A stretch of 64,000 bases of DNA from Bacteroidia bacterium (lineage in GTDB: Bacteria > Bacteroidota > Bacteroidia > M30B66), in contig OZ257142.1 of the NCBI GenBank assembly GCA_965279035.1, positions 416,001 to 480,000 on the forward strand, read 5' to 3'. A program made the position numbers and the translations under genes. This document shows, piece by piece, positions 1-64,000 of this stretch; position 1 is the stretch's first letter, and each line of letters starts with the position of its first letter. The notes below the pieces were generated by a model. That model was given only the letters and a program-made list of their open reading frames with translations. It did not search any database and was not told the DNA's origin.

Positions 1-1065
1 TTGGGTACTTATCCAATTACTCCAGCCTCGGATATTTTGCACGAATTATCGAAGCATAAAAACTTTGGCGTGCGCACCTTCCAGGCAGAAGATGAAATTG
101 CTGCTATTACTTCGGCTATTGGAGCTGCGTTTGGCGGATCATTAGCTGTTACTACCTCTTCGGGACCAGGCATTGCCTTGAAAACCGAAGCGATGGGATT
201 GGCCATTATGCTTGAATTGCCTTTGGTTGTTATCAATGTGCAACGTGGCGGACCATCTACCGGATTGCCTACGAAAACAGAGCAAGCCGATTTATTACAA
301 GCCGTTTATGGTAGAAATGGCGAAGCGCCGATGCCAGTCATTGCTGCTCAAACACCTTCGGATTGTTTTTATGCGGTGTATGAAGCCTGTCGTATTGCGG
401 TGGAGCATAGCACGCCTGTGTTTTTCTTAAGTGATGGATATCTAGCCAATGGTGCTGAGCCTTGGAAGTTTCCATCTTCGGCTGATTTACCAAGCATTAC
501 GGCACATTTTGCCACAGAAGAAGATCGCATTGAAGGAAAATTTTTGCCTTATAAACGCGATGAAAAACTTGCTCGTAAATGGGCGGTTCCGGGCGTGAAA
601 GGTTTAGAGCATCGCATTGGTGGTTTGGAGAAAGAGAACGAAACCGGAAACATCAGTTACGATCCCGATAACCACGAGTTTATGGTGAAGCTGCGTGCCG
701 AAAAGGTGAATCGCATAGCCGATACCATTCCTTTGCAAACACTCGACAATGGTCCTGAAAAAGGAAAACTCCTGATTGTTGGCTGGGGCTCGACGTATGG
801 CTCAATCAAAACGGCGGTTAAACGTGCGTTGGAAGAAGGCTATTCGGTTGCTCATGCGCATGTACGTTACATTCATCCGTTTCCTAAAAACTTAGGTGAG
901 TTGATGAAGAATTATGACCATGTGTTGGTGCCTGAAATGAACAACGGACAATTGGTTCGTTTACTGCGCGACAAATACCTCGTTCCTGCCGAAGGGCTGA
1001 ATAAAATCAAGGGTATTCCATTTACATCGGAAGAACTCTATATCAAAATCACAACTCTTGCCTGA
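1..1065 (+). CDS. korA: 2-oxoacid:ferredoxin/acceptor oxidoreductase alpha subunit (5'-truncated by window edge)
   Basis: [20 protein letters not shown] and [12 protein letters not shown] motifs; adjacent beta subunit. Confidence 0.95.
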
Positions 1066-1066
1066 T

Positions 1067-2107
1067 ATGAGCACGCTCATTAACGATAGCATTCCCGCGG
1101 CATTTACCGCAAAAGATTTAGTGACCGATCAGGACGTACGTTGGTGTCCGGGTTGTGGCGATTATTCTATTTTGAAGCAGGTACAAACCGTACTTCCAGA
1201 ATTAGGATTGAAGCGCGAAGAAATTGTTTTCATCTCCGGAATTGGTTGTTCCTCGCGTTTTCCGTATTACATGGAAACGTATGGTATGCACTCCATTCAC
1301 GGACGTGCTACTGCCATTGCTTCGGGTTTGAAAGCAACACGCCCCGATTTAAGTGTGTGGATTATTACTGGTGATGGCGATTCGCTTTCGATTGGAGGAA
1401 ATCACTTCATTCACTTGCTACGCCGCAATTTTGATGTGAATATATTGTTGTTTAACAACGAGATTTACGGCTTAACGAAAGGTCAATATTCTCCGACGTC
1501 GGAATTAGGAAAAGTGACCAAATCCACCCCAATGGGTTCGGTGGATCATCCATTCAATCCATTAGCATTGGTGATGGGCGCAGATGGAACTTTTGTAGCT
1601 CGTTCAATGGATCGCGATCCGATTCACATGCGAACAATTCTCAAGCGTGCACATGCTCACACCGGAACTTCCTTGGTGGAGATTTACCAAAACTGTAATG
1701 TGTTTAACGATGGCGCGTTTGAAGTCTATACCGAGAAATCGAGCAAGGCAGATGAAACCTTAATGGTTGAACACGGACAACCACTCATTTTTGGAGCACA
1801 AAAAGACAAGGGTATTTTACTCGATGGCTTTACACCGCGTGTAGTTTCCTTGAATGAAGTTTCGGCAAACGACCTTTGGATTCACGATGAGCACAACCGT
1901 GCAAAAGCCAATTTGCTCGTGCGTTTCTTTGATGACGCAACGGTAGAAGGCCATTTCCCTCGTCCATTTGGTGTGTTTTATTCGGAAGCGCGTTTTACAT
2001 ACGAGCAAGCGTTTAACCAGCAAATAGAAGACATCATTGCAAGCAAAGGCGCTGGCGATTTAGATAAATTGCTTCGTGGCCCAAGTGTTTGGGAGGTGAA
2101 GGGATAG
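1067..2107 (+). CDS. korB: 2-oxoacid:ferredoxin oxidoreductase beta subunit (TPP-binding)
   Basis: [23 protein letters not shown]...NN TPP motif, YGLTKGQ; ATG at 1067 lies 1 nt after the korA stop (ORF track starts at TTG 1058). Confidence 0.95.
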
Positions 2108-2131
2108 AAATATAAGTTTTATAAAACCGGA

Positions 2132-2172
2132 AAGGGGATTTTGCACGCTAGATAAGCGGGTAAAGTCCCCTT
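2132..2172 (+). terminator. Stem-loop downstream of korB, probable intrinsic terminator
   Basis: AAGGGGATTTTGCACGCT-agata-AGCGGGTAAAGTCCCCTT inverted repeat with G-U pairs and one mismatch; U-tail is weak. Confidence 0.55.
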
Positions 2173-2255
2173 GATGCTTTAAGAGAATGAATTATATTTA
2201 CAATTGAATAGTGATTATACGTTAATTTGATAAAATAGGTAAAGATTGTTAAGCA

Positions 2256-2792
2256 ATGATAGGTTTCCGACTCTTCTTATTCATCATGACAGCAGCAGTT
2301 TTTGTATCGCAAGGATGTAAATCGGAGGATGAAAAGACGCTTGTCGCTGAGGTACCTTTCTGGAAAAAAGTTCAGGGAAATTATACTGTGACGGATCTCG
2401 GGACTATGGTTCAATATCAAATGTCCATTGAAATTATAACTGATACGACGTTCTTACCTTCTTCTCAAATGGAAATCAACGATACTATTATTTTGAGAAA
2501 CTTCAATAATCAGTTTCCTATTTTAAAGTCGAGTTATAGGACTTGCAAGTCTGCTACTAATGAAAACGGTTTATGTATAGCAAGTGACTATGGAATTCGT
2601 GACTATGCTAATAATCGATGGGTAGTTGTGACTTACGACGATCCAGCTACCACGGTTGAAGAAATGATATGGAAAAATGGCGAAATCACTTTAAATTTCC
2701 ATATGTTTAATACACTTTGGTGGCTACCAGATGGAACAACGTATCACGATACTTTGATTAAACAAAGGGCAGTAAGAATAGGAAATTTGTAA
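2256..2792 (+). CDS. Hypothetical lipoprotein
   Basis: 178-aa ORF; hydrophobic N-terminus ending in SQGC lipobox followed by K/E/D-rich residues. Confidence 0.7.
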   Translation: MIGFRLFLFIMTAAVFVSQGCKSEDEKTLVAEVPFWKKVQGNYTVTDLGTMVQYQMSIEIITDTTFLPSSQMEINDTIILRNFNNQFPILKSSYRTCKSATNENGLCIASDYGIRDYANNRWVVVTYDDPATTVEEMIWKNGEITLNFHMFNTLWWLPDGTTYHDTLIKQRAVRIGNL

Positions 2793-2924
2793 AAGTAACT
2801 TGACGAAAGAGATTTCTAGAATCTTTTAAAAATCAGATGTCTTGTATTGAGAAAATCAATTGTATTAAAACAAGAAACACTAAGTATTTTCAAACCAGCG
2901 AAATTCTAGTTTATACTTCTGATT

Positions 2925-3596
2925 ATGAAAACAACATTGAAATTATTCTTGTATCTAATCGCCTTTTTGATGGGTTCGGAACAGGCATTTGGCTCTGATT
3001 CGTTATCGCATAACAGGAAGAATACACTTTACTTGATGCCATCCAGTATTGATGGAGATATGTGGTTCGATTTAAATCAATCCTGGCTTGAACTCGGTTA
3101 TACTAAACAAGTCACGAATACACAGTTTTTAGGTGTTCGAGTTGGAAACATTATTCATTCAAAAAGCACTAGCGCGGGGCTTTTAAATGAAATCAGTTCG
3201 GGAAAATCTACCGGAATTAATTTCAATCTGGAGCATAAAATTCTTTTAAGAAAGAAGCTTTATTATTCTAGCAATTTCTTTTTTCAAGAAACGAGTACAA
3301 ATAGGACGGAGATGATAGATAAGGGTGAGATAAATTATCAATCAAATACGTATTTAGTTAAGCGAAATGTATATGCTCTCATACCCAAAATTGGATTTGT
3401 CTTTTTGAATAAGAAGCATTTTTATATAGATATCGGAGCTGGGATTGGTGCGCAGTTAATTTCTAGCAAAGCCGCAAATAAATTCACTGTGAACAGCAAT
3501 CTTGAACGAGAAAATTTATCCGGAAAAGTGTTTGATTCAGGGCAAAAAATAGCCGGTCGATTTACTTTGCAAATTCAACTAGGTTATTCGTTTTAA
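2925..3596 (+). CDS. Hypothetical outer-membrane beta-barrel-like protein (DUF3575-like)
   Basis: Signal peptide (QAFG), alternating beta-strand pattern, IDIGAGIG segment, C-terminal QLGYSF aromatic ending. Confidence 0.6.
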   Translation: MKTTLKLFLYLIAFLMGSEQAFGSDSLSHNRKNTLYLMPSSIDGDMWFDLNQSWLELGYTKQVTNTQFLGVRVGNIIHSKSTSAGLLNEISSGKSTGINFNLEHKILLRKKLYYSSNFFFQETSTNRTEMIDKGEINYQSNTYLVKRNVYALIPKIGFVFLNKKHFYIDIGAGIGAQLISSKAANKFTVNSNLERENLSGKVFDSGQKIAGRFTLQIQLGYSF

Positions 3597-3707
3597 TGAC
3601 TTAATAAATAGCTAATACAATTGCTTAAGTCAAACAATTCAATGAGTCTATAAAGGAATATTGTAAGTTAAATCACTAATTCGAATTCTTATAAATAATC
3701 TTCTTTT

Positions 3708-3950
3708 ATGAAATCAAAACTCACCATTTCAATAGAAAAAGAAATTCTAGAACGAGCTCAAACATTCTCCTTTAAAACGGAAAAAAGCCTTTCTGAGATG
3801 ATTGAAATTTATTTAGACACATTAACCAAAACAGACTATCATTTTGAACTTTCGTCTAAACTAAAATCTATTGATGGAGCTGTCCAGCTTCCGAGCGATT
3901 TTGAAATTCGAATAGGAATGCAATCATTAAAAAAGTTAAGAAATGGTTGA
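3708..3950 (+). CDS. DUF6364-like (RHH-type) putative antitoxin, orphan and possibly degenerate
   Basis: MKSKLTISIEKEILERA...SLSEMIEIYL...GAVQLPSDF pattern typical of Bacteroidota antitoxins that precede PIN toxins; no toxin follows. Confidence 0.6.
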   Translation: MKSKLTISIEKEILERAQTFSFKTEKSLSEMIEIYLDTLTKTDYHFELSSKLKSIDGAVQLPSDFEIRIGMQSLKKLRNG

Positions 3951-3958
3951 AAATACAC

Positions 3959-4615
3959 TCAAATCACCATCTCCGGCACTTCGCCATCAACCACCAATTT
4001 GCCGGCGGTTGCTTTAATAATTTCTTCTACCGAAACACCGGGAGCGCGTTCGAGCAAGCGGAAACCTCCTTCGGGAAGTACATCGAGTACAGCTAGTTCG
4101 GTGACAATTTTCTTCACGCAACGAATGCCTGTGAGCGGTAATTCACATGCAGGAAGTAGCTTCGATTCGCCCGCTTTGTTTACGTGCTGCATGGCTACAA
4201 TGATGTTCTTGGCTGAAGCAACTAAATCCATAGCGCCGCCCATTCCTTTCACCATTTTACCAGGAATCTTCCAATTCGCGATATCACCATTTTCGGAAAC
4301 TTCCATGGCGCCTAAAATGGTTAAGTCCACTTTGCCAGCGCGAATCATCCCAAACGACAATGCTGAATCGAAAAAGGAGGAACCATCAACTGTTGTAATG
4401 GTTTGCTTTCCAGCATTAATCAAATCGGGATCTTCTTCACCATCAAACGGAAATGGTCCAATGCCCAACAAGCCGTTTTCGCTTTGCAGCACTACGTTCA
4501 TGCCTTGTGGAATGTAGTTGGCCACTAAAGTTGGAATTCCAATTCCAAGGTTTACATAGTATCCGTCTTTGATTTCGCGTGCAATGCGTTTGGCAATTCC
4601 GTTTTTATCGAGCAT
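3959..4615 (-). CDS. scoB: 3-oxoacid CoA-transferase subunit B
   Basis: VNLGIGIPT, QSENG active-site Glu motif, GMGGAMDL. Confidence 0.95.
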   Translation of the reverse strand: MLDKNGIAKRIAREIKDGYYVNLGIGIPTLVANYIPQGMNVVLQSENGLLGIGPFPFDGEEDPDLINAGKQTITTVDGSSFFDSALSFGMIRAGKVDLTILGAMEVSENGDIANWKIPGKMVKGMGGAMDLVASAKNIIVAMQHVNKAGESKLLPACELPLTGIRCVKKIVTELAVLDVLPEGGFRLLERAPGVSVEEIIKATAGKLVVDGEVPEMVI

Positions 4616-4620
4616 GTTGT

Positions 4621-6462
4621 TTAATCCTTGCGTTCGTAAGCGACTACGTGCAGCGCATCCACTTTAACGGGTTGCGGTATCTGTTCACGTAGCCAAAAAT
4701 AGACATTTAGCTGGTCGTCTGTATTGCGTATTACAGGCGATAAATAATCGGTTTCGATGGTGTTCCATTGTCCGGGCAGCAATCCGGTTTTCTTGTCTAA
4801 ATCCACACCCACCCAGCGATAGGCTTTTTTGTTATGGTTAAACATCATCACTAAACTCAATGGAATACGTGTGTTGGTATCGGCAATAAAAACGCGTCCG
4901 CTGATGTGCAACCACACATGGTCTTTCTTGCTTAAACCGCTGTATGGCATTGTAATTCCCGGACTAAATTGATGGCTGCTGTCCATCGTGTAGGAGAATT
5001 TTCCTTCGTCGGCTAGGGAATCTTCCGCCAAGCCTTCCTCATGCTCAAACGACTCCAACAATTCCACTGTTTTATGATAATCACCTTTATTGTTGAATGG
5101 TTGATTTTGATCGTTATCCATCACGAGCAAGCTTTCGAAATCCGCTATCGGATGTGTTTTCCCTAATCCAGCCGACCAAGCGGCAAAGGTCATTCGGGAA
5201 GGATGGATGATGCCTTTATCGAACTGCCAAGCTTGAAACAAATTGAGCAACACACAGCCTGCAATTCCAGCTATGACCATGCTCTTTTTCCAAGAGGAAT
5301 TCTGAAATGCTTGAGAAAGTAGAGCAGCTAATGGAAGTGCCATGAGCGGATAGCTGTCCATCAATGCCCGTTGACTAAAACTTCCTGCATACCACCAACA
5401 AGTCCAGCTAGAAACGATGTAGAGATTGAGCAGAAAGAATAGAATAGCAGCAGGGAAGATTTTAGGAGTTTGTTTACGTAATGCCCAAAATCCGAATACA
5501 GCAAACAGCATCAAGGGCGTGTAAATGAACCAGCCTTTTCGGAAGCTAAACAGCACTTGTAACGTGTAAGGCGTGAGGAAATCGAGTCCTTCGCCGGGAT
5601 TATCGTAAGAATAATAGAGCCAATCGCCACTAATGCGTTTCCAGTAAAGCAGTTGCGGAAAGCCAGCAATGAATGTTGCTATTACCAGCAAGATTAAATG
5701 CACTCGATATTGGCTCCAAACGTTCGTTATTTTGGACTTAAGAGCAGAAAATCCATCTACATTCCACAGAAGGGGCAACAATCCAAATACCAGGTTGCTT
5801 GGACGAATAAGTGCTGCAAAACCGATGATAGCTCCGATAGCGACTGCAGTTTTTTTAGTAGGCAATTCATGCCAGCGGATGGTTTGCCAGAGCAATAGAG
5901 CTAGTAAGGTAAAGCCTGGACCATGCGTCATTCCAGGTGATTCGCCAATGAGTACGTAGTTCGTTCCAAATGCAATAAGGAGAATCGTGATGGCTGCAAT
6001 GTTGTCGGAGTGGAAGTTCAACAAGACTTTCCGCAGAAAAGGAAATCCTAAGAATACAACCAACAAATGGGTGAGAACCAATGCCATCTGATAAGGTTTT
6101 GAGAAACCATCGGCAGGATAACCTAGCGAAGGTGCTAATAGATGAGCAATGAAAAAACCGGGCGCATAAATAAAAGCCATTCCCGAGGAATACTTGATGA
6201 GCTGTTTCCCATCGGGACCTGGAACTAATTGGTAAAAGGTGCTGGTATTTTTATAGGTGGAGTTGATTTTCTCCATCCATTCCATATGCTCAAATCCTGG
6301 ATCGTTATATAGAAAATTAGCAGGGAGATAGAGGTAATAACCAAACACATCCCAGCTAATCGCATTGTTTTGCGGCTTGAGTATGGGATTTAATGCCAGC
6401 CACAATCCCACAATTAAGCAAGCAATTGTCGAGAGCGGATTTCGGTTAAACAGCTTTTTCAT
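4621..6462 (-). CDS. Multi-pass membrane protein, probable GT-C fold glycosyltransferase with periplasmic C-terminal domain
   Basis: WDVFGYYLYLP after TM1, many hydrophobic helices, LIRP and WWYAGSFSQR motifs, soluble C-terminal domain. Confidence 0.65.
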   Translation of the reverse strand: MKKLFNRNPLSTIACLIVGLWLALNPILKPQNNAISWDVFGYYLYLPANFLYNDPGFEHMEWMEKINSTYKNTSTFYQLVPGPDGKQLIKYSSGMAFIYAPGFFIAHLLAPSLGYPADGFSKPYQMALVLTHLLVVFLGFPFLRKVLLNFHSDNIAAITILLIAFGTNYVLIGESPGMTHGPGFTLLALLLWQTIRWHELPTKKTAVAIGAIIGFAALIRPSNLVFGLLPLLWNVDGFSALKSKITNVWSQYRVHLILLVIATFIAGFPQLLYWKRISGDWLYYSYDNPGEGLDFLTPYTLQVLFSFRKGWFIYTPLMLFAVFGFWALRKQTPKIFPAAILFFLLNLYIVSSWTCWWYAGSFSQRALMDSYPLMALPLAALLSQAFQNSSWKKSMVIAGIAGCVLLNLFQAWQFDKGIIHPSRMTFAAWSAGLGKTHPIADFESLLVMDNDQNQPFNNKGDYHKTVELLESFEHEEGLAEDSLADEGKFSYTMDSSHQFSPGITMPYSGLSKKDHVWLHISGRVFIADTNTRIPLSLVMMFNHNKKAYRWVGVDLDKKTGLLPGQWNTIETDYLSPVIRNTDDQLNVYFWLREQIPQPVKVDALHVVAYERKD

Positions 6463-7163
6463 TAAGCGGTACGCGGACGAACGGTGCGTTGTTCAATACG
6501 TTTTTCGTAGCCTTCTCCTTGGAAAATGCGGTGAACATAAATGCCCGGAAGGTGAATGTGGTCCGGATCTAATGCTCCGGCAGGAACCAATTCTTCTACT
6601 TCCGCAATGGTGATTTTACCTGCCATCGCCACTAATGGATTGAAGTTGCGAGAAGTTTTACGGAAAATCAGGTTTCCATGCGTATCGCCTTTCCACGCTT
6701 TCACAATCGAATAATCAATATCGAATGCGTATTCCATCAAGTATTCTTTGTTGCCAAACACACGCGATTCTTTGCCAATAGCGACTTCTGTCCCAACTCC
6801 AGCAGGTGTGAAAATAGCAGGCATTCCGTATCCGGCAGCCATCAATCGAGTGGCTAAAGTGCCTTGAGGAACCAAATCAACTTCTAGCTCGCCGCTCAAT
6901 AATTGACGCTCAAACTCCGCATTCTCGCCCACATACGAAGAAATCATTTTCTTCACTTGACGCGATTGAAGCATTAATCCAATTCCAAAATCGTCGACTC
7001 CGGCATTGTTCGATATGCATGTTAGGCCTTTAACACCTTTGCGTATAAGTGCAGCAATAGAATTTTCGGGAATACCGCACAATCCAAATCCACCAAGACC
7101 AAGAATCATGTTGTCGGAAATGCCTTCAATGGCAGCATCTGCATTCGCTACTTGTTTATTCAT
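6462..7163 (-). CDS. scoA: 3-oxoacid CoA-transferase subunit A
   Basis: GGFGLCGIPEN, SNNAG, SSYVGEN, PQGTLA and RNFNP motifs. Confidence 0.95.
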   Translation of the reverse strand: MNKQVANADAAIEGISDNMILGLGGFGLCGIPENSIAALIRKGVKGLTCISNNAGVDDFGIGLMLQSRQVKKMISSYVGENAEFERQLLSGELEVDLVPQGTLATRLMAAGYGMPAIFTPAGVGTEVAIGKESRVFGNKEYLMEYAFDIDYSIVKAWKGDTHGNLIFRKTSRNFNPLVAMAGKITIAEVEELVPAGALDPDHIHLPGIYVHRIFQGEGYEKRIEQRTVRPRTA

Positions 7164-7166
7164 TGC

Positions 7167-9437
7167 TTAAAGATTGTCGAAGTTTTCGTCTTGATTTTGT
7201 TGTGTGGCGTTTTGCTTGTATTCGGCGCAATTGATTTCTACATCCAACTTAGCAGGACGTTCAAAATCGCCACGTGAAATTTTGATTTTAGGATCTTTAT
7301 ACACACGTTGCATGTACAATCCCCAAATAGGTAAGGCCATATTTGCTCCTTGTCCGAGAGCGGTTGACCGGAAATGCGCCGCACGATCTTCACAGCCTAC
7401 CCAAACGCCCGTTACCAATTCGGGAGTTAAGCCCATAAACCAACCATCGGAATTGTTCTGTGTGGTACCGGTCTTACCGGCAATTGGATTTGTTAATCCG
7501 TAGCGTCCTCGTAAGCGTGTTGCTGTACCGCCTTCTACTACGCCTTTCATCAGCTCAATAACCAGATATGCCGTTTGTTCGTTCATAGCTTCGTCGGTTT
7601 GAGGGACGAAACTTTCGAGCACGTTTCCGTTTTTGTCTTCGATGCGGGTAATCCAAGTTGGCTCAATGTATACGCCCTTGTTTACGAAAGTGCTCATCGC
7701 TCCAACCATTTCGTAAACCGAAATATCGGCAGTTCCTAAGCAGATAGAAGGCACGGCGTCGATTGGACTTTTGATACCCATTCGTCGCACCATTTTGATA
7801 ACCGGTTGTACACCAAATTGCTTGATGAGGTAGGCTGAAACGCGGTTGATGGAGTAGGCTAGGGCAGAGCGCAAAGGAACCATAGCTCCTTCGAATTCCT
7901 TGCTTGAATTATCGGGACACCAAGGACCAGAAACAGTTGGGATACAGATGGGAATATTAGGAACTTGAGTACAAGGAGACCATCCTTCTTGCATGGCAAT
8001 GGCGTAAACAAAGGGTTTGAACGTAGATCCAACTTGGCGTTTTCCACTATAGACGTGGTCGTATTGGAAATACTTCTGATTGATTCCTCCTACCCAAGCT
8101 CGAACGTAACCGGTTTGAGGTTCTACCGACATCATTCCGGTTTGCAAAAAGAATTTGTGGTAGCGCACCGAATCCCAAGGCGACATAGTAACAGTAGAAT
8201 CGCCGTTCCAAGTAAAAATTTTCATCTTCACTTTGGTTTTGAATGCTTTTTCAATTTCAGCTTCGCTAGCACCTTCGTCTTTCATTCTGCGATAACGATC
8301 GCTTCGAGTCATACCCTGTCGGATAATCATTTTCGCCTTGGCTTCAGTAATATTATAGAAAGGAGCGGCTTTCATGCCTTTCCAGTGATTGAAAAATTCT
8401 TTTTGAAGTGACCGAAGATGTTCTTTTACCGCAGCTTCGGCATGCAGCTGCATACGCGAATTGATAGTAGTATAAATCTTGAGTCCGTCTTTGTAGAGAT
8501 TGTAATTGGTTCCGTCGGGCTTTTTATTCTTTTTGCACCAAACAGTCATTTGTTCTCGTAAAAATTCACGGAAATAAGTTCCAGAACCAGCAGTATGGCT
8601 TTCTGCCTGAAACTTAGACAGGTCGATAGGAAGAACTTTAAGAGAATCGTATGCTTCTTGACTCAGCTTTCCATAACGAACCATTTGATACATCACCACA
8701 TTCCGTCGTGTAAGCGAGCGTTCGTAATTACGAATAGGATTGTAATATGTAGGGCCTTTTAAAACACCAATGAGCGTTGCTGCATCTTGAATGCGAAGAG
8801 AATCGGTAGGAGTATCGAAAAACGTGTGGGCGGCGCTTTTCACTCCAAAAGCCTGATTACCAAAATCAACTGTATTAAGGTAAAGGGCAAGAATTTCTTC
8901 TTTAGTATAGTTGCGTTCGAGCTTGGTAGCGATGATCCATTCTTTGATTTTGCGGAATACCACCTGAATCTTGTTGAGGTCTTCGCGCGGGAACATGTTT
9001 TTGGCGAGTTGTTGCGTGATAGTTGAACCTCCTCCAGAATCGGAATCACCACCAATTACTGTTCGAACTAAAACGCGAAATAATGCACGAAGATCAATGC
9101 CTGAATGGTCGTAAAAGCGAGCATCTTCGGTTGCTACAAGGGCATTTACAAGATTTGGTGAGAGTTCGGAATAATGAACGTTACTCCGATTTTCGATGTA
9201 AAATTTTCCAAGAGTTTCTTGATCGGAGGAAATAATTTCAGAAGCTAGATTTGATCTTGGATTTGCTAAGTCTTCGATGGTAGGAAGAGATCCAAATAAA
9301 CCAATAGAAGTTAGAAAAACAATGAGAAAAAGAAAGGCAATCGGGCCTAAAACAGCTATCCATATCCAACGAATATAACGGGGGATTCCGGTCTTTTTTC
9401 CTTTGGGTTTTCCGGGTGATTTTGGAGTTGTTGCCAT
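7167..9437 (-). CDS. mrcA: Class A penicillin-binding protein (PBP1A; transglycosylase + transpeptidase)
   Basis: ATEDARF, GGSTITQQLAKN, RKIKE, YLN glycosyltransferase motifs; STFK, SIN and KTG transpeptidase motifs. Confidence 0.93.
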   Translation of the reverse strand: MATTPKSPGKPKGKKTGIPRYIRWIWIAVLGPIAFLFLIVFLTSIGLFGSLPTIEDLANPRSNLASEIISSDQETLGKFYIENRSNVHYSELSPNLVNALVATEDARFYDHSGIDLRALFRVLVRTVIGGDSDSGGGSTITQQLAKNMFPREDLNKIQVVFRKIKEWIIATKLERNYTKEEILALYLNTVDFGNQAFGVKSAAHTFFDTPTDSLRIQDAATLIGVLKGPTYYNPIRNYERSLTRRNVVMYQMVRYGKLSQEAYDSLKVLPIDLSKFQAESHTAGSGTYFREFLREQMTVWCKKNKKPDGTNYNLYKDGLKIYTTINSRMQLHAEAAVKEHLRSLQKEFFNHWKGMKAAPFYNITEAKAKMIIRQGMTRSDRYRRMKDEGASEAEIEKAFKTKVKMKIFTWNGDSTVTMSPWDSVRYHKFFLQTGMMSVEPQTGYVRAWVGGINQKYFQYDHVYSGKRQVGSTFKPFVYAIAMQEGWSPCTQVPNIPICIPTVSGPWCPDNSSKEFEGAMVPLRSALAYSINRVSAYLIKQFGVQPVIKMVRRMGIKSPIDAVPSICLGTADISVYEMVGAMSTFVNKGVYIEPTWITRIEDKNGNVLESFVPQTDEAMNEQTAYLVIELMKGVVEGGTATRLRGRYGLTNPIAGKTGTTQNNSDGWFMGLTPELVTGVWVGCEDRAAHFRSTALGQGANMALPIWGLYMQRVYKDPKIKISRGDFERPAKLDVEINCAEYKQNATQQNQDENFDNL

Positions 9438-9478
9438 ATTCTGCGTAAATGTAAAAATAGAAAACGGCCTTTGTTATT

Positions 9479-9862
9479 TTACTTTTTCAAAAACAAGCGC
9501 ATTAAACTTATCGTTTCAACCAGTGTAAAAGCCAGATAATAAACTGCGTAAAGTATAATAAAGTGTACTGCGATTTTAGGAAATAGAAATCCTACAATCA
9601 GCATAATGAATAAATGAACGAACATTTTAAGTGCTTGAACACCCATAAATGCCGTCACAAAACGTTGAGGTCGACCTTCAATTGATCGAATGAGGAAGAA
9701 ATGAAGTGTGCAACTTAAAACAAAGAAAAAGGCAAGAGGCAGGTATCTAAAAGTGGGGTTTAAATTTAAGATTCCTTTAGATGCAAGAGTTCCAGCAATT
9801 GACGCACACAGAATGCTCAAGAAAAACGAAATCGAAACGTATCGTAAAAAACCTGCAGGCAT
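9479..9862 (-). CDS. Four-TM membrane protein, AtpI-like
   Basis: Four hydrophobic segments; coupled to the AtpZ-like gene by a TAATG overlap. Confidence 0.6.
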   Translation of the reverse strand: MPAGFLRYVSISFFLSILCASIAGTLASKGILNLNPTFRYLPLAFFFVLSCTLHFFLIRSIEGRPQRFVTAFMGVQALKMFVHLFIMLIVGFLFPKIAVHFIILYAVYYLAFTLVETISLMRLFLKK

Positions 9863-10092
9863 TATCGTTTTGGAAGTGAATTAAATAACCAGAACATAGC
9901 TGCAACAATTCCTAGGATTGCTCCAGTAAGTGTTAAAAGGGGATACTGAAAATGCAAAGTATGATCTAACCAGTTTCCAAGCCATGTAAGCACTAAAATG
10001 GCTCCCATCATTTGGATTCCTAAACCAGCATAGCGACCGTAATCGTTAAGCGGTTTTTTCTTGAAGAGGTCTTTTTTCGGATTGGGCTCCAT
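9862..10092 (-). CDS. AtpZ/AtpI family small membrane protein
   Basis: YAGLGIQM...WLGNWLD...GAILG two-TM pattern. Confidence 0.8.
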   Translation of the reverse strand: MEPNPKKDLFKKKPLNDYGRYAGLGIQMMGAILVLTWLGNWLDHTLHFQYPLLTLTGAILGIVAAMFWLFNSLPKR

Positions 10093-10471
10093 GCTTGGTG
10101 AAATCTTTTACGATACCACCCATGCTGCAAGCTCCGGTAAAATTAGCTCCCGGTTCAATTGCTAACTTGTTGGTGCTTATGTCGCCACTTAATTTTGCAG
10201 TAGCTTTTAAAGTAAGTTGCTCAGAAACAGTAACTTTTGCCTTAACTGTTCCAGAAATATCGGCATTTTGACAATTCAATTCTCCATCAATTAATCCGCT
10301 AGGACCAATAACAACTTTGCCTTTTGCTTGTAAATTTCCTTTGAGTGTACCATCAATACGAATATTACCATCGCAGATAATATCACCAGTAATCATTGTT
10401 CCAGACAAAATTTGATTTGTTCCGGAAACACTCAGTGTGTCAGAAGACTTAGAATCTTTGGAGTTGAACAT
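10046..10471 (-). CDS. Bactofilin (polymer-forming cytoskeletal protein)
   Basis: ITGDI..DGNIRIDG.LKGN, VVIG..G, ADISG, L.GDI...LAIEPGA.F.G beta-helix repeats. Confidence 0.92.
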   Translation of the reverse strand: MFNSKDSKSSDTLSVSGTNQILSGTMITGDIICDGNIRIDGTLKGNLQAKGKVVIGPSGLIDGELNCQNADISGTVKAKVTVSEQLTLKATAKLSGDISTNKLAIEPGANFTGACSMGGIVKDFTKHGAQSEKRPLQEKTA

Positions 10472-10497
10472 CTTCGGGGCTTTTTACTTTGGGGCTT

Positions 10498-10505
10498 CAA
10501 AGATA
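10498..10505 (-). promoter_or_regulatory. Bacteroidota sigma-A -7 element upstream of the bactofilin gene
   Basis: TATCTTTG on the minus strand (TAnnTTTG consensus), 26 nt before the ATG. Confidence 0.55.
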
Positions 10506-10538
10506 GAAAGAAATCTACAAGGAAGAAATCTATCGAAA

Positions 10539-13160
10539 TTATTGGTAAACCAACTTATAGAAATCAAGGTATTCCTTCACTTTTAAGTCCTTGATTAAGG
10601 TTTTATAGTTGGGTGCACTTATGATAAATGTTTCGGTAATATTAGGGTCGATGTTTAGGAAAACGGCATCATCATCATCTAAGCTCTTGGCATATTCATC
10701 GGCTTCTTTTTTATTGGGGAAGGCCTGAACTGTAGTCATTTGATAATTCGTTCCCAATAAGCTATTGGTTAAATTCAGATTTTTAAGTGAATAGAATTTT
10801 GTATTGAAATCGCTGAGATTAAATCGGAATGTATTGAGATCATACGTTACGCTTTCCACCAAAACAACGTAATAATGAACGGTATCAGCCCTGTAGTTAT
10901 AGGATTGAACAACAGCACTATCTCGATGAACTCCACCCTGAAAGTTACTTAAGCTTTTAAGTAATTCTGATGCCTTGGTTTTAACGGAATCATTTGGGAA
11001 GTTTTTTATAACAGAAAGCAAGCTTGTTTTAAATGCATCTACATCGGTTGTTTGTCCGGTTGCTAGTGCTTTTAACAAAGCAAATTTTGGAGCCAGTGCA
11101 TTTCCTTGATAACGAGTTTCGGAAGTTCGGCAGCGAGCAATGACTTCGGGGAATTGTTTTGCTTGATATAAGCGATACGTTTCCTCATAGAACTTCACTG
11201 CTTCGGATTTACTTAGGTTTTCGCGTTTAAAAAACTCAGGATCGGTAATAATTTTCGTGTATTCAGAATCTGGATATTTAGAAATCAATCGCTTTTTGTA
11301 TTCCTCAGCTTTAGCATTATCTGGAATTGCTAGGTAGATGCGATACAATTGATAAAAGATTGTTGCTTCGTTCGGATTGTTGGGATATTTAGAGAGAAAC
11401 TCTTCATACGTTTCGGCTGCTTTTTTCAAATCCCCCAAACGTTCTTTATAAATCAATCCTAAATCAAAAAACGCTTCCATCACCGAATCGGCATAAGCTA
11501 GAAGCATCGTATCATTTTTAGGAACCATCTTATCCAATTTCTTCCGGATAAGTGCAATGCTATCTTCTCGTGTTGGTTTGGGTTTTTCTTTTACTTCAAC
11601 AGCAACAGTATCCTCATCTGGATTTGTATTGGTTTGCAATACAGCCTGCTTATTTGACCTGCGCCAATTGTCCTCAAGTTTCCGATCACCCCATACCTTA
11701 CGAAACTCCGCAAACCCAAAGCTCATTGTTGAAGTATTATAGAAATACCAGGATCCGCTACCCGTCGTTCCTGGAGCATTGGAATCGGCTTTTCCAGAAG
11801 CGGCTAATTTTGCAGCTGCTTGTTCCTCTTTTTCTCTTTGCTTTTTACGAGCTTCTTCTTCTTTCTTAAATATCTCAACGGCTTTTTTGTCCAATTGATC
11901 TGGACTAAGTTTCGCCATTTGAATTAAGCTGTCGTATAATTCAATGATTTGATATTTTTTTACCAATTCTGCTAAGCTGTTCCGCTTTTCTTCAATGCGT
12001 TTATAATCCGGAAAGTCTTTGGTGAGTGATGTAACAGCACTATCATAATAAGCCGCCGAACTTCGATATTCTCGTTGATCAAAATATATCTCAGCTATAG
12101 CCAAATACGACATTCCTTTTTGGTTCGCATTGGTTGTGCTTTCCTGTACCGATGTTGTATATTGTTCTATCGCCTTTTTTTCGTTTCCTTCTTTTTCTTC
12201 CAACTCACCCAAAACGTAATAGATTTGATCTTTGAAATCAACGTTTTTCGGGTCTTTCAGCATTCGTGCAAGCAACAAACGAATCTCCGTGCTGTTCTTG
12301 TTTTCGGTATCAAAACATCGGGCAATATTGATGCGTGCATAAAACGACATCTCATACGTAGGATTCGACTTTAATACTTTGGAGTATGAATTCGTAGCCA
12401 AAGCAAGCTCTCCTGCTTTTTGGTAAAGCTGTCCTTGAATAAACAATAAACGAACACGTTGTTTTTTCTTTTTTATATACTTGAGCGCTTCTGAAACCGA
12501 CTCGAGCGCTTCTTTATAATGATTTTGTTTGAGGTGAAAATCTGTAATAGCGGTGTACAAATCTCCTTTGATGTTTTTGGGAAGCGCTTTGTCATTCAAC
12601 GAACGATCTAGTGAAGACTGCGCATCGCTAAACATTCCCAATTCACTGTAAGCACGACAAAGCCACAAATTTGCCCGGTGTTGAATTGGATCTTTCTTGT
12701 AGTTTTTAACCGGTTCACGTGCTACGTATGCAAACATCTCCAAACACGCATAATAATCACGTTTGTAAAACAAGGACTTGCCAATTAACATGTAACAATC
12801 GTCGATGTACTTGCAATATTCTTTTCCTTTAATCATCATCGAATGTTTACTGATGACGAAGGATGCTTTTTTAATGGCTTTGTCGGTTAGAGGAATGATG
12901 GTTTTAGAATCTTCCAATGTTCCGACTTCATACACGGGTAAAACCTTGAAGTAATTGTCAACATGTGCAACTTGCAACATGGCAACACCTTCTTTTAATG
13001 TTTCTTCACCATTAAAATATCCGTTGTATTTGGAGGTGATGTTATGAAATGTTCGATTTAGCCACTTGTTCTTTTTCGTAGAACAGCCCATCAATAGCCC
13101 AATACATAGCAGTGCTATGAATAAGGGAAATCTAGAAGGTATGTGTTTAATTGAAAACAA
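10539..13160 (-). CDS. sprE: T9SS periplasmic TPR lipoprotein PorW/SprE
   Basis: Lipobox LMGC-STKKN, FHNITSKYNGYFNG, TPR repeats, WYFYN...G..EF...WGDRKLEDNWRRS signature. Confidence 0.85.
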   Translation of the reverse strand: MFSIKHIPSRFPLFIALLCIGLLMGCSTKKNKWLNRTFHNITSKYNGYFNGEETLKEGVAMLQVAHVDNYFKVLPVYEVGTLEDSKTIIPLTDKAIKKASFVISKHSMMIKGKEYCKYIDDCYMLIGKSLFYKRDYYACLEMFAYVAREPVKNYKKDPIQHRANLWLCRAYSELGMFSDAQSSLDRSLNDKALPKNIKGDLYTAITDFHLKQNHYKEALESVSEALKYIKKKKQRVRLLFIQGQLYQKAGELALATNSYSKVLKSNPTYEMSFYARINIARCFDTENKNSTEIRLLLARMLKDPKNVDFKDQIYYVLGELEEKEGNEKKAIEQYTTSVQESTTNANQKGMSYLAIAEIYFDQREYRSSAAYYDSAVTSLTKDFPDYKRIEEKRNSLAELVKKYQIIELYDSLIQMAKLSPDQLDKKAVEIFKKEEEARKKQREKEEQAAAKLAASGKADSNAPGTTGSGSWYFYNTSTMSFGFAEFRKVWGDRKLEDNWRRSNKQAVLQTNTNPDEDTVAVEVKEKPKPTREDSIALIRKKLDKMVPKNDTMLLAYADSVMEAFFDLGLIYKERLGDLKKAAETYEEFLSKYPNNPNEATIFYQLYRIYLAIPDNAKAEEYKKRLISKYPDSEYTKIITDPEFFKRENLSKSEAVKFYEETYRLYQAKQFPEVIARCRTSETRYQGNALAPKFALLKALATGQTTDVDAFKTSLLSVIKNFPNDSVKTKASELLKSLSNFQGGVHRDSAVVQSYNYRADTVHYYVVLVESVTYDLNTFRFNLSDFNTKFYSLKNLNLTNSLLGTNYQMTTVQAFPNKKEADEYAKSLDDDDAVFLNIDPNITETFIISAPNYKTLIKDLKVKEYLDFYKLVYQ

Positions 13161-13286
13161 ATTCTGAATTTACTGAGCGGTTTATTAACTGCTGGAGCGC
13201 AAAATTATTTTAATTTCCGCTATTTTAAAGATCATTCCACCCAGTTTCAAACAATCCGGGGTGAATTTCAGAACTTAGCCGCGGTC

Positions 13287-14165
13287 ATGGAACAAGTTAA
13301 AGATAGCCGCCGGAAGCAATTCATCCGGAAATTACGACATAAATACCGCCTGGTAGTCTTAAATGACGAGACGTTTGAGGAAAAGTACTCTCTCAAATTA
13401 TCTCAGCTAAATCTATTTACTGCCATTGGATTATTGTCGATTGTGTTGATCATTTTCACCACGTTTGTCATTGCATTTAGTCCACTTCGTGAATATATTC
13501 CAGGTTATTCGAGTGATGTTAAGATGCGAAGAAACTTAATTGTGCTTGCAGAGAAGGTCGATTCCTTAAAGAAATCATCGGAGGATAAAGATTTATTAAT
13601 CGAAGACATCCGTCAGATAACAACAGGTAAAATCAGCACAGGGGCGACCAAACCTCGCGAAAGTTCAAAGCCCGACTTGAATGCTGTTAAACTCACGCCA
13701 TCCGAAGAAGAGGCAAAATTTAGAAATCAGGTTGAAGATCAGGATCGATACAACTTGAATAATGCCATGAGCGATACACGCATGAGTGAGATTAGCAATT
13801 ATTATTTTTTCACTCCACTCAAAGGGAAAATCACAACCACATTCAATCCATCCTTAAAGCATTATGGAATTGATGTCGTGGCACCTAAGAACGAAGCGGT
13901 AAAATCAACATTAGATGGAACGGTAATCTTTGCCGGCTGGACAAGCGAAACGGGACATGTGATTCAAATTCAACATGCTAATAATTTGATTTCGATTTAC
14001 AAGCATAATTCGGTGCTTTTGAAAAAAGAAGGAGAAGAAGTTAAGGCAGGCGAAGTGGTTGCTATTACTGGAAATTCGGGAGAATTAACAACATCACCAC
14101 ACTTGCATTTTGAAATTTGGTATGATGGCAAACCGATAGATCCTCAGGAATTGATGGTTTTCTAA
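13287..14165 (+). CDS. M23 family metallopeptidase
   Basis: HYGID and HLH zinc motifs, YKHN; N-terminal TM with LREYIPGY. Confidence 0.92.
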   Translation: MEQVKDSRRKQFIRKLRHKYRLVVLNDETFEEKYSLKLSQLNLFTAIGLLSIVLIIFTTFVIAFSPLREYIPGYSSDVKMRRNLIVLAEKVDSLKKSSEDKDLLIEDIRQITTGKISTGATKPRESSKPDLNAVKLTPSEEEAKFRNQVEDQDRYNLNNAMSDTRMSEISNYYFFTPLKGKITTTFNPSLKHYGIDVVAPKNEAVKSTLDGTVIFAGWTSETGHVIQIQHANNLISIYKHNSVLLKKEGEEVKAGEVVAITGNSGELTTSPHLHFEIWYDGKPIDPQELMVF

Positions 14166-14176
14166 ATCTATCTCAG

Positions 14177-14326
14177 ATGAAAAAAGAAATTTTAAAACAC
14201 CTGAAAAAGAAAACAAGAGATGCACTTGGTCCTGTTCCGCCTACCAAAGTGGAAGTTTCAGAAAAGGAATATAAACGCAAGCCGAAGCATAAAAAGAAAG
14301 TGGATCCAGAAACACATATAGATTGA
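14177..14326 (+). CDS. Small basic protein, 49 aa, ArfA-like motif (below the ORF-track cutoff)
   Basis: Hand translation MKKEILKHLKKKTRDALGPVPPTKVEVSEKEYKRKPKHKKKVDPETHID; fills the gap between the M23 stop (14165) and the convergent stop at 14330. Confidence 0.6.
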   Translation: MKKEILKHLKKKTRDALGPVPPTKVEVSEKEYKRKPKHKKKVDPETHID

Positions 14327-14329
14327 AGT

Positions 14330-14707
14330 TTATTCATGAATGGCGCTACGTTTCCATTCTTCAGGAAAAAAACGAAATAGCCAAATCAACATGGCAATCA
14401 ATCCTGAAAAGAAAAAGATCAAGCAATAATTTTTTATTCCTAGCAAAAAGAATTCATCACACATCCAAATTGAATTCGCTGAAATCCAACATGCGATTGC
14501 CAAATTGGGAAGAAATTCTTTAGCACTTTTTCGGGTTTTGTAGGCAAGATATAAAGCCAAACTCACGGTAGGGAAAATCATCATGATGCCCAAAGGCTTC
14601 CAGAACAAACACCAACAGGCGTCTTTAATTAACCAAAATGGGAGGTGTAGGTTTTCTAATAAACGGTTCCGCATTTCACAAAATAAAGGAGATTTTCTTT
14701 TATACAT
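14330..14707 (-). CDS. Hypothetical membrane protein (start may be the ATG at 14674)
   Basis: ENLHLPFWLIKDACW...WISANSIWM pattern, about four TM segments. Confidence 0.7.
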   Translation of the reverse strand: MYKRKSPLFCEMRNRLLENLHLPFWLIKDACWCLFWKPLGIMMIFPTVSLALYLAYKTRKSAKEFLPNLAIACWISANSIWMCDEFFLLGIKNYCLIFFFSGLIAMLIWLFRFFPEEWKRSAIHE

Positions 14708-14779
14708 CAGGTTTTCAACAGTCAGGCTTTGACAAGTTTAATCTTACATGGTTAGGAAGCCTTCATCATTCAATAAAAT

Positions 14780-17700
14780 TTGAGTAGGAATTTCCTCATT
14801 GTGATAAGATCTGAATTGGCGCTTATTATGAGGATTTTTCTGATTAAATACATGTTGCTTATGACTGGAAAACGACCTGTTAACGAAGCATTTCCTCAAA
14901 AAAAACACTTAGGAAAATGGTGGAATGTAATTTTGCTTCTGCTTCTTTTTTCTTTTCAGGGTTTTTCTCAGGAAATCTGTAATAACGGAATCGATGATGA
15001 TGGAGACAACCTCGTTGATGTGTTCGATCCCGATTGTCCATGCGATGACCAAACGCTACTTTGTCAGCCAACATGCGAATATGCTGTTCCGGGTGGTGCT
15101 TTAAATTTCACTACGCAATGGTCAAGTTCCGATACTGTTCCTAATTATCAAACTCCCTTAGTTGCCGATATTGATAATGATGGCGTGCCCGAAGTCATCA
15201 TTATGGCAGCCAAGAACAATGTACTTTCAGACCCACGAAGGGCAAAAGATCTTTACATTATTAGTGGAAATACCGGAGCAACAGAATCTACAATCACGAC
15301 TCCATACATGGCTTGGGTTGGCCCCGATCCTTATGCTGTTGCCGATATAGATGGTGATGGTTTTGGAGAAATCATCATTGCCTCCATCGATCACTCCGAT
15401 AATGCCGCTAGCGACCGACGCTATTTGTTTTGCTACGAACATACTGGCGCGCTAAAATGGAAATCAAATGTTCAATATGGTTATGCGGGTGTTGCGCGCT
15501 TTGGAAGTTCTGTTGGAATCACCGATTTTAATTCGGACGGAGTTGCCGAAGTATACATTTATAACCAGATTTTCAATGCTGCAACAGGTGTTTTGCTTGT
15601 TGAAGGTGGCTCTGCAGGTGGAAAGGCAATTATGACGCAACAAAGTTGGGGCGATGTTGCGAATCCAGTTGCGGCTAATTTAACCACGCACTCAGGACTT
15701 GAGCTCGCTTGCGGGAACACCGTATATAATGTAACTATAACCAACACCAGTGGAACGGCAGGAAATACCATGTCGCCCATTGTTATTCCTGGACAAGCTG
15801 ATGGATATACTTCTTTAGCCGATATCGACTTAGATGGAAATCTTGATGTTGTTGTTGCTTCAGAAGGTTCAACAGCAAAAATTTATGTTTGGAATCCAGG
15901 TAATGGAACTCCTTCTTTATTAGCATCCATTTCTCTACCTAATACAGGTGGAAACTGGATCGGTGTTCCTTTTATTGGAGACATGGATAAAGATTGTCAA
16001 CCCGAAATTGGGGTTACACGATCGCGAAGGGTATATGCACTTGATTATAATGGAACATCAACCCTTAGCACCAAATGGACTTTAGTAACAACCGATGCAT
16101 CTGGTTTTACGGGAATTACCATGTTCGACTTCAACCAAGATGGTACTCAGGAATTGGTTTACCGGGATGAATCGACCTTACGTATTATTGATGGTAGTGG
16201 GAGTTCTCCAGTTACTGTTGGAACAAATCCATGTAGCTCCGGAACTGGTTCTGAAATGCCCGTTGTTGCCGATGTGGATGGTGATGGACAAGCCGAGATT
16301 TGTGTAAGCTGTGCCGTGAATGGAGTTTCTCTCGGTCGAGTAAATGTTTTCTCTTCCGTCGGACAAGCTTGGGCGCCCTGCCGGAGCATTTGGAATCAAT
16401 ACAGCTATTTCAATGTCAACATCAATACTAACCTGAGTATTCCGCTTCAACAACAACAACATCAGGTTTTGTTGAGTAATGTAACCTGTCCGTTTTTTAC
16501 CTGTAGCGAGAACCGACCATTTAATAGTTTCCTAACCCAGGCAACATTCTTAACACAGGAAGGCTGTCCGGTTTATCCAGCGTCCGATGTGGCTCTTTCG
16601 ATATTGAATAGTTCTTGTAATGGATCTGGAGAATATGATCTAACTCTCGAAATTGAAAATGTTGGAGCCGCTCCTTCCGATTCGGGTTATCCAATTCGCT
16701 TCTACGCAGGAAATCCGCTAACATCAGCTGCTACTCTCATACCCGTTTTGAGTGGACCGAATGCAACATCTCAAGCACTGAATCCTGGTGATACTGAATC
16801 AATTTCCTATTCGCTTGATATCGCAGCTTTACCTAAACCATTCAATCTGTTTGTCATTTTGAATGATGATGGATTGTTAACTGCACCATTTAGTTTTCCT
16901 CTAAGCACCTTACCCGAATGTAATTTTGCTGACAATGTCATATCCATTTCGAACATCGATTGTTGTCCTTTTGGTGATCTTGCTATAAGCGGTTTTTCTC
17001 CACCAACAGCCAGCTTTTGTGCTGGCGGATCTTCCGATTTATCTGTATTAGCAAGTAGTACTGTTGGTTTGAATTCGGCTGTTTACACTTGGACATTGCC
17101 CGATGCATCAGTTATAACGGGCGATACAATTCAAGCTGATCAAGGTGGAACCTATTCAGTTTCAGTAAAAGACGATGCACAATGTACCGTTTCATCAACA
17201 GTTGACATAACCGAAACTCCGCTACCAACAACGGCTGCCGCAGGAAATGATCAAACTATTTGTGAAGATAATACAGCCCTTGAAGGAAATATTCCTTCAG
17301 TAGGAAATGGTACTTGGACACTCATTAGTGGAACTGGAACAATCGTCAATTCAACATCAGCAACAAGTTCTGTAACAGGGATTTCCATTGGAACAAGTGT
17401 TTTCCGTTGGGCAATTCTCAATGGTACAGATTGCTTATCAGACGATACCGTTTCTATCACGCGAATTGATCCGCCAAGTAATGCTGTTGCTGGAGTAGAT
17501 CAATCGGTTTGTGTTGATGTTGTTACTCTTGGTGCTACTTTGCCTATTATTGGAACAGGTTCTTGGAGTTTGGTTTCTGGCGCTGGAACGATCACCGATG
17601 CATCTTCAATTTCTACAACGGTTACTGGACTAGCAGTTGGTGCCAATGTATTCCAATGGACCGTGAGCAATGGTGTTTGTCCTTCGAGCAACGATCAAGT

Positions 17701-20700
17701 TACCATTACGCGATTTGCCGTTCCGAGTATTGCAGATGCTGGTTCGAATCAAACAGTATGTATTCCAACGGCAAGTATGGGAGCTGCAACTTTAATTGTT
17801 GGTTCTGGACAATGGACATTAATTAGTGGAACAGGAAATTTTGCCGACGATACTGATCCGGTTACTCAGATTACAGGCTTATCAGTAGGAACAAACGTTT
17901 TTGAATGGACCGTTAGCAATGGAACTTGCGCAGCAACTACCGATCAAGTAGAAATTGTTAGAAATGAACTTCCTAGTCAAGCTGAAGTTGGTCCAGATCA
18001 GGTTGTGTGTGCAACAACAGCAACACTTTCGGCAACAGCTCCACTTGTGGGTTCTGGTGCATGGACCCTCCTTAGCGGAAGTGGAACCATAAGCGATGAA
18101 TTTTCAGAAACTACTAGTGTAACAAATTTAGGTGCAGGTGCCAATGTGTTTCAGTGGACCGTGAGCAATGGTGTTTGTTTGCCAAGTGCTGCAACGCTTA
18201 CCATTACGCGTGATCTTCCTCCAGATGTATCTACTGCTGGGAATGACCAAGAAATTTGTACTGATGCAACTCAACTCGAAGGAAACAGCCCTTCACTTGG
18301 ATCAGGATTATGGACAGTTGTTAGCGGTAGCGCGACATTCGATGACGCAACATTACCAACTTCATCAATCAGTGATTTAGTAACGGGAACAACGGTTCTT
18401 CAATGGACAATCAGCAATGGTGTTTGTCCTGCAAGTTCAGATCAAGTAAGTATTCAAATTGACGCGCCTGTTTCGATTCCTGATGCAGGTTCTGATTTCT
18501 CAGTTTGTGCTGCCAATGCTAGTTTAGCTGCATCAACTCCTACAACAGGAACAGGTCAATGGTCGCTACAAAGTGGAACAGCAACTATTACAAATCCGAA
18601 TTCCGCCAATTCTGGAATTACTGGTTTAGTTATCGGTACAGCCGTATTCCGCTGGACAGTTACGAATGGAACCTGTACCGATTTTGATGAAGTTTCTGTA
18701 ACACGCACTGCACCCCCAGATCAAGCTATTGCAGGTATTGATCAAGAACTTTGTAGTAATTCAACATTACTTGCTGCAAGTCTAGTTATTACAGGAACAG
18801 GACAATGGAGCATATTAAACGGTGCTGCAACATTTACAGATTCTTCTGATCCTGCCGATTTAATTACAGACATCGCCGTTGGTTCCAATCAACTCATTTG
18901 GACAGTAAGCAGCGGAGTTTGTCCATCTTCATCCGATACCGTAACCATTGTTGTTGATGCCAATCCAGTTACACCCGATGCCGGTTCTGATCAAGAAATT
19001 TGTGCTGACGCAACTAGCTTAAATGCCATTCCTGCTTCAGTTGGAACTGGAGAATGGACTGTTATTTCGGGTAGTGGAATTTTAGCCAATGCATCCAGTT
19101 CAACTTCGGGTGTTACAGGTTTATCAGCGGGAGCGAATGTTTTTCGATGGACAATTACCAACGGAACCTGCATCGCTTTCGACCAAGTAAGTATTGTGCG
19201 TGATCTTCCGCCTTCGGCTGCTATTGCTGGTGCAGATCAAGAAATTTGTCAGGGAGAAACGGTAACACTCAATGCAACTTCTCCAACGAGTGGAACAGGA
19301 GCCTGGACGCTTATCTCCGGACAAGGAACAATCACAGATTCAACTTCTGCTCAATCTTCGGTGACCGCGCTTCAGCCAGGAAATGTTGTTCTACAATGGA
19401 CCGTTTCGAGTGGAGTTTGTACTGAAGAAAGCGATCAAGTAGCAATCCTTGTGAATGCGAATAACCTGAGTGCATTGGCAGGAAATGATCAAACCATTTG
19501 CTCCGATACAAGCAGCGTTTCTGCTAATCAACCACTCATTGGAACGGGCGTTTGGACTGTTGTTTCTGGCTCGGGAATCCTTGCTGATTCAACTAGCGCA
19601 TCAACTTCCATAAGCGGACTTCAACCTGGGGCAAACACATTCCGCTGGACTGTTTCCAATGGAACTTGTCCTCCCGTTTTTGATGAATTAACGATACAAG
19701 TTGATGTTCCTCCTTCGGCAGCTTTGGCTGGATTAGATCAACAAATTTGTACAGATAATTCCACTTTGACTGCTACAGCTCCGAGTTCAGGTTCTGGATT
19801 ATGGACGCTTGTAACAGGAAGCGCAACGTTTGGAGATAATCAAAATCCAACTTCGAGCATTTCTGCCATTGGCGTTGGTGTGAATGTGCTGCAATGGACC
19901 GTGAGCAACGGCGTTTGTCCTTCGGTAAATGATCAAGTCATTATTATACGTGATTCAATCCCAGTGCAAGCAAATGCCGGAGTAGATTTTAGCGTATGTA
20001 ATAGCGATACTGCAGCACTTCAAGCACTTGAGCCAACACCAGGAACGGGAATTTGGACTGTCATATCTGGTTCTGCAACGTTTGATGACGCAAGTTCTCC
20101 ATTAGCCATTGTGAGTGGACTCGTAACGGGTTCAAACCAATTTGTTTGGACTGTAACAACCGGAAATTGTCCAACAACAAGCGACACTGTAACAATTCAA
20201 AACCTTCAACCGCCTTCAACCGCAAACGCTGGTTCCGATACTTCGCTTTGTAGCACCACATCGGTGTTGAATGCCGTTCAACCAGTAATTGGATCTGGAA
20301 CTTGGACTTCTTTAAGCGGAGTTGTGTTTGATGATATTTCTTCGACAAACGCTTCTGTTAGTAATCTTCAGCCAGGCTTGAATACCTTGATTTGGACAGT
20401 AAGCAATGGCATTTGTCCAGCATCAACAGACACAGTAATTCTGAGCGTTGATAAAAACCCAATTACACCGAATGCTGGTCCCGATTTGAGTATTTGTTCC
20501 GATACTGTTACACTTTCAGCGGCAGCGCCATCTCAAGGCATTGGAGTTTGGAGTATTGTGAGCGGATCATTAACACTGAGCGATACCTTATCACCGAACG
20601 CTTTTGCTTCGGCAATCCAATTAGGTACAGCCGTTTTACAATGGACCGTTACAAGTGGATCGTGTATCGTTTCGGATCAAATGCAGATTACCGTTTCAGA

Positions 20701-23700
20701 ACCACCATCACAAGCGCTTGCCGGAAACGATCAAGAAGTATGTGATTCAACAGCAGTGCTTTCGGCCACGCCTCCTCTTGTAGGAAATGGCTCTTGGTCA
20801 CTCATTAGCGGAACAGCAACGATAGATGATCCAACAAATCCGGCAAGTACTGTTAGTGGAATCGCTCCAGGAACAAGCGTAATTCGTTGGACTGTTAGCT
20901 CAGGAACTTGTGGTGAAACATTCGATGAACTAACCATCATTCGCGACATTCAACCGAAAACAGCTCAAGCTGGACCCGATCAATCGGTATGTGCTGACAC
21001 GGCTCAACTTGCCGCTATTGCATCACCAGGAAGTGGTGGACAATGGACACTTATTAGCGGAACGGCAACAATTTCACAGCCTGATTCTGCATCAACAGGA
21101 ATTACAGGACTTGGTGTTGGAACGAACATTTTCCGATGGACTTTACCAGCAGTTGGATCTTGTCCGGCAGTTTGGGATGAAGTAAGCATTGAACGCAATG
21201 CGCCAACATCACTCGCATTTGCTGGTAACGACACCACTATTTGTTCATCACCCTATACGCTCAACGCAAACTCTCCTGCAAATGGAACTGGCGTATGGTT
21301 AGTCATTGCCGGAAATGCTGTTTTACAGGATTCTCTTTCTGCATCAACACAAGTGAGCAACCTCGAAATTGGTAGCAATGTGTTCGAATGGCGCATCAGC
21401 AATGGATCTTGTCCGGTCGAAACAGATGAAGTTACCATAACTCTTCTCGATACAGCTTATGCTGGACAAGACCAAACGATTTGTGATACGATAGCAACAC
21501 TTTCTGCATTGGGTGTTGGAAACTGGACGCTCATCAGCGGCAGCGGTACTATCACCCAAGCTGACACGGCCATTACTACCGTTACCGGTCTTGCCGAAGG
21601 TACCAACATTTTCCAATGGACCTTGACGGGAGCATCTTGTCCAAGTTCAGACGACCAAGTGAGCATCATTGTTTCTGCTCCTCCTTCACCAGCGAATGCC
21701 GGATTGGATCTTTCAACTTGTAATGACACGGCTACCCTTTCGGCAATAAATCCAACAGTTGGAACTGGTTTGTGGACAGTAATACAAGGTGCTGCAACGA
21801 TTACAGATTCCTCTTTACCAACAAGTGGAGTAAGTGGTTTGAGTGTTGGGCTGAATCAATTCGAATGGCGCGTGAGCAACGGAGCTTGTCCTTCGCTTGC
21901 TGATACAATTTCTATAACACGAGGTGATACAGCCTATGCTGGAGTCGATCAAATCATTTGCGATTCTACAAGCACCTTAGACGCACTTGTACCAAGTTCT
22001 GGAACAGGCGTTTGGACACTTGTGAGTGGTACAGGAATTTTGGCAGATTCTTCGGATGCTGCAACTTCGGTTACAGGACTTTCGGATGGTGAAAACATTT
22101 TCCAGTGGACTGTTACGGGCGCAGCTTGTCCAGATTCTACCGATCAAGTAATCATTACGCGTAATTGCAATACTCCTCCTGTTATTGCTAACGATAGTTT
22201 ATCAATGTTAGAAGACAGCGTATTGACGAGTACTATTCTCGATCCCAATGATTATGATCCAGATAGCACAACATTAACGGTTGATACCACTTCAGTCATC
22301 GGTCCGAATCACGGAACCTTGCTTATTCATCCTGATGGAAGTTTTACGTATACACCCGATGATAATTACAATGGGCTAGATACTTTTATTGTTGCTGTTT
22401 GTGATAGCGGAGCTCCATTGCCAGCATTGTGCGGACAAGACACAGTTATCATTACGATTGATCCTGTAAATGATCCACCAACAATTCAAGGAGAAACTGA
22501 AACGGTAGCTCCCGGAGCATCGGTGACAGATAATTTATTGGACAATGACAGTGATATTGATGGCACTTCGCTTACAGCCAATACAACACCTATCACAGGA
22601 CCAAGTCATGGTGATATTACAATAAATCCAGATGGAAGTTTCACCTATACGCCCGATACTGGTTATGTAGGAAACGATACGATCATTGTTGAGGTGTGCG
22701 ATAGTGGAACACCATTGCCAGAAGAGTGTGCTCCGGATACGATTATTATTCAAATCCAAGGAATAACGGTTATAGCCAATGCGGGTGAAGATCAAACGTT
22801 TTGCGGAAATTCTACCCAGCTCGAAGCACAAGCGGTTGATCCTCCAGGAACAGGTGTGTGGACTATAATCAGCGGAAATGCGACCTTAAGCGATGCCAAT
22901 TCTCCTTCATCGAACTTAACGGCAATCAGCTCCGATACGGTATTGTTGGTTTGGACAGTTACGCTCAATGGACAAACTGCTACCGATACGGTTCAGATCA
23001 TTGCTCATCCACCAGCAACACCAGCATTTGCGGGTGAAGATCAAGTGGTTTGTGGAAATGCAACGGAACTTCAAGGCAATACTCCAATCGCTGGAACTGG
23101 GAATTGGACCTTAGTTAGTGGAACGGGCATTTTATCGAATGCATCATCGGAACTTTGTGGTGTGAATGGAATTGCCCCAGGAACAAGCATTTTCGCATGG
23201 ACAATCACCAATGGAACATGTATTAGTAGTGACACGGTGCTTGTTCAAGCGTATATTCATTCTGCAATAAGTATAGCTGGCGATTCGGCTATTTGTCCAG
23301 ATGTGTTATCTACTACATTAACAGCAACAGTTCAAGGTGGATTGACAGGTCTTTGGACTATGCAAACTGGAACGGCGGTGTTTAGTAACGACACATTGCC
23401 ACAAACAACAGTGAGTAGTTTGTCGCCAGGTGATAATGTGGTTGTTTATACAATTTCAAATGGTCCGTGTGGAGCTTCTGAAAGTTTTAAAATCACTGTA
23501 CTTTCCGAAGAGGATGCTCTTTGTAAGCAAGAAGAAATCTTTATTCCTGAAGGATTTTCTCCCGATGGCGATGGTGCGAACGACCAATTGGTTATTTATG
23601 GACTTAAAGGAAAACACGTTTCGTTGAAGGTATTTAACCGTTGGGGAAATTTGGTTTACGAAAGCGATAATTACCAAAATAATTGGGATGGAACCTGTTC

Positions 23701-23812
23701 AACAGGGTTGATACTTGCCGGCGAACGCTTACCGGAAAGCACATATTACTATCTTGTGCAGATTGAAGGCGAAAATGACACACGTAAAGGCTACCTAACC
23801 TTATGGCGATAA
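14780..23812 (+). CDS. Giant T9SS type-B cargo (gliding motility-associated C-terminal domain): FG-GAP/VCBS head, about 20+ Cys-paired Ig/PKD-like repeats, two Big_9/cadherin-like repeats; true start probably near ATG 14861
   Basis: Signal peptide ending GFS-Q; EICNNGIDDDGD motif; repeated DxDxDG motifs; AGxDQxxC...W...SG...FxWTxSNGxC repeats; DGSFTYTP repeats; C-terminal IFIPEGFSPDGDGAND...VFNRWG..VY...Y.N.WDG...TYYY. Confidence 0.92.
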   Translation: MSRNFLIVIRSELALIMRIFLIKYMLLMTGKRPVNEAFPQKKHLGKWWNVILLLLLFSFQGFSQEICNNGIDDDGDNLVDVFDPDCPCDDQTLLCQPTCEYAVPGGALNFTTQWSSSDTVPNYQTPLVADIDNDGVPEVIIMAAKNNVLSDPRRAKDLYIISGNTGATESTITTPYMAWVGPDPYAVADIDGDGFGEIIIASIDHSDNAASDRRYLFCYEHTGALKWKSNVQYGYAGVARFGSSVGITDFNSDGVAEVYIYNQIFNAATGVLLVEGGSAGGKAIMTQQSWGDVANPVAANLTTHSGLELACGNTVYNVTITNTSGTAGNTMSPIVIPGQADGYTSLADIDLDGNLDVVVASEGSTAKIYVWNPGNGTPSLLASISLPNTGGNWIGVPFIGDMDKDCQPEIGVTRSRRVYALDYNGTSTLSTKWTLVTTDASGFTGITMFDFNQDGTQELVYRDESTLRIIDGSGSSPVTVGTNPCSSGTGSEMPVVADVDGDGQAEICVSCAVNGVSLGRVNVFSSVGQAWAPCRSIWNQYSYFNVNINTNLSIPLQQQQHQVLLSNVTCPFFTCSENRPFNSFLTQATFLTQEGCPVYPASDVALSILNSSCNGSGEYDLTLEIENVGAAPSDSGYPIRFYAGNPLTSAATLIPVLSGPNATSQALNPGDTESISYSLDIAALPKPFNLFVILNDDGLLTAPFSFPLSTLPECNFADNVISISNIDCCPFGDLAISGFSPPTASFCAGGSSDLSVLASSTVGLNSAVYTWTLPDASVITGDTIQADQGGTYSVSVKDDAQCTVSSTVDITETPLPTTAAAGNDQTICEDNTALEGNIPSVGNGTWTLISGTGTIVNSTSATSSVTGISIGTSVFRWAILNGTDCLSDDTVSITRIDPPSNAVAGVDQSVCVDVVTLGATLPIIGTGSWSLVSGAGTITDASSISTTVTGLAVGANVFQWTVSNGVCPSSNDQVTITRFAVPSIADAGSNQTVCIPTASMGAATLIVGSGQWTLISGTGNFADDTDPVTQITGLSVGTNVFEWTVSNGTCAATTDQVEIVRNELPSQAEVGPDQVVCATTATLSATAPLVGSGAWTLLSGSGTISDEFSETTSVTNLGAGANVFQWTVSNGVCLPSAATLTITRDLPPDVSTAGNDQEICTDATQLEGNSPSLGSGLWTVVSGSATFDDATLPTSSISDLVTGTTVLQWTISNGVCPASSDQVSIQIDAPVSIPDAGSDFSVCAANASLAASTPTTGTGQWSLQSGTATITNPNSANSGITGLVIGTAVFRWTVTNGTCTDFDEVSVTRTAPPDQAIAGIDQELCSNSTLLAASLVITGTGQWSILNGAATFTDSSDPADLITDIAVGSNQLIWTVSSGVCPSSSDTVTIVVDANPVTPDAGSDQEICADATSLNAIPASVGTGEWTVISGSGILANASSSTSGVTGLSAGANVFRWTITNGTCIAFDQVSIVRDLPPSAAIAGADQEICQGETVTLNATSPTSGTGAWTLISGQGTITDSTSAQSSVTALQPGNVVLQWTVSSGVCTEESDQVAILVNANNLSALAGNDQTICSDTSSVSANQPLIGTGVWTVVSGSGILADSTSASTSISGLQPGANTFRWTVSNGTCPPVFDELTIQVDVPPSAALAGLDQQICTDNSTLTATAPSSGSGLWTLVTGSATFGDNQNPTSSISAIGVGVNVLQWTVSNGVCPSVNDQVIIIRDSIPVQANAGVDFSVCNSDTAALQALEPTPGTGIWTVISGSATFDDASSPLAIVSGLVTGSNQFVWTVTTGNCPTTSDTVTIQNLQPPSTANAGSDTSLCSTTSVLNAVQPVIGSGTWTSLSGVVFDDISSTNASVSNLQPGLNTLIWTVSNGICPASTDTVILSVDKNPITPNAGPDLSICSDTVTLSAAAPSQGIGVWSIVSGSLTLSDTLSPNAFASAIQLGTAVLQWTVTSGSCIVSDQMQITVSEPPSQALAGNDQEVCDSTAVLSATPPLVGNGSWSLISGTATIDDPTNPASTVSGIAPGTSVIRWTVSSGTCGETFDELTIIRDIQPKTAQAGPDQSVCADTAQLAAIASPGSGGQWTLISGTATISQPDSASTGITGLGVGTNIFRWTLPAVGSCPAVWDEVSIERNAPTSLAFAGNDTTICSSPYTLNANSPANGTGVWLVIAGNAVLQDSLSASTQVSNLEIGSNVFEWRISNGSCPVETDEVTITLLDTAYAGQDQTICDTIATLSALGVGNWTLISGSGTITQADTAITTVTGLAEGTNIFQWTLTGASCPSSDDQVSIIVSAPPSPANAGLDLSTCNDTATLSAINPTVGTGLWTVIQGAATITDSSLPTSGVSGLSVGLNQFEWRVSNGACPSLADTISITRGDTAYAGVDQIICDSTSTLDALVPSSGTGVWTLVSGTGILADSSDAATSVTGLSDGENIFQWTVTGAACPDSTDQVIITRNCNTPPVIANDSLSMLEDSVLTSTILDPNDYDPDSTTLTVDTTSVIGPNHGTLLIHPDGSFTYTPDDNYNGLDTFIVAVCDSGAPLPALCGQDTVIITIDPVNDPPTIQGETETVAPGASVTDNLLDNDSDIDGTSLTANTTPITGPSHGDITINPDGSFTYTPDTGYVGNDTIIVEVCDSGTPLPEECAPDTIIIQIQGITVIANAGEDQTFCGNSTQLEAQAVDPPGTGVWTIISGNATLSDANSPSSNLTAISSDTVLLVWTVTLNGQTATDTVQIIAHPPATPAFAGEDQVVCGNATELQGNTPIAGTGNWTLVSGTGILSNASSELCGVNGIAPGTSIFAWTITNGTCISSDTVLVQAYIHSAISIAGDSAICPDVLSTTLTATVQGGLTGLWTMQTGTAVFSNDTLPQTTVSSLSPGDNVVVYTISNGPCGASESFKITVLSEEDALCKQEEIFIPEGFSPDGDGANDQLVIYGLKGKHVSLKVFNRWGNLVYESDNYQNNWDGTCSTGLILAGERLPESTYYYLVQIEGENDTRKGYLTLWR

Positions 23813-23835
23813 AATCAGAACCGAAAAACCGGGAT

Positions 23836-24756
23836 ATGAAAAAGCACTTTCTTCTTTTCTTTTCCTTGCTAGCTTTCCTTTCAGGGAATTCTCAGCAAGA
23901 CCCGATGTACAGTATGTACATGTTCAACACCATGGCTATCAATCCAGCCTATGCGGGTTCTTTGGATCATGCCCAAGCAACCGGATTGTTTCGTCGGCAA
24001 TGGCTCGACTTTCCCGGCTCACCTAGAACAGCCAGCTTGAGCTTTCATACACCCACGAAAAACGAAAAAGTCGGATTGGGCTTTTCATTCGTCAACGACC
24101 AAATGGGCGATATGGCTACGAATTCCTTTATGGGTTCTTATGCTTATCATATTCGCTTGAAAAAAAGTCGCTTGTCATTGGGATTGCAGGCAGGTGTGCG
24201 AAACTTCAGTCTCGACTTAAGCAAAATCAAGTTAAGTCCTGATCAGGTTTACGATGATGCTTTTCAAGGAAATATCAGTCAGTGGAGTTTGAATTTTGGC
24301 GCTGGAGCATTTTGGTATAGCAACAAATGGTACTTAGGCTTAGGTATTCCCAATTTGAGAAATAACATCATCAGCAATCAGCAGCTAAACACCGTGTATG
24401 TTGCACGATACCGAACACACATCAACCTAACAGGAGGATATGTATTTAAACTATCTCCAACCTTCCATTTCAAACCATCTTTTATGATTAAAGAAGTAGG
24501 AGGAGCTCCATTGCAGTTTGATATCAATGCTAATATTTACTGGCTCGATTTAATTGGCTTTGGCGTTTCATATCGCTCAGGTGATGCGATGGTGGCTTTA
24601 CTCGAAGTGCAGCTCAACAAGAACTTCCGCTTGGGTTATGCTTATGATCAAACAATCAATAAGTTGGCTGGCTATGTTGGAGGAACTCACGAAGTGATGC
24701 TTCGATCTGACTTTGGTTTCAACAAGAACAAAACCGTTACACCTCGATATTTCTAA
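23836..24756 (+). CDS. PorP/SprF family T9SS outer-membrane beta-barrel
   Basis: QQDPMYSMYMFN...INPAYAG, RRQW, GYAYD, GTHEV and C-terminal PRYF; ATG 23836 (MKKHF) gives a clean signal peptide (ORF track starts at 23803). Confidence 0.93.
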   Translation: MKKHFLLFFSLLAFLSGNSQQDPMYSMYMFNTMAINPAYAGSLDHAQATGLFRRQWLDFPGSPRTASLSFHTPTKNEKVGLGFSFVNDQMGDMATNSFMGSYAYHIRLKKSRLSLGLQAGVRNFSLDLSKIKLSPDQVYDDAFQGNISQWSLNFGAGAFWYSNKWYLGLGIPNLRNNIISNQQLNTVYVARYRTHINLTGGYVFKLSPTFHFKPSFMIKEVGGAPLQFDINANIYWLDLIGFGVSYRSGDAMVALLEVQLNKNFRLGYAYDQTINKLAGYVGGTHEVMLRSDFGFNKNKTVTPRYF

Positions 24757-24767
24757 GCGAACAGAAC

Positions 24768-27215
24768 ATGGCATCATCTCTCCTAAACCAGTTCCGGAAC
24801 GCACTGCTACTGCTCTTCATTGCTGCAGCTCAGCTCAATGCTCAATCGCCGGTTGAACGTAAAGCAAACCGTTTGTACGAGAACTTCGCTTATCCCGAAG
24901 CAATCGAATTGTACGAACACATCATCAAGAAAAAACCCGATAACAAAGCCGTTATCCGAAATCTTGCTGATGCCTATCGGAAAACGAACAACGCTGCTAA
25001 AACAGAACAATGGCTTTTGCGTGTGTTAGAGTCGGGCATAGCCAAAAATGAGGATTATTTCTACCTCGCTCAAGCGCTCGAAACTAGCGGTAAAAACGAA
25101 GAAGCGCGTCGCTATTACGAAAAGTACGACCAACTCATGGCTGCCGATCAACGTGGAGAACGTTTTACTGCTGCAATGAAAGACTATACGGGCTTTTTTG
25201 CAGAATCAGAAAGCTATAAAGTCGAAAACCTGAGCATCAATACTGCTGGTTCGGATTTTAGTCCAGCTTATGTGCCTGGCGGAATTATACTCGTTTCGAA
25301 CGGACATGGGAAAAGCTTTCCTAAATCGCTCTTTCCATGGAACAATGAACCGTGGTTAGATCTTTATATTTCCAAAGGCGCCAACGACTCAACCTTGCAA
25401 GCGGCGAAACACATTTCAGGGAAGCTAAATACGAAGTACCACGAAGGACCACTTAGCTACAATCAAGGAACTAAAACACTTGCTTTTACACGTAACAATT
25501 ACTTCAAAGGGAAAGTCAAACGGAGCAGCGACCATATCAATAAACTGAATATATATTTTGCGACAGCCGAAGGCGAAGAATGGAAAAACATCACCCCATT
25601 TCAGCACAACAGCAAGGAATATTCAACAGGTCACCCATCCTTTTCGGAAGATGGTAAAAAACTCTATTTCTCGAGCGATATGCCCGGTGGATATGGCGGA
25701 AGCGACTTATATGTTTGTACATACGAAAACAACACCTGGACAAAACCTGAAAACCTTGGTCCGACAATCAATACCGAAGGAAATGAGTTGTTTCCTTTTA
25801 TCTACAAGGATAGCTTGCTTTGTTTCTCTTCCAATGGTTGGGGCGGAATGGGTGGATTGGATGTGTTTCATTCAGAAATAAAAAACAACAGCTTCGCAAA
25901 ACCCGAAAATCAAGGAGCTCCAGTAAACAGCCCTTCGGATGATTTTGGTTTCATTTTTACCAATGCTGGGAAAAACGGATTTTTTAGTTCCAACAGAGCA
26001 GGAGGAAAAGGCAGCGATGACATCTATCGTTTTACTTATACCATGCGTCCTACAGCGATCATAATCGTTGATAAAGACGAAGTAAAAGCTGTTCAGAAAG
26101 CACATATTCAGATTCTTCTTGGGGATAAATTATTGGTTGAAAAAGATGCGGATGGTGAAGGAAAGTCCTTTGTTCAATTGCGTCCATGCACCGAATACAA
26201 AATCATTACAACGGGTGATGGCTATCCGAAACACGAGCAAGTGTTGAAATCGAATTGTCCTGCTTCCAAAGAAGACCTTCGCGTTTTGATGAAACGTCCG
26301 AAGCTTTACGTAAACGTTTTCGACAAATACCTAAACAAAGACATCGCAGGAGCCAAAGTGATTGTAACTGATCTCACAAAACCATCAAATCCTTCAATGG
26401 AAGGAAATGCAGATGAAAAAGGCTTTATTCGTTTTTATTTGATTCCGTGTCACGAATACAACGTTGTTGCTAAAAAAGAAGGCATGCCAGATGTTTCGCG
26501 GAAAGTAACAGCTCCTTGCGATGAAAATGGAACTGATCCATTGGTGCGCCTCGGAACTGGTATTGCTCCAATTCGAGGTGTTAGTATAGAAATTAAAGTT
26601 GTAGACGAGTTAAGCAATACTCCAATTGCGAATGCCAAAGTGCGAATGCTCAATAAAAAGTCGAATGATTTAATGGAGTTTCTCACAGATGATAATGGAA
26701 TGTTTGAGACTACATTAAACGAAAACACCAATTGGCTCATAAATTCTTCCCGTATCGGCTATTTCTCCACATCCAAAAGCAAATCGGATATAACTGCCAA
26801 CAAGGGCGACAAAAAGCTTTTCAAAGAATTGAAATTGTTGAAGCTTCGCGAAGGTGGAATCATTGCCTTGGAAGGAATATTTTACGATTTAGCTAAGTCC
26901 GATATTCGTCCAGATGCAGCAAAAGTGCTCGATTATGTAGTGCTTGTGATGGAAGAAAATCCAAGTTTAGTCATCGAATTGGGCTCGCATACCGACTCAA
27001 GAGGAACCGATGCCGACAACCTCAAGCTTTCGGATGCACGTGCTAAATCTGCGGCCGATTACATTGTTTCTAAGGGCGTTGCAAGTAATCGCATCACCGG
27101 AAAAGGTTATGGCGAAACCGTTCTGAAGAACAAATGTGGCAACGGCGTGAAATGTCCCGACAAACTTCATCAAGAAAACCGTCGGACAGAGATTCGGATT
27201 GTCGATTTTGAGTGA
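24768..27215 (+). CDS. PorE-like OmpA family protein (TPR, PD40 repeats, carboxypeptidase-regulatory-like domains, OmpA_C)
   Basis: N-terminal TPRs; LYFSSDMPGGYGGSDLY and FSSNRAGGKGSDDIY PD40 repeats; IELGSHTDSRG...LS..RA...NRRTE OmpA motif. Confidence 0.9.
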   Translation: MASSLLNQFRNALLLLFIAAAQLNAQSPVERKANRLYENFAYPEAIELYEHIIKKKPDNKAVIRNLADAYRKTNNAAKTEQWLLRVLESGIAKNEDYFYLAQALETSGKNEEARRYYEKYDQLMAADQRGERFTAAMKDYTGFFAESESYKVENLSINTAGSDFSPAYVPGGIILVSNGHGKSFPKSLFPWNNEPWLDLYISKGANDSTLQAAKHISGKLNTKYHEGPLSYNQGTKTLAFTRNNYFKGKVKRSSDHINKLNIYFATAEGEEWKNITPFQHNSKEYSTGHPSFSEDGKKLYFSSDMPGGYGGSDLYVCTYENNTWTKPENLGPTINTEGNELFPFIYKDSLLCFSSNGWGGMGGLDVFHSEIKNNSFAKPENQGAPVNSPSDDFGFIFTNAGKNGFFSSNRAGGKGSDDIYRFTYTMRPTAIIIVDKDEVKAVQKAHIQILLGDKLLVEKDADGEGKSFVQLRPCTEYKIITTGDGYPKHEQVLKSNCPASKEDLRVLMKRPKLYVNVFDKYLNKDIAGAKVIVTDLTKPSNPSMEGNADEKGFIRFYLIPCHEYNVVAKKEGMPDVSRKVTAPCDENGTDPLVRLGTGIAPIRGVSIEIKVVDELSNTPIANAKVRMLNKKSNDLMEFLTDDNGMFETTLNENTNWLINSSRIGYFSTSKSKSDITANKGDKKLFKELKLLKLREGGIIALEGIFYDLAKSDIRPDAAKVLDYVVLVMEENPSLVIELGSHTDSRGTDADNLKLSDARAKSAADYIVSKGVASNRITGKGYGETVLKNKCGNGVKCPDKLHQENRRTEIRIVDFE

Positions 27216-27251
27216 TAAATTCGAGGCTGCTTAAATGGCCTCATCCGAATC

Positions 27252-30200
27252 ATGAAAGTTTGGTCGAAATTTGTTTTTTCCCTCATCGTTGGGATGATCT
27301 CTTTTTCAATGCCTTTGTTGGCAGGTGGAGAGATAGCGAATGCAGGTTCGGACCAAGTAATTTGCACTAATTCAGTTACTCTAGCAGGAAATGCCCCAGT
27401 TATTTACACTGGTTTATGGACGGTAGTTACCGGAACGGGAAGCTTTTCTGACGCAAACGATCCGAGTACAAGTGTCAGCAACCTCGATATTGGTGAGACA
27501 ATTCTCGTTTGGGAATTCTATCAAGTGGATGTGCTGATTTCATCCGACACGGTTAAAATTACCGTTCAAGAACCACCAATCGCATCTGCCGGAATTGACC
27601 AAACCATTTGTTCTTCTTCGGCAAATTTAGATGCCGTTCCTGCAACAAACGGAAGCTGGGCACTTATGTCTGGTGCTGGAACATTGGCAGATAATACTTT
27701 GGCAAATACTGCTGTTTCGGATTTGGCTGTTGGTGAAAATGTGTTTCGTTGGACGGTTCCAGGAGGTGCTTGTGCCGATGCATTTGATGAAGTTTCCGTA
27801 TTTCAGGATTCTCCACCAACAAGTTCTGTCGCCGGTTCAGATCAAACCATTTGTTCAACATCTACAACATTGGATGCCAACTTCGCACTCGTTGGCGGAG
27901 GACAATGGATCGTCATCACAGGAACTGGAAATTTTACTTTTGATGCCGATCCTCAAACGGTTGTAAGCGGGCTTTCCACAGGTATCAACACTTTCCGTTG
28001 GACAATTAGCAATGGCGTGTGTGCTTCTTCGACGGATGATGTGAACATCACAGTTCAATCGCCTCCAACAACCCCTAATGCCGGAACGGATCAAACCATT
28101 TGTTCCTCTTCGGCAATTTTAGATGCCGTTCCTGCAACAAACGGAAGCTGGGCGCTTATGTCAGGTGCTGGAACTTTGGCTGATAATACATTGGCCAGTA
28201 CAGCTGTTTCGAATTTGATTCTTGGTGAAAATGTGTTTCGGTGGACGGTTCCTGGAGGTGCTTGTGCCGATGCATTTGATGAAGTTTCCATATTTCAGGA
28301 TGCGCCACCAACTAATTCTTCTGCCGGTTCAGATCAAACCATTTGTTCAACATCCACAACATTGGATGCCAACTTCGCATTCGTTGGCGGAGGACAATGG
28401 AGCGTCATTGCTGGAACTGGAAATTTTACTTTTGATGCCGATCCTCAAACCTTCGTCAGCGGACTTTCCACAGGTATCAACACTTTCCGTTGGACAATAA
28501 GCAACGGTGTTTGTGCAGCTTCGACGGATGATGTGAACATCACAGTTCAATCTCCTCCAACAACTCCTAATGCAGGAACAGATCAAACCATTTGTTCCTC
28601 TTCAACTACACTTAACGCAACCGCCGCAAGTGGAGGAAGTTGGACACTCATAAGCGGAAGCGGAACATTGGCCAATGCTTCTTCTGCAACATCAAGTGTT
28701 TCTGGACTTTCCACTGGTGTGAATGTGATTCGCTGGACAGTTCCTGGAGGTACTTGTTCCGATGTGTTTGATGAAGTAAGCATCACTGTTGATGCACCAC
28801 CAACAAGTTCAGCAGCAGGTTCAGACCAATCCATTTGCTCAACAACAGCAACACTTTCAGGAAATACACCAAGTTCAGGAACGGGACTTTGGTCGGTTAT
28901 TACTGGAACCGCTTTATTCAACAATGCGACTAGTCCTAGCACTTCCGTTTCTGGTTTATCGGTTGGAATAAACGTGCTTCGCTGGACAATCTCCAATGGA
29001 ACCTGTACACCATCGAGCGACGATATTACTATTACCGTTGATAATAATCCAGCTAGCCCCAATGCAGGGATCGATCAAACACTGTGTGCTTCTTCCACCA
29101 ACTTAGCTGCAACTCCAGCAACAGGCGGTGCTTGGACGCTTGTAAGTGGAAGCGGAACGATAGCAAATGCATCTTCTGCAACCTCTGGTGTAACAGGACT
29201 TTCCAATGGAGTGAATGTGTTTCGATGGACGATTCCGGGTGGTGCTTGTGGGAATGTAAGCGATGATGTGAGCATTACCGTTGATCAATCTCCAACAACA
29301 TCTCAAGCCGGTTCAGATCAAACCATTTGTACAACTTCAACAACATTGAACGCCAACACAGCACTCGTTGGAACTGGACAATGGAGCATTATTACAGGAA
29401 GTGGAACATTCGTTTCAAATTCCAATCCTCTAACAGCAGTCAGCGGACTTTCCACTGGACTCAACACTTTCCGTTGGACAATAAGCAATGGTGTTTGTAC
29501 TGCATCAACCGATGATGTAAGCATCACCGTTCAATCTCCACCTTCAACACCGAATGCGGGAACGGATCAAACCATCTGTTCATCTTCTGCTACGCTCAAT
29601 GCAACAGCTGCAAGTGGTGGTCATTGGACCGTAATCAGCGGTAGCGGAAATTTTAGTAATGCAAATCTGGCAAACACGAATGTTACCGGACTTTCCAATG
29701 GAGCAAATGTGTTTCGTTGGACTGTATCGAGTGGTGTTTGTGCCGACGTAAGCGATGATGTTACAATCACCGTTGACACACCACCAACAAGTTCTTCAGC
29801 TGGTTCAGACCAATCCATTTGCTCAACAACAGCAACACTTTCAGGCAACACACCAAGTTCAGGAACGGGACTTTGGTCGGTTATAACTGGTACAGCATTA
29901 TTCAACAATGCGACGAATCCTAGCACTTCCGTTTCGGGATTATCTGTTGGAGTGAACGTGCTTCGCTGGACAATCTCCAACGGGACTTGCACACCTTCGA
30001 GCGATGATGTTACGATAACTGTTGACAATAATCCACTTAGTCCGAATGCTGGTTCTGACCAACAACTCTGCGCTTCATCCACCAGCTTAGCAGCAACTCC
30101 AGCAACCGGCGGCGCTTGGACATTAGTAAGCGGAAGCGGAACTCTGGCTAACGCATCTTCTGCAACTTCAGGAATAACTGGACTTTCCAACGGAGTAAAT

Positions 30201-33200
30201 GTGTTTCGCTGGACGATTCCAGGTGGTGCATGTGGGGATGTTTTTGATGAAGTGAGCATCACAGTGTATGCTGCTCCAACAAGTTCCTCTGCTGGTTCAG
30301 ACCAGTCGATTTGTTCAACAACAGCAACACTTTCAGGGAATACTCCAAGTTCGGGAACTGGACTTTGGTCAGTTATTACCGGAACCGCTTTATTCAACAA
30401 TGCAACGAGTCCAAGCACTTCCGTTTCAGGATTATCGATTGGAGTGAATGTGCTTCGCTGGACAATCTCCAACGGAACATGCGCTCCATCGAGCGATGAT
30501 ATTACTATTACCGTTGATAATAATCCAGCTAGTCCCAATGCTGGTATAGATCAAACTCTGTGTGCTTCATCCACCAACTTAGCAGCAACACCAGCAACAG
30601 GCGGCGCTTGGACACTTGTAAGTGGAAGCGGAACGATAGCAAATGCAACTTCTGCAACATCGGGTGTAACTGGACTTTCCAATGGAGTGAATGTGTTTCG
30701 TTGGACGATTCCAGGTGGTGCTTGTGGTAATGTTTCAGATGACTTGAGCATCACGGTGTATGCTGCTCCAACAAGTTCCTCTGCTGGTTCAGACCAGTCG
30801 ATTTGTTCAACAACAGCAACACTTTCAGGGAATACTCCAAGTTCGGGAACTGGGCTTTGGTCGGTAATTACTGGAACAGCATTATTCAACAATGCGACGA
30901 ATCCTAGTACTTCCGTTTCGGGATTATCGGTTGGAGTGAACGTGCTTCGCTGGACAATCTCCAATGGAACTTGCACTCCATCGAGCGATGATATTACCAT
31001 CACCGTTGATAATAATCCTGTAAGTCCCAATGCTGGAATCGATCAAACACTGTGTGCTTCATCCACCAACTTAGCAGCAACACCAGCAACAGGCGGCGCT
31101 TGGACACTCTTAAGCGGAAGTGGAACACTGGCAAATGCATCTTCAGCAAACTCTAGTGTAACGGGACTTTCAGTTGGTGTGAATGTATTCCGTTGGACGA
31201 TTCCGGGCGGTGCTTGTGGGAATGTAAGTGATGATGTAAGCATTACCGTTGATCAATCTCCAACAAGTTCTCAAGCTGGATTAGATCAAACCATTTGTGC
31301 AACTTCAACAACATTGGGAGCTAATACAGCACTCATTGGAACAGGGCAATGGAGCGTAATCTCCGGCAGCGGAACTTTCGTTTCGAATTCCAATCCTCTA
31401 ACAGCTATCAGCGGACTTTCCAATGGCATCAACACCTTCCGATGGACAATTAGCAATGGTGTGTGCACTTCTTCTACGGATGATGTGAGCATCACCGTTC
31501 AAACTCCTCCAACAACTCCAAATGCGGGTACTGATCAAGCCATCTGTTCTTCTTCAGCTACGCTCAATGCAACAGCTGCAAGTGGTGGTCATTGGACCAT
31601 AATCAGTGGTAGCGGAAATTTCAGTAATTCAAATTTGGCAAACACGAATGTTACCGGACTTTCCAATGGAGCAAATGTGTTTCGTTGGACTGTTTCGAGC
31701 GGCGTTTGTGCCGATGTAAGCGATGATGTTACAATCACCGTTGACACACCACCAACAAGTTCTTCAGCTGGTTCAGACCAATCCATTTGCTCAACAACAG
31801 CAACACTTTCAGGCAACACTCCAAGTTCAGGAACAGGACTTTGGTCGGTAATTACTGGAACAGCATTATTCAACAATGCTACGAATCCAAGCACGTCCGT
31901 TTCAGGATTATCTGTTGGAGTGAACGTGCTTCGCTGGACAATCTCCAACGGGACTTGCACACCTTCGAGCGATGATGTTACGATAACTGTTGACAATAAT
32001 CCACTTAGTCCGAATGCTGGTTCTGACCAACAACTCTGCGCTTCATCCACCAGCTTAGCAGCAACTCCAGCAACCGGCGGCGCTTGGACATTAGTAAGCG
32101 GAAGCGGAACTCTGGCTAACGCATCTTCTGCAACATCCGGTGTTACTGGACTTTCCAACGGAGTGAGTGTGTTTCGTTGGACTATTCCAGGTGGAGCGTG
32201 TGGTAATGTGAGCGATGAGGTAAGTATTACAGTTGATAGTCCACCGAGCACGTCCAATGCGGGAATTGATCAATCAATTTGTTCAACAGTGGCAACTCTT
32301 GCTGCCAATACTCCAAGTTCTGGAACTGGGCTTTGGACTGTTGTTTCTGGTTCGGGTTTGTTTGCAAATGCCAATAGTCCGAGTACTTCGGTTTCTGGAT
32401 TATCGGTCGGTGTCAATGTGCTTCGCTGGACAATATCCAACGGAACCTGTAGTGCTTCAACCGATGTTGTTTCAATAACGGTTGACAATAATCCGGTATC
32501 ACCCAATGCTGGCCCAGATCAAACATTATGTGCATCAACTACAACATTAGCAGCGACAGCAAGTTCGGGCGGTTCATGGACCTTGATAAGTGGAACGGGA
32601 ACAATTCAAAATGCCACCTCAGCAACATCAAGCGTTAGCGGACTTTCCATTGGCACGAATGTTTTTCGTTGGACCATTCCAGGCGGTGCATGTGGAAATG
32701 TATCTGATGATGTAAGTATACTCGTTCAAGCTCCGCCTTCTGTTTCAGTTGCAGGTTCTGATCAAGTAATTTGTACTTCTTTTACAAGCATGGCAGCAAC
32801 TGCTCCAACCATTGGAACTGGAGCTTGGTCAGTTGTTAGTGGTTCGGGGCTTTTTGGAAATGCCAATTCAGCCACTAGTTCAGTTACAGGATTGTCGTCT
32901 GGCAATAATGTATTTCGTTGGACCATCAGCAATGGTGTTTGTTCAACTTCAAGTGATGATGTAACGATTACGGTTTCAACTTCTCCGGCTACGCCGAATG
33001 CCGGCTCCGATCAAACCTTATGTGCAAGTTCATCAACATTATCTGCTAGTCCTTCGGGAGGAATTTGGACAGTAGTTTCCGGAACGGCAACATTTCAAAA
33101 TGCATCTTCAGCGACGTCTTCAGTATCCGGTCTTTCAACAGGAATCAATGTGCTACGTTGGACCATCGACGGAGGTGCTTGTGCCGATGTAAGTGATGAT

Positions 33201-36200
33201 ATTACAATCACCGTTCAGTCGCCTCCAACTACTGCTAATGCTGGCTCGGATCAAAGTATTTGTTCTACTTCGGCAACCTTAAATGGAAACTCTCCTTCAA
33301 CAGGAACAGGATTATGGACGGTGATTTCAGGAACTGCCACTTTTGCAAATGCTAGCTTAGCAAATACAACGGTTACAGGATTATCAATCGGAACAAACAT
33401 ACTTCGTTGGACCATCAGCAATGGAGTTTGTAGCGCATCAACAGATGATGTTTCTATCATTGTTGATTCCAATCCTTCAACACCATCGGCAGGCGTCGAC
33501 CAAACCATTTGTTCTACATCAACACAACTTTCAGCAAGTCCAAGCGGAGGAACATGGACTGTTGTAAGTGGAACGGCAAATTTCCAAAGCACATCTTCCC
33601 CAACATCAACTGTAACAGGCTTAGCAACCGGAATAAATATTCTACGCTGGACAATCACATCAGGAACTTGTCCAAGTGCAAGCGACGATGTTTCTATTAC
33701 AGTTCAAAGTCAACCTAGCACTGCATTGGCAGGAAATGACCAAACCATTTGTTCAACTACAGCGACTCTTTCAGGAAATACTCCTACTGTTGGATCTGGA
33801 ATATGGACCGTCGTATCGGGAACAGCCACATTTGCCAATGCTACTTTGCCTTCAACTTCGGTTACTGGATTATCAACTGGAATAAATATCTTACGTTGGA
33901 CAATTAGCAATGGAGTTTGTCCAACATCTTCCGACGATGTTTCAATTAATGTAGATTCAAATCCAACAACCCCATCAGCTGGAATAGATCAAACCATTTG
34001 TTCATCATCTACTCAGCTTTCTGCAAGTCCAGCAACTGGATCATGGACCGTTGTAAGTGGTTCAGCTACATTTCTAAATGCAAGTTTGGCAACATCAACT
34101 GTAACTGGCCTCGCTGCAGGTATTAATGTTTTACGCTGGACTGTCACTTCGGGAACATGCCCCAGTGCATCCGACGATATAACAATCACAGTACAAACAA
34201 CACCAAGCACGGCAGCAGCAGGTACCGATCAAACTATTTGTTCCACTTCTACCACCTTATCTGCAAATTCACCCATCAACGGAACAGGAAGCTGGTCGGT
34301 GATCTCAGGTACTGCAACATTTGCTAACACCACGCTGGCAACAACATCCATTACCGGACTTTCAGTTGGCAACAATGTACTTCGTTGGACTATCAGCAAT
34401 GGTGTTTGTCCAGTATCTACCGATGATGTTACGATTTTAGTTGATGCCAATCCTTCAAGTCCATCGGCAGGAATTGATCAAACTATTTGTACCTCTTCTA
34501 CACAATTGTCGGCTAGTCCAACAGGAGGAATTTGGACAGTGATTAGCGGTGCTGCAACGTTTCAAAATTCAAGTTCGGCAACATCAAACGTTACAGGACT
34601 TTCCAACGGAGTAAACATTCTACGTTGGACTATTACTTCAGGAACTTGTCCAAGCGTATTTGACGAAGTGAGTATCACCGTGCAAACGCTTCCTACAACT
34701 TCTGCTGCAGGAACAGACCAATCCATTTGTTCTACAAACGCCACTTTAGCTGCTAATAATGCAAGCGTGGGCAATGGGATTTGGACTGTTGTAAATGGCT
34801 CAGGAACTTTTGCCAATGCGAATTCTGCAAGTTCAACTGTTTCAGGATTAACGGCAGGAGTGAATACGTTTCGTTGGACAATTAGCAATGGAGTTTGTCC
34901 TGTTTCGAGTGATGATGTTGTGATCACGGTTCAAACAACACCAGCAACGCCCAATGCAGGAGCAGATCAAAGCATCTGTTCTTCTTCAACAAATCTTTCT
35001 GCAACAGCTGTAAGCGGAGCTGTATGGTCTGTTGTAAGCGGAAGCGGAACATTTGCAAATTCATCATTAGCAAACACGCTGGTTACAGGACTTTCCAACG
35101 GGCTCAACGTATTTCGATGGACTGTAAGTGGAGGAACTTGTCCCAATGCAACAGATGATGTTTTTATTGCAGTGGATCAAGCACCAACAGTTTCCAATGC
35201 AGGTGCTAATCAGTCGATTTGCTCAACAGTTACCTTGCTTGCTGCCAATACACCTCTTATTGGAAGTGGCGTTTGGTCAGTTGTTTCCGGTACAGGATCA
35301 TTTTCCAATGCCAATAATCCTCAAGCTTCCGTTTCGGGTCTTTCGGTAGGAAACAATGTGCTTCGCTGGACCATTTCAAATGGAACTTGCACTCCTTCTC
35401 AAAGTACGGTAACCATTACGGTTGATAACAACCCACTATCACCCAATGCAGGTTCCGATCAGATCATTTGTTCTAACTCTACAACGCTCTCTGCAACCGC
35501 AGCATCAGGAGCTTTCTGGTCGGTAATTAGCGGATCAGGAACAATTCAAAATACCTCAAACGCATCAACATCTGTTTCGGGATTATCCAATGGTGCTAAT
35601 GTATTTCGCTGGACTATTCCAGGTGCTTCTTGTGGAAACGTTTCTGATGATGTTACCATTGTTGTTCAATCTCCGCCATCAACTTCTGCCGCTGGTCAAG
35701 ATCAAACCATCTGTTCAACATCAACAAGTTTAGCTGCCAATAATCCAATAACAGGAAACGGCACATGGACAGTGATAAGCGGTTCTGCAACATTCTCCAA
35801 TGCGAATTCTCCAACAACAACAGTATCTGGTCTATCAACAGGAGTTAATGTTTTACGATGGTCTATAAGCAATGGAGTTTGTACAGCATCTACCGACGAT
35901 GTTACTATTATTGTTACAGCCTCACCGGCAACACCCTCTGCGGGTTCAGATCAAACTATTTGTTCTTCAACAACCAATGTTACTGCTAGTCCAGCTGTAG
36001 GAACTTGGTCGCTTATAAGCGGTTCCGGGATTATTTCAAATCCAACTTCCGCATCAACTAGCATTACTGGTTTAACAGCTGGCACAAGCATCTTCCGTTG
36101 GACTATTGATGGTGGAACTTGTCCAGATGTTTCGGATGATGTTTCCATCACCATTCAAGCATTACCGACCACATCAAATGCCGGCTCTGATCAATCGATT

Positions 36201-39200
36201 TGTTCAACATCTGCAAGCCTTTCGGGCAATTCACCTCTTTCTGGATCAGGTACTTGGACAGTCGTTTCAGGTAGTGGAACTTTTGCCAACGCAACACTCT
36301 TTAACACTACTGTTTCGGGCTTGTTTACTGGAACTAATGTGTTTCGTTGGACCATCAGCAATGGAGTTTGTCCCGTTTCGTTTGATGATGTTTCCATTAT
36401 TGTTGATGCCAATCCTGTGAATCCATCTGCAGGTTCTGATCAAACCATCTGTTCTTCAACAACACAACTTTCGGCTAGTCCAAATGGTGGAACGTGGTCT
36501 CTGGTAAGTGGTACAGCAACTTTCCAAAATAGCACTTCAGCTACAAGCACCGTTACAGGTTTACAAACGGGAACTAATGTGTTGAGGTGGACGGTAAGTT
36601 CTGGTTCATGTCCATCCGTTTCGGATGATGTTACGATAACAGTTCAACAAACTCCTACTACTGCAAATGCTGGAATAGATCAAACCATTTGTACTTCATC
36701 AACTACACTCAATGCGAATGTCCCAAGCGTCGGAACGGGTGTTTGGTCGGTTGTTTCGGGCGCTGCCACTTTTGTAAATGCTACCTCTGCTTCAACGGCC
36801 ATTTCAGGATTGTCTTCAGGCTTAACAATTCTTCGATGGACTATTAGCAATGGTGTTTGTGCGTCTTCTTCGGATGATGTTTCGATTCTTGTTGAAACCG
36901 GCCCGGGGACAGCCTTTGCCGGTGCTGATCAATCGGTTTGTTCATCAACGGTTACCTTAGCAGCCACTCCTGCAACAGGTGGTTTATGGAGCTTGATTTC
37001 TGGTTCTGGAACTATAGCGAATGCAAGTCTTGCCAATACTGTCGTTACTGGATTGACTGTTGGAACCAGCGTTTTTCGTTGGACAGTAAGCTCCGGATCT
37101 TGTGCTTCTGTTTCAGATGAAGTGAGCATCATGGTTAACAATCCTCCTAGCGCTTCCAATGCAGGAATTGACCAAACCATTTGTCTCACATCTGCTGCAC
37201 TTTCTGCAAATGTACCTAGTACAGGAACCGGTGTTTGGTCGGTTATCTCCGGTTCTGGATTTTTTGCCAATGCAAACCTCCCTAACACGAGCATTTCGGG
37301 GCTATCTGTTGGAGTGAATGTTTTACGATGGACCATTAGCAATAGCAATTGTACTCCATCAACCGATGAAGTTTCCATTACAGTTCTTCAAGCCCCTAGC
37401 AATGTTCAAGCGGGAGTAGATCAAGTAATTTGTGGAACAGTTGCAACGCTTTCGGCTACTGCGCCAGCTCAAGGGTCTGGTCATTGGACTGTCGTTTCGG
37501 GTGCAGGTGTCTTTGCTAATGCCAATGCTGCGAGCACCTCAGTAACAGGGATTTCATCTGGTACAAATGTTTATCGATGGACAGTAAGTAATGGATCTTG
37601 TGCTACTGCTTCAGATGAAATAACCATTCTATCTTCTGCTTTACCAACTACGTCTAATGCTGGTTCCGACCAAACTATTTGCTCCAACACGGCAACCATC
37701 CAAGGAAATTTTGCAACGGTTGGCACTGGTGCTTGGTCGGTTATTTCGGGTGGAGGCATTATCCAAAACAACAGCTTGCCGCAAACAACTGTAACGAATT
37801 TGCAAACTGGAATCAATGTTTTCCGTTGGACAATTAGCAATGGAACATGCTCACCTTCGACCGATGATGTTACCATAAATGTAATCGCTCCAGTTGTTTC
37901 GAATGCGGGAGCAGATCAAGATATTTGTAGCACATCGGCTACGTTTCAAGCAGTTTTGCCTTCCGGAACAACTGGTTTATGGAATGTAGTTTCTGGTTCG
38001 GGAATTATTCAAACGCCTAGTTCTCCAACATCACAAATCAGCAATTTAGGCATCGGCGCCAATGTGTTTCAATGGAATGTTAATAATGGTGTTTGTCCTT
38101 CTGCAACATCAACAGTTACTATTACACGATTTGCAGACCCTTCGGATGCTAATGCCGGCACCGACTTTCAAACTTGTGCTAATTCAGCAAACCTATCAGC
38201 CAACATACCATCTATCGGAACGGGTTTTTGGTCAGTCGTTTCGGGTTCGGGAACGTTTTCAAACCCTACTTTAGCAACTAGCGCAGTAACGGGCTTAACT
38301 GCTGGAATCAATCAATTTGAATGGGCTATTTCAAATGGTCCTTGCGGAATTAAACGCGACACCATTGCTGTGACAGTTGATCAAAATCCAACCTCCGCTT
38401 TTGCAGGAAGTGATCAACAGCTTTGTGCTTCAACTGCAACATGCACGGCTACAGCACCAAGTTCTGGAACTGGATTATGGACCTTAATATCGGGTGTTGG
38501 AACCATTGCAAATCCTACATTGGCAAATACTAGTTTGAGCAATCTTGGCGCAGGAAACAATGTTTTTCGATGGACAATTTCCAATGGAACCTGTGTTACG
38601 TTTGATGAAGTTACCATTACCCGATTTTTACCACCAAGCACTGCCATTGCAGGAACAAATCTCATCATCTGTTCATCATCCGCTAGCTTAAGCGCAAATA
38701 TTCCAGTCGTTGGAACAGGTATTTGGACTGTACTTTCTGGATCAGGAACTTTTGCACAAGCAAGTTCAGCTACAACAACAGTTAATAATCTGGGAGCTGG
38801 TGCAAACGTGCTTTCATGGACAATTAGTAATGGTGTTTGTCCTGCTTCTTCCGATCAGGTAACCATCGATCAACAACAAGCACCAACACCTGCTGCAGCT
38901 GGCAACGATCAAGAAATTTGTGCTTCAACGGCTGTTTTAAACGCCAATCTTCCAATCATTGGCAATGGTGTTTGGTCTTTATTAAGTGGTTCAGGAACAC
39001 TCGAAGATGCTCTTTCTCCTACAAGCACTATTTCTGGTCTTGGTGCTGGGGAAAATGTGTTTCAATGGTCAACATTGAATGGACTTTGTCCAGCCTCAAC
39101 CGATCAAGTAATCATTACACGTGATGTTGCTCCATCTGCTGCTTTTGCTGGAATTGATATTTCAACCTGTTCAAATGCTGCAACACTCAGTGCTCAAATT

Positions 39201-40919
39201 CCTACGATTGGTACAGGTGTTTGGACAATCTTAACAGGAAGTGGAAATCTTTCATCCTCAACTTCTCCGGATGCCAATATTTCGAATCTTTTAATCGGTG
39301 AAACTCAATTGCAATGGGCTGTTAGCAATGGTGTTTGTCCAACTTCATTCGATTCAATTAGCATCACAGCGTTTGCATCTCCCGCCCAGGCGTATGCAGG
39401 CATCGATGAAACAATCTGTTCCGATAGTATTTTTCTTGTTGGAAACACTTCTGTAGGAAGTAATTATTCTTGGGAAATGCTGGTTGGGCAAGCGGATTTC
39501 GAAGATTCAAGTTCTGTTCAAACTGCAATCATCAACATTGCTCCTGGAAATAATCTCATACGATATTCTATATCAAATGGCCCATGCAGCACTGCTGACT
39601 CTATTCAGATTTTCCGTTACGAATTGCCATCTCCTGCAAATGCTGGAACGGATAGTGTTTTCTGTTCCGATCAATTTTTAACACAAGCAACAATACCTCT
39701 CGTTGGTCAAGGAACTTGGACTTCTCTTTCCGGGGAAATTGTTTTTTCAGATTCTAGCTTAGCTCAAACAAGCATCTCTGGACTTGTTGAAGGAACAAAT
39801 ACGCTGGTTTGGTTGGTCGAAAATGGTGCTTGTCCTTCGAATGCAGACACGGTAAATTTGATGCGCGATGTGCCCTCAGAAATAGCTTCTGCCATGGCAG
39901 ATACAAACGTTTGTGTTGCGAATTTGCAAATACAGGCTCTGGCTCCAATTAATGCAATAGGCCATTGGGAACTGATTTCGGGCGATGCTCAAATCGTAGA
40001 TTCTACTTTAGCTCAAACCGAAATTGGCATGTCGGCCGAAGGCGAAAACATGCTCGTTTGGACACTTAGCGAAGGATCTTGTCGTAGCTCAGACTCTGTT
40101 TTAATATCGTTCAACTATGATCCTTTTCCACTGTTTGCAGGAGAAGATCAATCGGTTTGTGGACTCATTACCAACCTAGAAGCCCTCGATTCAGGAATTG
40201 GAGTTGGGCAATGGTCGCTTCTTTTATCCGATGGAACTTTATCCGATCCAAACGACCCCAATTCAACGTTTTCTGTAGATTATGCAGCTCAGAGACATGT
40301 AATTTGGACGGTAGTAAATGGATTCTGTTCTGCGAGCGATACGGTAAATATCAATTTTCTTGATTTCCCTATTTCTGATGCAGGTCCCGATTTGATTGGT
40401 TGTTTAGGAGATACAACAGCACTTCAAGCAGTTATCCCTGATTTTGGAGTTGGAACATGGACGGTCTTAACTCCTGGCGGAAATGTGTTCGAGCCTGGTT
40501 TTCAAAACAGCAATTTTACAGCTTCGGAGCAAGGAAATTATTATGTCCGATGGACGGTTGTGAATGATGTATGTAGAGATTCTTCCTATACTGTAGTAAC
40601 AGTGTATGGTCCAGATGATCCTGAATGTAAAGGTCCTGATGTTGTATTCATTCCGGAAGGTTTTTCTCCAAACAATGATGGTGTTTTAGACAAATTTGTC
40701 ATTGTAAAACCTCAAACTAAACGAGCATCTTTAGAGGTTTTTGATCGTTACGGAATATTAGTTTATAGTAATTCTGACTATCAAAACGATTGGGACGGAA
40801 CAGCTCAAAACGGAACCATTCTACAAGGAACTCAACTTCCTGAAAGCACGTATTATTACCTATTGAAAGTGGATGGGGAAACAGAAACTCGGAAAGGATA
40901 TTTCACTTTGTGGCGTTAA
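27252..40919 (+). CDS. Giant T9SS type-B cargo made almost entirely of about 54 Cys-paired Ser/Thr-rich Ig/PKD-like repeats
   Basis: Signal peptide, then repeats from about residue 28; C-terminal VFIPEGFSPNNDG..D...VFDRYG..VY...YQNDWDG...TYYY type-B CTD. Confidence 0.92.
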   Translation: MKVWSKFVFSLIVGMISFSMPLLAGGEIANAGSDQVICTNSVTLAGNAPVIYTGLWTVVTGTGSFSDANDPSTSVSNLDIGETILVWEFYQVDVLISSDTVKITVQEPPIASAGIDQTICSSSANLDAVPATNGSWALMSGAGTLADNTLANTAVSDLAVGENVFRWTVPGGACADAFDEVSVFQDSPPTSSVAGSDQTICSTSTTLDANFALVGGGQWIVITGTGNFTFDADPQTVVSGLSTGINTFRWTISNGVCASSTDDVNITVQSPPTTPNAGTDQTICSSSAILDAVPATNGSWALMSGAGTLADNTLASTAVSNLILGENVFRWTVPGGACADAFDEVSIFQDAPPTNSSAGSDQTICSTSTTLDANFAFVGGGQWSVIAGTGNFTFDADPQTFVSGLSTGINTFRWTISNGVCAASTDDVNITVQSPPTTPNAGTDQTICSSSTTLNATAASGGSWTLISGSGTLANASSATSSVSGLSTGVNVIRWTVPGGTCSDVFDEVSITVDAPPTSSAAGSDQSICSTTATLSGNTPSSGTGLWSVITGTALFNNATSPSTSVSGLSVGINVLRWTISNGTCTPSSDDITITVDNNPASPNAGIDQTLCASSTNLAATPATGGAWTLVSGSGTIANASSATSGVTGLSNGVNVFRWTIPGGACGNVSDDVSITVDQSPTTSQAGSDQTICTTSTTLNANTALVGTGQWSIITGSGTFVSNSNPLTAVSGLSTGLNTFRWTISNGVCTASTDDVSITVQSPPSTPNAGTDQTICSSSATLNATAASGGHWTVISGSGNFSNANLANTNVTGLSNGANVFRWTVSSGVCADVSDDVTITVDTPPTSSSAGSDQSICSTTATLSGNTPSSGTGLWSVITGTALFNNATNPSTSVSGLSVGVNVLRWTISNGTCTPSSDDVTITVDNNPLSPNAGSDQQLCASSTSLAATPATGGAWTLVSGSGTLANASSATSGITGLSNGVNVFRWTIPGGACGDVFDEVSITVYAAPTSSSAGSDQSICSTTATLSGNTPSSGTGLWSVITGTALFNNATSPSTSVSGLSIGVNVLRWTISNGTCAPSSDDITITVDNNPASPNAGIDQTLCASSTNLAATPATGGAWTLVSGSGTIANATSATSGVTGLSNGVNVFRWTIPGGACGNVSDDLSITVYAAPTSSSAGSDQSICSTTATLSGNTPSSGTGLWSVITGTALFNNATNPSTSVSGLSVGVNVLRWTISNGTCTPSSDDITITVDNNPVSPNAGIDQTLCASSTNLAATPATGGAWTLLSGSGTLANASSANSSVTGLSVGVNVFRWTIPGGACGNVSDDVSITVDQSPTSSQAGLDQTICATSTTLGANTALIGTGQWSVISGSGTFVSNSNPLTAISGLSNGINTFRWTISNGVCTSSTDDVSITVQTPPTTPNAGTDQAICSSSATLNATAASGGHWTIISGSGNFSNSNLANTNVTGLSNGANVFRWTVSSGVCADVSDDVTITVDTPPTSSSAGSDQSICSTTATLSGNTPSSGTGLWSVITGTALFNNATNPSTSVSGLSVGVNVLRWTISNGTCTPSSDDVTITVDNNPLSPNAGSDQQLCASSTSLAATPATGGAWTLVSGSGTLANASSATSGVTGLSNGVSVFRWTIPGGACGNVSDEVSITVDSPPSTSNAGIDQSICSTVATLAANTPSSGTGLWTVVSGSGLFANANSPSTSVSGLSVGVNVLRWTISNGTCSASTDVVSITVDNNPVSPNAGPDQTLCASTTTLAATASSGGSWTLISGTGTIQNATSATSSVSGLSIGTNVFRWTIPGGACGNVSDDVSILVQAPPSVSVAGSDQVICTSFTSMAATAPTIGTGAWSVVSGSGLFGNANSATSSVTGLSSGNNVFRWTISNGVCSTSSDDVTITVSTSPATPNAGSDQTLCASSSTLSASPSGGIWTVVSGTATFQNASSATSSVSGLSTGINVLRWTIDGGACADVSDDITITVQSPPTTANAGSDQSICSTSATLNGNSPSTGTGLWTVISGTATFANASLANTTVTGLSIGTNILRWTISNGVCSASTDDVSIIVDSNPSTPSAGVDQTICSTSTQLSASPSGGTWTVVSGTANFQSTSSPTSTVTGLATGINILRWTITSGTCPSASDDVSITVQSQPSTALAGNDQTICSTTATLSGNTPTVGSGIWTVVSGTATFANATLPSTSVTGLSTGINILRWTISNGVCPTSSDDVSINVDSNPTTPSAGIDQTICSSSTQLSASPATGSWTVVSGSATFLNASLATSTVTGLAAGINVLRWTVTSGTCPSASDDITITVQTTPSTAAAGTDQTICSTSTTLSANSPINGTGSWSVISGTATFANTTLATTSITGLSVGNNVLRWTISNGVCPVSTDDVTILVDANPSSPSAGIDQTICTSSTQLSASPTGGIWTVISGAATFQNSSSATSNVTGLSNGVNILRWTITSGTCPSVFDEVSITVQTLPTTSAAGTDQSICSTNATLAANNASVGNGIWTVVNGSGTFANANSASSTVSGLTAGVNTFRWTISNGVCPVSSDDVVITVQTTPATPNAGADQSICSSSTNLSATAVSGAVWSVVSGSGTFANSSLANTLVTGLSNGLNVFRWTVSGGTCPNATDDVFIAVDQAPTVSNAGANQSICSTVTLLAANTPLIGSGVWSVVSGTGSFSNANNPQASVSGLSVGNNVLRWTISNGTCTPSQSTVTITVDNNPLSPNAGSDQIICSNSTTLSATAASGAFWSVISGSGTIQNTSNASTSVSGLSNGANVFRWTIPGASCGNVSDDVTIVVQSPPSTSAAGQDQTICSTSTSLAANNPITGNGTWTVISGSATFSNANSPTTTVSGLSTGVNVLRWSISNGVCTASTDDVTIIVTASPATPSAGSDQTICSSTTNVTASPAVGTWSLISGSGIISNPTSASTSITGLTAGTSIFRWTIDGGTCPDVSDDVSITIQALPTTSNAGSDQSICSTSASLSGNSPLSGSGTWTVVSGSGTFANATLFNTTVSGLFTGTNVFRWTISNGVCPVSFDDVSIIVDANPVNPSAGSDQTICSSTTQLSASPNGGTWSLVSGTATFQNSTSATSTVTGLQTGTNVLRWTVSSGSCPSVSDDVTITVQQTPTTANAGIDQTICTSSTTLNANVPSVGTGVWSVVSGAATFVNATSASTAISGLSSGLTILRWTISNGVCASSSDDVSILVETGPGTAFAGADQSVCSSTVTLAATPATGGLWSLISGSGTIANASLANTVVTGLTVGTSVFRWTVSSGSCASVSDEVSIMVNNPPSASNAGIDQTICLTSAALSANVPSTGTGVWSVISGSGFFANANLPNTSISGLSVGVNVLRWTISNSNCTPSTDEVSITVLQAPSNVQAGVDQVICGTVATLSATAPAQGSGHWTVVSGAGVFANANAASTSVTGISSGTNVYRWTVSNGSCATASDEITILSSALPTTSNAGSDQTICSNTATIQGNFATVGTGAWSVISGGGIIQNNSLPQTTVTNLQTGINVFRWTISNGTCSPSTDDVTINVIAPVVSNAGADQDICSTSATFQAVLPSGTTGLWNVVSGSGIIQTPSSPTSQISNLGIGANVFQWNVNNGVCPSATSTVTITRFADPSDANAGTDFQTCANSANLSANIPSIGTGFWSVVSGSGTFSNPTLATSAVTGLTAGINQFEWAISNGPCGIKRDTIAVTVDQNPTSAFAGSDQQLCASTATCTATAPSSGTGLWTLISGVGTIANPTLANTSLSNLGAGNNVFRWTISNGTCVTFDEVTITRFLPPSTAIAGTNLIICSSSASLSANIPVVGTGIWTVLSGSGTFAQASSATTTVNNLGAGANVLSWTISNGVCPASSDQVTIDQQQAPTPAAAGNDQEICASTAVLNANLPIIGNGVWSLLSGSGTLEDALSPTSTISGLGAGENVFQWSTLNGLCPASTDQVIITRDVAPSAAFAGIDISTCSNAATLSAQIPTIGTGVWTILTGSGNLSSSTSPDANISNLLIGETQLQWAVSNGVCPTSFDSISITAFASPAQAYAGIDETICSDSIFLVGNTSVGSNYSWEMLVGQADFEDSSSVQTAIINIAPGNNLIRYSISNGPCSTADSIQIFRYELPSPANAGTDSVFCSDQFLTQATIPLVGQGTWTSLSGEIVFSDSSLAQTSISGLVEGTNTLVWLVENGACPSNADTVNLMRDVPSEIASAMADTNVCVANLQIQALAPINAIGHWELISGDAQIVDSTLAQTEIGMSAEGENMLVWTLSEGSCRSSDSVLISFNYDPFPLFAGEDQSVCGLITNLEALDSGIGVGQWSLLLSDGTLSDPNDPNSTFSVDYAAQRHVIWTVVNGFCSASDTVNINFLDFPISDAGPDLIGCLGDTTALQAVIPDFGVGTWTVLTPGGNVFEPGFQNSNFTASEQGNYYVRWTVVNDVCRDSSYTVVTVYGPDDPECKGPDVVFIPEGFSPNNDGVLDKFVIVKPQTKRASLEVFDRYGILVYSNSDYQNDWDGTAQNGTILQGTQLPESTYYYLLKVDGETETRKGYFTLWR
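27597..32300 (+). repeat. Near-identical intragenic tandem duplications with a 492-nt period (164 aa) and a 1968-nt higher-order copy
   Basis: Matching DNA blocks start at 27601/28093 and 30261/30753 (offset 492) and at 29761/31729 (offset 1968 = 4 x 492); right boundary approximate. Confidence 0.88.
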
Positions 40920-42304
40920 CGATTTAAAGTATTTACAATCTCGAAATACGCTTGACCTTTTTTAGCATTTATTCGGATTGTATCGCATCTCGTTTTCCCG
41001 CCAATGGCAGCCGTAGCATTAAATAATACTTCATTTTTCCCCGGCTCTAGAGGAATGCGAGTGTATGAAATCTGATTGGGTAAAGTTTGCCAGTTTCGAG
41101 TATCTGCTTGTTCTGTAATCGCATTTGCAATACTTAAAACGGTTCCAGCGTCTTTGTTTTCCTTTCTCAATGCGGCTTCAGCTGCTTTCTTAACAGCAAA
41201 ACGAATCAAAGCATTTCCCATTTCACGTGCAAAACGGTCGTTTAAACTTTTAAAGGCAATAGCATCAATATTCTCGGCTATTTCGAATGGATAAGTCTTT
41301 CCTCCAATTTGAGCATTGGCTGAGCGATAGAGCATTGGCCGATGAACATAACGCGGGAACGCAATGCGATACACACTTAATTGTGTTAAATTCTTGGCAT
41401 CTTCTTGACTCACACTATTTACAGGAAAAGGAAAACTATAGCCTAAAGCAGGATTCATAAATACAAACTGATCGCCTTGTTTCACTAAGTTAAAATCGAT
41501 CGACCACTGTTCTTTATATGGACCTAATCCATTATTCCAGAAAAGAATAAGTTCTGTTTTATTGGCCTTGGGAATGGTATCGGTTGATGAATAGCCAAAC
41601 TTTTTACGATAGAGTTCTTCTTCATTTCGAAAGCCATTTGCAGCTGCTGTTCTAAGAAGATCTTTTTTTAACTGTTCCGGAATCTGCATTTCGAAGAAGG
41701 AAGTATAATCGCCAGCATAAATATCATAGGCATTTCGGTATGCGATAAAGGCATTATTCATATCGCCACTTCCTTCGTATATCAATCCCATCAATAGATG
41801 CGCGAAAGCGTCTTCTTTGTATTTGGGTTTGCTTTTTAGCTTTTCAGCCATTGTAATTAGCGACAGATTCATTCTGCGACACTCAACCAAAGCGCCTTCA
41901 AAATCACGTTGTTTGAGGTAGTTCATCGCATTGAAATAATGCAACATCACCACTTCAAAATCTTCCGCTTTATAAGGTTTTACTCCTGGATTGACAATAA
42001 TTGATAACGCTTCATATCCGAGTGTTTTCCGATAATCTTCCATCAGGAAATCGGCTTCTTGAAAATATTGACTGCTCTCTTTGTATTTCCCTTGAGCAAA
42101 ATCAACATAGCCTAATTCAAGCAAGTACAAGAGTTTGTGCTTTTTCTTTTTACCCTTTTTAGATGATGTTAATTTAGATTCTGCTTCAGCATATTTCTCA
42201 GCATTGACTAAGGATAAAAAACGCTCGTGCCGCACATAATATGGGGCACAAGCGTTTAAAATAAATAGAAAAAATAGAATACTGCTAAGGCGTAAAAGAC
42301 GCAT
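40916..42304 (-). CDS. COG3014-like TPR lipoprotein
   Basis: Lipobox LNAC; Y...DFE..MLHYF.AMNYL, ALVECRR, ADTRNWQTLP motifs; next to lpoB-like gene. Confidence 0.8.
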   Translation of the reverse strand: MRLLRLSSILFFLFILNACAPYYVRHERFLSLVNAEKYAEAESKLTSSKKGKKKKHKLLYLLELGYVDFAQGKYKESSQYFQEADFLMEDYRKTLGYEALSIIVNPGVKPYKAEDFEVVMLHYFNAMNYLKQRDFEGALVECRRMNLSLITMAEKLKSKPKYKEDAFAHLLMGLIYEGSGDMNNAFIAYRNAYDIYAGDYTSFFEMQIPEQLKKDLLRTAAANGFRNEEELYRKKFGYSSTDTIPKANKTELILFWNNGLGPYKEQWSIDFNLVKQGDQFVFMNPALGYSFPFPVNSVSQEDAKNLTQLSVYRIAFPRYVHRPMLYRSANAQIGGKTYPFEIAENIDAIAFKSLNDRFAREMGNALIRFAVKKAAEAALRKENKDAGTVLSIANAITEQADTRNWQTLPNQISYTRIPLEPGKNEVLFNATAAIGGKTRCDTIRINAKKGQAYFEIVNTLNR

Positions 42305-42333
42305 GCTTAAAGCGAAATAGGAAATGAAAAGGC

Positions 42334-42927
42334 TTAATTAACGATGTATTTCTTGCCTTTATAATCACCAATCCAAACAATTTCGTTTGTTTCGATATTG
42401 GTCATTTCTAAATCAATTTGCCAATAGGTCGTTTTCTCTTTACCATAACCATCTACAATCGATTTAACAGTTCCTTGCATCATAAAGTCGGCACCAACTT
42501 CGCGACCGAATTTCTTCATGGTTTCGGCAGAAGAAAAATCTTGTTGATCGGCACGTTCTCCGCGAATCTCAGTTCTTTTTTCACCAGCAGCAACCAAACG
42601 AATCATGGTGCTTTTGATAAATGCTTTTTCGATGTCTTTGGTGAAAATCTCAGTGTCCATATGCTCGTGGCTATTGTTGCGAACAAAACCAACAATCACG
42701 ACCGGTTTCTTTTTCTTTTCGTTTGTAAAATTGCCAAGCCAATCGCCTGTTAATGCTTGATTTGTTAAGGTTTCGGCGGCTAGGCGAGCATCTGTCTCGT
42801 TCCAGCGACCACTAAGATCGATTACTTTATCTGGAGCCACACGTGTTACAGTTCTACGTGTACATGAACTGAAACTTAGCGTGCTGATGATTGCGATGCC
42901 AATCAGACTTTGGATGGATGTTCTCAT
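42334..42927 (-). CDS. Penicillin-binding protein activator LpoB-like lipoprotein
   Basis: Lipobox FSSC; DLSGRWNETD, N.SHEH.D, GADFM..G, LEMTNIETNEIVW. Confidence 0.8.
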   Translation of the reverse strand: MRTSIQSLIGIAIISTLSFSSCTRRTVTRVAPDKVIDLSGRWNETDARLAAETLTNQALTGDWLGNFTNEKKKKPVVIVGFVRNNSHEHMDTEIFTKDIEKAFIKSTMIRLVAAGEKRTEIRGERADQQDFSSAETMKKFGREVGADFMMQGTVKSIVDGYGKEKTTYWQIDLEMTNIETNEIVWIGDYKGKKYIVN

Positions 42928-42946
42928 AATTGAATTGGAATTGAAC

Positions 42947-43354
42947 TTATTTAGTATAGGTTGCTTTTACTGTTTGTGCGCCAGTGCCGTCGTTTGCGGT
43001 GTAATTCAAAATAAAACCGGCTCCACTATATGTACCTGAGCCGGTTATGCTTACTCCTGTAACAGTCTGTTGTGAAATATCTAATGTGTTGTTTAAAACA
43101 AGCGCTTTCACATTTTCTGCAGCTCCCAAATTGAAAATGTTTTTAATCACAATGCGAGAGGTGTTTGATGAATCGGTAGTTACAACCGAAGGATAATTTC
43201 CTGTTACCTGCCCTCCAATTTCTTCTTTCACATTCCAAGTACCGATAAATTTAACTTTAGCATCCACCTCGGGAGTAACCGGATTTTCATCCGCACAGGA
43301 AACTAAAAGCATAGTTAGGAATACTACCGGAATGGCTAGTCGGATAAACTTCAT
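42947..43354 (-). CDS. Hypothetical lipoprotein
   Basis: Lipobox LVSC, KFIGTWNVKE lipocalin-like start. Confidence 0.75.
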   Translation of the reverse strand: MKFIRLAIPVVFLTMLLVSCADENPVTPEVDAKVKFIGTWNVKEEIGGQVTGNYPSVVTTDSSNTSRIVIKNIFNLGAAENVKALVLNNTLDISQQTVTGVSITGSGTYSGAGFILNYTANDGTGAQTVKATYTK

Positions 43355-43436
43355 GAAATAGGTGCTTGGTTTAGAACAAATCTAAGGATTCATTCTGGAG
43401 TTCGCCTAGCAAGGAAAATGCCAACAAAAAATTGAC

Positions 43437-44948
43437 CTAGTTAAACCAGCTATCTGAAACAAAATGACTCAGCTCCTCAGCGATTTTACGATCGTTACTC
43501 AAACGCGGAACTTTGTTCTGTCCTCCTAGCTTTCCCTGCGATTTCATATACCGTATGAAACTGTCTTTCTCAACACTTCTTAAGACTAAGGGCTGAAGTA
43601 CGTTTCCTGCAATTAGATCTTTATAATAAATGTTTTTCTTCTGAAGTGCGGCATCAATCTTTAAACGGAAACGTTCAGGATCTTTTGGCTTTACACTAAA
43701 TTCAACAAACCACTCATGATAAGGCAGTCCTGTTTCTGGGCTAACTTGAGGAGCTACAGTAAATTCAACCACTTCAACTACTTCTCCTAAAGAAGCTTCT
43801 TTGAGTGCTTGCTCCACTTCTTCGGCAATAACATGTTCTCCAAATGCCGAAGTAAAATGCTTTATCCTTCCTGTAACTACCAAACGATATGGCTCGGTGC
43901 TAACAAACTTAACAGTATCACCAATATTATATCCCCACAATCCAGCATTGGTGTTTAAAATCAGCACATAGTTCACATCCACCTTCACATCTTTCAACGA
44001 TATCCGTGTAGGATTTTCGTCGAAGAATTCATCCGTTGGAATAAATTCATAAAATATTCCCGAATCAAGTATCAATAATAATCCTTCAGATGGTTGCTTG
44101 TCTTGATAAGCGATAAATCCTTCTGATGCTGGAAACAACTCTACCGAATCGATTGATTTACCAATCATCTTCTCGAAGCGCGAACGATAAGGCTCGAAAT
44201 TCACTCCGCCGTAAACAAACAGAGAGAAATTTGGGAACAAATCCTTCATGGTTTTGCCTCCCATTTTTTCTTGAAGGATTTCAAAATACATCTGCACCCA
44301 AGAAGGAATTCCACTGATGAGTGTCATATCTTCCGTTATCGTTTCTTCGGCAATCTTCCGAACCTTGGTTTCCCAATCTTCTATGCAATTGGTTTCGTAA
44401 GAAGGCATCTGATTGCGCCGCAAATACTGAGGCACATGATGATTCACAATACCACTTAATCTTCCCAAAGGAATTCCACCAATCTCGCTCAATACCGGAC
44501 TTCCCGACAGGAAAATCAATTTACCATCGACAAATCTTGCATTCCCAGTTTCATGGATATATAACAAAAGTGCGTTGCGTGCCGACTCTATGTGATTGGA
44601 AATAGAATCGCTGGTTATCGGAATGTACTTGGTTCCGGAAGTGGTTCCGGAAGTCTTGCAGAAATAGATCGGTTTTCCTTTCCACAGAACATTGGCCTCT
44701 CCTTTTGTCGCGCGATCGATATAGGTTTTCAAACCCTCATAATCACGAACGGGCACTTTGGACTTGAAGTCTTCGTAGTTGCGAATCGATTTAAAATCGT
44801 GGTCTTTGCCAAATGCGGTTTCTTTTGCACCTGCAATTAATTGCTGAAATACCTTTTCCTGAGTTTCAACAGGTCGGCTACTCCAGTTGCGAACGTGACG
44901 CGCAATGATAGCTGCAAGCGGTTTGGCAAAGAATGATTTAAGTCCCAT
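43437..44948 (-). CDS. GH3 auxin-responsive-promoter family protein (acyl-adenylate ligase fold)
   Basis: KTSGTTSGTKYIP, ASEGF, YNIGD, GGQNKVPRL motifs. Confidence 0.9.
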   Translation of the reverse strand: MGLKSFFAKPLAAIIARHVRNWSSRPVETQEKVFQQLIAGAKETAFGKDHDFKSIRNYEDFKSKVPVRDYEGLKTYIDRATKGEANVLWKGKPIYFCKTSGTTSGTKYIPITSDSISNHIESARNALLLYIHETGNARFVDGKLIFLSGSPVLSEIGGIPLGRLSGIVNHHVPQYLRRNQMPSYETNCIEDWETKVRKIAEETITEDMTLISGIPSWVQMYFEILQEKMGGKTMKDLFPNFSLFVYGGVNFEPYRSRFEKMIGKSIDSVELFPASEGFIAYQDKQPSEGLLLILDSGIFYEFIPTDEFFDENPTRISLKDVKVDVNYVLILNTNAGLWGYNIGDTVKFVSTEPYRLVVTGRIKHFTSAFGEHVIAEEVEQALKEASLGEVVEVVEFTVAPQVSPETGLPYHEWFVEFSVKPKDPERFRLKIDAALQKKNIYYKDLIAGNVLQPLVLRSVEKDSFIRYMKSQGKLGGQNKVPRLSNDRKIAEELSHFVSDSWFN

Positions 44949-45126
44949 ATCTAGCGCAAAAATAGGAAGAACTAAGCCGAAGCACGCATGAATAAAGTGT
45001 AAAATAAATGAGAAATATTTGAGCGTTCTTGAAATAAGCGATTACAAAATGTTGATGTTAAAATCTTCGTATTGTTGCGCTCGAGTTGAGGATGCAATTA
45101 GTTCTTCCTAGACGGTTTAAAAATTC

Positions 45127-46200
45127 ATGAAATCCAAACTAGATATTATTCAACTCTTGCGTGCTTTAGCGGCGATGCTAGTTTGCTTTTTTCACATGAA
45201 AGGCCTTCTAAAACAAGGCGATTGGGGAAAGTTTCTTTTTGGAAATGGATCAGTAGGAGTGCCGCTATTTTTTATGATTAGTGGATTTATCATGTATTAT
45301 ACTACCTACACTGCGAAGACAAACTGGAAATATATCCGCAGCTATTTTATCAAACGCATCATTCGGATTGTGCCACTTTACTTTTTAATGACTTTGCTCT
45401 ACATCCTATTATTGAACAATGGTCAATTCTATTTTATTGAGAATCCGCGTTTGTTATTATCCACATTTTTCTTTTTTCCAACCTATGCAAATCATATCGG
45501 TCCTTCTTATGGAATGCCCGCTTTAGCAGTTGGTTGGTCGCTTAATTACGAGATTTATTTTTATTTGATCCTTGGATTTTCAATGCTGTTCACTCGAAAT
45601 CGTTGGGTCGTATTAATTGGAATTCTCATGACATCCGTTTTCATTATCCCTTTATTCACGAATGGATATGTAATGAATCGTTTGTCGGATTGTTATTCCT
45701 ACTCATGGCCCTATTTCAGTTTAATGACCAATCCAATACTACTGTTTTTTGTTGCAGGAATTTTCATTGCTCGATTTTACACAAGTGATTATTTAATTGG
45801 GAATGTCTTTTATTCTAAAGCCTTGGTATTACTCGCCATTTCGAATTTTATCTTCAGCTATTTTAATCTCTATCCATTCTTACTTACTTGGCATTTTCAT
45901 CTCTTTAATTCAGGATTTTTGATTTTCTCCTTGATAAATCGAAATAAAATCCAAGCATATAAAATCCCATCAATCATCCTGTTTATTGGGAATAGTTCGT
46001 ATTCACTTTATCTCATTCACCCGCTCATTCTCACATTACTTCCACGTATTCTGCGAAGGTTTAAACTCATTGTTCAGTACGAAGGAGTACCTCTTTTCAT
46101 CTTAACAACAGGGATTATTTTACTTCTATCCTATGTGAGTTATTTATTGATAGAGCAGCGATTGAGTCGTAAAATTCAATCGTTAGTTTTGAAGGAGTGA
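45127..46200 (+). CDS. Acyltransferase family 3 (OafA/YrhL-like) membrane protein
   Basis: IQLLRALAA..V..FH, GVPLFFMISGF, KRIIRIVPLY, WSLNYEIYFY, SYSLYLIH. Confidence 0.92.
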   Translation: MKSKLDIIQLLRALAAMLVCFFHMKGLLKQGDWGKFLFGNGSVGVPLFFMISGFIMYYTTYTAKTNWKYIRSYFIKRIIRIVPLYFLMTLLYILLLNNGQFYFIENPRLLLSTFFFFPTYANHIGPSYGMPALAVGWSLNYEIYFYLILGFSMLFTRNRWVVLIGILMTSVFIIPLFTNGYVMNRLSDCYSYSWPYFSLMTNPILLFFVAGIFIARFYTSDYLIGNVFYSKALVLLAISNFIFSYFNLYPFLLTWHFHLFNSGFLIFSLINRNKIQAYKIPSIILFIGNSSYSLYLIHPLILTLLPRILRRFKLIVQYEGVPLFILTTGIILLLSYVSYLLIEQRLSRKIQSLVLKE

Positions 46201-46218
46201 TAAGGCGGGTTGAATTGA

Positions 46219-46554
46219 TTATTGAATGAGGCTATTAATTTCAACTTTTAATTTGGGTAGATGATTGATCAAAATCCCCCAAATAGTTTCATCTGAAATA
46301 GAATCATAAGCATGAATTATCTGATTTCTTAACCCAACGATGTTCTTTGCATTATTAATGGGGAACTGAGGATCTACTGCAATAATCCGCTTAATTGCTT
46401 CTCCAATTATTTCTAAGTTCCTTTCGATGGCCCTTTTTAAGAGTATGTTTTTCTGATATGCTTCAAAGCGCTTTTCATTATCAATGAAAAAGGAATCAAT
46501 CTCATCGATAGCCAGCTTTACATCGAATAAATACTTAAGGATCTTTTCGTTCAT
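46219..46554 (-). CDS. HEPN (DUF86, HepT-like) ribonuclease toxin
   Basis: ERNLEIIGEA and RNQIIHAY (RX4HXY) motifs; ATG 46554 overlaps the end of the MNT gene (ORF track starts at 46620). Confidence 0.9.
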   Translation of the reverse strand: MNEKILKYLFDVKLAIDEIDSFFIDNEKRFEAYQKNILLKRAIERNLEIIGEAIKRIIAVDPQFPINNAKNIVGLRNQIIHAYDSISDETIWGILINHLPKLKVEINSLIQ

Positions 46555-46846
46555 AAACGAGCTGCTTTTCTCTGTCCACCACTTTCCTAAATACAGGGTT
46601 TTTGATGGATTGATTTTCAACGAGGTCTACCGAGCGATTGAATAGACGTTCGAGTTCTTCTTTAAAATCAAAATAATTATCGGCGTATTGCTCTAATTCC
46701 ACTTTCCCAAACTGAACTAAAATATCTACATCACTTGAGTCTATAAATCGGTCGGTAAGGATTGATCCAAATAAATATAACTCATCTACTTTGTGTTTTT
46801 CACAAAGGCTATAAAGCTTTTCTCTATTGGCATCTATCAATGTCAT
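46535..46846 (-). CDS. Minimal nucleotidyltransferase (MntA-like) antitoxin
   Basis: GS-ILTDRFIDSS-DVD matches GSX10DXD; VDLV motif; start ATG 46846 preceded by a TAnnTTTG box. Confidence 0.9.
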   Translation of the reverse strand: MTLIDANREKLYSLCEKHKVDELYLFGSILTDRFIDSSDVDILVQFGKVELEQYADNYFDFKEELERLFNRSVDLVENQSIKNPVFRKVVDREKQLVYERKDP

Positions 46847-46931
46847 ACACTTCAAAAATACGATATTAAATGTTCGATAATCATCTATCACAAAGCCCTT
46901 CACTAAAATCAAAATCTCCCCAATAGACCCC

Positions 46932-48524
46932 TCATAACTCCCGTCCACACATCTGACAAACTCCTAGCTTACACGCACAATGGGCGCAATACCCAAACAT
47001 GCCGCTGCTTGTACATTTACCACAGTTGGAGCAAGTTCCCAAATCGTCGGTGACTGCTACATTGTTATGCTCCGAACAAATGAATCCACTTCCCCAGTTT
47101 TGGCTCGGACATTTTACCCTTTCTCCCCTGATTTTCTTTCCATTGAAGTCATAATGAATTACTTTTCCAACAGGCACATCATTGCGGTATTCGCGTTGTG
47201 ATTTAAGCTTTCCGCTTTCATACCAAGTTTTCCAAACTCCATGGCGCAAACCTTTGCTGTAGGCTGATTCGAAAGTCAAAACACCATTTTCATTCCAGTG
47301 TTTCCAAGTACCATCGGGAACTCCAGCAACACTCATGTATATATCGTCAATGGCTTTTACATGCGAATAGGTACTATCGAAATGTGGTGTGAAAACCACT
47401 TCAGTAATCAAAATCCCTTTTTCGTTCCATTGTTTGAAAAGCCCAACTACAGCATCGTTTTCAAATGAACAACTATGCGATAACTGACCATTGGGATAGT
47501 AATAAATAGAAGATCCTTCACGAGTTACTGCACCTCTTGATTTTATATCTGAATAACGATAGTTGAATTTGAAATTCATTGCTCCATTTTCATAATATCC
47601 TGTTGAATGCATCAGGCCAGGAATGAGCGAATCTTCCCGAACATCTGAACTCAGTTTTTTTCCATCAGCATCATAATATCGCCGACAATTACTGCGCATT
47701 TCACCATGGATGATACGAGCCTCTATCTTCCCTCTTTCTATTGGAGGAAACTCTCCATTTATAAATCCTTCTCCATTACTAAGGGTTTGATTGCCTTTTT
47801 CATCCCATGCATCCAGAATGATAGGCATGGAATTTCTCAATCCCATTTTCGCTTTCATTGCACCCGTTTCAGGATAAAACAATCGCATATCATCGTAATT
47901 ATTTGCCCATTGATTACTAGTGAAATGTACTTTACTGATCAAGCCTTTTTCGTTGTAATGTGTCGACCAGCCCATGGTTATTCCATGCTCAAATTCCATT
48001 TCCCATCTGGGTTTCCCGTTTTCAAACCAAGCTTTCCAATTACCATGAGGATAGGCATTGGTGTCGATTGTACCGCTGGTTTTCAATTGTCCATTTTCAT
48101 AAAAAAGAGAGATGATGCCACAGGGAGTTCCATTGCAATATTCGCGTTCAAGGGCTACTTTACCGTTGAGGTGATATTTCCTCCAAATGCCTACACGTTT
48201 AAAATCACGAATCTCTCCTGTAGCCCAAATCACACTATCGTTAACGTGATTTCCTTTGGCATCCATAAATTGAAATTCGGCGGAGGTTGTCCATCCACGG
48301 TACAAACCCGTTCTGAATTTTCGTGTACCATAAGGGAAATTGAAGCGTGTGCGACTTCCTTCTATCCAATACGTTCCGTTAAAACTATCTTCTCGATCGT
48401 AAAAATCAGTCTCCGGCCGAACTCGCATCACCGAATCTCCACCTATTTTTAAAAGCCAGAGTTTTTGTTGTGCAGAGCAATTTATTCCGAAAACAAGAAA
48501 ACAAAACAGAAATAGCGCTTTCAT
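46932..48524 (-). CDS. Exported MORN-variant repeat protein with a C-terminal Cys-rich (CRIPT-like) domain
   Basis: Signal peptide (CSA-Q); repeated Y/W-x-NG-x-L...G.W MORN_2 units; terminal CxxH/CxxC/CxxC/CxxC cluster. Confidence 0.8.
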   Translation of the reverse strand: MKALFLFCFLVFGINCSAQQKLWLLKIGGDSVMRVRPETDFYDREDSFNGTYWIEGSRTRFNFPYGTRKFRTGLYRGWTTSAEFQFMDAKGNHVNDSVIWATGEIRDFKRVGIWRKYHLNGKVALEREYCNGTPCGIISLFYENGQLKTSGTIDTNAYPHGNWKAWFENGKPRWEMEFEHGITMGWSTHYNEKGLISKVHFTSNQWANNYDDMRLFYPETGAMKAKMGLRNSMPIILDAWDEKGNQTLSNGEGFINGEFPPIERGKIEARIIHGEMRSNCRRYYDADGKKLSSDVREDSLIPGLMHSTGYYENGAMNFKFNYRYSDIKSRGAVTREGSSIYYYPNGQLSHSCSFENDAVVGLFKQWNEKGILITEVVFTPHFDSTYSHVKAIDDIYMSVAGVPDGTWKHWNENGVLTFESAYSKGLRHGVWKTWYESGKLKSQREYRNDVPVGKVIHYDFNGKKIRGERVKCPSQNWGSGFICSEHNNVAVTDDLGTCSNCGKCTSSGMFGYCAHCACKLGVCQMCGREL

Positions 48525-48692
48525 AGAAAATAGTCAGAAAACTTCACAATCATTATAGCAAAGATGTATATAGAGATTTAGTCTCAATGAAATTGAAAAT
48601 CAATGAGGTCTAAAACGAAAAGTATTGAAAACATAAAAGGACTCAATAAGGACAAACGTTTATTGGATGCTTTTCATTATCCAACAATCACC

Positions 48693-50027
48693 TTACAATA
48701 GATCATTCGCCAAATTGGCCAATTCCGAACGCTCACCTTTTTCAAGTGTTATGTGCGCGTAAAGCGGGTTGTTGCGAATTTTATCAATCAAATAACTCAA
48801 TCCGTTCGACTGTGTATCCAAATACGGTGTGTCTATCTGAAAAATATCTCCAGTAAACACAATTTTAGTGTTCTCTCCTGCACGCGTAATAATCGTTTTT
48901 ACTTCATGTGGGGTGAGGTTTTGGGCTTCATCAACAATAAAGTAAATGTTCGACAAACTTCTTCCTCGGATATAAGCCAATGGTGTAATCATCAACTTTT
49001 CGCTCTCCACCATTTCTGTAATCTTCTTGTACTCTTTATCAGTTTCTTCCCACTGATTTTGAATCATCTTCAAATTGTCCCAAAGCGGTTCCATATAAGG
49101 ATTGAGCTTGCTTTTTATATCACCCGGTAAATACCCAATGTCTTTATTGCTCAATGGAACAATCGGACGAGCCAAATACACCTGACGATATTCTCGTTTC
49201 TGCTCCAATGCACCACTCAAAGCGAGCAAGGTTTTTCCCGTTCCGGCAACTCCTTGTAATGTAACCAACTTCACTTCTGGATTCATCAAGGCATGTAAAG
49301 CAAAAATCTGTTCAGCATTGCGTGGTCGAATTCCATAAGCTGCCGTTTTTTCTACCCGTTCCATCATCAATGTTGCGGGATTGTAGGTTGCCAAAACAGA
49401 ATGCTTTCCGTTTTTAAGAATGTAAAAGTGATTGTAAATCGGATCACTACTCAAAAAGTCGTTTGGCGAGCATGTTCCATGACTATATAGCTGATCTATC
49501 ACCGCTACGTTCACCCCATGGATTACCGATTTTCCAGTATAGAGCTCCTCAACATTTTTGATTTTCCCCGTTTGAAAGTCTTCGCTATGCAAATTCAAGG
49601 ACTTCGCCTTCAAGCGTAAATTGATGTCTTTCGTCACCAAAACCACTTTCATATCCGGGTTTTCCTTACTCAGTGCTAATGCCGAATTAATTATCCGGTG
49701 ATCGGCTTTGTCTTCACCCAAAATCTGAACGGCATCGAGTTTTCCTTTGCCATTCATTTCCACCTTAAACCGACCTAATTTATCACCCAACGAAAGCCAT
49801 TCGGTTAAGATATAATCACCCGAAAGCCGATCCATTTCACGAATAAACTCGCGCGCTTCAAAATTTTTGGTGTCGTTTCCTTTCTTAAAATTATCGAGCT
49901 CTTCCAGCACTGTTATGGGAATTGCTACATCATTATCTTCAAAACTGTAAATCGAATTGTGATTATAGAGAATCACCGATGTATCCAGCACATAGATCTT
50001 CTTCTGTTTGGTTTTTCGCGCAGCCAT
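48693..50027 (-). CDS. PIN domain + PhoH ATPase (PhoH2/YlaK-type) protein
   Basis: YVLDTSV...VLEELD...D.RI...TKD.NLR PIN domain; GVAGTGKT Walker A, RGRS, DEAQN, GD..QID. Confidence 0.93.
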   Translation of the reverse strand: MAARKTKQKKIYVLDTSVILYNHNSIYSFEDNDVAIPITVLEELDNFKKGNDTKNFEAREFIREMDRLSGDYILTEWLSLGDKLGRFKVEMNGKGKLDAVQILGEDKADHRIINSALALSKENPDMKVVLVTKDINLRLKAKSLNLHSEDFQTGKIKNVEELYTGKSVIHGVNVAVIDQLYSHGTCSPNDFLSSDPIYNHFYILKNGKHSVLATYNPATLMMERVEKTAAYGIRPRNAEQIFALHALMNPEVKLVTLQGVAGTGKTLLALSGALEQKREYRQVYLARPIVPLSNKDIGYLPGDIKSKLNPYMEPLWDNLKMIQNQWEETDKEYKKITEMVESEKLMITPLAYIRGRSLSNIYFIVDEAQNLTPHEVKTIITRAGENTKIVFTGDIFQIDTPYLDTQSNGLSYLIDKIRNNPLYAHITLEKGERSELANLANDLL

Positions 50028-50193
50028 TTAAAGGAACCTTTTCTGCTAATCTAAACGTTCTGCAAAATCAGCGAGTGTAGTCTGCCGCATAAGTTGTGAA
50101 CCACATTTCAACAAGCAGCCCGTGTATTTTGTGTGATTTAATGCGCAGTTCCATGTTAAGTTTCAATCAATTCTGAATTTGATATCTTTTTCA

Positions 50194-50293
50194 TTTTGGG
50201 GCTTGCGCTGTCCCCAAAAGGACAGCGCCGCGTTTTCGCCTTTACTCCTCCTTCGTGCGGGGTACCGGCTCAACCGTAAACCCCTTCGGGGCT
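50194..50293 (+). ncRNA. GC-rich structured intergenic element (candidate ncRNA or REP-like repeat, Flavo-1-like layout)
   Basis: Perfect 9-bp hairpin GCGCTGTCC-ccaaaa-GGACAGCGC, nested GCC/GGC and TACTCC/GGGGTA stems, terminal CCC-TTCG-GGG tetraloop; G-U pair and UUCG favour the plus strand. Confidence 0.5.
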
Positions 50294-50360
50294 AAGCCAA
50301 TTCCTACAAATCGAGCATTCTCAAATGAATGAATTACCCATATCAAAAAATTTTAAAGCG

Positions 50361-50394
50361 AAAAAAAACCCCGGCAGCTCTAAATCTACCGGGG
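50361..50394 (-). terminator. Rho-independent terminator of the plug-domain gene
   Basis: Minus strand CCCCGGTAG-atttagag-CTGCCGGGG followed by T8. Confidence 0.85.
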
Positions 50395-50420
50395 CACACA
50401 CCAAAACAACCAAAATAAAA

Positions 50421-51110
50421 TCAGTGATACGATTTCGTCGATATCAATACCACTCCACTTGTTGTATCACCAAACTGAGCAGGAAGTCCACCTGTTATTA
50501 CGACTATTTCTCCTATGCCTTGATTGGGTAATTGTGGTTCACCAATCACTTTAACTCCATCAATCATATAAAGCGTAGAACCCGAACGTGAACCCGAAAA
50601 ATTGAGTGGATCACCACTATCTTTCATGTATACTTTAGGAACCGTTGAGCCAATAATATTTCCAACATCACGCAAATTTGCAGAATATGAAATGTCTTCT
50701 GGCCCAAGGCGCTTCATCGTTCCGGGTGTTCCTGCTCCAAGTAAATCTTCTTTCCATTTTTCGTGTATGAACTCAAAAACGGTCCCTTCTTTCACACTAA
50801 GTGATTTGTTCAAAAAGGTGATGCTACTGTTTTTAATGAGAACATCCGAAAGTTTCAATCCTTGATAACCAACAAAGCTGATTTCGACTTCGTATTTACC
50901 AACTGGAATACCTTTAATAGCATAATCTCCATTAACATCCGTATATCCACCAAATGTTTGCGTACCGGCTTGAAGTTTTACAACAGCCATCTCGATTCCT
51001 TTTCCAGTAGCGTCGTCGGTAATTTTACCTTGCAACGTACCGCTATTTCCTTGTGCAAAAAGGCCGTTCCCAAACACTATGAGAAAGAGAGCCACGAATA
51101 TGTTTTTCAT
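50421..51110 (-). CDS. Carboxypeptidase-regulatory-like domain + TonB-receptor plug-like domain, no beta-barrel
   Basis: Signal peptide MKNIF...LFA-Q; G.LQGKITD..TG, TDVNGDY.I..IPVGKY.V..SFVGY; GSRS..TLYMIDGVKV...VITGGLPAQFGD.TSGVV.I.TK then stop and terminator. Confidence 0.8.
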   Translation of the reverse strand: MKNIFVALFLIVFGNGLFAQGNSGTLQGKITDDATGKGIEMAVVKLQAGTQTFGGYTDVNGDYAIKGIPVGKYEVEISFVGYQGLKLSDVLIKNSSITFLNKSLSVKEGTVFEFIHEKWKEDLLGAGTPGTMKRLGPEDISYSANLRDVGNIIGSTVPKVYMKDSGDPLNFSGSRSGSTLYMIDGVKVIGEPQLPNQGIGEIVVITGGLPAQFGDTTSGVVLISTKSYH

Positions 51111-51238
51111 ATTTCTAAAATTGATTGAATCAAAGATAGCTGTCAACAAATTGGCTTTCAAGAACATGTTCGGGCAGGTGTCGGATAAAAGCCTTTCATT
51201 ATTTCTTAACATTTTTGGGAGAGAATTGTTAAAAACCA

Positions 51239-51269
51239 TTTGCACATTCGTGATGATTGATTACTTTTG
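51239..51269 (+). promoter_or_regulatory. Bacteroidota sigma-A promoter of rplU-rpmA
   Basis: TTTG (51239-51242), 19-nt spacer, TACTTTTG (51262-51269), matching the -33/-7 consensus. Confidence 0.75.
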
Positions 51270-51309
51270 CGTCCCTTTTCGAAGAAGAGGATAACAAATC
51301 TTTCTTACT

Positions 51310-51621
51310 ATGTACGCAATTGTAGATATCGCAGGTCAGCAATTTAAAGTGGAGAAAGACCAAGAACTGTTTGTTCACCGTCTCGCTAATAACGAAGGTG
51401 ACTCTGTTAAGTTCGACAACGTATTGTTGATCGATAATAACGGATCAGTGAAGGTCGGAGCTCCCACCGTAAGCGGTGCAAGCGTGAGCGCCAAAGTGCT
51501 CACTCACCTAAAAGGTGATAAGGTAATCGTTTTCAAAAAGAAACGCCGTAAAGGCTATCAGAAATCAAACGGTCACCGTCAATCGTTCACCAAAATTCAG
51601 ATTTCAGGAATCAACGCCTAA
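51310..51621 (+). CDS. rplU: 50S ribosomal protein L21
   Basis: [13 protein letters not shown]...[13 protein letters not shown]....GHRQ. Confidence 0.98.
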
Positions 51622-51636
51622 TCCCAACAAGAAAAC

Positions 51637-51900
51637 ATGGCACATAAGAAAGGGGCGGGTAGCTCCAAAAACGGTCGCGAATCGCATAGCAAACGTCTTG
51701 GTGTGAAAATTTTTGGTGGTCAACTGGCAATTGCTGGAAACATCATCATCCGTCAACGCGGAACCAAGCATCATCCAGGCCTTAACGTAGGTATTGGAAA
51801 AGATCACACCTTGTTCGCTCTAGTAGATGGCACGGTAGAATTCAAACGTCGCGGCGACGATAAATCGTTCGTGTCGATTGTTCCTTTCGTAGCAGAATAA
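51637..51900 (+). CDS. rpmA: 50S ribosomal protein L27
   Basis: [24 protein letters not shown]...RQRGT. Confidence 0.98.
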
Positions 51901-51916
51901 TTTAATATTTTAACAT

Positions 51917-51948
51917 AGCCTCTGTATGGAAACGTACAGAGGCTTTTT
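51917..51948 (+). terminator. Rho-independent terminator of rplU-rpmA
   Basis: AGCCTCTGTATG-gaaa-CGTACAGAGGCT followed by a T run. Confidence 0.9.
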
Positions 51949-52029
51949 GCGTTGGAGCGAATTCATTCGTTATCTTATACTTATTAAACTGAACAGGAAG
52001 CCAACATTGAATTAATTCAAATTATCTTT

Positions 52030-52188
52030 TGTTGCATATATTCTGTGGCACAATAAAAAGCAACAGAAAAAAAGCAACAGTTGTGTTACCTTTTTTCTGT
52101 TACCTCTAAAAAAAGCAACAAGAATTATGTAACAGTTTTGTTACCTTTTTTCTGTTACATCTAAAAAAGCAACAAGAATTATGTAACA
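52030..52188. repeat. Phased array of 12 TGTTRC/GYAACA boxes, including a 55/54-nt tandem duplication
   Basis: Boxes start at 52030, 52044 (TGTGGC variant), 52060, 52074, 52084, 52098, 52115, 52129, 52139, 52153, 52169 and 52183; 52076-52130 and 52131-52184 differ by two substitutions and one A. Confidence 0.9.
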
Positions 52189-52283
52189 GAAAAGCCTAGG
52201 CAGATTTGCGAAAGCACCAATTGATTTAATTAGCGTTTCGACTTTTTTATAGAATTATCTGGGGATTGCAAATTCGAAAAAAC

Positions 52284-52318
52284 AAAAAAGCCGCAAAAGA
52301 ACAAGGTCTTATGCGGCT
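52284..52318 (-). terminator. Rho-independent terminator of the mltD-like gene
   Basis: Minus strand AGCCGCA-taagaccttgttcttt-TGCGGCT followed by a T run. Confidence 0.8.
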
Positions 52319-52338
52319 ATAGGTTATTAACAATTCCT

Positions 52339-53928
52339 CTATTTCGTCTTTACCTTAATTTTCATTCCTGTTCGTAAAACAGTTTTGGAGGTAAAGCCAT
52401 TCAACTTCTTGATCTCTGATAAAGTCATTCCATGACTAACAGCTACTTTCCACAGCGTATCTCCCGGACGAACTTTATACGTTGAAACACCTGGCGTCTT
52501 TTTCTCTTTTACCGGTTTCCCAGAATCTTTCGGATTGACTACAGGAGTACTCTCTACTTTTTCTTCAGAACCCTGAGTCGTTGTTTGTACTTCTTCGGCA
52601 GGTTTAATTTCGCTATTTCCTCCGCTTGCCTTTACCGATTGTTCAACCTGAGCGGAATAGGGTGATGTTACTTTTAATCGCTGTCCTCGCTTGAGTTTCG
52701 CGCTCATCAGCTTATTCCACTTTTTGATATCATTCACCGTTACTCCATACTTTCTCGCAACGGCCGAAATGCTCTCTCCCGAACGAACCACGTGGGTTTT
52801 GGATGCAATTGGAAGCGCTCGTTTGATACTCATCAAACTATCCATGCGGCTTTCGCGTGGCGATTTGTAATTGTATATGGTTTCTTCGTTATTAATAAAC
52901 GCAGCCACCTTTCCTTTGGGCAAGGTTAATATATGATGTCCTTCCGTTTCGGGAATAACGCCTAATAAATACGATGGGTTTAAAAAGGCAATGTCTTCAA
53001 CGGGCATGTCCAATACAGCAGAAAGCTGATTGAACGTTAAACGACGATGAATATGTAATGTATCAATCTCATTGAAAATCGCTTTGGGCATAATCGGATA
53101 GAGATTATGCTCTTTCGAATAATTCATCACATAAACCGCTGCAATAAATGCAGGAACATAACCGGCTGTTTCGCGCGGTAAATAAGGGCGTAAATCCCAA
53201 TAGTTTGTTTTTCCACCGGAACGCCGAATGGCTTTATTCACATTTCCCGGTCCGCTATTATAAGCAGCCAAAACCAATGACCAATCTTTATAAATAGAGT
53301 AGAGGTACTTCATGTATAAACACGCGGCTTCGGTCGATTTTATTGGATCGCAGCGCTCATCCACATAACTATTGATGTTGAGCTTAAACAATTTACCTGT
53401 TCCATACATGAACTGCCATAATCCTTGAGCACCAACTCGGGATCGAGCTGCAGGATTTAATGCTGATTCAACAATGGCTAAATATTTTAACTCAAGCGGC
53501 ATTTTATATTTGGCAAGAGTTTCTTCAAATAAGGGGAAATACAATTCCGATAAACCAATCATGCGAGAAACCTGATTGCGTTTACGAATCGAATACATAT
53601 TGATATAGGCTTTCACCTCATCATTGTAAATCAATTTGAATGGAGAAAGCGCATCCATTTTCGCAATGCGTTCGGCAAGAATCTGTGGAGAATAAACAGG
53701 AACCGAATCGGCAGAAAACCCAAAGTTCCCCGGACGGCCAAATTCTCCACCAAAACGAGTTGTTTCGAACAACTTTAAATAAGCTAAACTATCGAGTTGT
53801 GCTGCAATGGGATCATCAGCAAGTAAACGAACGGATGTATCGCGTGCTGAAACATAGGTCCTCTTTTGCGGAAAAACGATGCTTGCCAACAGCAGGAAAA
53901 ATCCAGAAAAGACGACTTTTAAACGCAT
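52339..53928 (-). CDS. mltD: Membrane-bound lytic murein transglycosylase D-like (SLT + two LysM)
   Basis: LAIVESAL, GLWQFM, AAYNSGPG, ET.GYVP; H.VRSGES and YKVRPGDTL LysM starts; likely start ATG 53928 (ORF track 54009). Confidence 0.9.
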   Translation of the reverse strand: MRLKVVFSGFFLLLASIVFPQKRTYVSARDTSVRLLADDPIAAQLDSLAYLKLFETTRFGGEFGRPGNFGFSADSVPVYSPQILAERIAKMDALSPFKLIYNDEVKAYINMYSIRKRNQVSRMIGLSELYFPLFEETLAKYKMPLELKYLAIVESALNPAARSRVGAQGLWQFMYGTGKLFKLNINSYVDERCDPIKSTEAACLYMKYLYSIYKDWSLVLAAYNSGPGNVNKAIRRSGGKTNYWDLRPYLPRETAGYVPAFIAAVYVMNYSKEHNLYPIMPKAIFNEIDTLHIHRRLTFNQLSAVLDMPVEDIAFLNPSYLLGVIPETEGHHILTLPKGKVAAFINNEETIYNYKSPRESRMDSLMSIKRALPIASKTHVVRSGESISAVARKYGVTVNDIKKWNKLMSAKLKRGQRLKVTSPYSAQVEQSVKASGGNSEIKPAEEVQTTTQGSEEKVESTPVVNPKDSGKPVKEKKTPGVSTYKVRPGDTLWKVAVSHGMTLSEIKKLNGFTSKTVLRTGMKIKVKTK

Positions 53929-54090
53929 GCGTATATTGAAACGAATTGAAATTAAACTTAGTACATTGGTTTTGCCGCAGGTTGAATGCAGAAAAGGGCA
54001 ATTGCCCAAACCTAAACGATTTTTGCAAATGAAATGGTGTGTCGAATAGGAAATTCAACACATGCTTGTTCACAAAGAACGACGAATCCC

Positions 54091-55521
54091 TTAAGCGGGT
54101 TCGGCCATTCCTGCCATCAATCTTGCAGAGAATGCGAGAAGTTCTTGGTCATGAAACGAATTTGCCATCACCTGAACACCGAAAGGCAAGCCATTGCTAT
54201 GTTTTCCTAAAGGAAGTGAGATAGCAGGAATACCACATAAGTTTGCTTGAACGGTGTAAATGTCCTCGAGGTACATTTTTATTGGATCGTTGCTTCGATC
54301 GCCCAATATAAATGCTGTTCCGGGTGTGCTTGGAAGCAAAATAAAATCATTTTCATCGAAAATCTCACGGGTACGACTTCTCAAAATCTGACGTACTTTT
54401 TGGGCTTTAGAATAATATGCATCATAATAACCCGAGCTTAAAACGAAGGTTCCGAGCATGATTCTGCGTTTTACTTCTTTCCCAAATCCTTCCGAACGCG
54501 ATAATTTATACGTGCTTTCTAAATCATGCGCATTCTTACTTCGGTAACCGTAATGTATTCCATCGAAACGTGAAAGATTGGACGAAGCCTCGGCGGTTGT
54601 TAAAACGTAATACGTTGGAATTACATAATCCAAATAAGGGAATTCAACCGCATTTACGGTATGACCATCCGCGCGCAACTGCTCAATCAAATCGAGCATG
54701 CGATCACGTATTTCTGGGTCTAGTCCTTCGTTTTCAATATAATCAGGCATATAGGCAATACGGTACTTGCCTGTTGCTTTTAAGTGTTCCGAAAAATGAG
54801 GCGCAGCTTGTTGACGCATCGTTGCATCAAATTCGTCAGGCCCAGCAATAACCTCTAAAATAGCAGCACAATCTTCTACATTATTGGCCAATGGACCAAT
54901 TTGATCAAATGACGAAGCATACGCAATACATCCCCAACGGGAAACCTGTCCATATGTTGGCTTCAACCCAACCACACCGCAAAAAGAAGCTGGTTGTCGA
55001 ATAGAACCACCTGTATCTGAACCTAAAGTAGCTAAACACAATCCTGCAGCAACTGCAGCTGCCGATCCTCCCGAAGAACCTCCGGGTACACGTGTTTTAT
55101 CATATGGATTTTTAACTGGACCAAAGGCTGAATTTTCATTTGAGCTGCCCATGGCAAATTCGTCGCAATTCGTTCGACCAATGATTACGGCATCTTCATC
55201 AATCAATCGTTGAACAACAGTAGCCGTATATATCGATTCAAAGCCTTCTAGAATTTTACTCGATGCAGAAACTTTATGTCCTTTGTAACAAAGATTATCT
55301 TTCAATCCAATCACCATCCCAGCCATCTTTCCGGCTGTTCCGGCTTTCCATTTCTGATCAGCTGCTTGGGCTTGTTTTAAAGCATCTTCTTCGAATACTT
55401 CCAAGAAAGCATTTAAATCAGCTTTTTCTTGAATGGTTTTTAAGTAATGGCGGGTAATCGCCTCGATGGTCGTTGTACCGGCGCTTAATGCAGCTCGGGT
55501 TTCGGCCAGAGATAAATACAT
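54091..55521 (-). CDS. gatA: Asp-tRNA(Asn)/Glu-tRNA(Gln) amidotransferase subunit A
   Basis: DEFAMGSS.ENS, PGGSSGGSAAAV, GSDTGGSIRQPA, EASSNLSRFDG, EVKRRIMLG. Confidence 0.96.
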   Translation of the reverse strand: MYLSLAETRAALSAGTTTIEAITRHYLKTIQEKADLNAFLEVFEEDALKQAQAADQKWKAGTAGKMAGMVIGLKDNLCYKGHKVSASSKILEGFESIYTATVVQRLIDEDAVIIGRTNCDEFAMGSSNENSAFGPVKNPYDKTRVPGGSSGGSAAAVAAGLCLATLGSDTGGSIRQPASFCGVVGLKPTYGQVSRWGCIAYASSFDQIGPLANNVEDCAAILEVIAGPDEFDATMRQQAAPHFSEHLKATGKYRIAYMPDYIENEGLDPEIRDRMLDLIEQLRADGHTVNAVEFPYLDYVIPTYYVLTTAEASSNLSRFDGIHYGYRSKNAHDLESTYKLSRSEGFGKEVKRRIMLGTFVLSSGYYDAYYSKAQKVRQILRSRTREIFDENDFILLPSTPGTAFILGDRSNDPIKMYLEDIYTVQANLCGIPAISLPLGKHSNGLPFGVQVMANSFHDQELLAFSARLMAGMAEPA

Positions 55522-55561
55522 AGGCTTATTGATATTGCAATTCGTTTTTTATTCGTCGAAA

Positions 55562-55729
55562 TTAATCGTTGTTTTTTCCGTCTTTGGCATCCTTAAATTC
55601 TCGAATGCCCTGCCCAATGCCTTTCATCAAACCGGGAATCTTTTTTCCTCCAAAAAGTAACAAAACGCAGCCAACAATGAGCACAATTTGCCAAGGACCA
55701 ACAACACCAAGCAATACAGACAAATTCAT
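55562..55729 (-). CDS. tatA: Twin-arginine translocase TatA/TatE
   Basis: LLLFGGKKIPGLMKGIGQGIREFKDA; likely start ATG 55729. Confidence 0.93.
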   Translation of the reverse strand: MNLSVLLGVVGPWQIVLIVGCVLLLFGGKKIPGLMKGIGQGIREFKDAKDGKNND

Positions 55730-55789
55730 AACAATGAGATTATTCACAAATGTAGTCGTTTCTTGAACCTGATCGACACATAGTAAGGT

Positions 55790-56620
55790 CTACAGATTTC
55801 CTGCTAAACGGTTTTTCTCAACACGAGCGGCAATAAAAATACTGATCTCGTAAAGGATAAAAAGTGGAATGGAAACAATGATTTGACTTGTTACATCTGG
55901 TGGCGTGATCACAGCAGCAACAATCAAAATCACCACATACGAAACTCGACGTATGCTTCTGAGTGATGCTGCTCCAACGAGACCAATTTTTGCTAAAAAG
56001 TAAATGATGATCGGTAATTCGAAAACCAAGCCGCTTCCAAACGTGGTCGTTACCACAGTAGAAATAAAACTATTCAATCCAATTTGATTACTCACCAAAG
56101 CGCTTACTTGATAATTCCCGAAAAAATAAACGCTCATTGGAGTTATAACATAATAGCCAAACGCAATTCCCAAAAGGAAAAGGAATGTTCCCCAGAATAC
56201 AAGTCCGTTTGCGTATTTACGCTCGCTTTGGTACAAGGCAGGTTTGATAAAACGCCAGATTTCCCAAAGTAAATAAGGAAATGCTAAAACAATTCCTGTA
56301 ACAATGGCAATGGTAATATGAGCCGTAAATTGTCCCGACATGCTGATGCTGATCAACTCAAAGTTGAGGTCTCCTAAACAGATACTTTCATCGTTAAATA
56401 ATGCGTGAGAAAGCCAACAAAAGAAACGATACGTAGGAAAATCGGGATATTTGGGAGCTAATAATATTCCGTCGAAAATCAGGTCTTTGTAAATGAAAGC
56501 AAGCGTTCCAAAAACAAAAATGGCAATAGCCGATCGAACCAGATGCCAGCGTAAGGCTTCTAGGTGATCGAGAAAACTCATTTCGTGACCAATTTCTTCT
56601 TCGGGTTGATCGAGTGCCAT
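55790..56620 (-). CDS. tatC: Twin-arginine translocase TatC
   Basis: MSFLDHLEALR, FIKPAL...E, FELP, ITPPD..SQ, LYEISI. Confidence 0.96.
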   Translation of the reverse strand: MALDQPEEEIGHEMSFLDHLEALRWHLVRSAIAIFVFGTLAFIYKDLIFDGILLAPKYPDFPTYRFFCWLSHALFNDESICLGDLNFELISISMSGQFTAHITIAIVTGIVLAFPYLLWEIWRFIKPALYQSERKYANGLVFWGTFLFLLGIAFGYYVITPMSVYFFGNYQVSALVSNQIGLNSFISTVVTTTFGSGLVFELPIIIYFLAKIGLVGAASLRSIRRVSYVVILIVAAVITPPDVTSQIIVSIPLFILYEISIFIAARVEKNRLAGNL

Positions 56621-56627
56621 GGGGCGG

Positions 56628-56635
56628 CAAAGATA
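56628..56635 (-). promoter_or_regulatory. -7 promoter element immediately upstream of tatC
   Basis: TATCTTTG on the minus strand, 7 nt before the ATG. Confidence 0.6.
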
Positions 56636-56679
56636 ACAAGCTCAAGCAATCAAATACTTGAATGCAGCATGTTGATCAA

Positions 56680-57012
56680 TTATTTCAAGCTTTTAAGCAC
56701 ATTGGTATATTCTTCTAGCAAAGCCATGTATTTATCTTTCCAGAATTGAGCCGAATTATTGCCATATCCTTCCTCCGATCCATCAAGAAATAGAAAGCTG
56801 TTTTTTGAATCCGGCTTGAGTTGTTGGACTTTATTGGAAAAATCAACATGAATGATTCTACCTATCTCAATTAAAATATCCAAAGGAACATCTGGCAATA
56901 AGAACTGATTATACAACCACCTTCTGCTCTTATTTAATTTTTTTACGATCCGAGTTAAAGGAACTCCACTGTCTTTAATTGCTTCTTTTAAAAGTTCTCC
57001 TCGGTGTTGCAT
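56680..57012 (-). CDS. XRE/Cro-like helix-turn-helix protein with C-terminal coiled coil
   Basis: HRGELLKEAIKDSG..LTRIVKKLNKSRRWLYN.F HTH pattern; WKDKYMALLEEY tail; likely start ATG 57012. Confidence 0.7.
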   Translation of the reverse strand: MQHRGELLKEAIKDSGVPLTRIVKKLNKSRRWLYNQFLLPDVPLDILIEIGRIIHVDFSNKVQQLKPDSKNSFLFLDGSEEGYGNNSAQFWKDKYMALLEEYTNVLKSLK

Positions 57013-57035
57013 CGGTACAAATCTCCGTCGCACTC

Positions 57036-57074
57036 TGTAAATTATATTTTACATATTGTGCGCACATATGTAAA
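57036..57074. promoter_or_regulatory. Overlapping palindromes, candidate operator between the divergent HTH and trans-sulfuration genes
   Basis: TGTAAA-N6-TTTACA (57036-57053) and TTTACATA-t-TGTGCGCACA-TATGTAAA (57048-57074). Confidence 0.55.
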
Positions 57075-57141
57075 CAAAGTGAGCGCTGCTCTTTCTTTAT
57101 TCCCCTCTATCTTAAAAGCACGATTCATTTACCTTCGCTTC

Positions 57142-58314
57142 ATGCAAGAACAATTTCCTCTTTCAATGATCCTCAACGAACTTGGGGAAAATCGTGAACT
57201 CTATTTCAATGCTGTTTCTCCTGCCATTGCTCAAACATCGAACTTTTGTTTTGCCTCAGTGGCTAACATGCGCCAAGCATTACAAACAGAATTTGAAACA
57301 CCTTTTTACACTCGAGGATTTAATCCAACAGTTGGTATCCTTCGCCAAAAATTAGCTGCTTTAGAAGGAACAGAAGATGCCTTAGTTTGTGGATCTGGAA
57401 GTGCTGCTGTTGCTGTTGCAGTTATGGGAAATCTAAAAGCTGGCGATCATGTAATTTGTGTGCAAAAACCCTATAGTTGGACCTATAAACTCCTCAATGT
57501 TTTGCTTGCCCGTTTTGGAGTTGAAACAACGTTTATCGATGGAACCGAGATCGCTTCGTTTGAACAGGCACTTCAGCCCAATACTACACTCGTTTTTATT
57601 GAAAGTCCCAATTCAATGACTTTCGAATTGCAAGACATACGAGCTGTTGCCGATTTTGCAAAACGAAATCACCTACTGAGCATCATTGATAATTCCTATT
57701 CATCGCCCTTATTTCAACAACCACATTTGATGGGAATTGATCTGGTTGTACACTCTGCAACTAAATATTTGAATGGACATTCGGATGTTGTTGCTGGCGT
57801 TATTTGTGGCAATCGTGAACGGATCCAAAGCTTATTTGCAAACGATTGGATGACGCTAGGTACAGCTATTTCTCCACACGATGCTTGGTTATTGATTCGC
57901 GGATTACGCACGTTGGAAATTCGAGCGGAACGATCGGCCGATACTGCAGAACACATCATTCCGATACTGGAAAATCATCCGAAAATCTCGAAGGTTATAT
58001 GGCCTTTTTCGAAACAACATCCTCAACAAGAACTTGCACGAAAACAAATGAAACGTTGTGCTGGAATGTTCAGCCTTGTTATTCAAACCGATTCTCCTGC
58101 AGGAGTTGAGCGTTTTTGCGATTCATTGAAGCATTTTCTGATCGCTTGTTCTTGGGGTGGTTATGAATCCTTAGTTTTTCCAGTGTGTGGATTAGCAAGC
58201 ACTCCTTCTTACGACAATCCGCTTATGCCTTGGAATTTAGTTCGCGTTTATGTTGGATTAGAAGATGCTCAATTGTTAAAAGACGATCTGCTTCAAGCTT
58301 TAGATCAAGTTTGA
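57142..58314 (+). CDS. PLP-dependent trans-sulfuration enzyme (cystathionine beta-lyase/gamma-synthase family)
   Basis: YTRG.NPT, ESPN, DNS, HSATKYLNGHSD (PLP Lys), SWGGYESL, R..VGLED; likely start ATG 57142. Confidence 0.92.
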   Translation: MQEQFPLSMILNELGENRELYFNAVSPAIAQTSNFCFASVANMRQALQTEFETPFYTRGFNPTVGILRQKLAALEGTEDALVCGSGSAAVAVAVMGNLKAGDHVICVQKPYSWTYKLLNVLLARFGVETTFIDGTEIASFEQALQPNTTLVFIESPNSMTFELQDIRAVADFAKRNHLLSIIDNSYSSPLFQQPHLMGIDLVVHSATKYLNGHSDVVAGVICGNRERIQSLFANDWMTLGTAISPHDAWLLIRGLRTLEIRAERSADTAEHIIPILENHPKISKVIWPFSKQHPQQELARKQMKRCAGMFSLVIQTDSPAGVERFCDSLKHFLIACSWGGYESLVFPVCGLASTPSYDNPLMPWNLVRVYVGLEDAQLLKDDLLQALDQV

Positions 58315-58395
58315 AATCGTATTGACGAAACAAGATCATTTTTTCTGCGTTTCTAATCCTATTCAGGTTGATGCATCCTGTTGTATATTCGTGCC

Positions 58396-60249
58396 ATGAC
58401 CATTTTGCGAAAGCTGTTTCTTTTCCTTTTCATCTTTTCGGGAATTTCTATTCTTGCTCAACCCATAAAGGAAGGTGAAGGTCAACCTTCTACCGAAGAA
58501 CAATTAGCTGGACAGTTTTATACCGAAGGTGCTTGGCAAAAAGCTGCCGATTTGTATGAAAAGCTATATGATCAAGCTCCTGCTGGCTTTTATTATTCTC
58601 AATTAGTAAGTTGTTATTTGAATTTAAAAGACATCAAAGCAGCCGAAAAATTAGTCAATAAACAAATCCGCAAAAACCCAAAGCAGTTGACTTTTCTAAT
58701 TGATCTTGCCTATGTGTATCAGGTAAGTGGAGAAGTGGAGAAGTCGAAAAAGCAATACGAGCGAGCTGTAAAAGAACTCGATCCATCCGACGATAGACAG
58801 GTTACCGATCTAGCAAATGCCTTACAGCAAAGAAAGCAAACTGACTTAGCCATACGGGTGTATGAAGAATCTCGACAAGTGCCAAGAGCGTATAATTTCA
58901 ACATCGAATTAGCCAATCTGTATTCCCAAAAAGGAGAAACAGAGAAAATGCTCAGTCAGTACATCGATTTATTAAATTATTCTGGTGGAGAATACATCGA
59001 GCAAATTCAGGGTAGTTTACAAGATTTGATGGCATCGGACCCATCGGGCGATAAAACAGAAATGCTGCGCGAGCGTTTTTTAAGAGAAGTGCAAAAGAAT
59101 CCCGACAATCTTGTTTTTTCCGATTTGTTGATTTGGATGTTTGTACAAAAAAAGGATTTTGAATCGGCATTGATTCAGGCGAAGGCATTGGATAAACGAT
59201 TGAAAGAACGTGGAGAACGTGTATACAATTTAGCTCGAATTTGCATGAGCAACGACGCGTTTGAAACTGGCAAGAAAGCGTTTCAATACATCATTGAAAA
59301 AGGACCATCGTCTAATTTGTACATCATGGCAAAAAAGGAACTCTCCTTGGAAATGTATCGAAAACTGGCTTCTTCACCTTCTTATACGCCCGCCGAACTT
59401 CAAGAGCTAGAATCCTTATTAGAAAGCACACTCAACGAATTAGGAATTGGTGATCAATCCTACACAGTTGCTATTCGTTTAGCTCATCTGAAAGCGTTTT
59501 TCAAGAATCAACAAACGGAGGCCTTGAGCATTTTAGAACCGCTCATTTTGCCAAGCTCTGGACTTTCTGTAAGAAGCATTAACGAAGTGAAATTGGAGAT
59601 TGCCGATATACAACTGCTTCATGGCGATGTTTGGGAATCAACTTTAACGTATTCTCAAATCGAAAAATCGATGAAGACCGATACTTTGGGACAAGAAGCA
59701 AAGTATCGAAATGCTCGATTAGCGTATTATAAAGGTGAATTTGATTGGGCGAAAGCGCAGTTGGATGTGTTAAAGGCAGCTACATCCAAATTGATTGCGA
59801 ACGATGCTCTTGAATTAAGTTTGTTGATTGGCGATAATCTCGTTTTTGATACTACGGGCGAGGGTTTGAGGATGTTTTCACGTGCTGATTTATGGATTTA
59901 CCAAGGCAAACTCAACGAAGCGCTTTTAACACTCGATTCTTTGGAAGCAGCATTTCCCGCTAGTACTTTATCGGATGATATATTATATCGGAAAGCCACA
60001 ATTGCACTAAGACAAAATAAGTTTGTTGAAGCAGAAAAATTGCTCGACAAGATTGTAATAAGTTATCGAAAAGATATTTTGGCAGATAATGCGCTTTTTA
60101 AACTGGCAGAATTGAACGAGAAACAATTGGGAAATACTGCCAAAGCAATGGATTTGTATAAAGAATTGATGACCGATTTCCCCGGGTCATTGTTTGTTGT
60201 TGAAGCAAGAAAACGTTTTCGAAGTTTAAGAGGAGATACTGTGCAATAA
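58396..60249 (+). CDS. Exported tetratricopeptide-repeat protein
   Basis: Signal peptide (ILA-Q), many TPR-like helices, IANDALEL and FPGSLF..EARKRFR.LRGD tail; likely start ATG 58396. Confidence 0.85.
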   Translation: MTILRKLFLFLFIFSGISILAQPIKEGEGQPSTEEQLAGQFYTEGAWQKAADLYEKLYDQAPAGFYYSQLVSCYLNLKDIKAAEKLVNKQIRKNPKQLTFLIDLAYVYQVSGEVEKSKKQYERAVKELDPSDDRQVTDLANALQQRKQTDLAIRVYEESRQVPRAYNFNIELANLYSQKGETEKMLSQYIDLLNYSGGEYIEQIQGSLQDLMASDPSGDKTEMLRERFLREVQKNPDNLVFSDLLIWMFVQKKDFESALIQAKALDKRLKERGERVYNLARICMSNDAFETGKKAFQYIIEKGPSSNLYIMAKKELSLEMYRKLASSPSYTPAELQELESLLESTLNELGIGDQSYTVAIRLAHLKAFFKNQQTEALSILEPLILPSSGLSVRSINEVKLEIADIQLLHGDVWESTLTYSQIEKSMKTDTLGQEAKYRNARLAYYKGEFDWAKAQLDVLKAATSKLIANDALELSLLIGDNLVFDTTGEGLRMFSRADLWIYQGKLNEALLTLDSLEAAFPASTLSDDILYRKATIALRQNKFVEAEKLLDKIVISYRKDILADNALFKLAELNEKQLGNTAKAMDLYKELMTDFPGSLFVVEARKRFRSLRGDTVQ

Positions 60250-60281
60250 AAAAACGCGCATCCCCGAAAGAATACGCGTTT
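60248..60281 (-). terminator. Intrinsic terminator between convergent genes (stronger on the minus strand, possibly bidirectional)
   Basis: Minus strand AAACGCGTATTC-tttcgg-GGATGCGCGTTT followed by a T run. Confidence 0.75.
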
Positions 60282-60301
60282 CAAATCACAAACCATTTTT
60301 G

Positions 60302-61294
60302 TTAATGAGCTATAATAACCGCTCGGCAAAACCGAACTCCTTTATCATTAATAACTGAGTAAAAGTAGGTTCCAGCTTCTAAGTCTGCAACGCTAGTTTT
60401 CACGGTGTGTACCCCCGGATTTTGCACGCCTAAATCGAACGTTCTAACCAGTTGACCTTTGGGGTTCATTAACTGTACTTTATAATAAGCTGTTTCACTT
60501 AGCTGAAGGTCAATTTGCAGTTCTTCATTGGCAGGATTAGGCATTGCTAATGCTCTTACACCTTGAAATTGCTTACTTGTTTCTAAAATCGAATTGGATG
60601 GTTCTGGCTCAACAACTGGAAAAATTCCAATATTCACATCTAAAGCACCTTGGAAAACAGTGTTTGAAGTAAACCACATGATATCTCCAGCTACATTGGC
60701 TTCATGAAATGCGAAGTTGATACCGAATGCATTGCCTGGTACATCTGTAAAAAAGCCAACAATATCTCCAGCCGTTTTCACTTCCGATAAATCTACTGTA
60801 GCAACCATATTTCCAGGAACAGCAACTGGTGCATCAAAAGCAACATAATTTAAAGAGCCTAATGTGGTGTCGATTTCTTCGAAGAACAATGCTTTACTAG
60901 CCAAAACAACTAAAGAAGGACCATTGGTTGGTTCCAAAGAAACAGGTGATTGAATAATATTGAATGCTCCTGAAGTAGACATACTATGAAGCTTAAATGT
61001 GATTTTAGTATCAGGAACATTGTTTACTCCTTTTTGCTTTGCTCCTATAAAGCTCAAAATCCCAACAATATTAACGGGCGAATCATTCAAATACCCTTGT
61101 CCAATGCCAATGAAATTGTTGTTGGGGTCGTAATTCACACCAAATGCATAACCTCCTTGATACGTTGGAATTGTTACTTGATTGCCGGGAGAAAAATTTG
61201 GTGTATAACCAGTTGTTATTCCAAGTGTATCGCCTGGATCGGCAGATGCACACAGACTAAAAAAAGTTATAGCAAAAAGGAAAAAATGTTTCAT
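60302..61294 (-). CDS. T9SS type-A sorting domain protein of unknown function
   Basis: Signal peptide; C-terminal AMPNPA...L.N.KGQLV...LEAGTYFY type-A CTD. Confidence 0.82.
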   Translation of the reverse strand: MKHFFLFAITFFSLCASADPGDTLGITTGYTPNFSPGNQVTIPTYQGGYAFGVNYDPNNNFIGIGQGYLNDSPVNIVGILSFIGAKQKGVNNVPDTKITFKLHSMSTSGAFNIIQSPVSLEPTNGPSLVVLASKALFFEEIDTTLGSLNYVAFDAPVAVPGNMVATVDLSEVKTAGDIVGFFTDVPGNAFGINFAFHEANVAGDIMWFTSNTVFQGALDVNIGIFPVVEPEPSNSILETSKQFQGVRALAMPNPANEELQIDLQLSETAYYKVQLMNPKGQLVRTFDLGVQNPGVHTVKTSVADLEAGTYFYSVINDKGVRFCRAVIIAH

Positions 61295-61410
61295 ACGTTT
61301 TATTTACTTGTGTTTGCTCAAAGATAACATCCATTAATCTCATAAAATACGCTTATATGATTGCCAAAATAAGAGCAAATGGAAGCATCAAAATACCTGA
61401 TTGGTTCCTG

Positions 61411-61418
61411 TATCTTTG
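61411..61418 (+). promoter_or_regulatory. -7 promoter element of the DUF4286-rsmA-kinase operon
   Basis: TATCTTTG, 4 nt before ATG 61423. Confidence 0.6.
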
Positions 61419-61422
61419 CTGA

Positions 61423-61725
61423 ATGATACTTTATAATGTTACCGTTAACATTGACCCAGAACTTCATCAAGAATGGGTAAACTGGATGAAATCTACCCAT
61501 ATTCCAGAAGTTCTTAGTACGGGTTTATTTATAGAAAACCGGTTTTTTCGAGTATTAAATACCGAAGAAGGAGAAGGTTTTACCTACTCAGTACAGTATT
61601 TTCTCGATTCAATGGAAAACTATGAAGTGTATAAAGAGCTTCATGCACCGCGTTTGCAAGCCGACTTTGCCTCCCGATACAAAGATCGATTTGTTGCCTT
61701 TCGTACCTTACTTGAAACCGTCTGA
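61423..61725 (+). CDS. DUF4286 family protein
   Basis: ILYNVTV.ID....EW..WMK..HIPEV...TYSVQY...FRT.L; next to rsmA as is usual in Bacteroidota. Confidence 0.85.
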   Translation: MILYNVTVNIDPELHQEWVNWMKSTHIPEVLSTGLFIENRFFRVLNTEEGEGFTYSVQYFLDSMENYEVYKELHAPRLQADFASRYKDRFVAFRTLLETV

Positions 61726-62507
61726 TGGCTTTATTTCGAAAACCAGTTACTGCCAAAAAAGCTCTTGGACAACATTTTCTGAAAGACTTATCCATCGCTT
61801 CCCAAATTGCCGATAGTATTCCTCCACTTGATTTACCTCGTAAAGTAATAGAAGTTGGTCCCGGCATGGGTGTCTTGACTAATTTTCTGCTTCAAAAAAA
61901 TTTCGATTTACGCGTTGTAGAAATTGACCGAGAGTCAGTTGCTTACTTAAAAGCGAATGTGCCTGCTTTGGAAGGGCGAATTATAGAAGGTGATTTCCTT
62001 CGGATGAAATTGGATCAGTACCTTGATCAAAATGGAGCTGTGATTGGTAATTTTCCTTACAATATTTCCTCTCAGATTTTGTTTCAATGCCTCGATCAAA
62101 AGGAAAACGTTCAAACAATCGTGGGCATGTTTCAAAAAGAAGTAGCCGAACGAGTGGCTGCTAAACATGGCAATAAAACCTACGGAATTCTGAGTGTTCT
62201 TCTACAAACGTATTTCGAATGTGAGTATTTATTTACCGTTCACGAACATGTTTTTTCCCCTCCTCCCAAAGTGAAGTCAGCTGTTATTCGTCTCACTCGG
62301 AAAGAAAATGTAGTTCTTCCAGTTCCTTATGAATTCTTGCGAAATGTGGTAAAAACAGGCTTCAACCAACGACGCAAAACATTAAGAAACGCACTTAAGC
62401 CAATCATCTCCGGACGCGAATTTCAACATCCCTTTTTAGATCTTCGTGCCGAACAACTCAGCATTCAAGATTTTGCAGATCTTTCCGTTGCATTAATCAA
62501 CCTATGA
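61725..62507 (+). CDS. rsmA: 16S rRNA m6,2A dimethyltransferase
   Basis: KKALGQHFL, EVGPGMG.LT, GNFPYNIS, MFQKEVAER, F.PPPKVKS, FNQRRKTLRN. Confidence 0.97.
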   Translation: MALFRKPVTAKKALGQHFLKDLSIASQIADSIPPLDLPRKVIEVGPGMGVLTNFLLQKNFDLRVVEIDRESVAYLKANVPALEGRIIEGDFLRMKLDQYLDQNGAVIGNFPYNISSQILFQCLDQKENVQTIVGMFQKEVAERVAAKHGNKTYGILSVLLQTYFECEYLFTVHEHVFSPPPKVKSAVIRLTRKENVVLPVPYEFLRNVVKTGFNQRRKTLRNALKPIISGREFQHPFLDLRAEQLSIQDFADLSVALINL

Positions 62508-64000
62508 TTAACCGAAGTAACATAAGGCTCATTATCGGGTTAATGATTCTCGCACTTAGCGGACTCATCATCATTCAAATTTATTGGATCAACAATGCAA
62601 TCGACTTAGAACGCCAACGCTTCGAATCGACTGTCAATCAAGCTTTACAAAATGTTGTTGAGATGGTTGAGCGACAAGAAGTGGCTAATAAAGTCCGTAC
62701 CCGTTTTGATGCCTCCAAACAAGGCAAAATGTTTTTTCTGGGAATTGATTCTCTCATCCGCAAAAGCATCGATCGGAAAGACACCACCACATCAGGTTTG
62801 GTATTTTGGAATGAAGTCAGCCCGGGAGAATTACAAACAGAATTCCGCCAATTAAATCAAGATGGTAGCATTGAATATGTTGGTGAAACTCGCAGCGATT
62901 CGGGTGGACAAGTTGAGTATAAAAAATTACGTAAAGCACGTCAATCGAGTGATGCCTCGTCGTTTGGGGAAATAAGTTCTGATCTAAATCATTTACAACG
63001 CCGAAAAGACCCTCGTTTAGAGCGTTTGATGAAAAAAAGCGGTTTAGTTACCGACATTTTCGAAGAACTATTCGATCTCAATGTGAACAGTGGCGTAGAA
63101 GATCGGATAGATCCCATATTAATTGATTCTTTACTGAAAGTGGAATTGAAGTCGGCTGGATTAAATACGCCGTTTGAATTTGGATTGTACGATTTCATCA
63201 ACAATAAAATGTTTGTGGATCACCCAACCGATTACACCGAACAGCTTATGAAAACGCGATTTCGGGTGCGTCTATTTCCACATGATATTTTTTATCATCC
63301 CGATTATTTGATGATTTATTTCCCCGACCAAAATCGCTATGTGTTTAATAATCTTTGGGTGATGTTTGCGTCATCGGGCTTTTTCATTTTGATCATTATT
63401 GCCACCTTTTTCTATACCATCAGCACCATCATTCGTCAAAAGAATTTGTCGGACATAAAAAACGACTTCATCAACAACATGACACACGAGTTGAAAACGC
63501 CAATTTCAACGATATCGCTTGCATGTGAAGCATTGAATGATCCGGATGTGAACCGATCGGCAAGTATGGCTGGCAATTATACTCGGATGATTCAAGAAGA
63601 AAATAAGCGTTTGGCTCAATTGGTTGAAAACGTTCTTCAAAGTGCATTGCTCGACAAATCAGATTTTGAGCTTCAACTTACTGATGTTGATATGCATGCA
63701 GTAATTCAAAAAGTGCTGCGCAGTTTCGAAATGCATTTGAACCGACGAAAAGTGAAATTGGAACTAAGGCTGAATGCATTAAGTCCTGTTGTTGAAGGAG
63801 ATGTTGTTCATTTAACCAATGTGATTTTCAATTTGCTCGATAATGCCATCAAATACACCCCTGACATTCCAGAAATTCAAATAGAAACTAGTAATGTTGG
63901 TGAAACGTTTTGTTTTGCAATAAGCGACAATGGAATTGGAATTTCGCGGGATGAACAAAAACGGGTGTTCGAAAAATTGTATCGTGTTCCAACAGGAAAT
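62504..64000 (+). CDS. Membrane sensor histidine kinase (RprX-like), 3'-truncated by window edge; absent from ORF track
   Basis: ATG overlaps the rsmA stop (ATGA); hand translation MINRSNIRLIIGLMILALSGLIIIQIYW...; H-box FINNMTHELKTP, N-box NLLDNAIKY, G1 DNGIGI. Confidence 0.93.
   Translation, partial: MINRSNIRLIIGLMILALSGLIIIQIYWINNAIDLERQRFESTVNQALQNVVEMVERQEVANKVRTRFDASKQGKMFFLGIDSLIRKSIDRKDTTTSGLVFWNEVSPGELQTEFRQLNQDGSIEYVGETRSDSGGQVEYKKLRKARQSSDASSFGEISSDLNHLQRRKDPRLERLMKKSGLVTDIFEELFDLNVNSGVEDRIDPILIDSLLKVELKSAGLNTPFEFGLYDFINNKMFVDHPTDYTEQLMKTRFRVRLFPHDIFYHPDYLMIYFPDQNRYVFNNLWVMFASSGFFILIIIATFFYTISTIIRQKNLSDIKNDFINNMTHELKTPISTISLACEALNDPDVNRSASMAGNYTRMIQEENKRLAQLVENVLQSALLDKSDFELQLTDVDMHAVIQKVLRSFEMHLNRRKVKLELRLNALSPVVEGDVVHLTNVIFNLLDNAIKYTPDIPEIQIETSNVGETFCFAISDNGIGISRDEQKRVFEKLYRVPTGN

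Follow-up and report, generated by a model that had tools for sequence, protein, structure and literature searches.

A tandem twelve-box array between rpmA and mltD of a Bacteroidia bacterium, a candidate orphan operator of an XRE-type regulator family

Introduction

Multi-site operators of oligomeric XRE repressors are already known; the new part of the present work is a fixed four-box grammar together with the XRE-CC protein family and its partner. C-proteins of restriction-modification systems (C.Esp1396I, C.BclI, C.AhdI) are small XRE helix-turn-helix (HTH) proteins, two dimers of which sit on a bipartite operator at their own promoter, about 35 bp long and composed of two palindromes. Short repeats are also found in iterons, which are direct repeats of about 17–22 bp beside a rep gene or origin, and in REP/BIME elements, which often lie between convergent genes, REPs being highly dispersed.

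According to its report, SinR of Bacillus subtilis is an XRE-type HTH protein with a C-terminal helical oligomerisation part that forms a tetramer (a dimer of dimers), its 7-bp motif occurs in several copies in inverted and tandem orientation at target promoters, and it is antagonised by SinI, a small neighbouring helical protein (PMC3163267). Likewise, the report on Stl of SaPI1 describes an HTH repressor specific to its mobile unit, which is a constitutive tetramer (again a dimer of dimers) with flexible DNA-binding domains and of which two tetramers occupy an intergenic region whose 4 operators, with A/T-rich spacers, comprise 8 binding sites (PMC9638917).

The XRE-CC proteins discussed here, a Bacteroidota family, have about 170–200 aa and consist of an N-terminal XRE HTH and a long helical domain, their gene often being followed by that of a helical partner of about 138 aa (P138). 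As far as the SinR account goes, the likeness lies in an XRE HTH joined to a helical part and in a short motif present in several copies; the SinR HTH is also the top Foldseek match of the XRE-CC model, and P138 may, by analogy, be a possible parallel to SinI as an antagonist. The same account gives SinR a length of 111 aa and a short helical-hook domain; XRE-CC is longer, at about 180 aa, and has one helix of 50 residues and two others. The account also describes the SinR motifs without a fixed arrangement, in contrast to the fixed 14/10–11/14/4 geometry of our array; the structural similarity is limited to the HTH. Stl has an oligomerisation domain unrelated to that of XRE-CC and no sequence relationship was detected between the two. 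From what its report describes, Stl operators are inverted-repeat pairs 3 bp apart and lie between divergent promoters, whereas our array is built direct-direct-inverted-inverted with a 14-bp period and lies between terminators. C-proteins, at about 75–80 aa, lack a helical domain, unlike XRE-CC with its approximately 180 aa. Iterons and REP/BIME elements resemble the array as phased short repeats in intergenic DNA, but it has neither the rep gene or origin neighbourhood of the former nor the dispersal of REPs.

Results

The array at positions 52030–52188 of the window (the whole 64-kb stretch of DNA that was analysed) is made of 12 six-base boxes in three units, each of the form box-N8-box-N10/11-inverted box-N8-inverted box, with 4 nt between units. 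Boxes start at 52030, 52044, 52060, 52074, 52084, 52098, 52115, 52129, 52139, 52153, 52169 and 52183, giving start-to-start steps of 14, 16, 14, 10, 14, 17, 14, 10, 14, 16 and 14, so that the 14-nt period is seen in all six direct box pairs and the central spacers of units 1, 2 and 3 measure 10, 11 and 10 nt. Sequence, pattern scan and four-box detector delimit unit 1 at 52030–52079 (TGTTGC-N8-TGTGGC-N10-GCAACA-N8-GCAACA), unit 2 at 52084–52134 (TGTTAC-N8-TGTTAC-N11-GCAACA-N8-GTAACA) and unit 3 at 52139–52188 (TGTTAC-N8-TGTTAC-N10-GCAACA-N8-GTAACA), none of which is assigned a strand. The original prediction had described this architecture correctly, including the period, the near-perfect tandem copy of units 2 and 3 (49/51 identical) and the GYAACA-N4-TGTTAC junctions, which are present at both unit borders: at 52074–52089 as the strandless palindrome GCAACA-N4-TGTTAC (inner GTTG), where box centres are spaced by 10 bp, the distance of a classical dimer operator, and at 52129–52144 as GTAACA-N4-TGTTAC (inner GTTT). 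Two of its statements hold in part. The consensus TGTTRC/GYAACA, claimed for every box, fits 11 of 12 and fails at the second box of unit 1 (TGTGGC). The resemblance of unit 1 to the reverse complement of units 2 and 3 is only marginal (37/52 reverse versus 35/51 forward), because every unit is itself palindromic. TGTTRC-N8-TGTKRC has 6 matches in the window, all inside the array, against 0.10 expected, a number that none of 100 shuffles reached, and TRF reports a period of 55 with 2.5 copies and 88% matches at 52055–52189.

As predicted, the array lies between the terminators of two convergent genes and upstream of no gene. On the plus strand, rpmA (ribosomal protein L27; 51637–51900; PF01016, E 1e-37), next to rplU, ends in a hairpin at 51917–51949 with a perfect 10-bp stem (51917–51926/51935–51944) followed by a T run. 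On the minus strand, an mltD-like lytic transglycosylase gene (52339–54009), for which a domain search gave one SLT and two LysM domains, ends in a hairpin at 52289–52318 that is preceded by an A run on the plus strand. The flank on the rpmA side (51950–52029) is AT-rich, non-coding and poorly conserved in relatives, without an ORF of at least 30 aa or an exact TAnnTTTG, the Bacteroidetes -7 promoter consensus; in the non-coding flank on the mltD side (52189–52288) the ORF and remnant search detected no remnant of an XRE-CC or P138 gene. The array itself is not an ORF, and small reading frames of 21–29 aa in the region are not conserved in relatives. No exact TAnnTTTG occurs on either strand of 51945–52290, where five matches with one mismatch lie on the plus strand. 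Contigs of relatives in the RNA run X11 cover rplU-rpmA up to 51902 and none covers the array, which has no bearing on transcription.

Two assembled runs, X1 and X2, reproduce the array exactly, each in a single contig (73,292 and 44,708 nt) that crosses 51300–52900 with 0 other letters and 0 gaps. An assembly artefact is thus not indicated as far as contigs show, with the restriction that X1 and X2 share a sample, which is probably that of the window, and so are not independent of it. In X5, a freshwater metagenome run, a relative keeps the array sequence at the same site, and grammar and spacing are retained in four assemblies of the clade and in this relative despite diverged flanks. Of the two properties by which the original prediction was to be judged in relatives, spacing is conserved and box identity is not, TGTTAC passing into TGTTGC, TGTGAC or TGTGGC; such drift is typical of the XRE-CC operator class and does not count against the array reading. 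The position is conserved in one small clade only and copy number at the junction differs among relatives. The junction is hypervariable, with different small genes in the sister genomes G004–G007 and the two terminators alone in more distant relatives. A metagenome scan with an anchor pattern from the rpmA 3′ end returned a single locus (L082), whose intergenic region is identical to that of L002, and no new variant.

The four-box pattern matches 3 of 24 genomes and a reversed control pattern none of 24; with other box sequences, the grammar recurs in the bacterial order of the window and in other Bacteroidia. Full-unit copies were found at one site in G001 (5 genomes searched), two in G003, two in G009 and one in G013, and no four-box unit was found elsewhere in the 64-kb window. 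The G013 site has two units 4 nt apart with TGTGGC/GCCACA boxes, and one G009 site is adjoined by a TGAGGC/GCCTCA unit of identical spacing. No second site was seen in G001 or G002, where TGTTRC palindromes stand at control level (5 vs 5 and 6 vs 4). A further array with the same box lies at a different convergent junction of G003, which also has an XRE-CC gene of related half-site; the rpmA-mltD array of G003 includes TGACAACGC, the operator half-site of that gene. G043 has no fewer than 10 units, which differ in their boxes and mostly stand at the starts of XRE-CC genes, and two orphan arrays match cassette boxes of the same genome, L126 (TGTAGC) that of C4 and L122 (TGTTACAC) that of C227. 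Several G043 units lie close to contig ends. Besides the window array, L126, L122, G003:C333 and the G009 and G013 sites are orphan or remote units, and no pseudogene remnant was found beside any orphan array.

We define, within this analysis, a class of four-box operator units of XRE-CC cassettes, in which four copies of one 6–10 bp box follow each other in the order direct, direct, inverted, inverted, the direct-repeat period of the reference units being mostly 14 bp (15 in some), the central spacer about 8–12 bp and boxes 1 and 2 identical in nearly every unit. All three window units have this box order. The window array lies upstream of no XRE-CC gene, which is why we class it as orphan or remote. 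Tandem units 4 nt apart occur within the order of the window in the window itself (4 and 4), G013, G009 site 1, G020 and G008. The TGTTRC grammar had 0 matches in viral contigs. A loose class-wide pattern (TGNNNC...) matched 105 of 400 genomes and, being noisy with frequent control matches, was used for leads only. Several arrays adjoin genes of type IX secretion cargo.

Units typically lie 3–200 nt upstream of XRE-CC genes, and in G043 3–60 nt upstream of genes for proteins of about 170–197 aa. A detector allowing at most one mismatch, a period of 13–16 and a loop of 7–12 found a unit within about 300 nt upstream of 16 of 28 XRE-CC genes (9,047 b searched); several of the 12 others show degenerate or differently built palindromes by eye. 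Applied to 729,934 b (the window and 80 MltD loci), it reported 4 sites, all of them rpmA-mltD arrays (the three window units and L001), so that no unit was found in the 730 kb of control DNA outside these arrays. In the order of the window, the XRE-CC genes of G020, G008 and G022 have units upstream, two units 4 nt apart in the case of G020 and G008. In XRE-CC cassettes the unit overlaps the promoter region of the regulator itself, and box sequences differ from paralogue to paralogue. Recognition helix and box vary together: helix 3 is shared by paralogue pairs that have a box in common (L155/L160, L150/L153, L151/L152), and R[SA]xxSM is present in helix 3 of all four TGTG[GT]C-type proteins (G020, G008, G022, G409).

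Six G043 proteins align as one family, three of them with weak Pfam HTH_3 matches, and 1,199 cluster representatives were found by a profile search at E ≤1e-10, part of them through no more than the HTH. The similarity of the XRE-CC HTH to PADLOC “Control_protein” models is weak (E 3.6e-4 at best). The family and its partner of about 138 aa bear no family name in Pfam, NCBIfam, PHROGs or PADLOC, and our literature search found no description of the four-box grammar or the XRE-CC family; comparison agrees with the earlier statement that no named element with this grammar was recognised. The AF2 model of XRE-CC (pLDDT 91.4) shows the HTH, the 50-residue helix and two further helices. In Foldseek, its HTH resembles SinR (top match, E 0.023), C-proteins, HipB and 434 Cro, all at E 0.02 or weaker, and its helical domain has no match. 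Complex prediction gave XRE-CC a score of 0.50 against 0.00 for the best of 3 controls, a score that in calibration 20 of 30 proteins solved as pairs of one chain attained, as did 1 of 23 single-chain structures; the XRE-CC prediction differed from the calibration in using its own alignment and 4 copies. Between runs, 80% or more of the contacts agree and the partner pLDDT is 75 or higher, and the interface reported is one symmetric pair from the 4 copies, which suggests self-association of XRE-CC as a predicted symmetric pair. P138 is modelled as three long helices (pLDDT 89.1) with generic coiled-coil Foldseek matches only (E 0.13 or weaker), and an Atlas search gave hypothetical Bacteroidota clusters. 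No restriction-modification genes were found beside the XRE-CC cassettes examined.

Described identities were tried and rejected. As a replication origin or iteron, the window has 14 near-matches to the DnaA box versus 17.6 expected, none within 51900–52340, and the array is absent from L009 and L012. As a ParB site, two matches with 3 mismatches to parS, a 16-bp palindrome of consensus TGTTNCACGTGAAACA, occur in the window versus 3.3 expected, neither in the array. As a described RNA family (Rfam 15), 9 matches at E ≤1 occur in 51000–53000, each well short of its gathering score, the best reaching 24.7 bits against 50.

Discussion

Units of this grammar stand upstream of XRE-CC genes and their box tracks the recognition helix; therefore, the array is most likely an XRE-CC operator. 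More precisely, it may be, and we hold this with moderate confidence, an orphan three-unit operator at a hypervariable junction for a TGTTRC-specific XRE-CC protein encoded elsewhere, outside the 64-kb window. What had been put forward earlier as a cooperative protein-binding platform is supported by this comparison as a general idea, and not in the specific options then offered. Each HTH of a self-associated XRE-CC protein would read one box of the 50-bp unit, in which two direct boxes 14 bp apart are followed by a 10–11 bp A/T spacer and the same two boxes inverted, most simply with two dimers per unit. With three tandem copies joined through 4-nt junctions, the 12 boxes could be coated by up to six dimers as one nucleoprotein block of about 160 bp. 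Such a block would control no adjacent gene, sitting between two terminators where DNA is readily gained or lost, and its present role would most likely be that of a remote or decoy (titration) site, or of a roadblock between convergent genes. We infer binding from gene adjacency and the co-variation of helix and box, and its stoichiometry and the role of the array are to be taken as equally conditional.

Several observations count against an operator. The window has no XRE-CC, P138 or XRE-HTH homologue (best E 0.16–0.8), and no full-length XRE-CC match was found in G001 and G002, the closest array-bearing relatives and both incomplete MAGs, G001 showing only a 5′-truncated P138 remnant. Likewise, G009 and G013, with their TGTGGC arrays, gave no TGTGGC-type XRE-CC at the thresholds used. 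L002 has decayed boxes (TGTTGC, TGTGTC, GGAACA, GACACA), L009 and L012, relatives with about 72% MltD identity, have no array at the rpmA-mltD junction, and the Pfam, NCBIfam and PHROG matches to the XRE-CC HTH are weak.

Some of these observations would suit an evolutionary relic, a reading that we find unlikely, though one to be reckoned with. The array would then be an operator left behind by an XRE-CC cassette, or by a once-controlled gene, inserted at a hotspot between rpmA and mltD, its protein lost and its DNA unbound and expanding by replication slippage. The hypervariable junction, with other small genes in G004–G007 and just terminators in distant relatives, agrees with it, as do the decayed L002 boxes, the truncated P138 remnant in G001 with no XRE-CC detected, and the seemingly very recent duplication of units 2 and 3 (49/51). 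However, a relic should hardly keep grammar and spacing in four clade assemblies and in X5 while the flanks diverged; G003 still has, at another convergent junction, a second array of the same box, besides an XRE-CC gene of related half-site, no pseudogene remnant flanks any orphan array, and absence of the protein from incomplete MAGs is uncertain. A platform for another DNA-binding system, whether serving replication (iteron or origin), recombination (including att sites with accessory boxes) or chromosome organisation, seems to us distinctly improbable. There are indeed 1–2 sites per genome in the order of the window, AT-rich spacers, two sites between convergent genes and a junction that is an insertion hotspot, but rep, par and recombinase genes are missing next to the array, in the window as well as at the other sites examined, and no copy was seen to have a recombinase beside it. 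The origin option, offered in the original prediction, is made less likely by the lack of DnaA boxes, let alone a cluster of them, in or beside the array and by a position conserved only within one small clade, and the chromosome-organisation option by the lack of a parS-like site in the array; the G043 units, at least 10 with differing boxes and mostly at XRE-CC gene starts, fit operators rather than a unique chromosomal site.

Folding could point instead to a structured RNA or single-strand hairpin array made by transcription of one strand, such as an sRNA, a terminator-like element or a protein sponge. The minus strand (−55.3 kcal/mol, z −6.7) and the plus strand (−42.2 kcal/mol, z −4.25) fold far more stably than shuffles, and boxes that differ in A/G would pair as G-U on the minus strand but mismatch as A-C on the plus strand. 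Yet any inverted-repeat DNA should fold this stably, the N8 spacers are non-complementary in relatives (both T-rich in G009, both A-rich in G013), and a hairpin needs no identity of boxes 1 and 2, which is nevertheless kept in nearly every unit. No Rfam family reaches its gathering score here or at the G009 and G013 loci, the array region is without an exact TAnnTTTG and the flanks are not conserved as those of an sRNA gene would be; we regard an RNA as very improbable. The prediction had also considered a mobile-element remnant, and a non-autonomous element of MITE or REP/BIME type inserting at gene ends would account for a location between convergent genes, for a copy number varying among relatives and for several G043 units near contig ends. 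It appears extremely doubtful, however, since the array is not dispersed (once in G001, twice in G003, two sites in G009, one in G013 and no further copy in the 64-kb window), terminal repeats or target duplications were not noticed and its neighbours include no transposase.

To return to the orphan operator, a bolder form of it can be imagined, which we consider rather improbable. The gene-less array would be a working chromosomal landmark, a high-capacity decoy or roadblock for one member of a hypervariable, undescribed Bacteroidota cassette of XRE-CC and P138, whose DNA-reading helix and operator would diversify together, to the point of more than 20 mutually orthogonal copies in one genome, much as selfish elements diversify in incompatibility or immunity. 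Through orphan arrays such cassettes would then have a new means of acting on distant genes, possibly those of type IX secretion cargo.

If the operator reading is true, it would explain a class of puzzling intergenic repeats in Bacteroidota and would provide orthogonal helix-box pairs of natural origin, suited to deducing a recognition code. It would also raise the question of what gene-less arrays between terminators do, and the arrays beside type IX secretion cargo genes may hint at a control of surface proteins.

Architecture of the array and its genomic setting

Twelve six-base boxes, starting at 52030, 52044, 52060, 52074, 52084, 52098, 52115, 52129, 52139, 52153, 52169 and 52183, make up an array at 52030–52188 that lies, as proposed in the original prediction, between the terminators of two convergent transcription units: rplU-rpmA (+) with its hairpin, and an SLT- and LysM-containing mltD-like gene (−) with a hairpin of its own. 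Eleven of the boxes fit TGTTRC (or GYAACA when inverted) as claimed and one does not, reading TGTGGC, while the grouping into three units of box-N8-box-N10/11-inverted box-N8-inverted box, with a gap of exactly 4 nt between units, was confirmed. The pattern TGTTRC-N8-TGTKRC was matched six times in the 64-kb window against 0.10 expected, always inside the array, and TRF reported 2.5 copies with a period of 55. Units 2 and 3 are indeed a near-perfect tandem copy (49/51 identity); the supposed likeness of unit 1 to their reverse complement hardly exceeds its likeness to the forward strand (37/52 reverse versus 35/51 forward). The 4-nt junctions form further 16-bp palindromes, with box centres 10 bp apart. 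Judged by the contigs, the triplicate structure is not an artefact of assembly: two assemblies of one sample, probably the source, each cover 51300–52900 by a single contig with zero differences. Elsewhere in the window, a giant ORF at 27252–40919 (+) encodes 4,555 aa, probably a surface adhesin, with tandem 492-bp (164-aa) repeats at 27587–32237 (7.7 copies at 70% matches, and a younger pair at 91%).

Loci collected by MltD placed the window among uncultured Bacteroidota MAGs. The rpmA-mltD synteny and an array at the junction are common to three assemblies: G001 (locus L022) has one unit (TGTTGC, TGTTGC, GCAACA, GTCACA), G002 (L002, whose intergenic region is identical to that of metagenome locus L082) one decayed unit, and G003 (L001) a more extensive array, built of TGTGAC/GTCACA boxes at a period of 15–16. 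A relative in the freshwater metagenome run X5 carries array sequence at the same site. The layout is kept in relatives and the box sequence drifts. At loci L009 and L012 (~72% MltD identity) the junction consists of two terminators only, without an array, and in the sister genomes G004–G007 different small genes are inserted; read by eye, these inserts (L086–L089, in G007, G005, G004 and G006) include what appear to be a membrane protein and a toxin-antitoxin pair of the PIN type. Because relatives hold arrays, other small genes or bare terminators, this junction is a hotspot of gain and loss; the array is clade-specific.

Association of the units with XRE-CC genes

The four-box pattern was matched in 3/24 genomes of the window's order, and a reversed control pattern in 0/24. 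In G013 two units of TGTGGC/GCCACA boxes lie 4 nt apart; G009 has an orthologous site and a second one 12.7 kb away, and no further such sites were found when each of the two genomes was searched. Next to two TGTGGC units in G009 (L117, 4150–4200; G009:C9 ~64150–64200), a unit of identical spacing has all four boxes altered in concert to TGAGGC/GCCTCA, so that two box specificities stand side by side in one array. The G009 and G013 sites are flanked by a RibD_C gene and by type IX secretion cargo genes, an association which, like the co-variation described below, is an unquantified observation. Some other Bacteroidia genomes contain tandem arrays that are entirely direct and also have a 14-nt period, with TGTTACAGGTTATT, TGACTCAAAGATGC and TGTGTCATACAAAA, for instance, repeated 4–8 or more times (G348:C1:316308, G343:C1:768575, G317:C48:8478, G251:C108:17612 and G322:C13:38900).

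A loose class-wide pattern scan, noisy and serving as a lead, pointed to genomes G043 and G409. G043 contains ten four-box units with about eight different boxes, most of them 3–60 nt upstream of a gene of ~170–197 aa. Six proteins behind these units align as one family, here called XRE-CC, with weak Pfam HTH_3 matches in three of the six. At least 22 XRE-CC paralogues, each with its own box sequence, are present in this 6.1-Mb genome (L143–L168). Those on contigs C4, C106 and C189 were duplicated along with the 3′ end of the upstream gene, which in one or more of the copies encodes type IX cargo. Family matches (E ≤1e-6) were obtained in just 4 of 150 sampled Bacteroidia genomes, one of which, G020, belongs to the window's order; additional members in that order were found in G003 (contig C169), G004, G008, G015 and G022.

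For 16/28 XRE-CC genes, a unit detector (≤1 mismatch over four 6-mers, period 13–16, loop 7–12) located a unit in the ~300 nt upstream (9,047 b in all), a count that leaves out two weaker family matches (L145, L146; no unit seen) and the L165/L168 gene with in-frame stops. In 729,934 b comprising the window and 80 MltD loci, it returned nothing beyond the L001 array and the three units of the window. Several of the 12 detector-negative genes have, by eye, degenerate units or differently built palindromes. In G020 and G008 the operator is a pair of units with the 4-nt gap that also separates the units of the window array. Moreover, across 25 proteins the recognition helix qualitatively tracks the box sequence: paralogue pairs with the same box have helix 3 in common, all four TGTG[GT]C-type proteins have R[SA]xxSM in helix 3, and both proteins with GTTGCA/GCAAC-type boxes have DRxxLAMIE. 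The four-box grammar and how it recurs, its siting at XRE-CC genes and this co-variation are all directly observed.

The XRE-CC protein and its partner

AF2 modelled the G020 protein (pLDDT 91.4) with an HTH at residues 2–67, a 50-residue helix at 76–126 and two further helices. Foldseek matched the HTH alone (SinR, C-proteins, HipB and 434 Cro; E 0.02 or weaker). Complex prediction with four copies scored 0.50 (three controls: 0.00 at best), a value reached in calibration by 20/30 proteins solved as same-chain pairs and by 1/23 solved as single chains, although our run differed from the calibration in its custom alignment and four copies. At least 80% of contacts agreed between runs (partner pLDDT ≥75), and the single symmetric pair interface predicted, through residues ~82–89, 112–124 and 157–180, supports self-association as a dimer.

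Against 1.84 billion representatives the family profile gave 7,745 matches at E ≤0.001, 1,199 at ≤1e-10 and 19 at ≤1e-30; among the matches listed, most are full-length proteins of 166–211 aa, and for some long multi-HTH proteins the match is confined to the HTH. The top match, P0016 (4,162 aa), has 24 separate HTH-like stretches, and several others of 300–1,200 aa have 4–10; these are tandem multi-HTH proteins. The sole name for XRE-CC in any source was “XRE-family regulator”, and NCBIfam, PHROGs and PADLOC gave weak generic HTH matches and no specific family. An all-helical protein of ~138 aa (P138), for which neither a family nor an informative fold match was obtained, is encoded after the XRE-CC gene in G020, G008, G003 and many G043 loci. 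Otherwise the surroundings are unrelated between loci, which is what a compact, self-contained cassette would lead one to expect. In G020 the cassette (L144, 109–1143; contig C55) adjoins an RloB-like gene (PF13707, E 2.2e-24) and has another helical ORF, of 122 aa, behind it; this setting points tentatively to a mobile or defence island.

C-proteins, which bind palindromic operators through an XRE-type HTH, are one parallel to this system. The closest functional parallel is SinR, a tetrameric XRE repressor of inverted and tandem 7-bp motifs with a small antagonist (PMC3163267); Stl of SaPI1, a tetramer with flexible HTH domains recognizing eight sites in four operators with A/T-rich spacers, is also close (PMC9638917). 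SinR and Stl lack the XRE-CC helical domain and the fixed direct-direct-inverted-inverted layout with a 14-bp period, and C-proteins are not known to have either. Among the papers listed by literature searches, no title or abstract described the XRE-CC family or the four-box grammar.

Orphan arrays and alternative readings

No XRE-CC, P138 or XRE-HTH homologue is encoded in the 64-kb window, and no gene remnant was seen beside its array or other orphan arrays, which recur in G043 and G003. One orphan in G043, L126, sits where two type IX cargo genes converge, and its box, TGTAGC, is that of the C4 cassette; another, L122, shares the box TGTTACAC with the C227 cassette. In G003, TGACAACGC in the rpmA-mltD array equals the operator half-site of that genome's XRE-CC gene, and a second TGTGAC array lies between two other convergent genes. 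We therefore consider, with slightly better than even confidence, that the window array is an operator array of the XRE-CC type whose reader protein is encoded elsewhere. The same origin with the array now unbound is a doubtful though credible alternative. No full-length XRE-CC was found in G001 and G002, nor a TGTGGC-type one in G009 and G013 (all four incomplete MAGs), which speaks against an active partner being present in the closest relatives, and a 5′-truncated P138 remnant in G001, the closest array-bearing relative (L185, 1032–1349; contig C63), directly behind an unrelated 250-aa gene and without an XRE-CC neighbour, is a decayed cassette. In G009 a P138 gene lies beside, and divergent from, a 183-aa HTH-like gene; downstream of the latter (L184, 360–590; contig C11) is an array of palindromes of the GCACCAC/GTGGTGC and GGTACC types, spaced by T/A runs, a layout unlike the usual cassette.

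The predicted folding of both array strands is far more stable than that of shuffles (z −6.7 and −4.25), as would suit an RNA or hairpin element, yet any inverted repeat folds so; with no Rfam family close to the gathering score over the region, this reading is rather improbable. A MITE-like repeat is highly improbable. As to the mobile-element remnant first suggested, the unit is no dispersed repeat: among five relatives' genomes it was seen in full once, in G001, and the other TGTTRC palindromes of G001 and G002 do not exceed control level. Service to another DNA-binding system is unlikely; of the systems originally suggested, an origin or iteron site and a chromosome-organisation site find no support, for lack of a DnaA-box cluster and of a parS-like site, respectively. 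Nor is the array coding, in keeping with the original exclusion of a peptide repeat: the ORFs of the region are 21–29 aa long and are not conserved in relatives. The Bacteroidetes promoter consensus is TAnnTTTG, and the array region contains no exact match to it.

The putative cooperative protein-binding platform first envisaged gains from the same grammar at XRE-CC genes and from the helix-box co-variation. In the XRE-CC reading, one HTH of the self-associated protein would read each box, and a 50-bp unit would take four HTH domains as two symmetric dimers about its dyad. Through the palindromes at the 4-nt junctions, the three units could be coated cooperatively. At cassettes, bound units would overlap the promoter and thereby allow autoregulation; the window array, because it lies between two terminators, would be limited to the role of a remote or decoy site, a roadblock or a relic.
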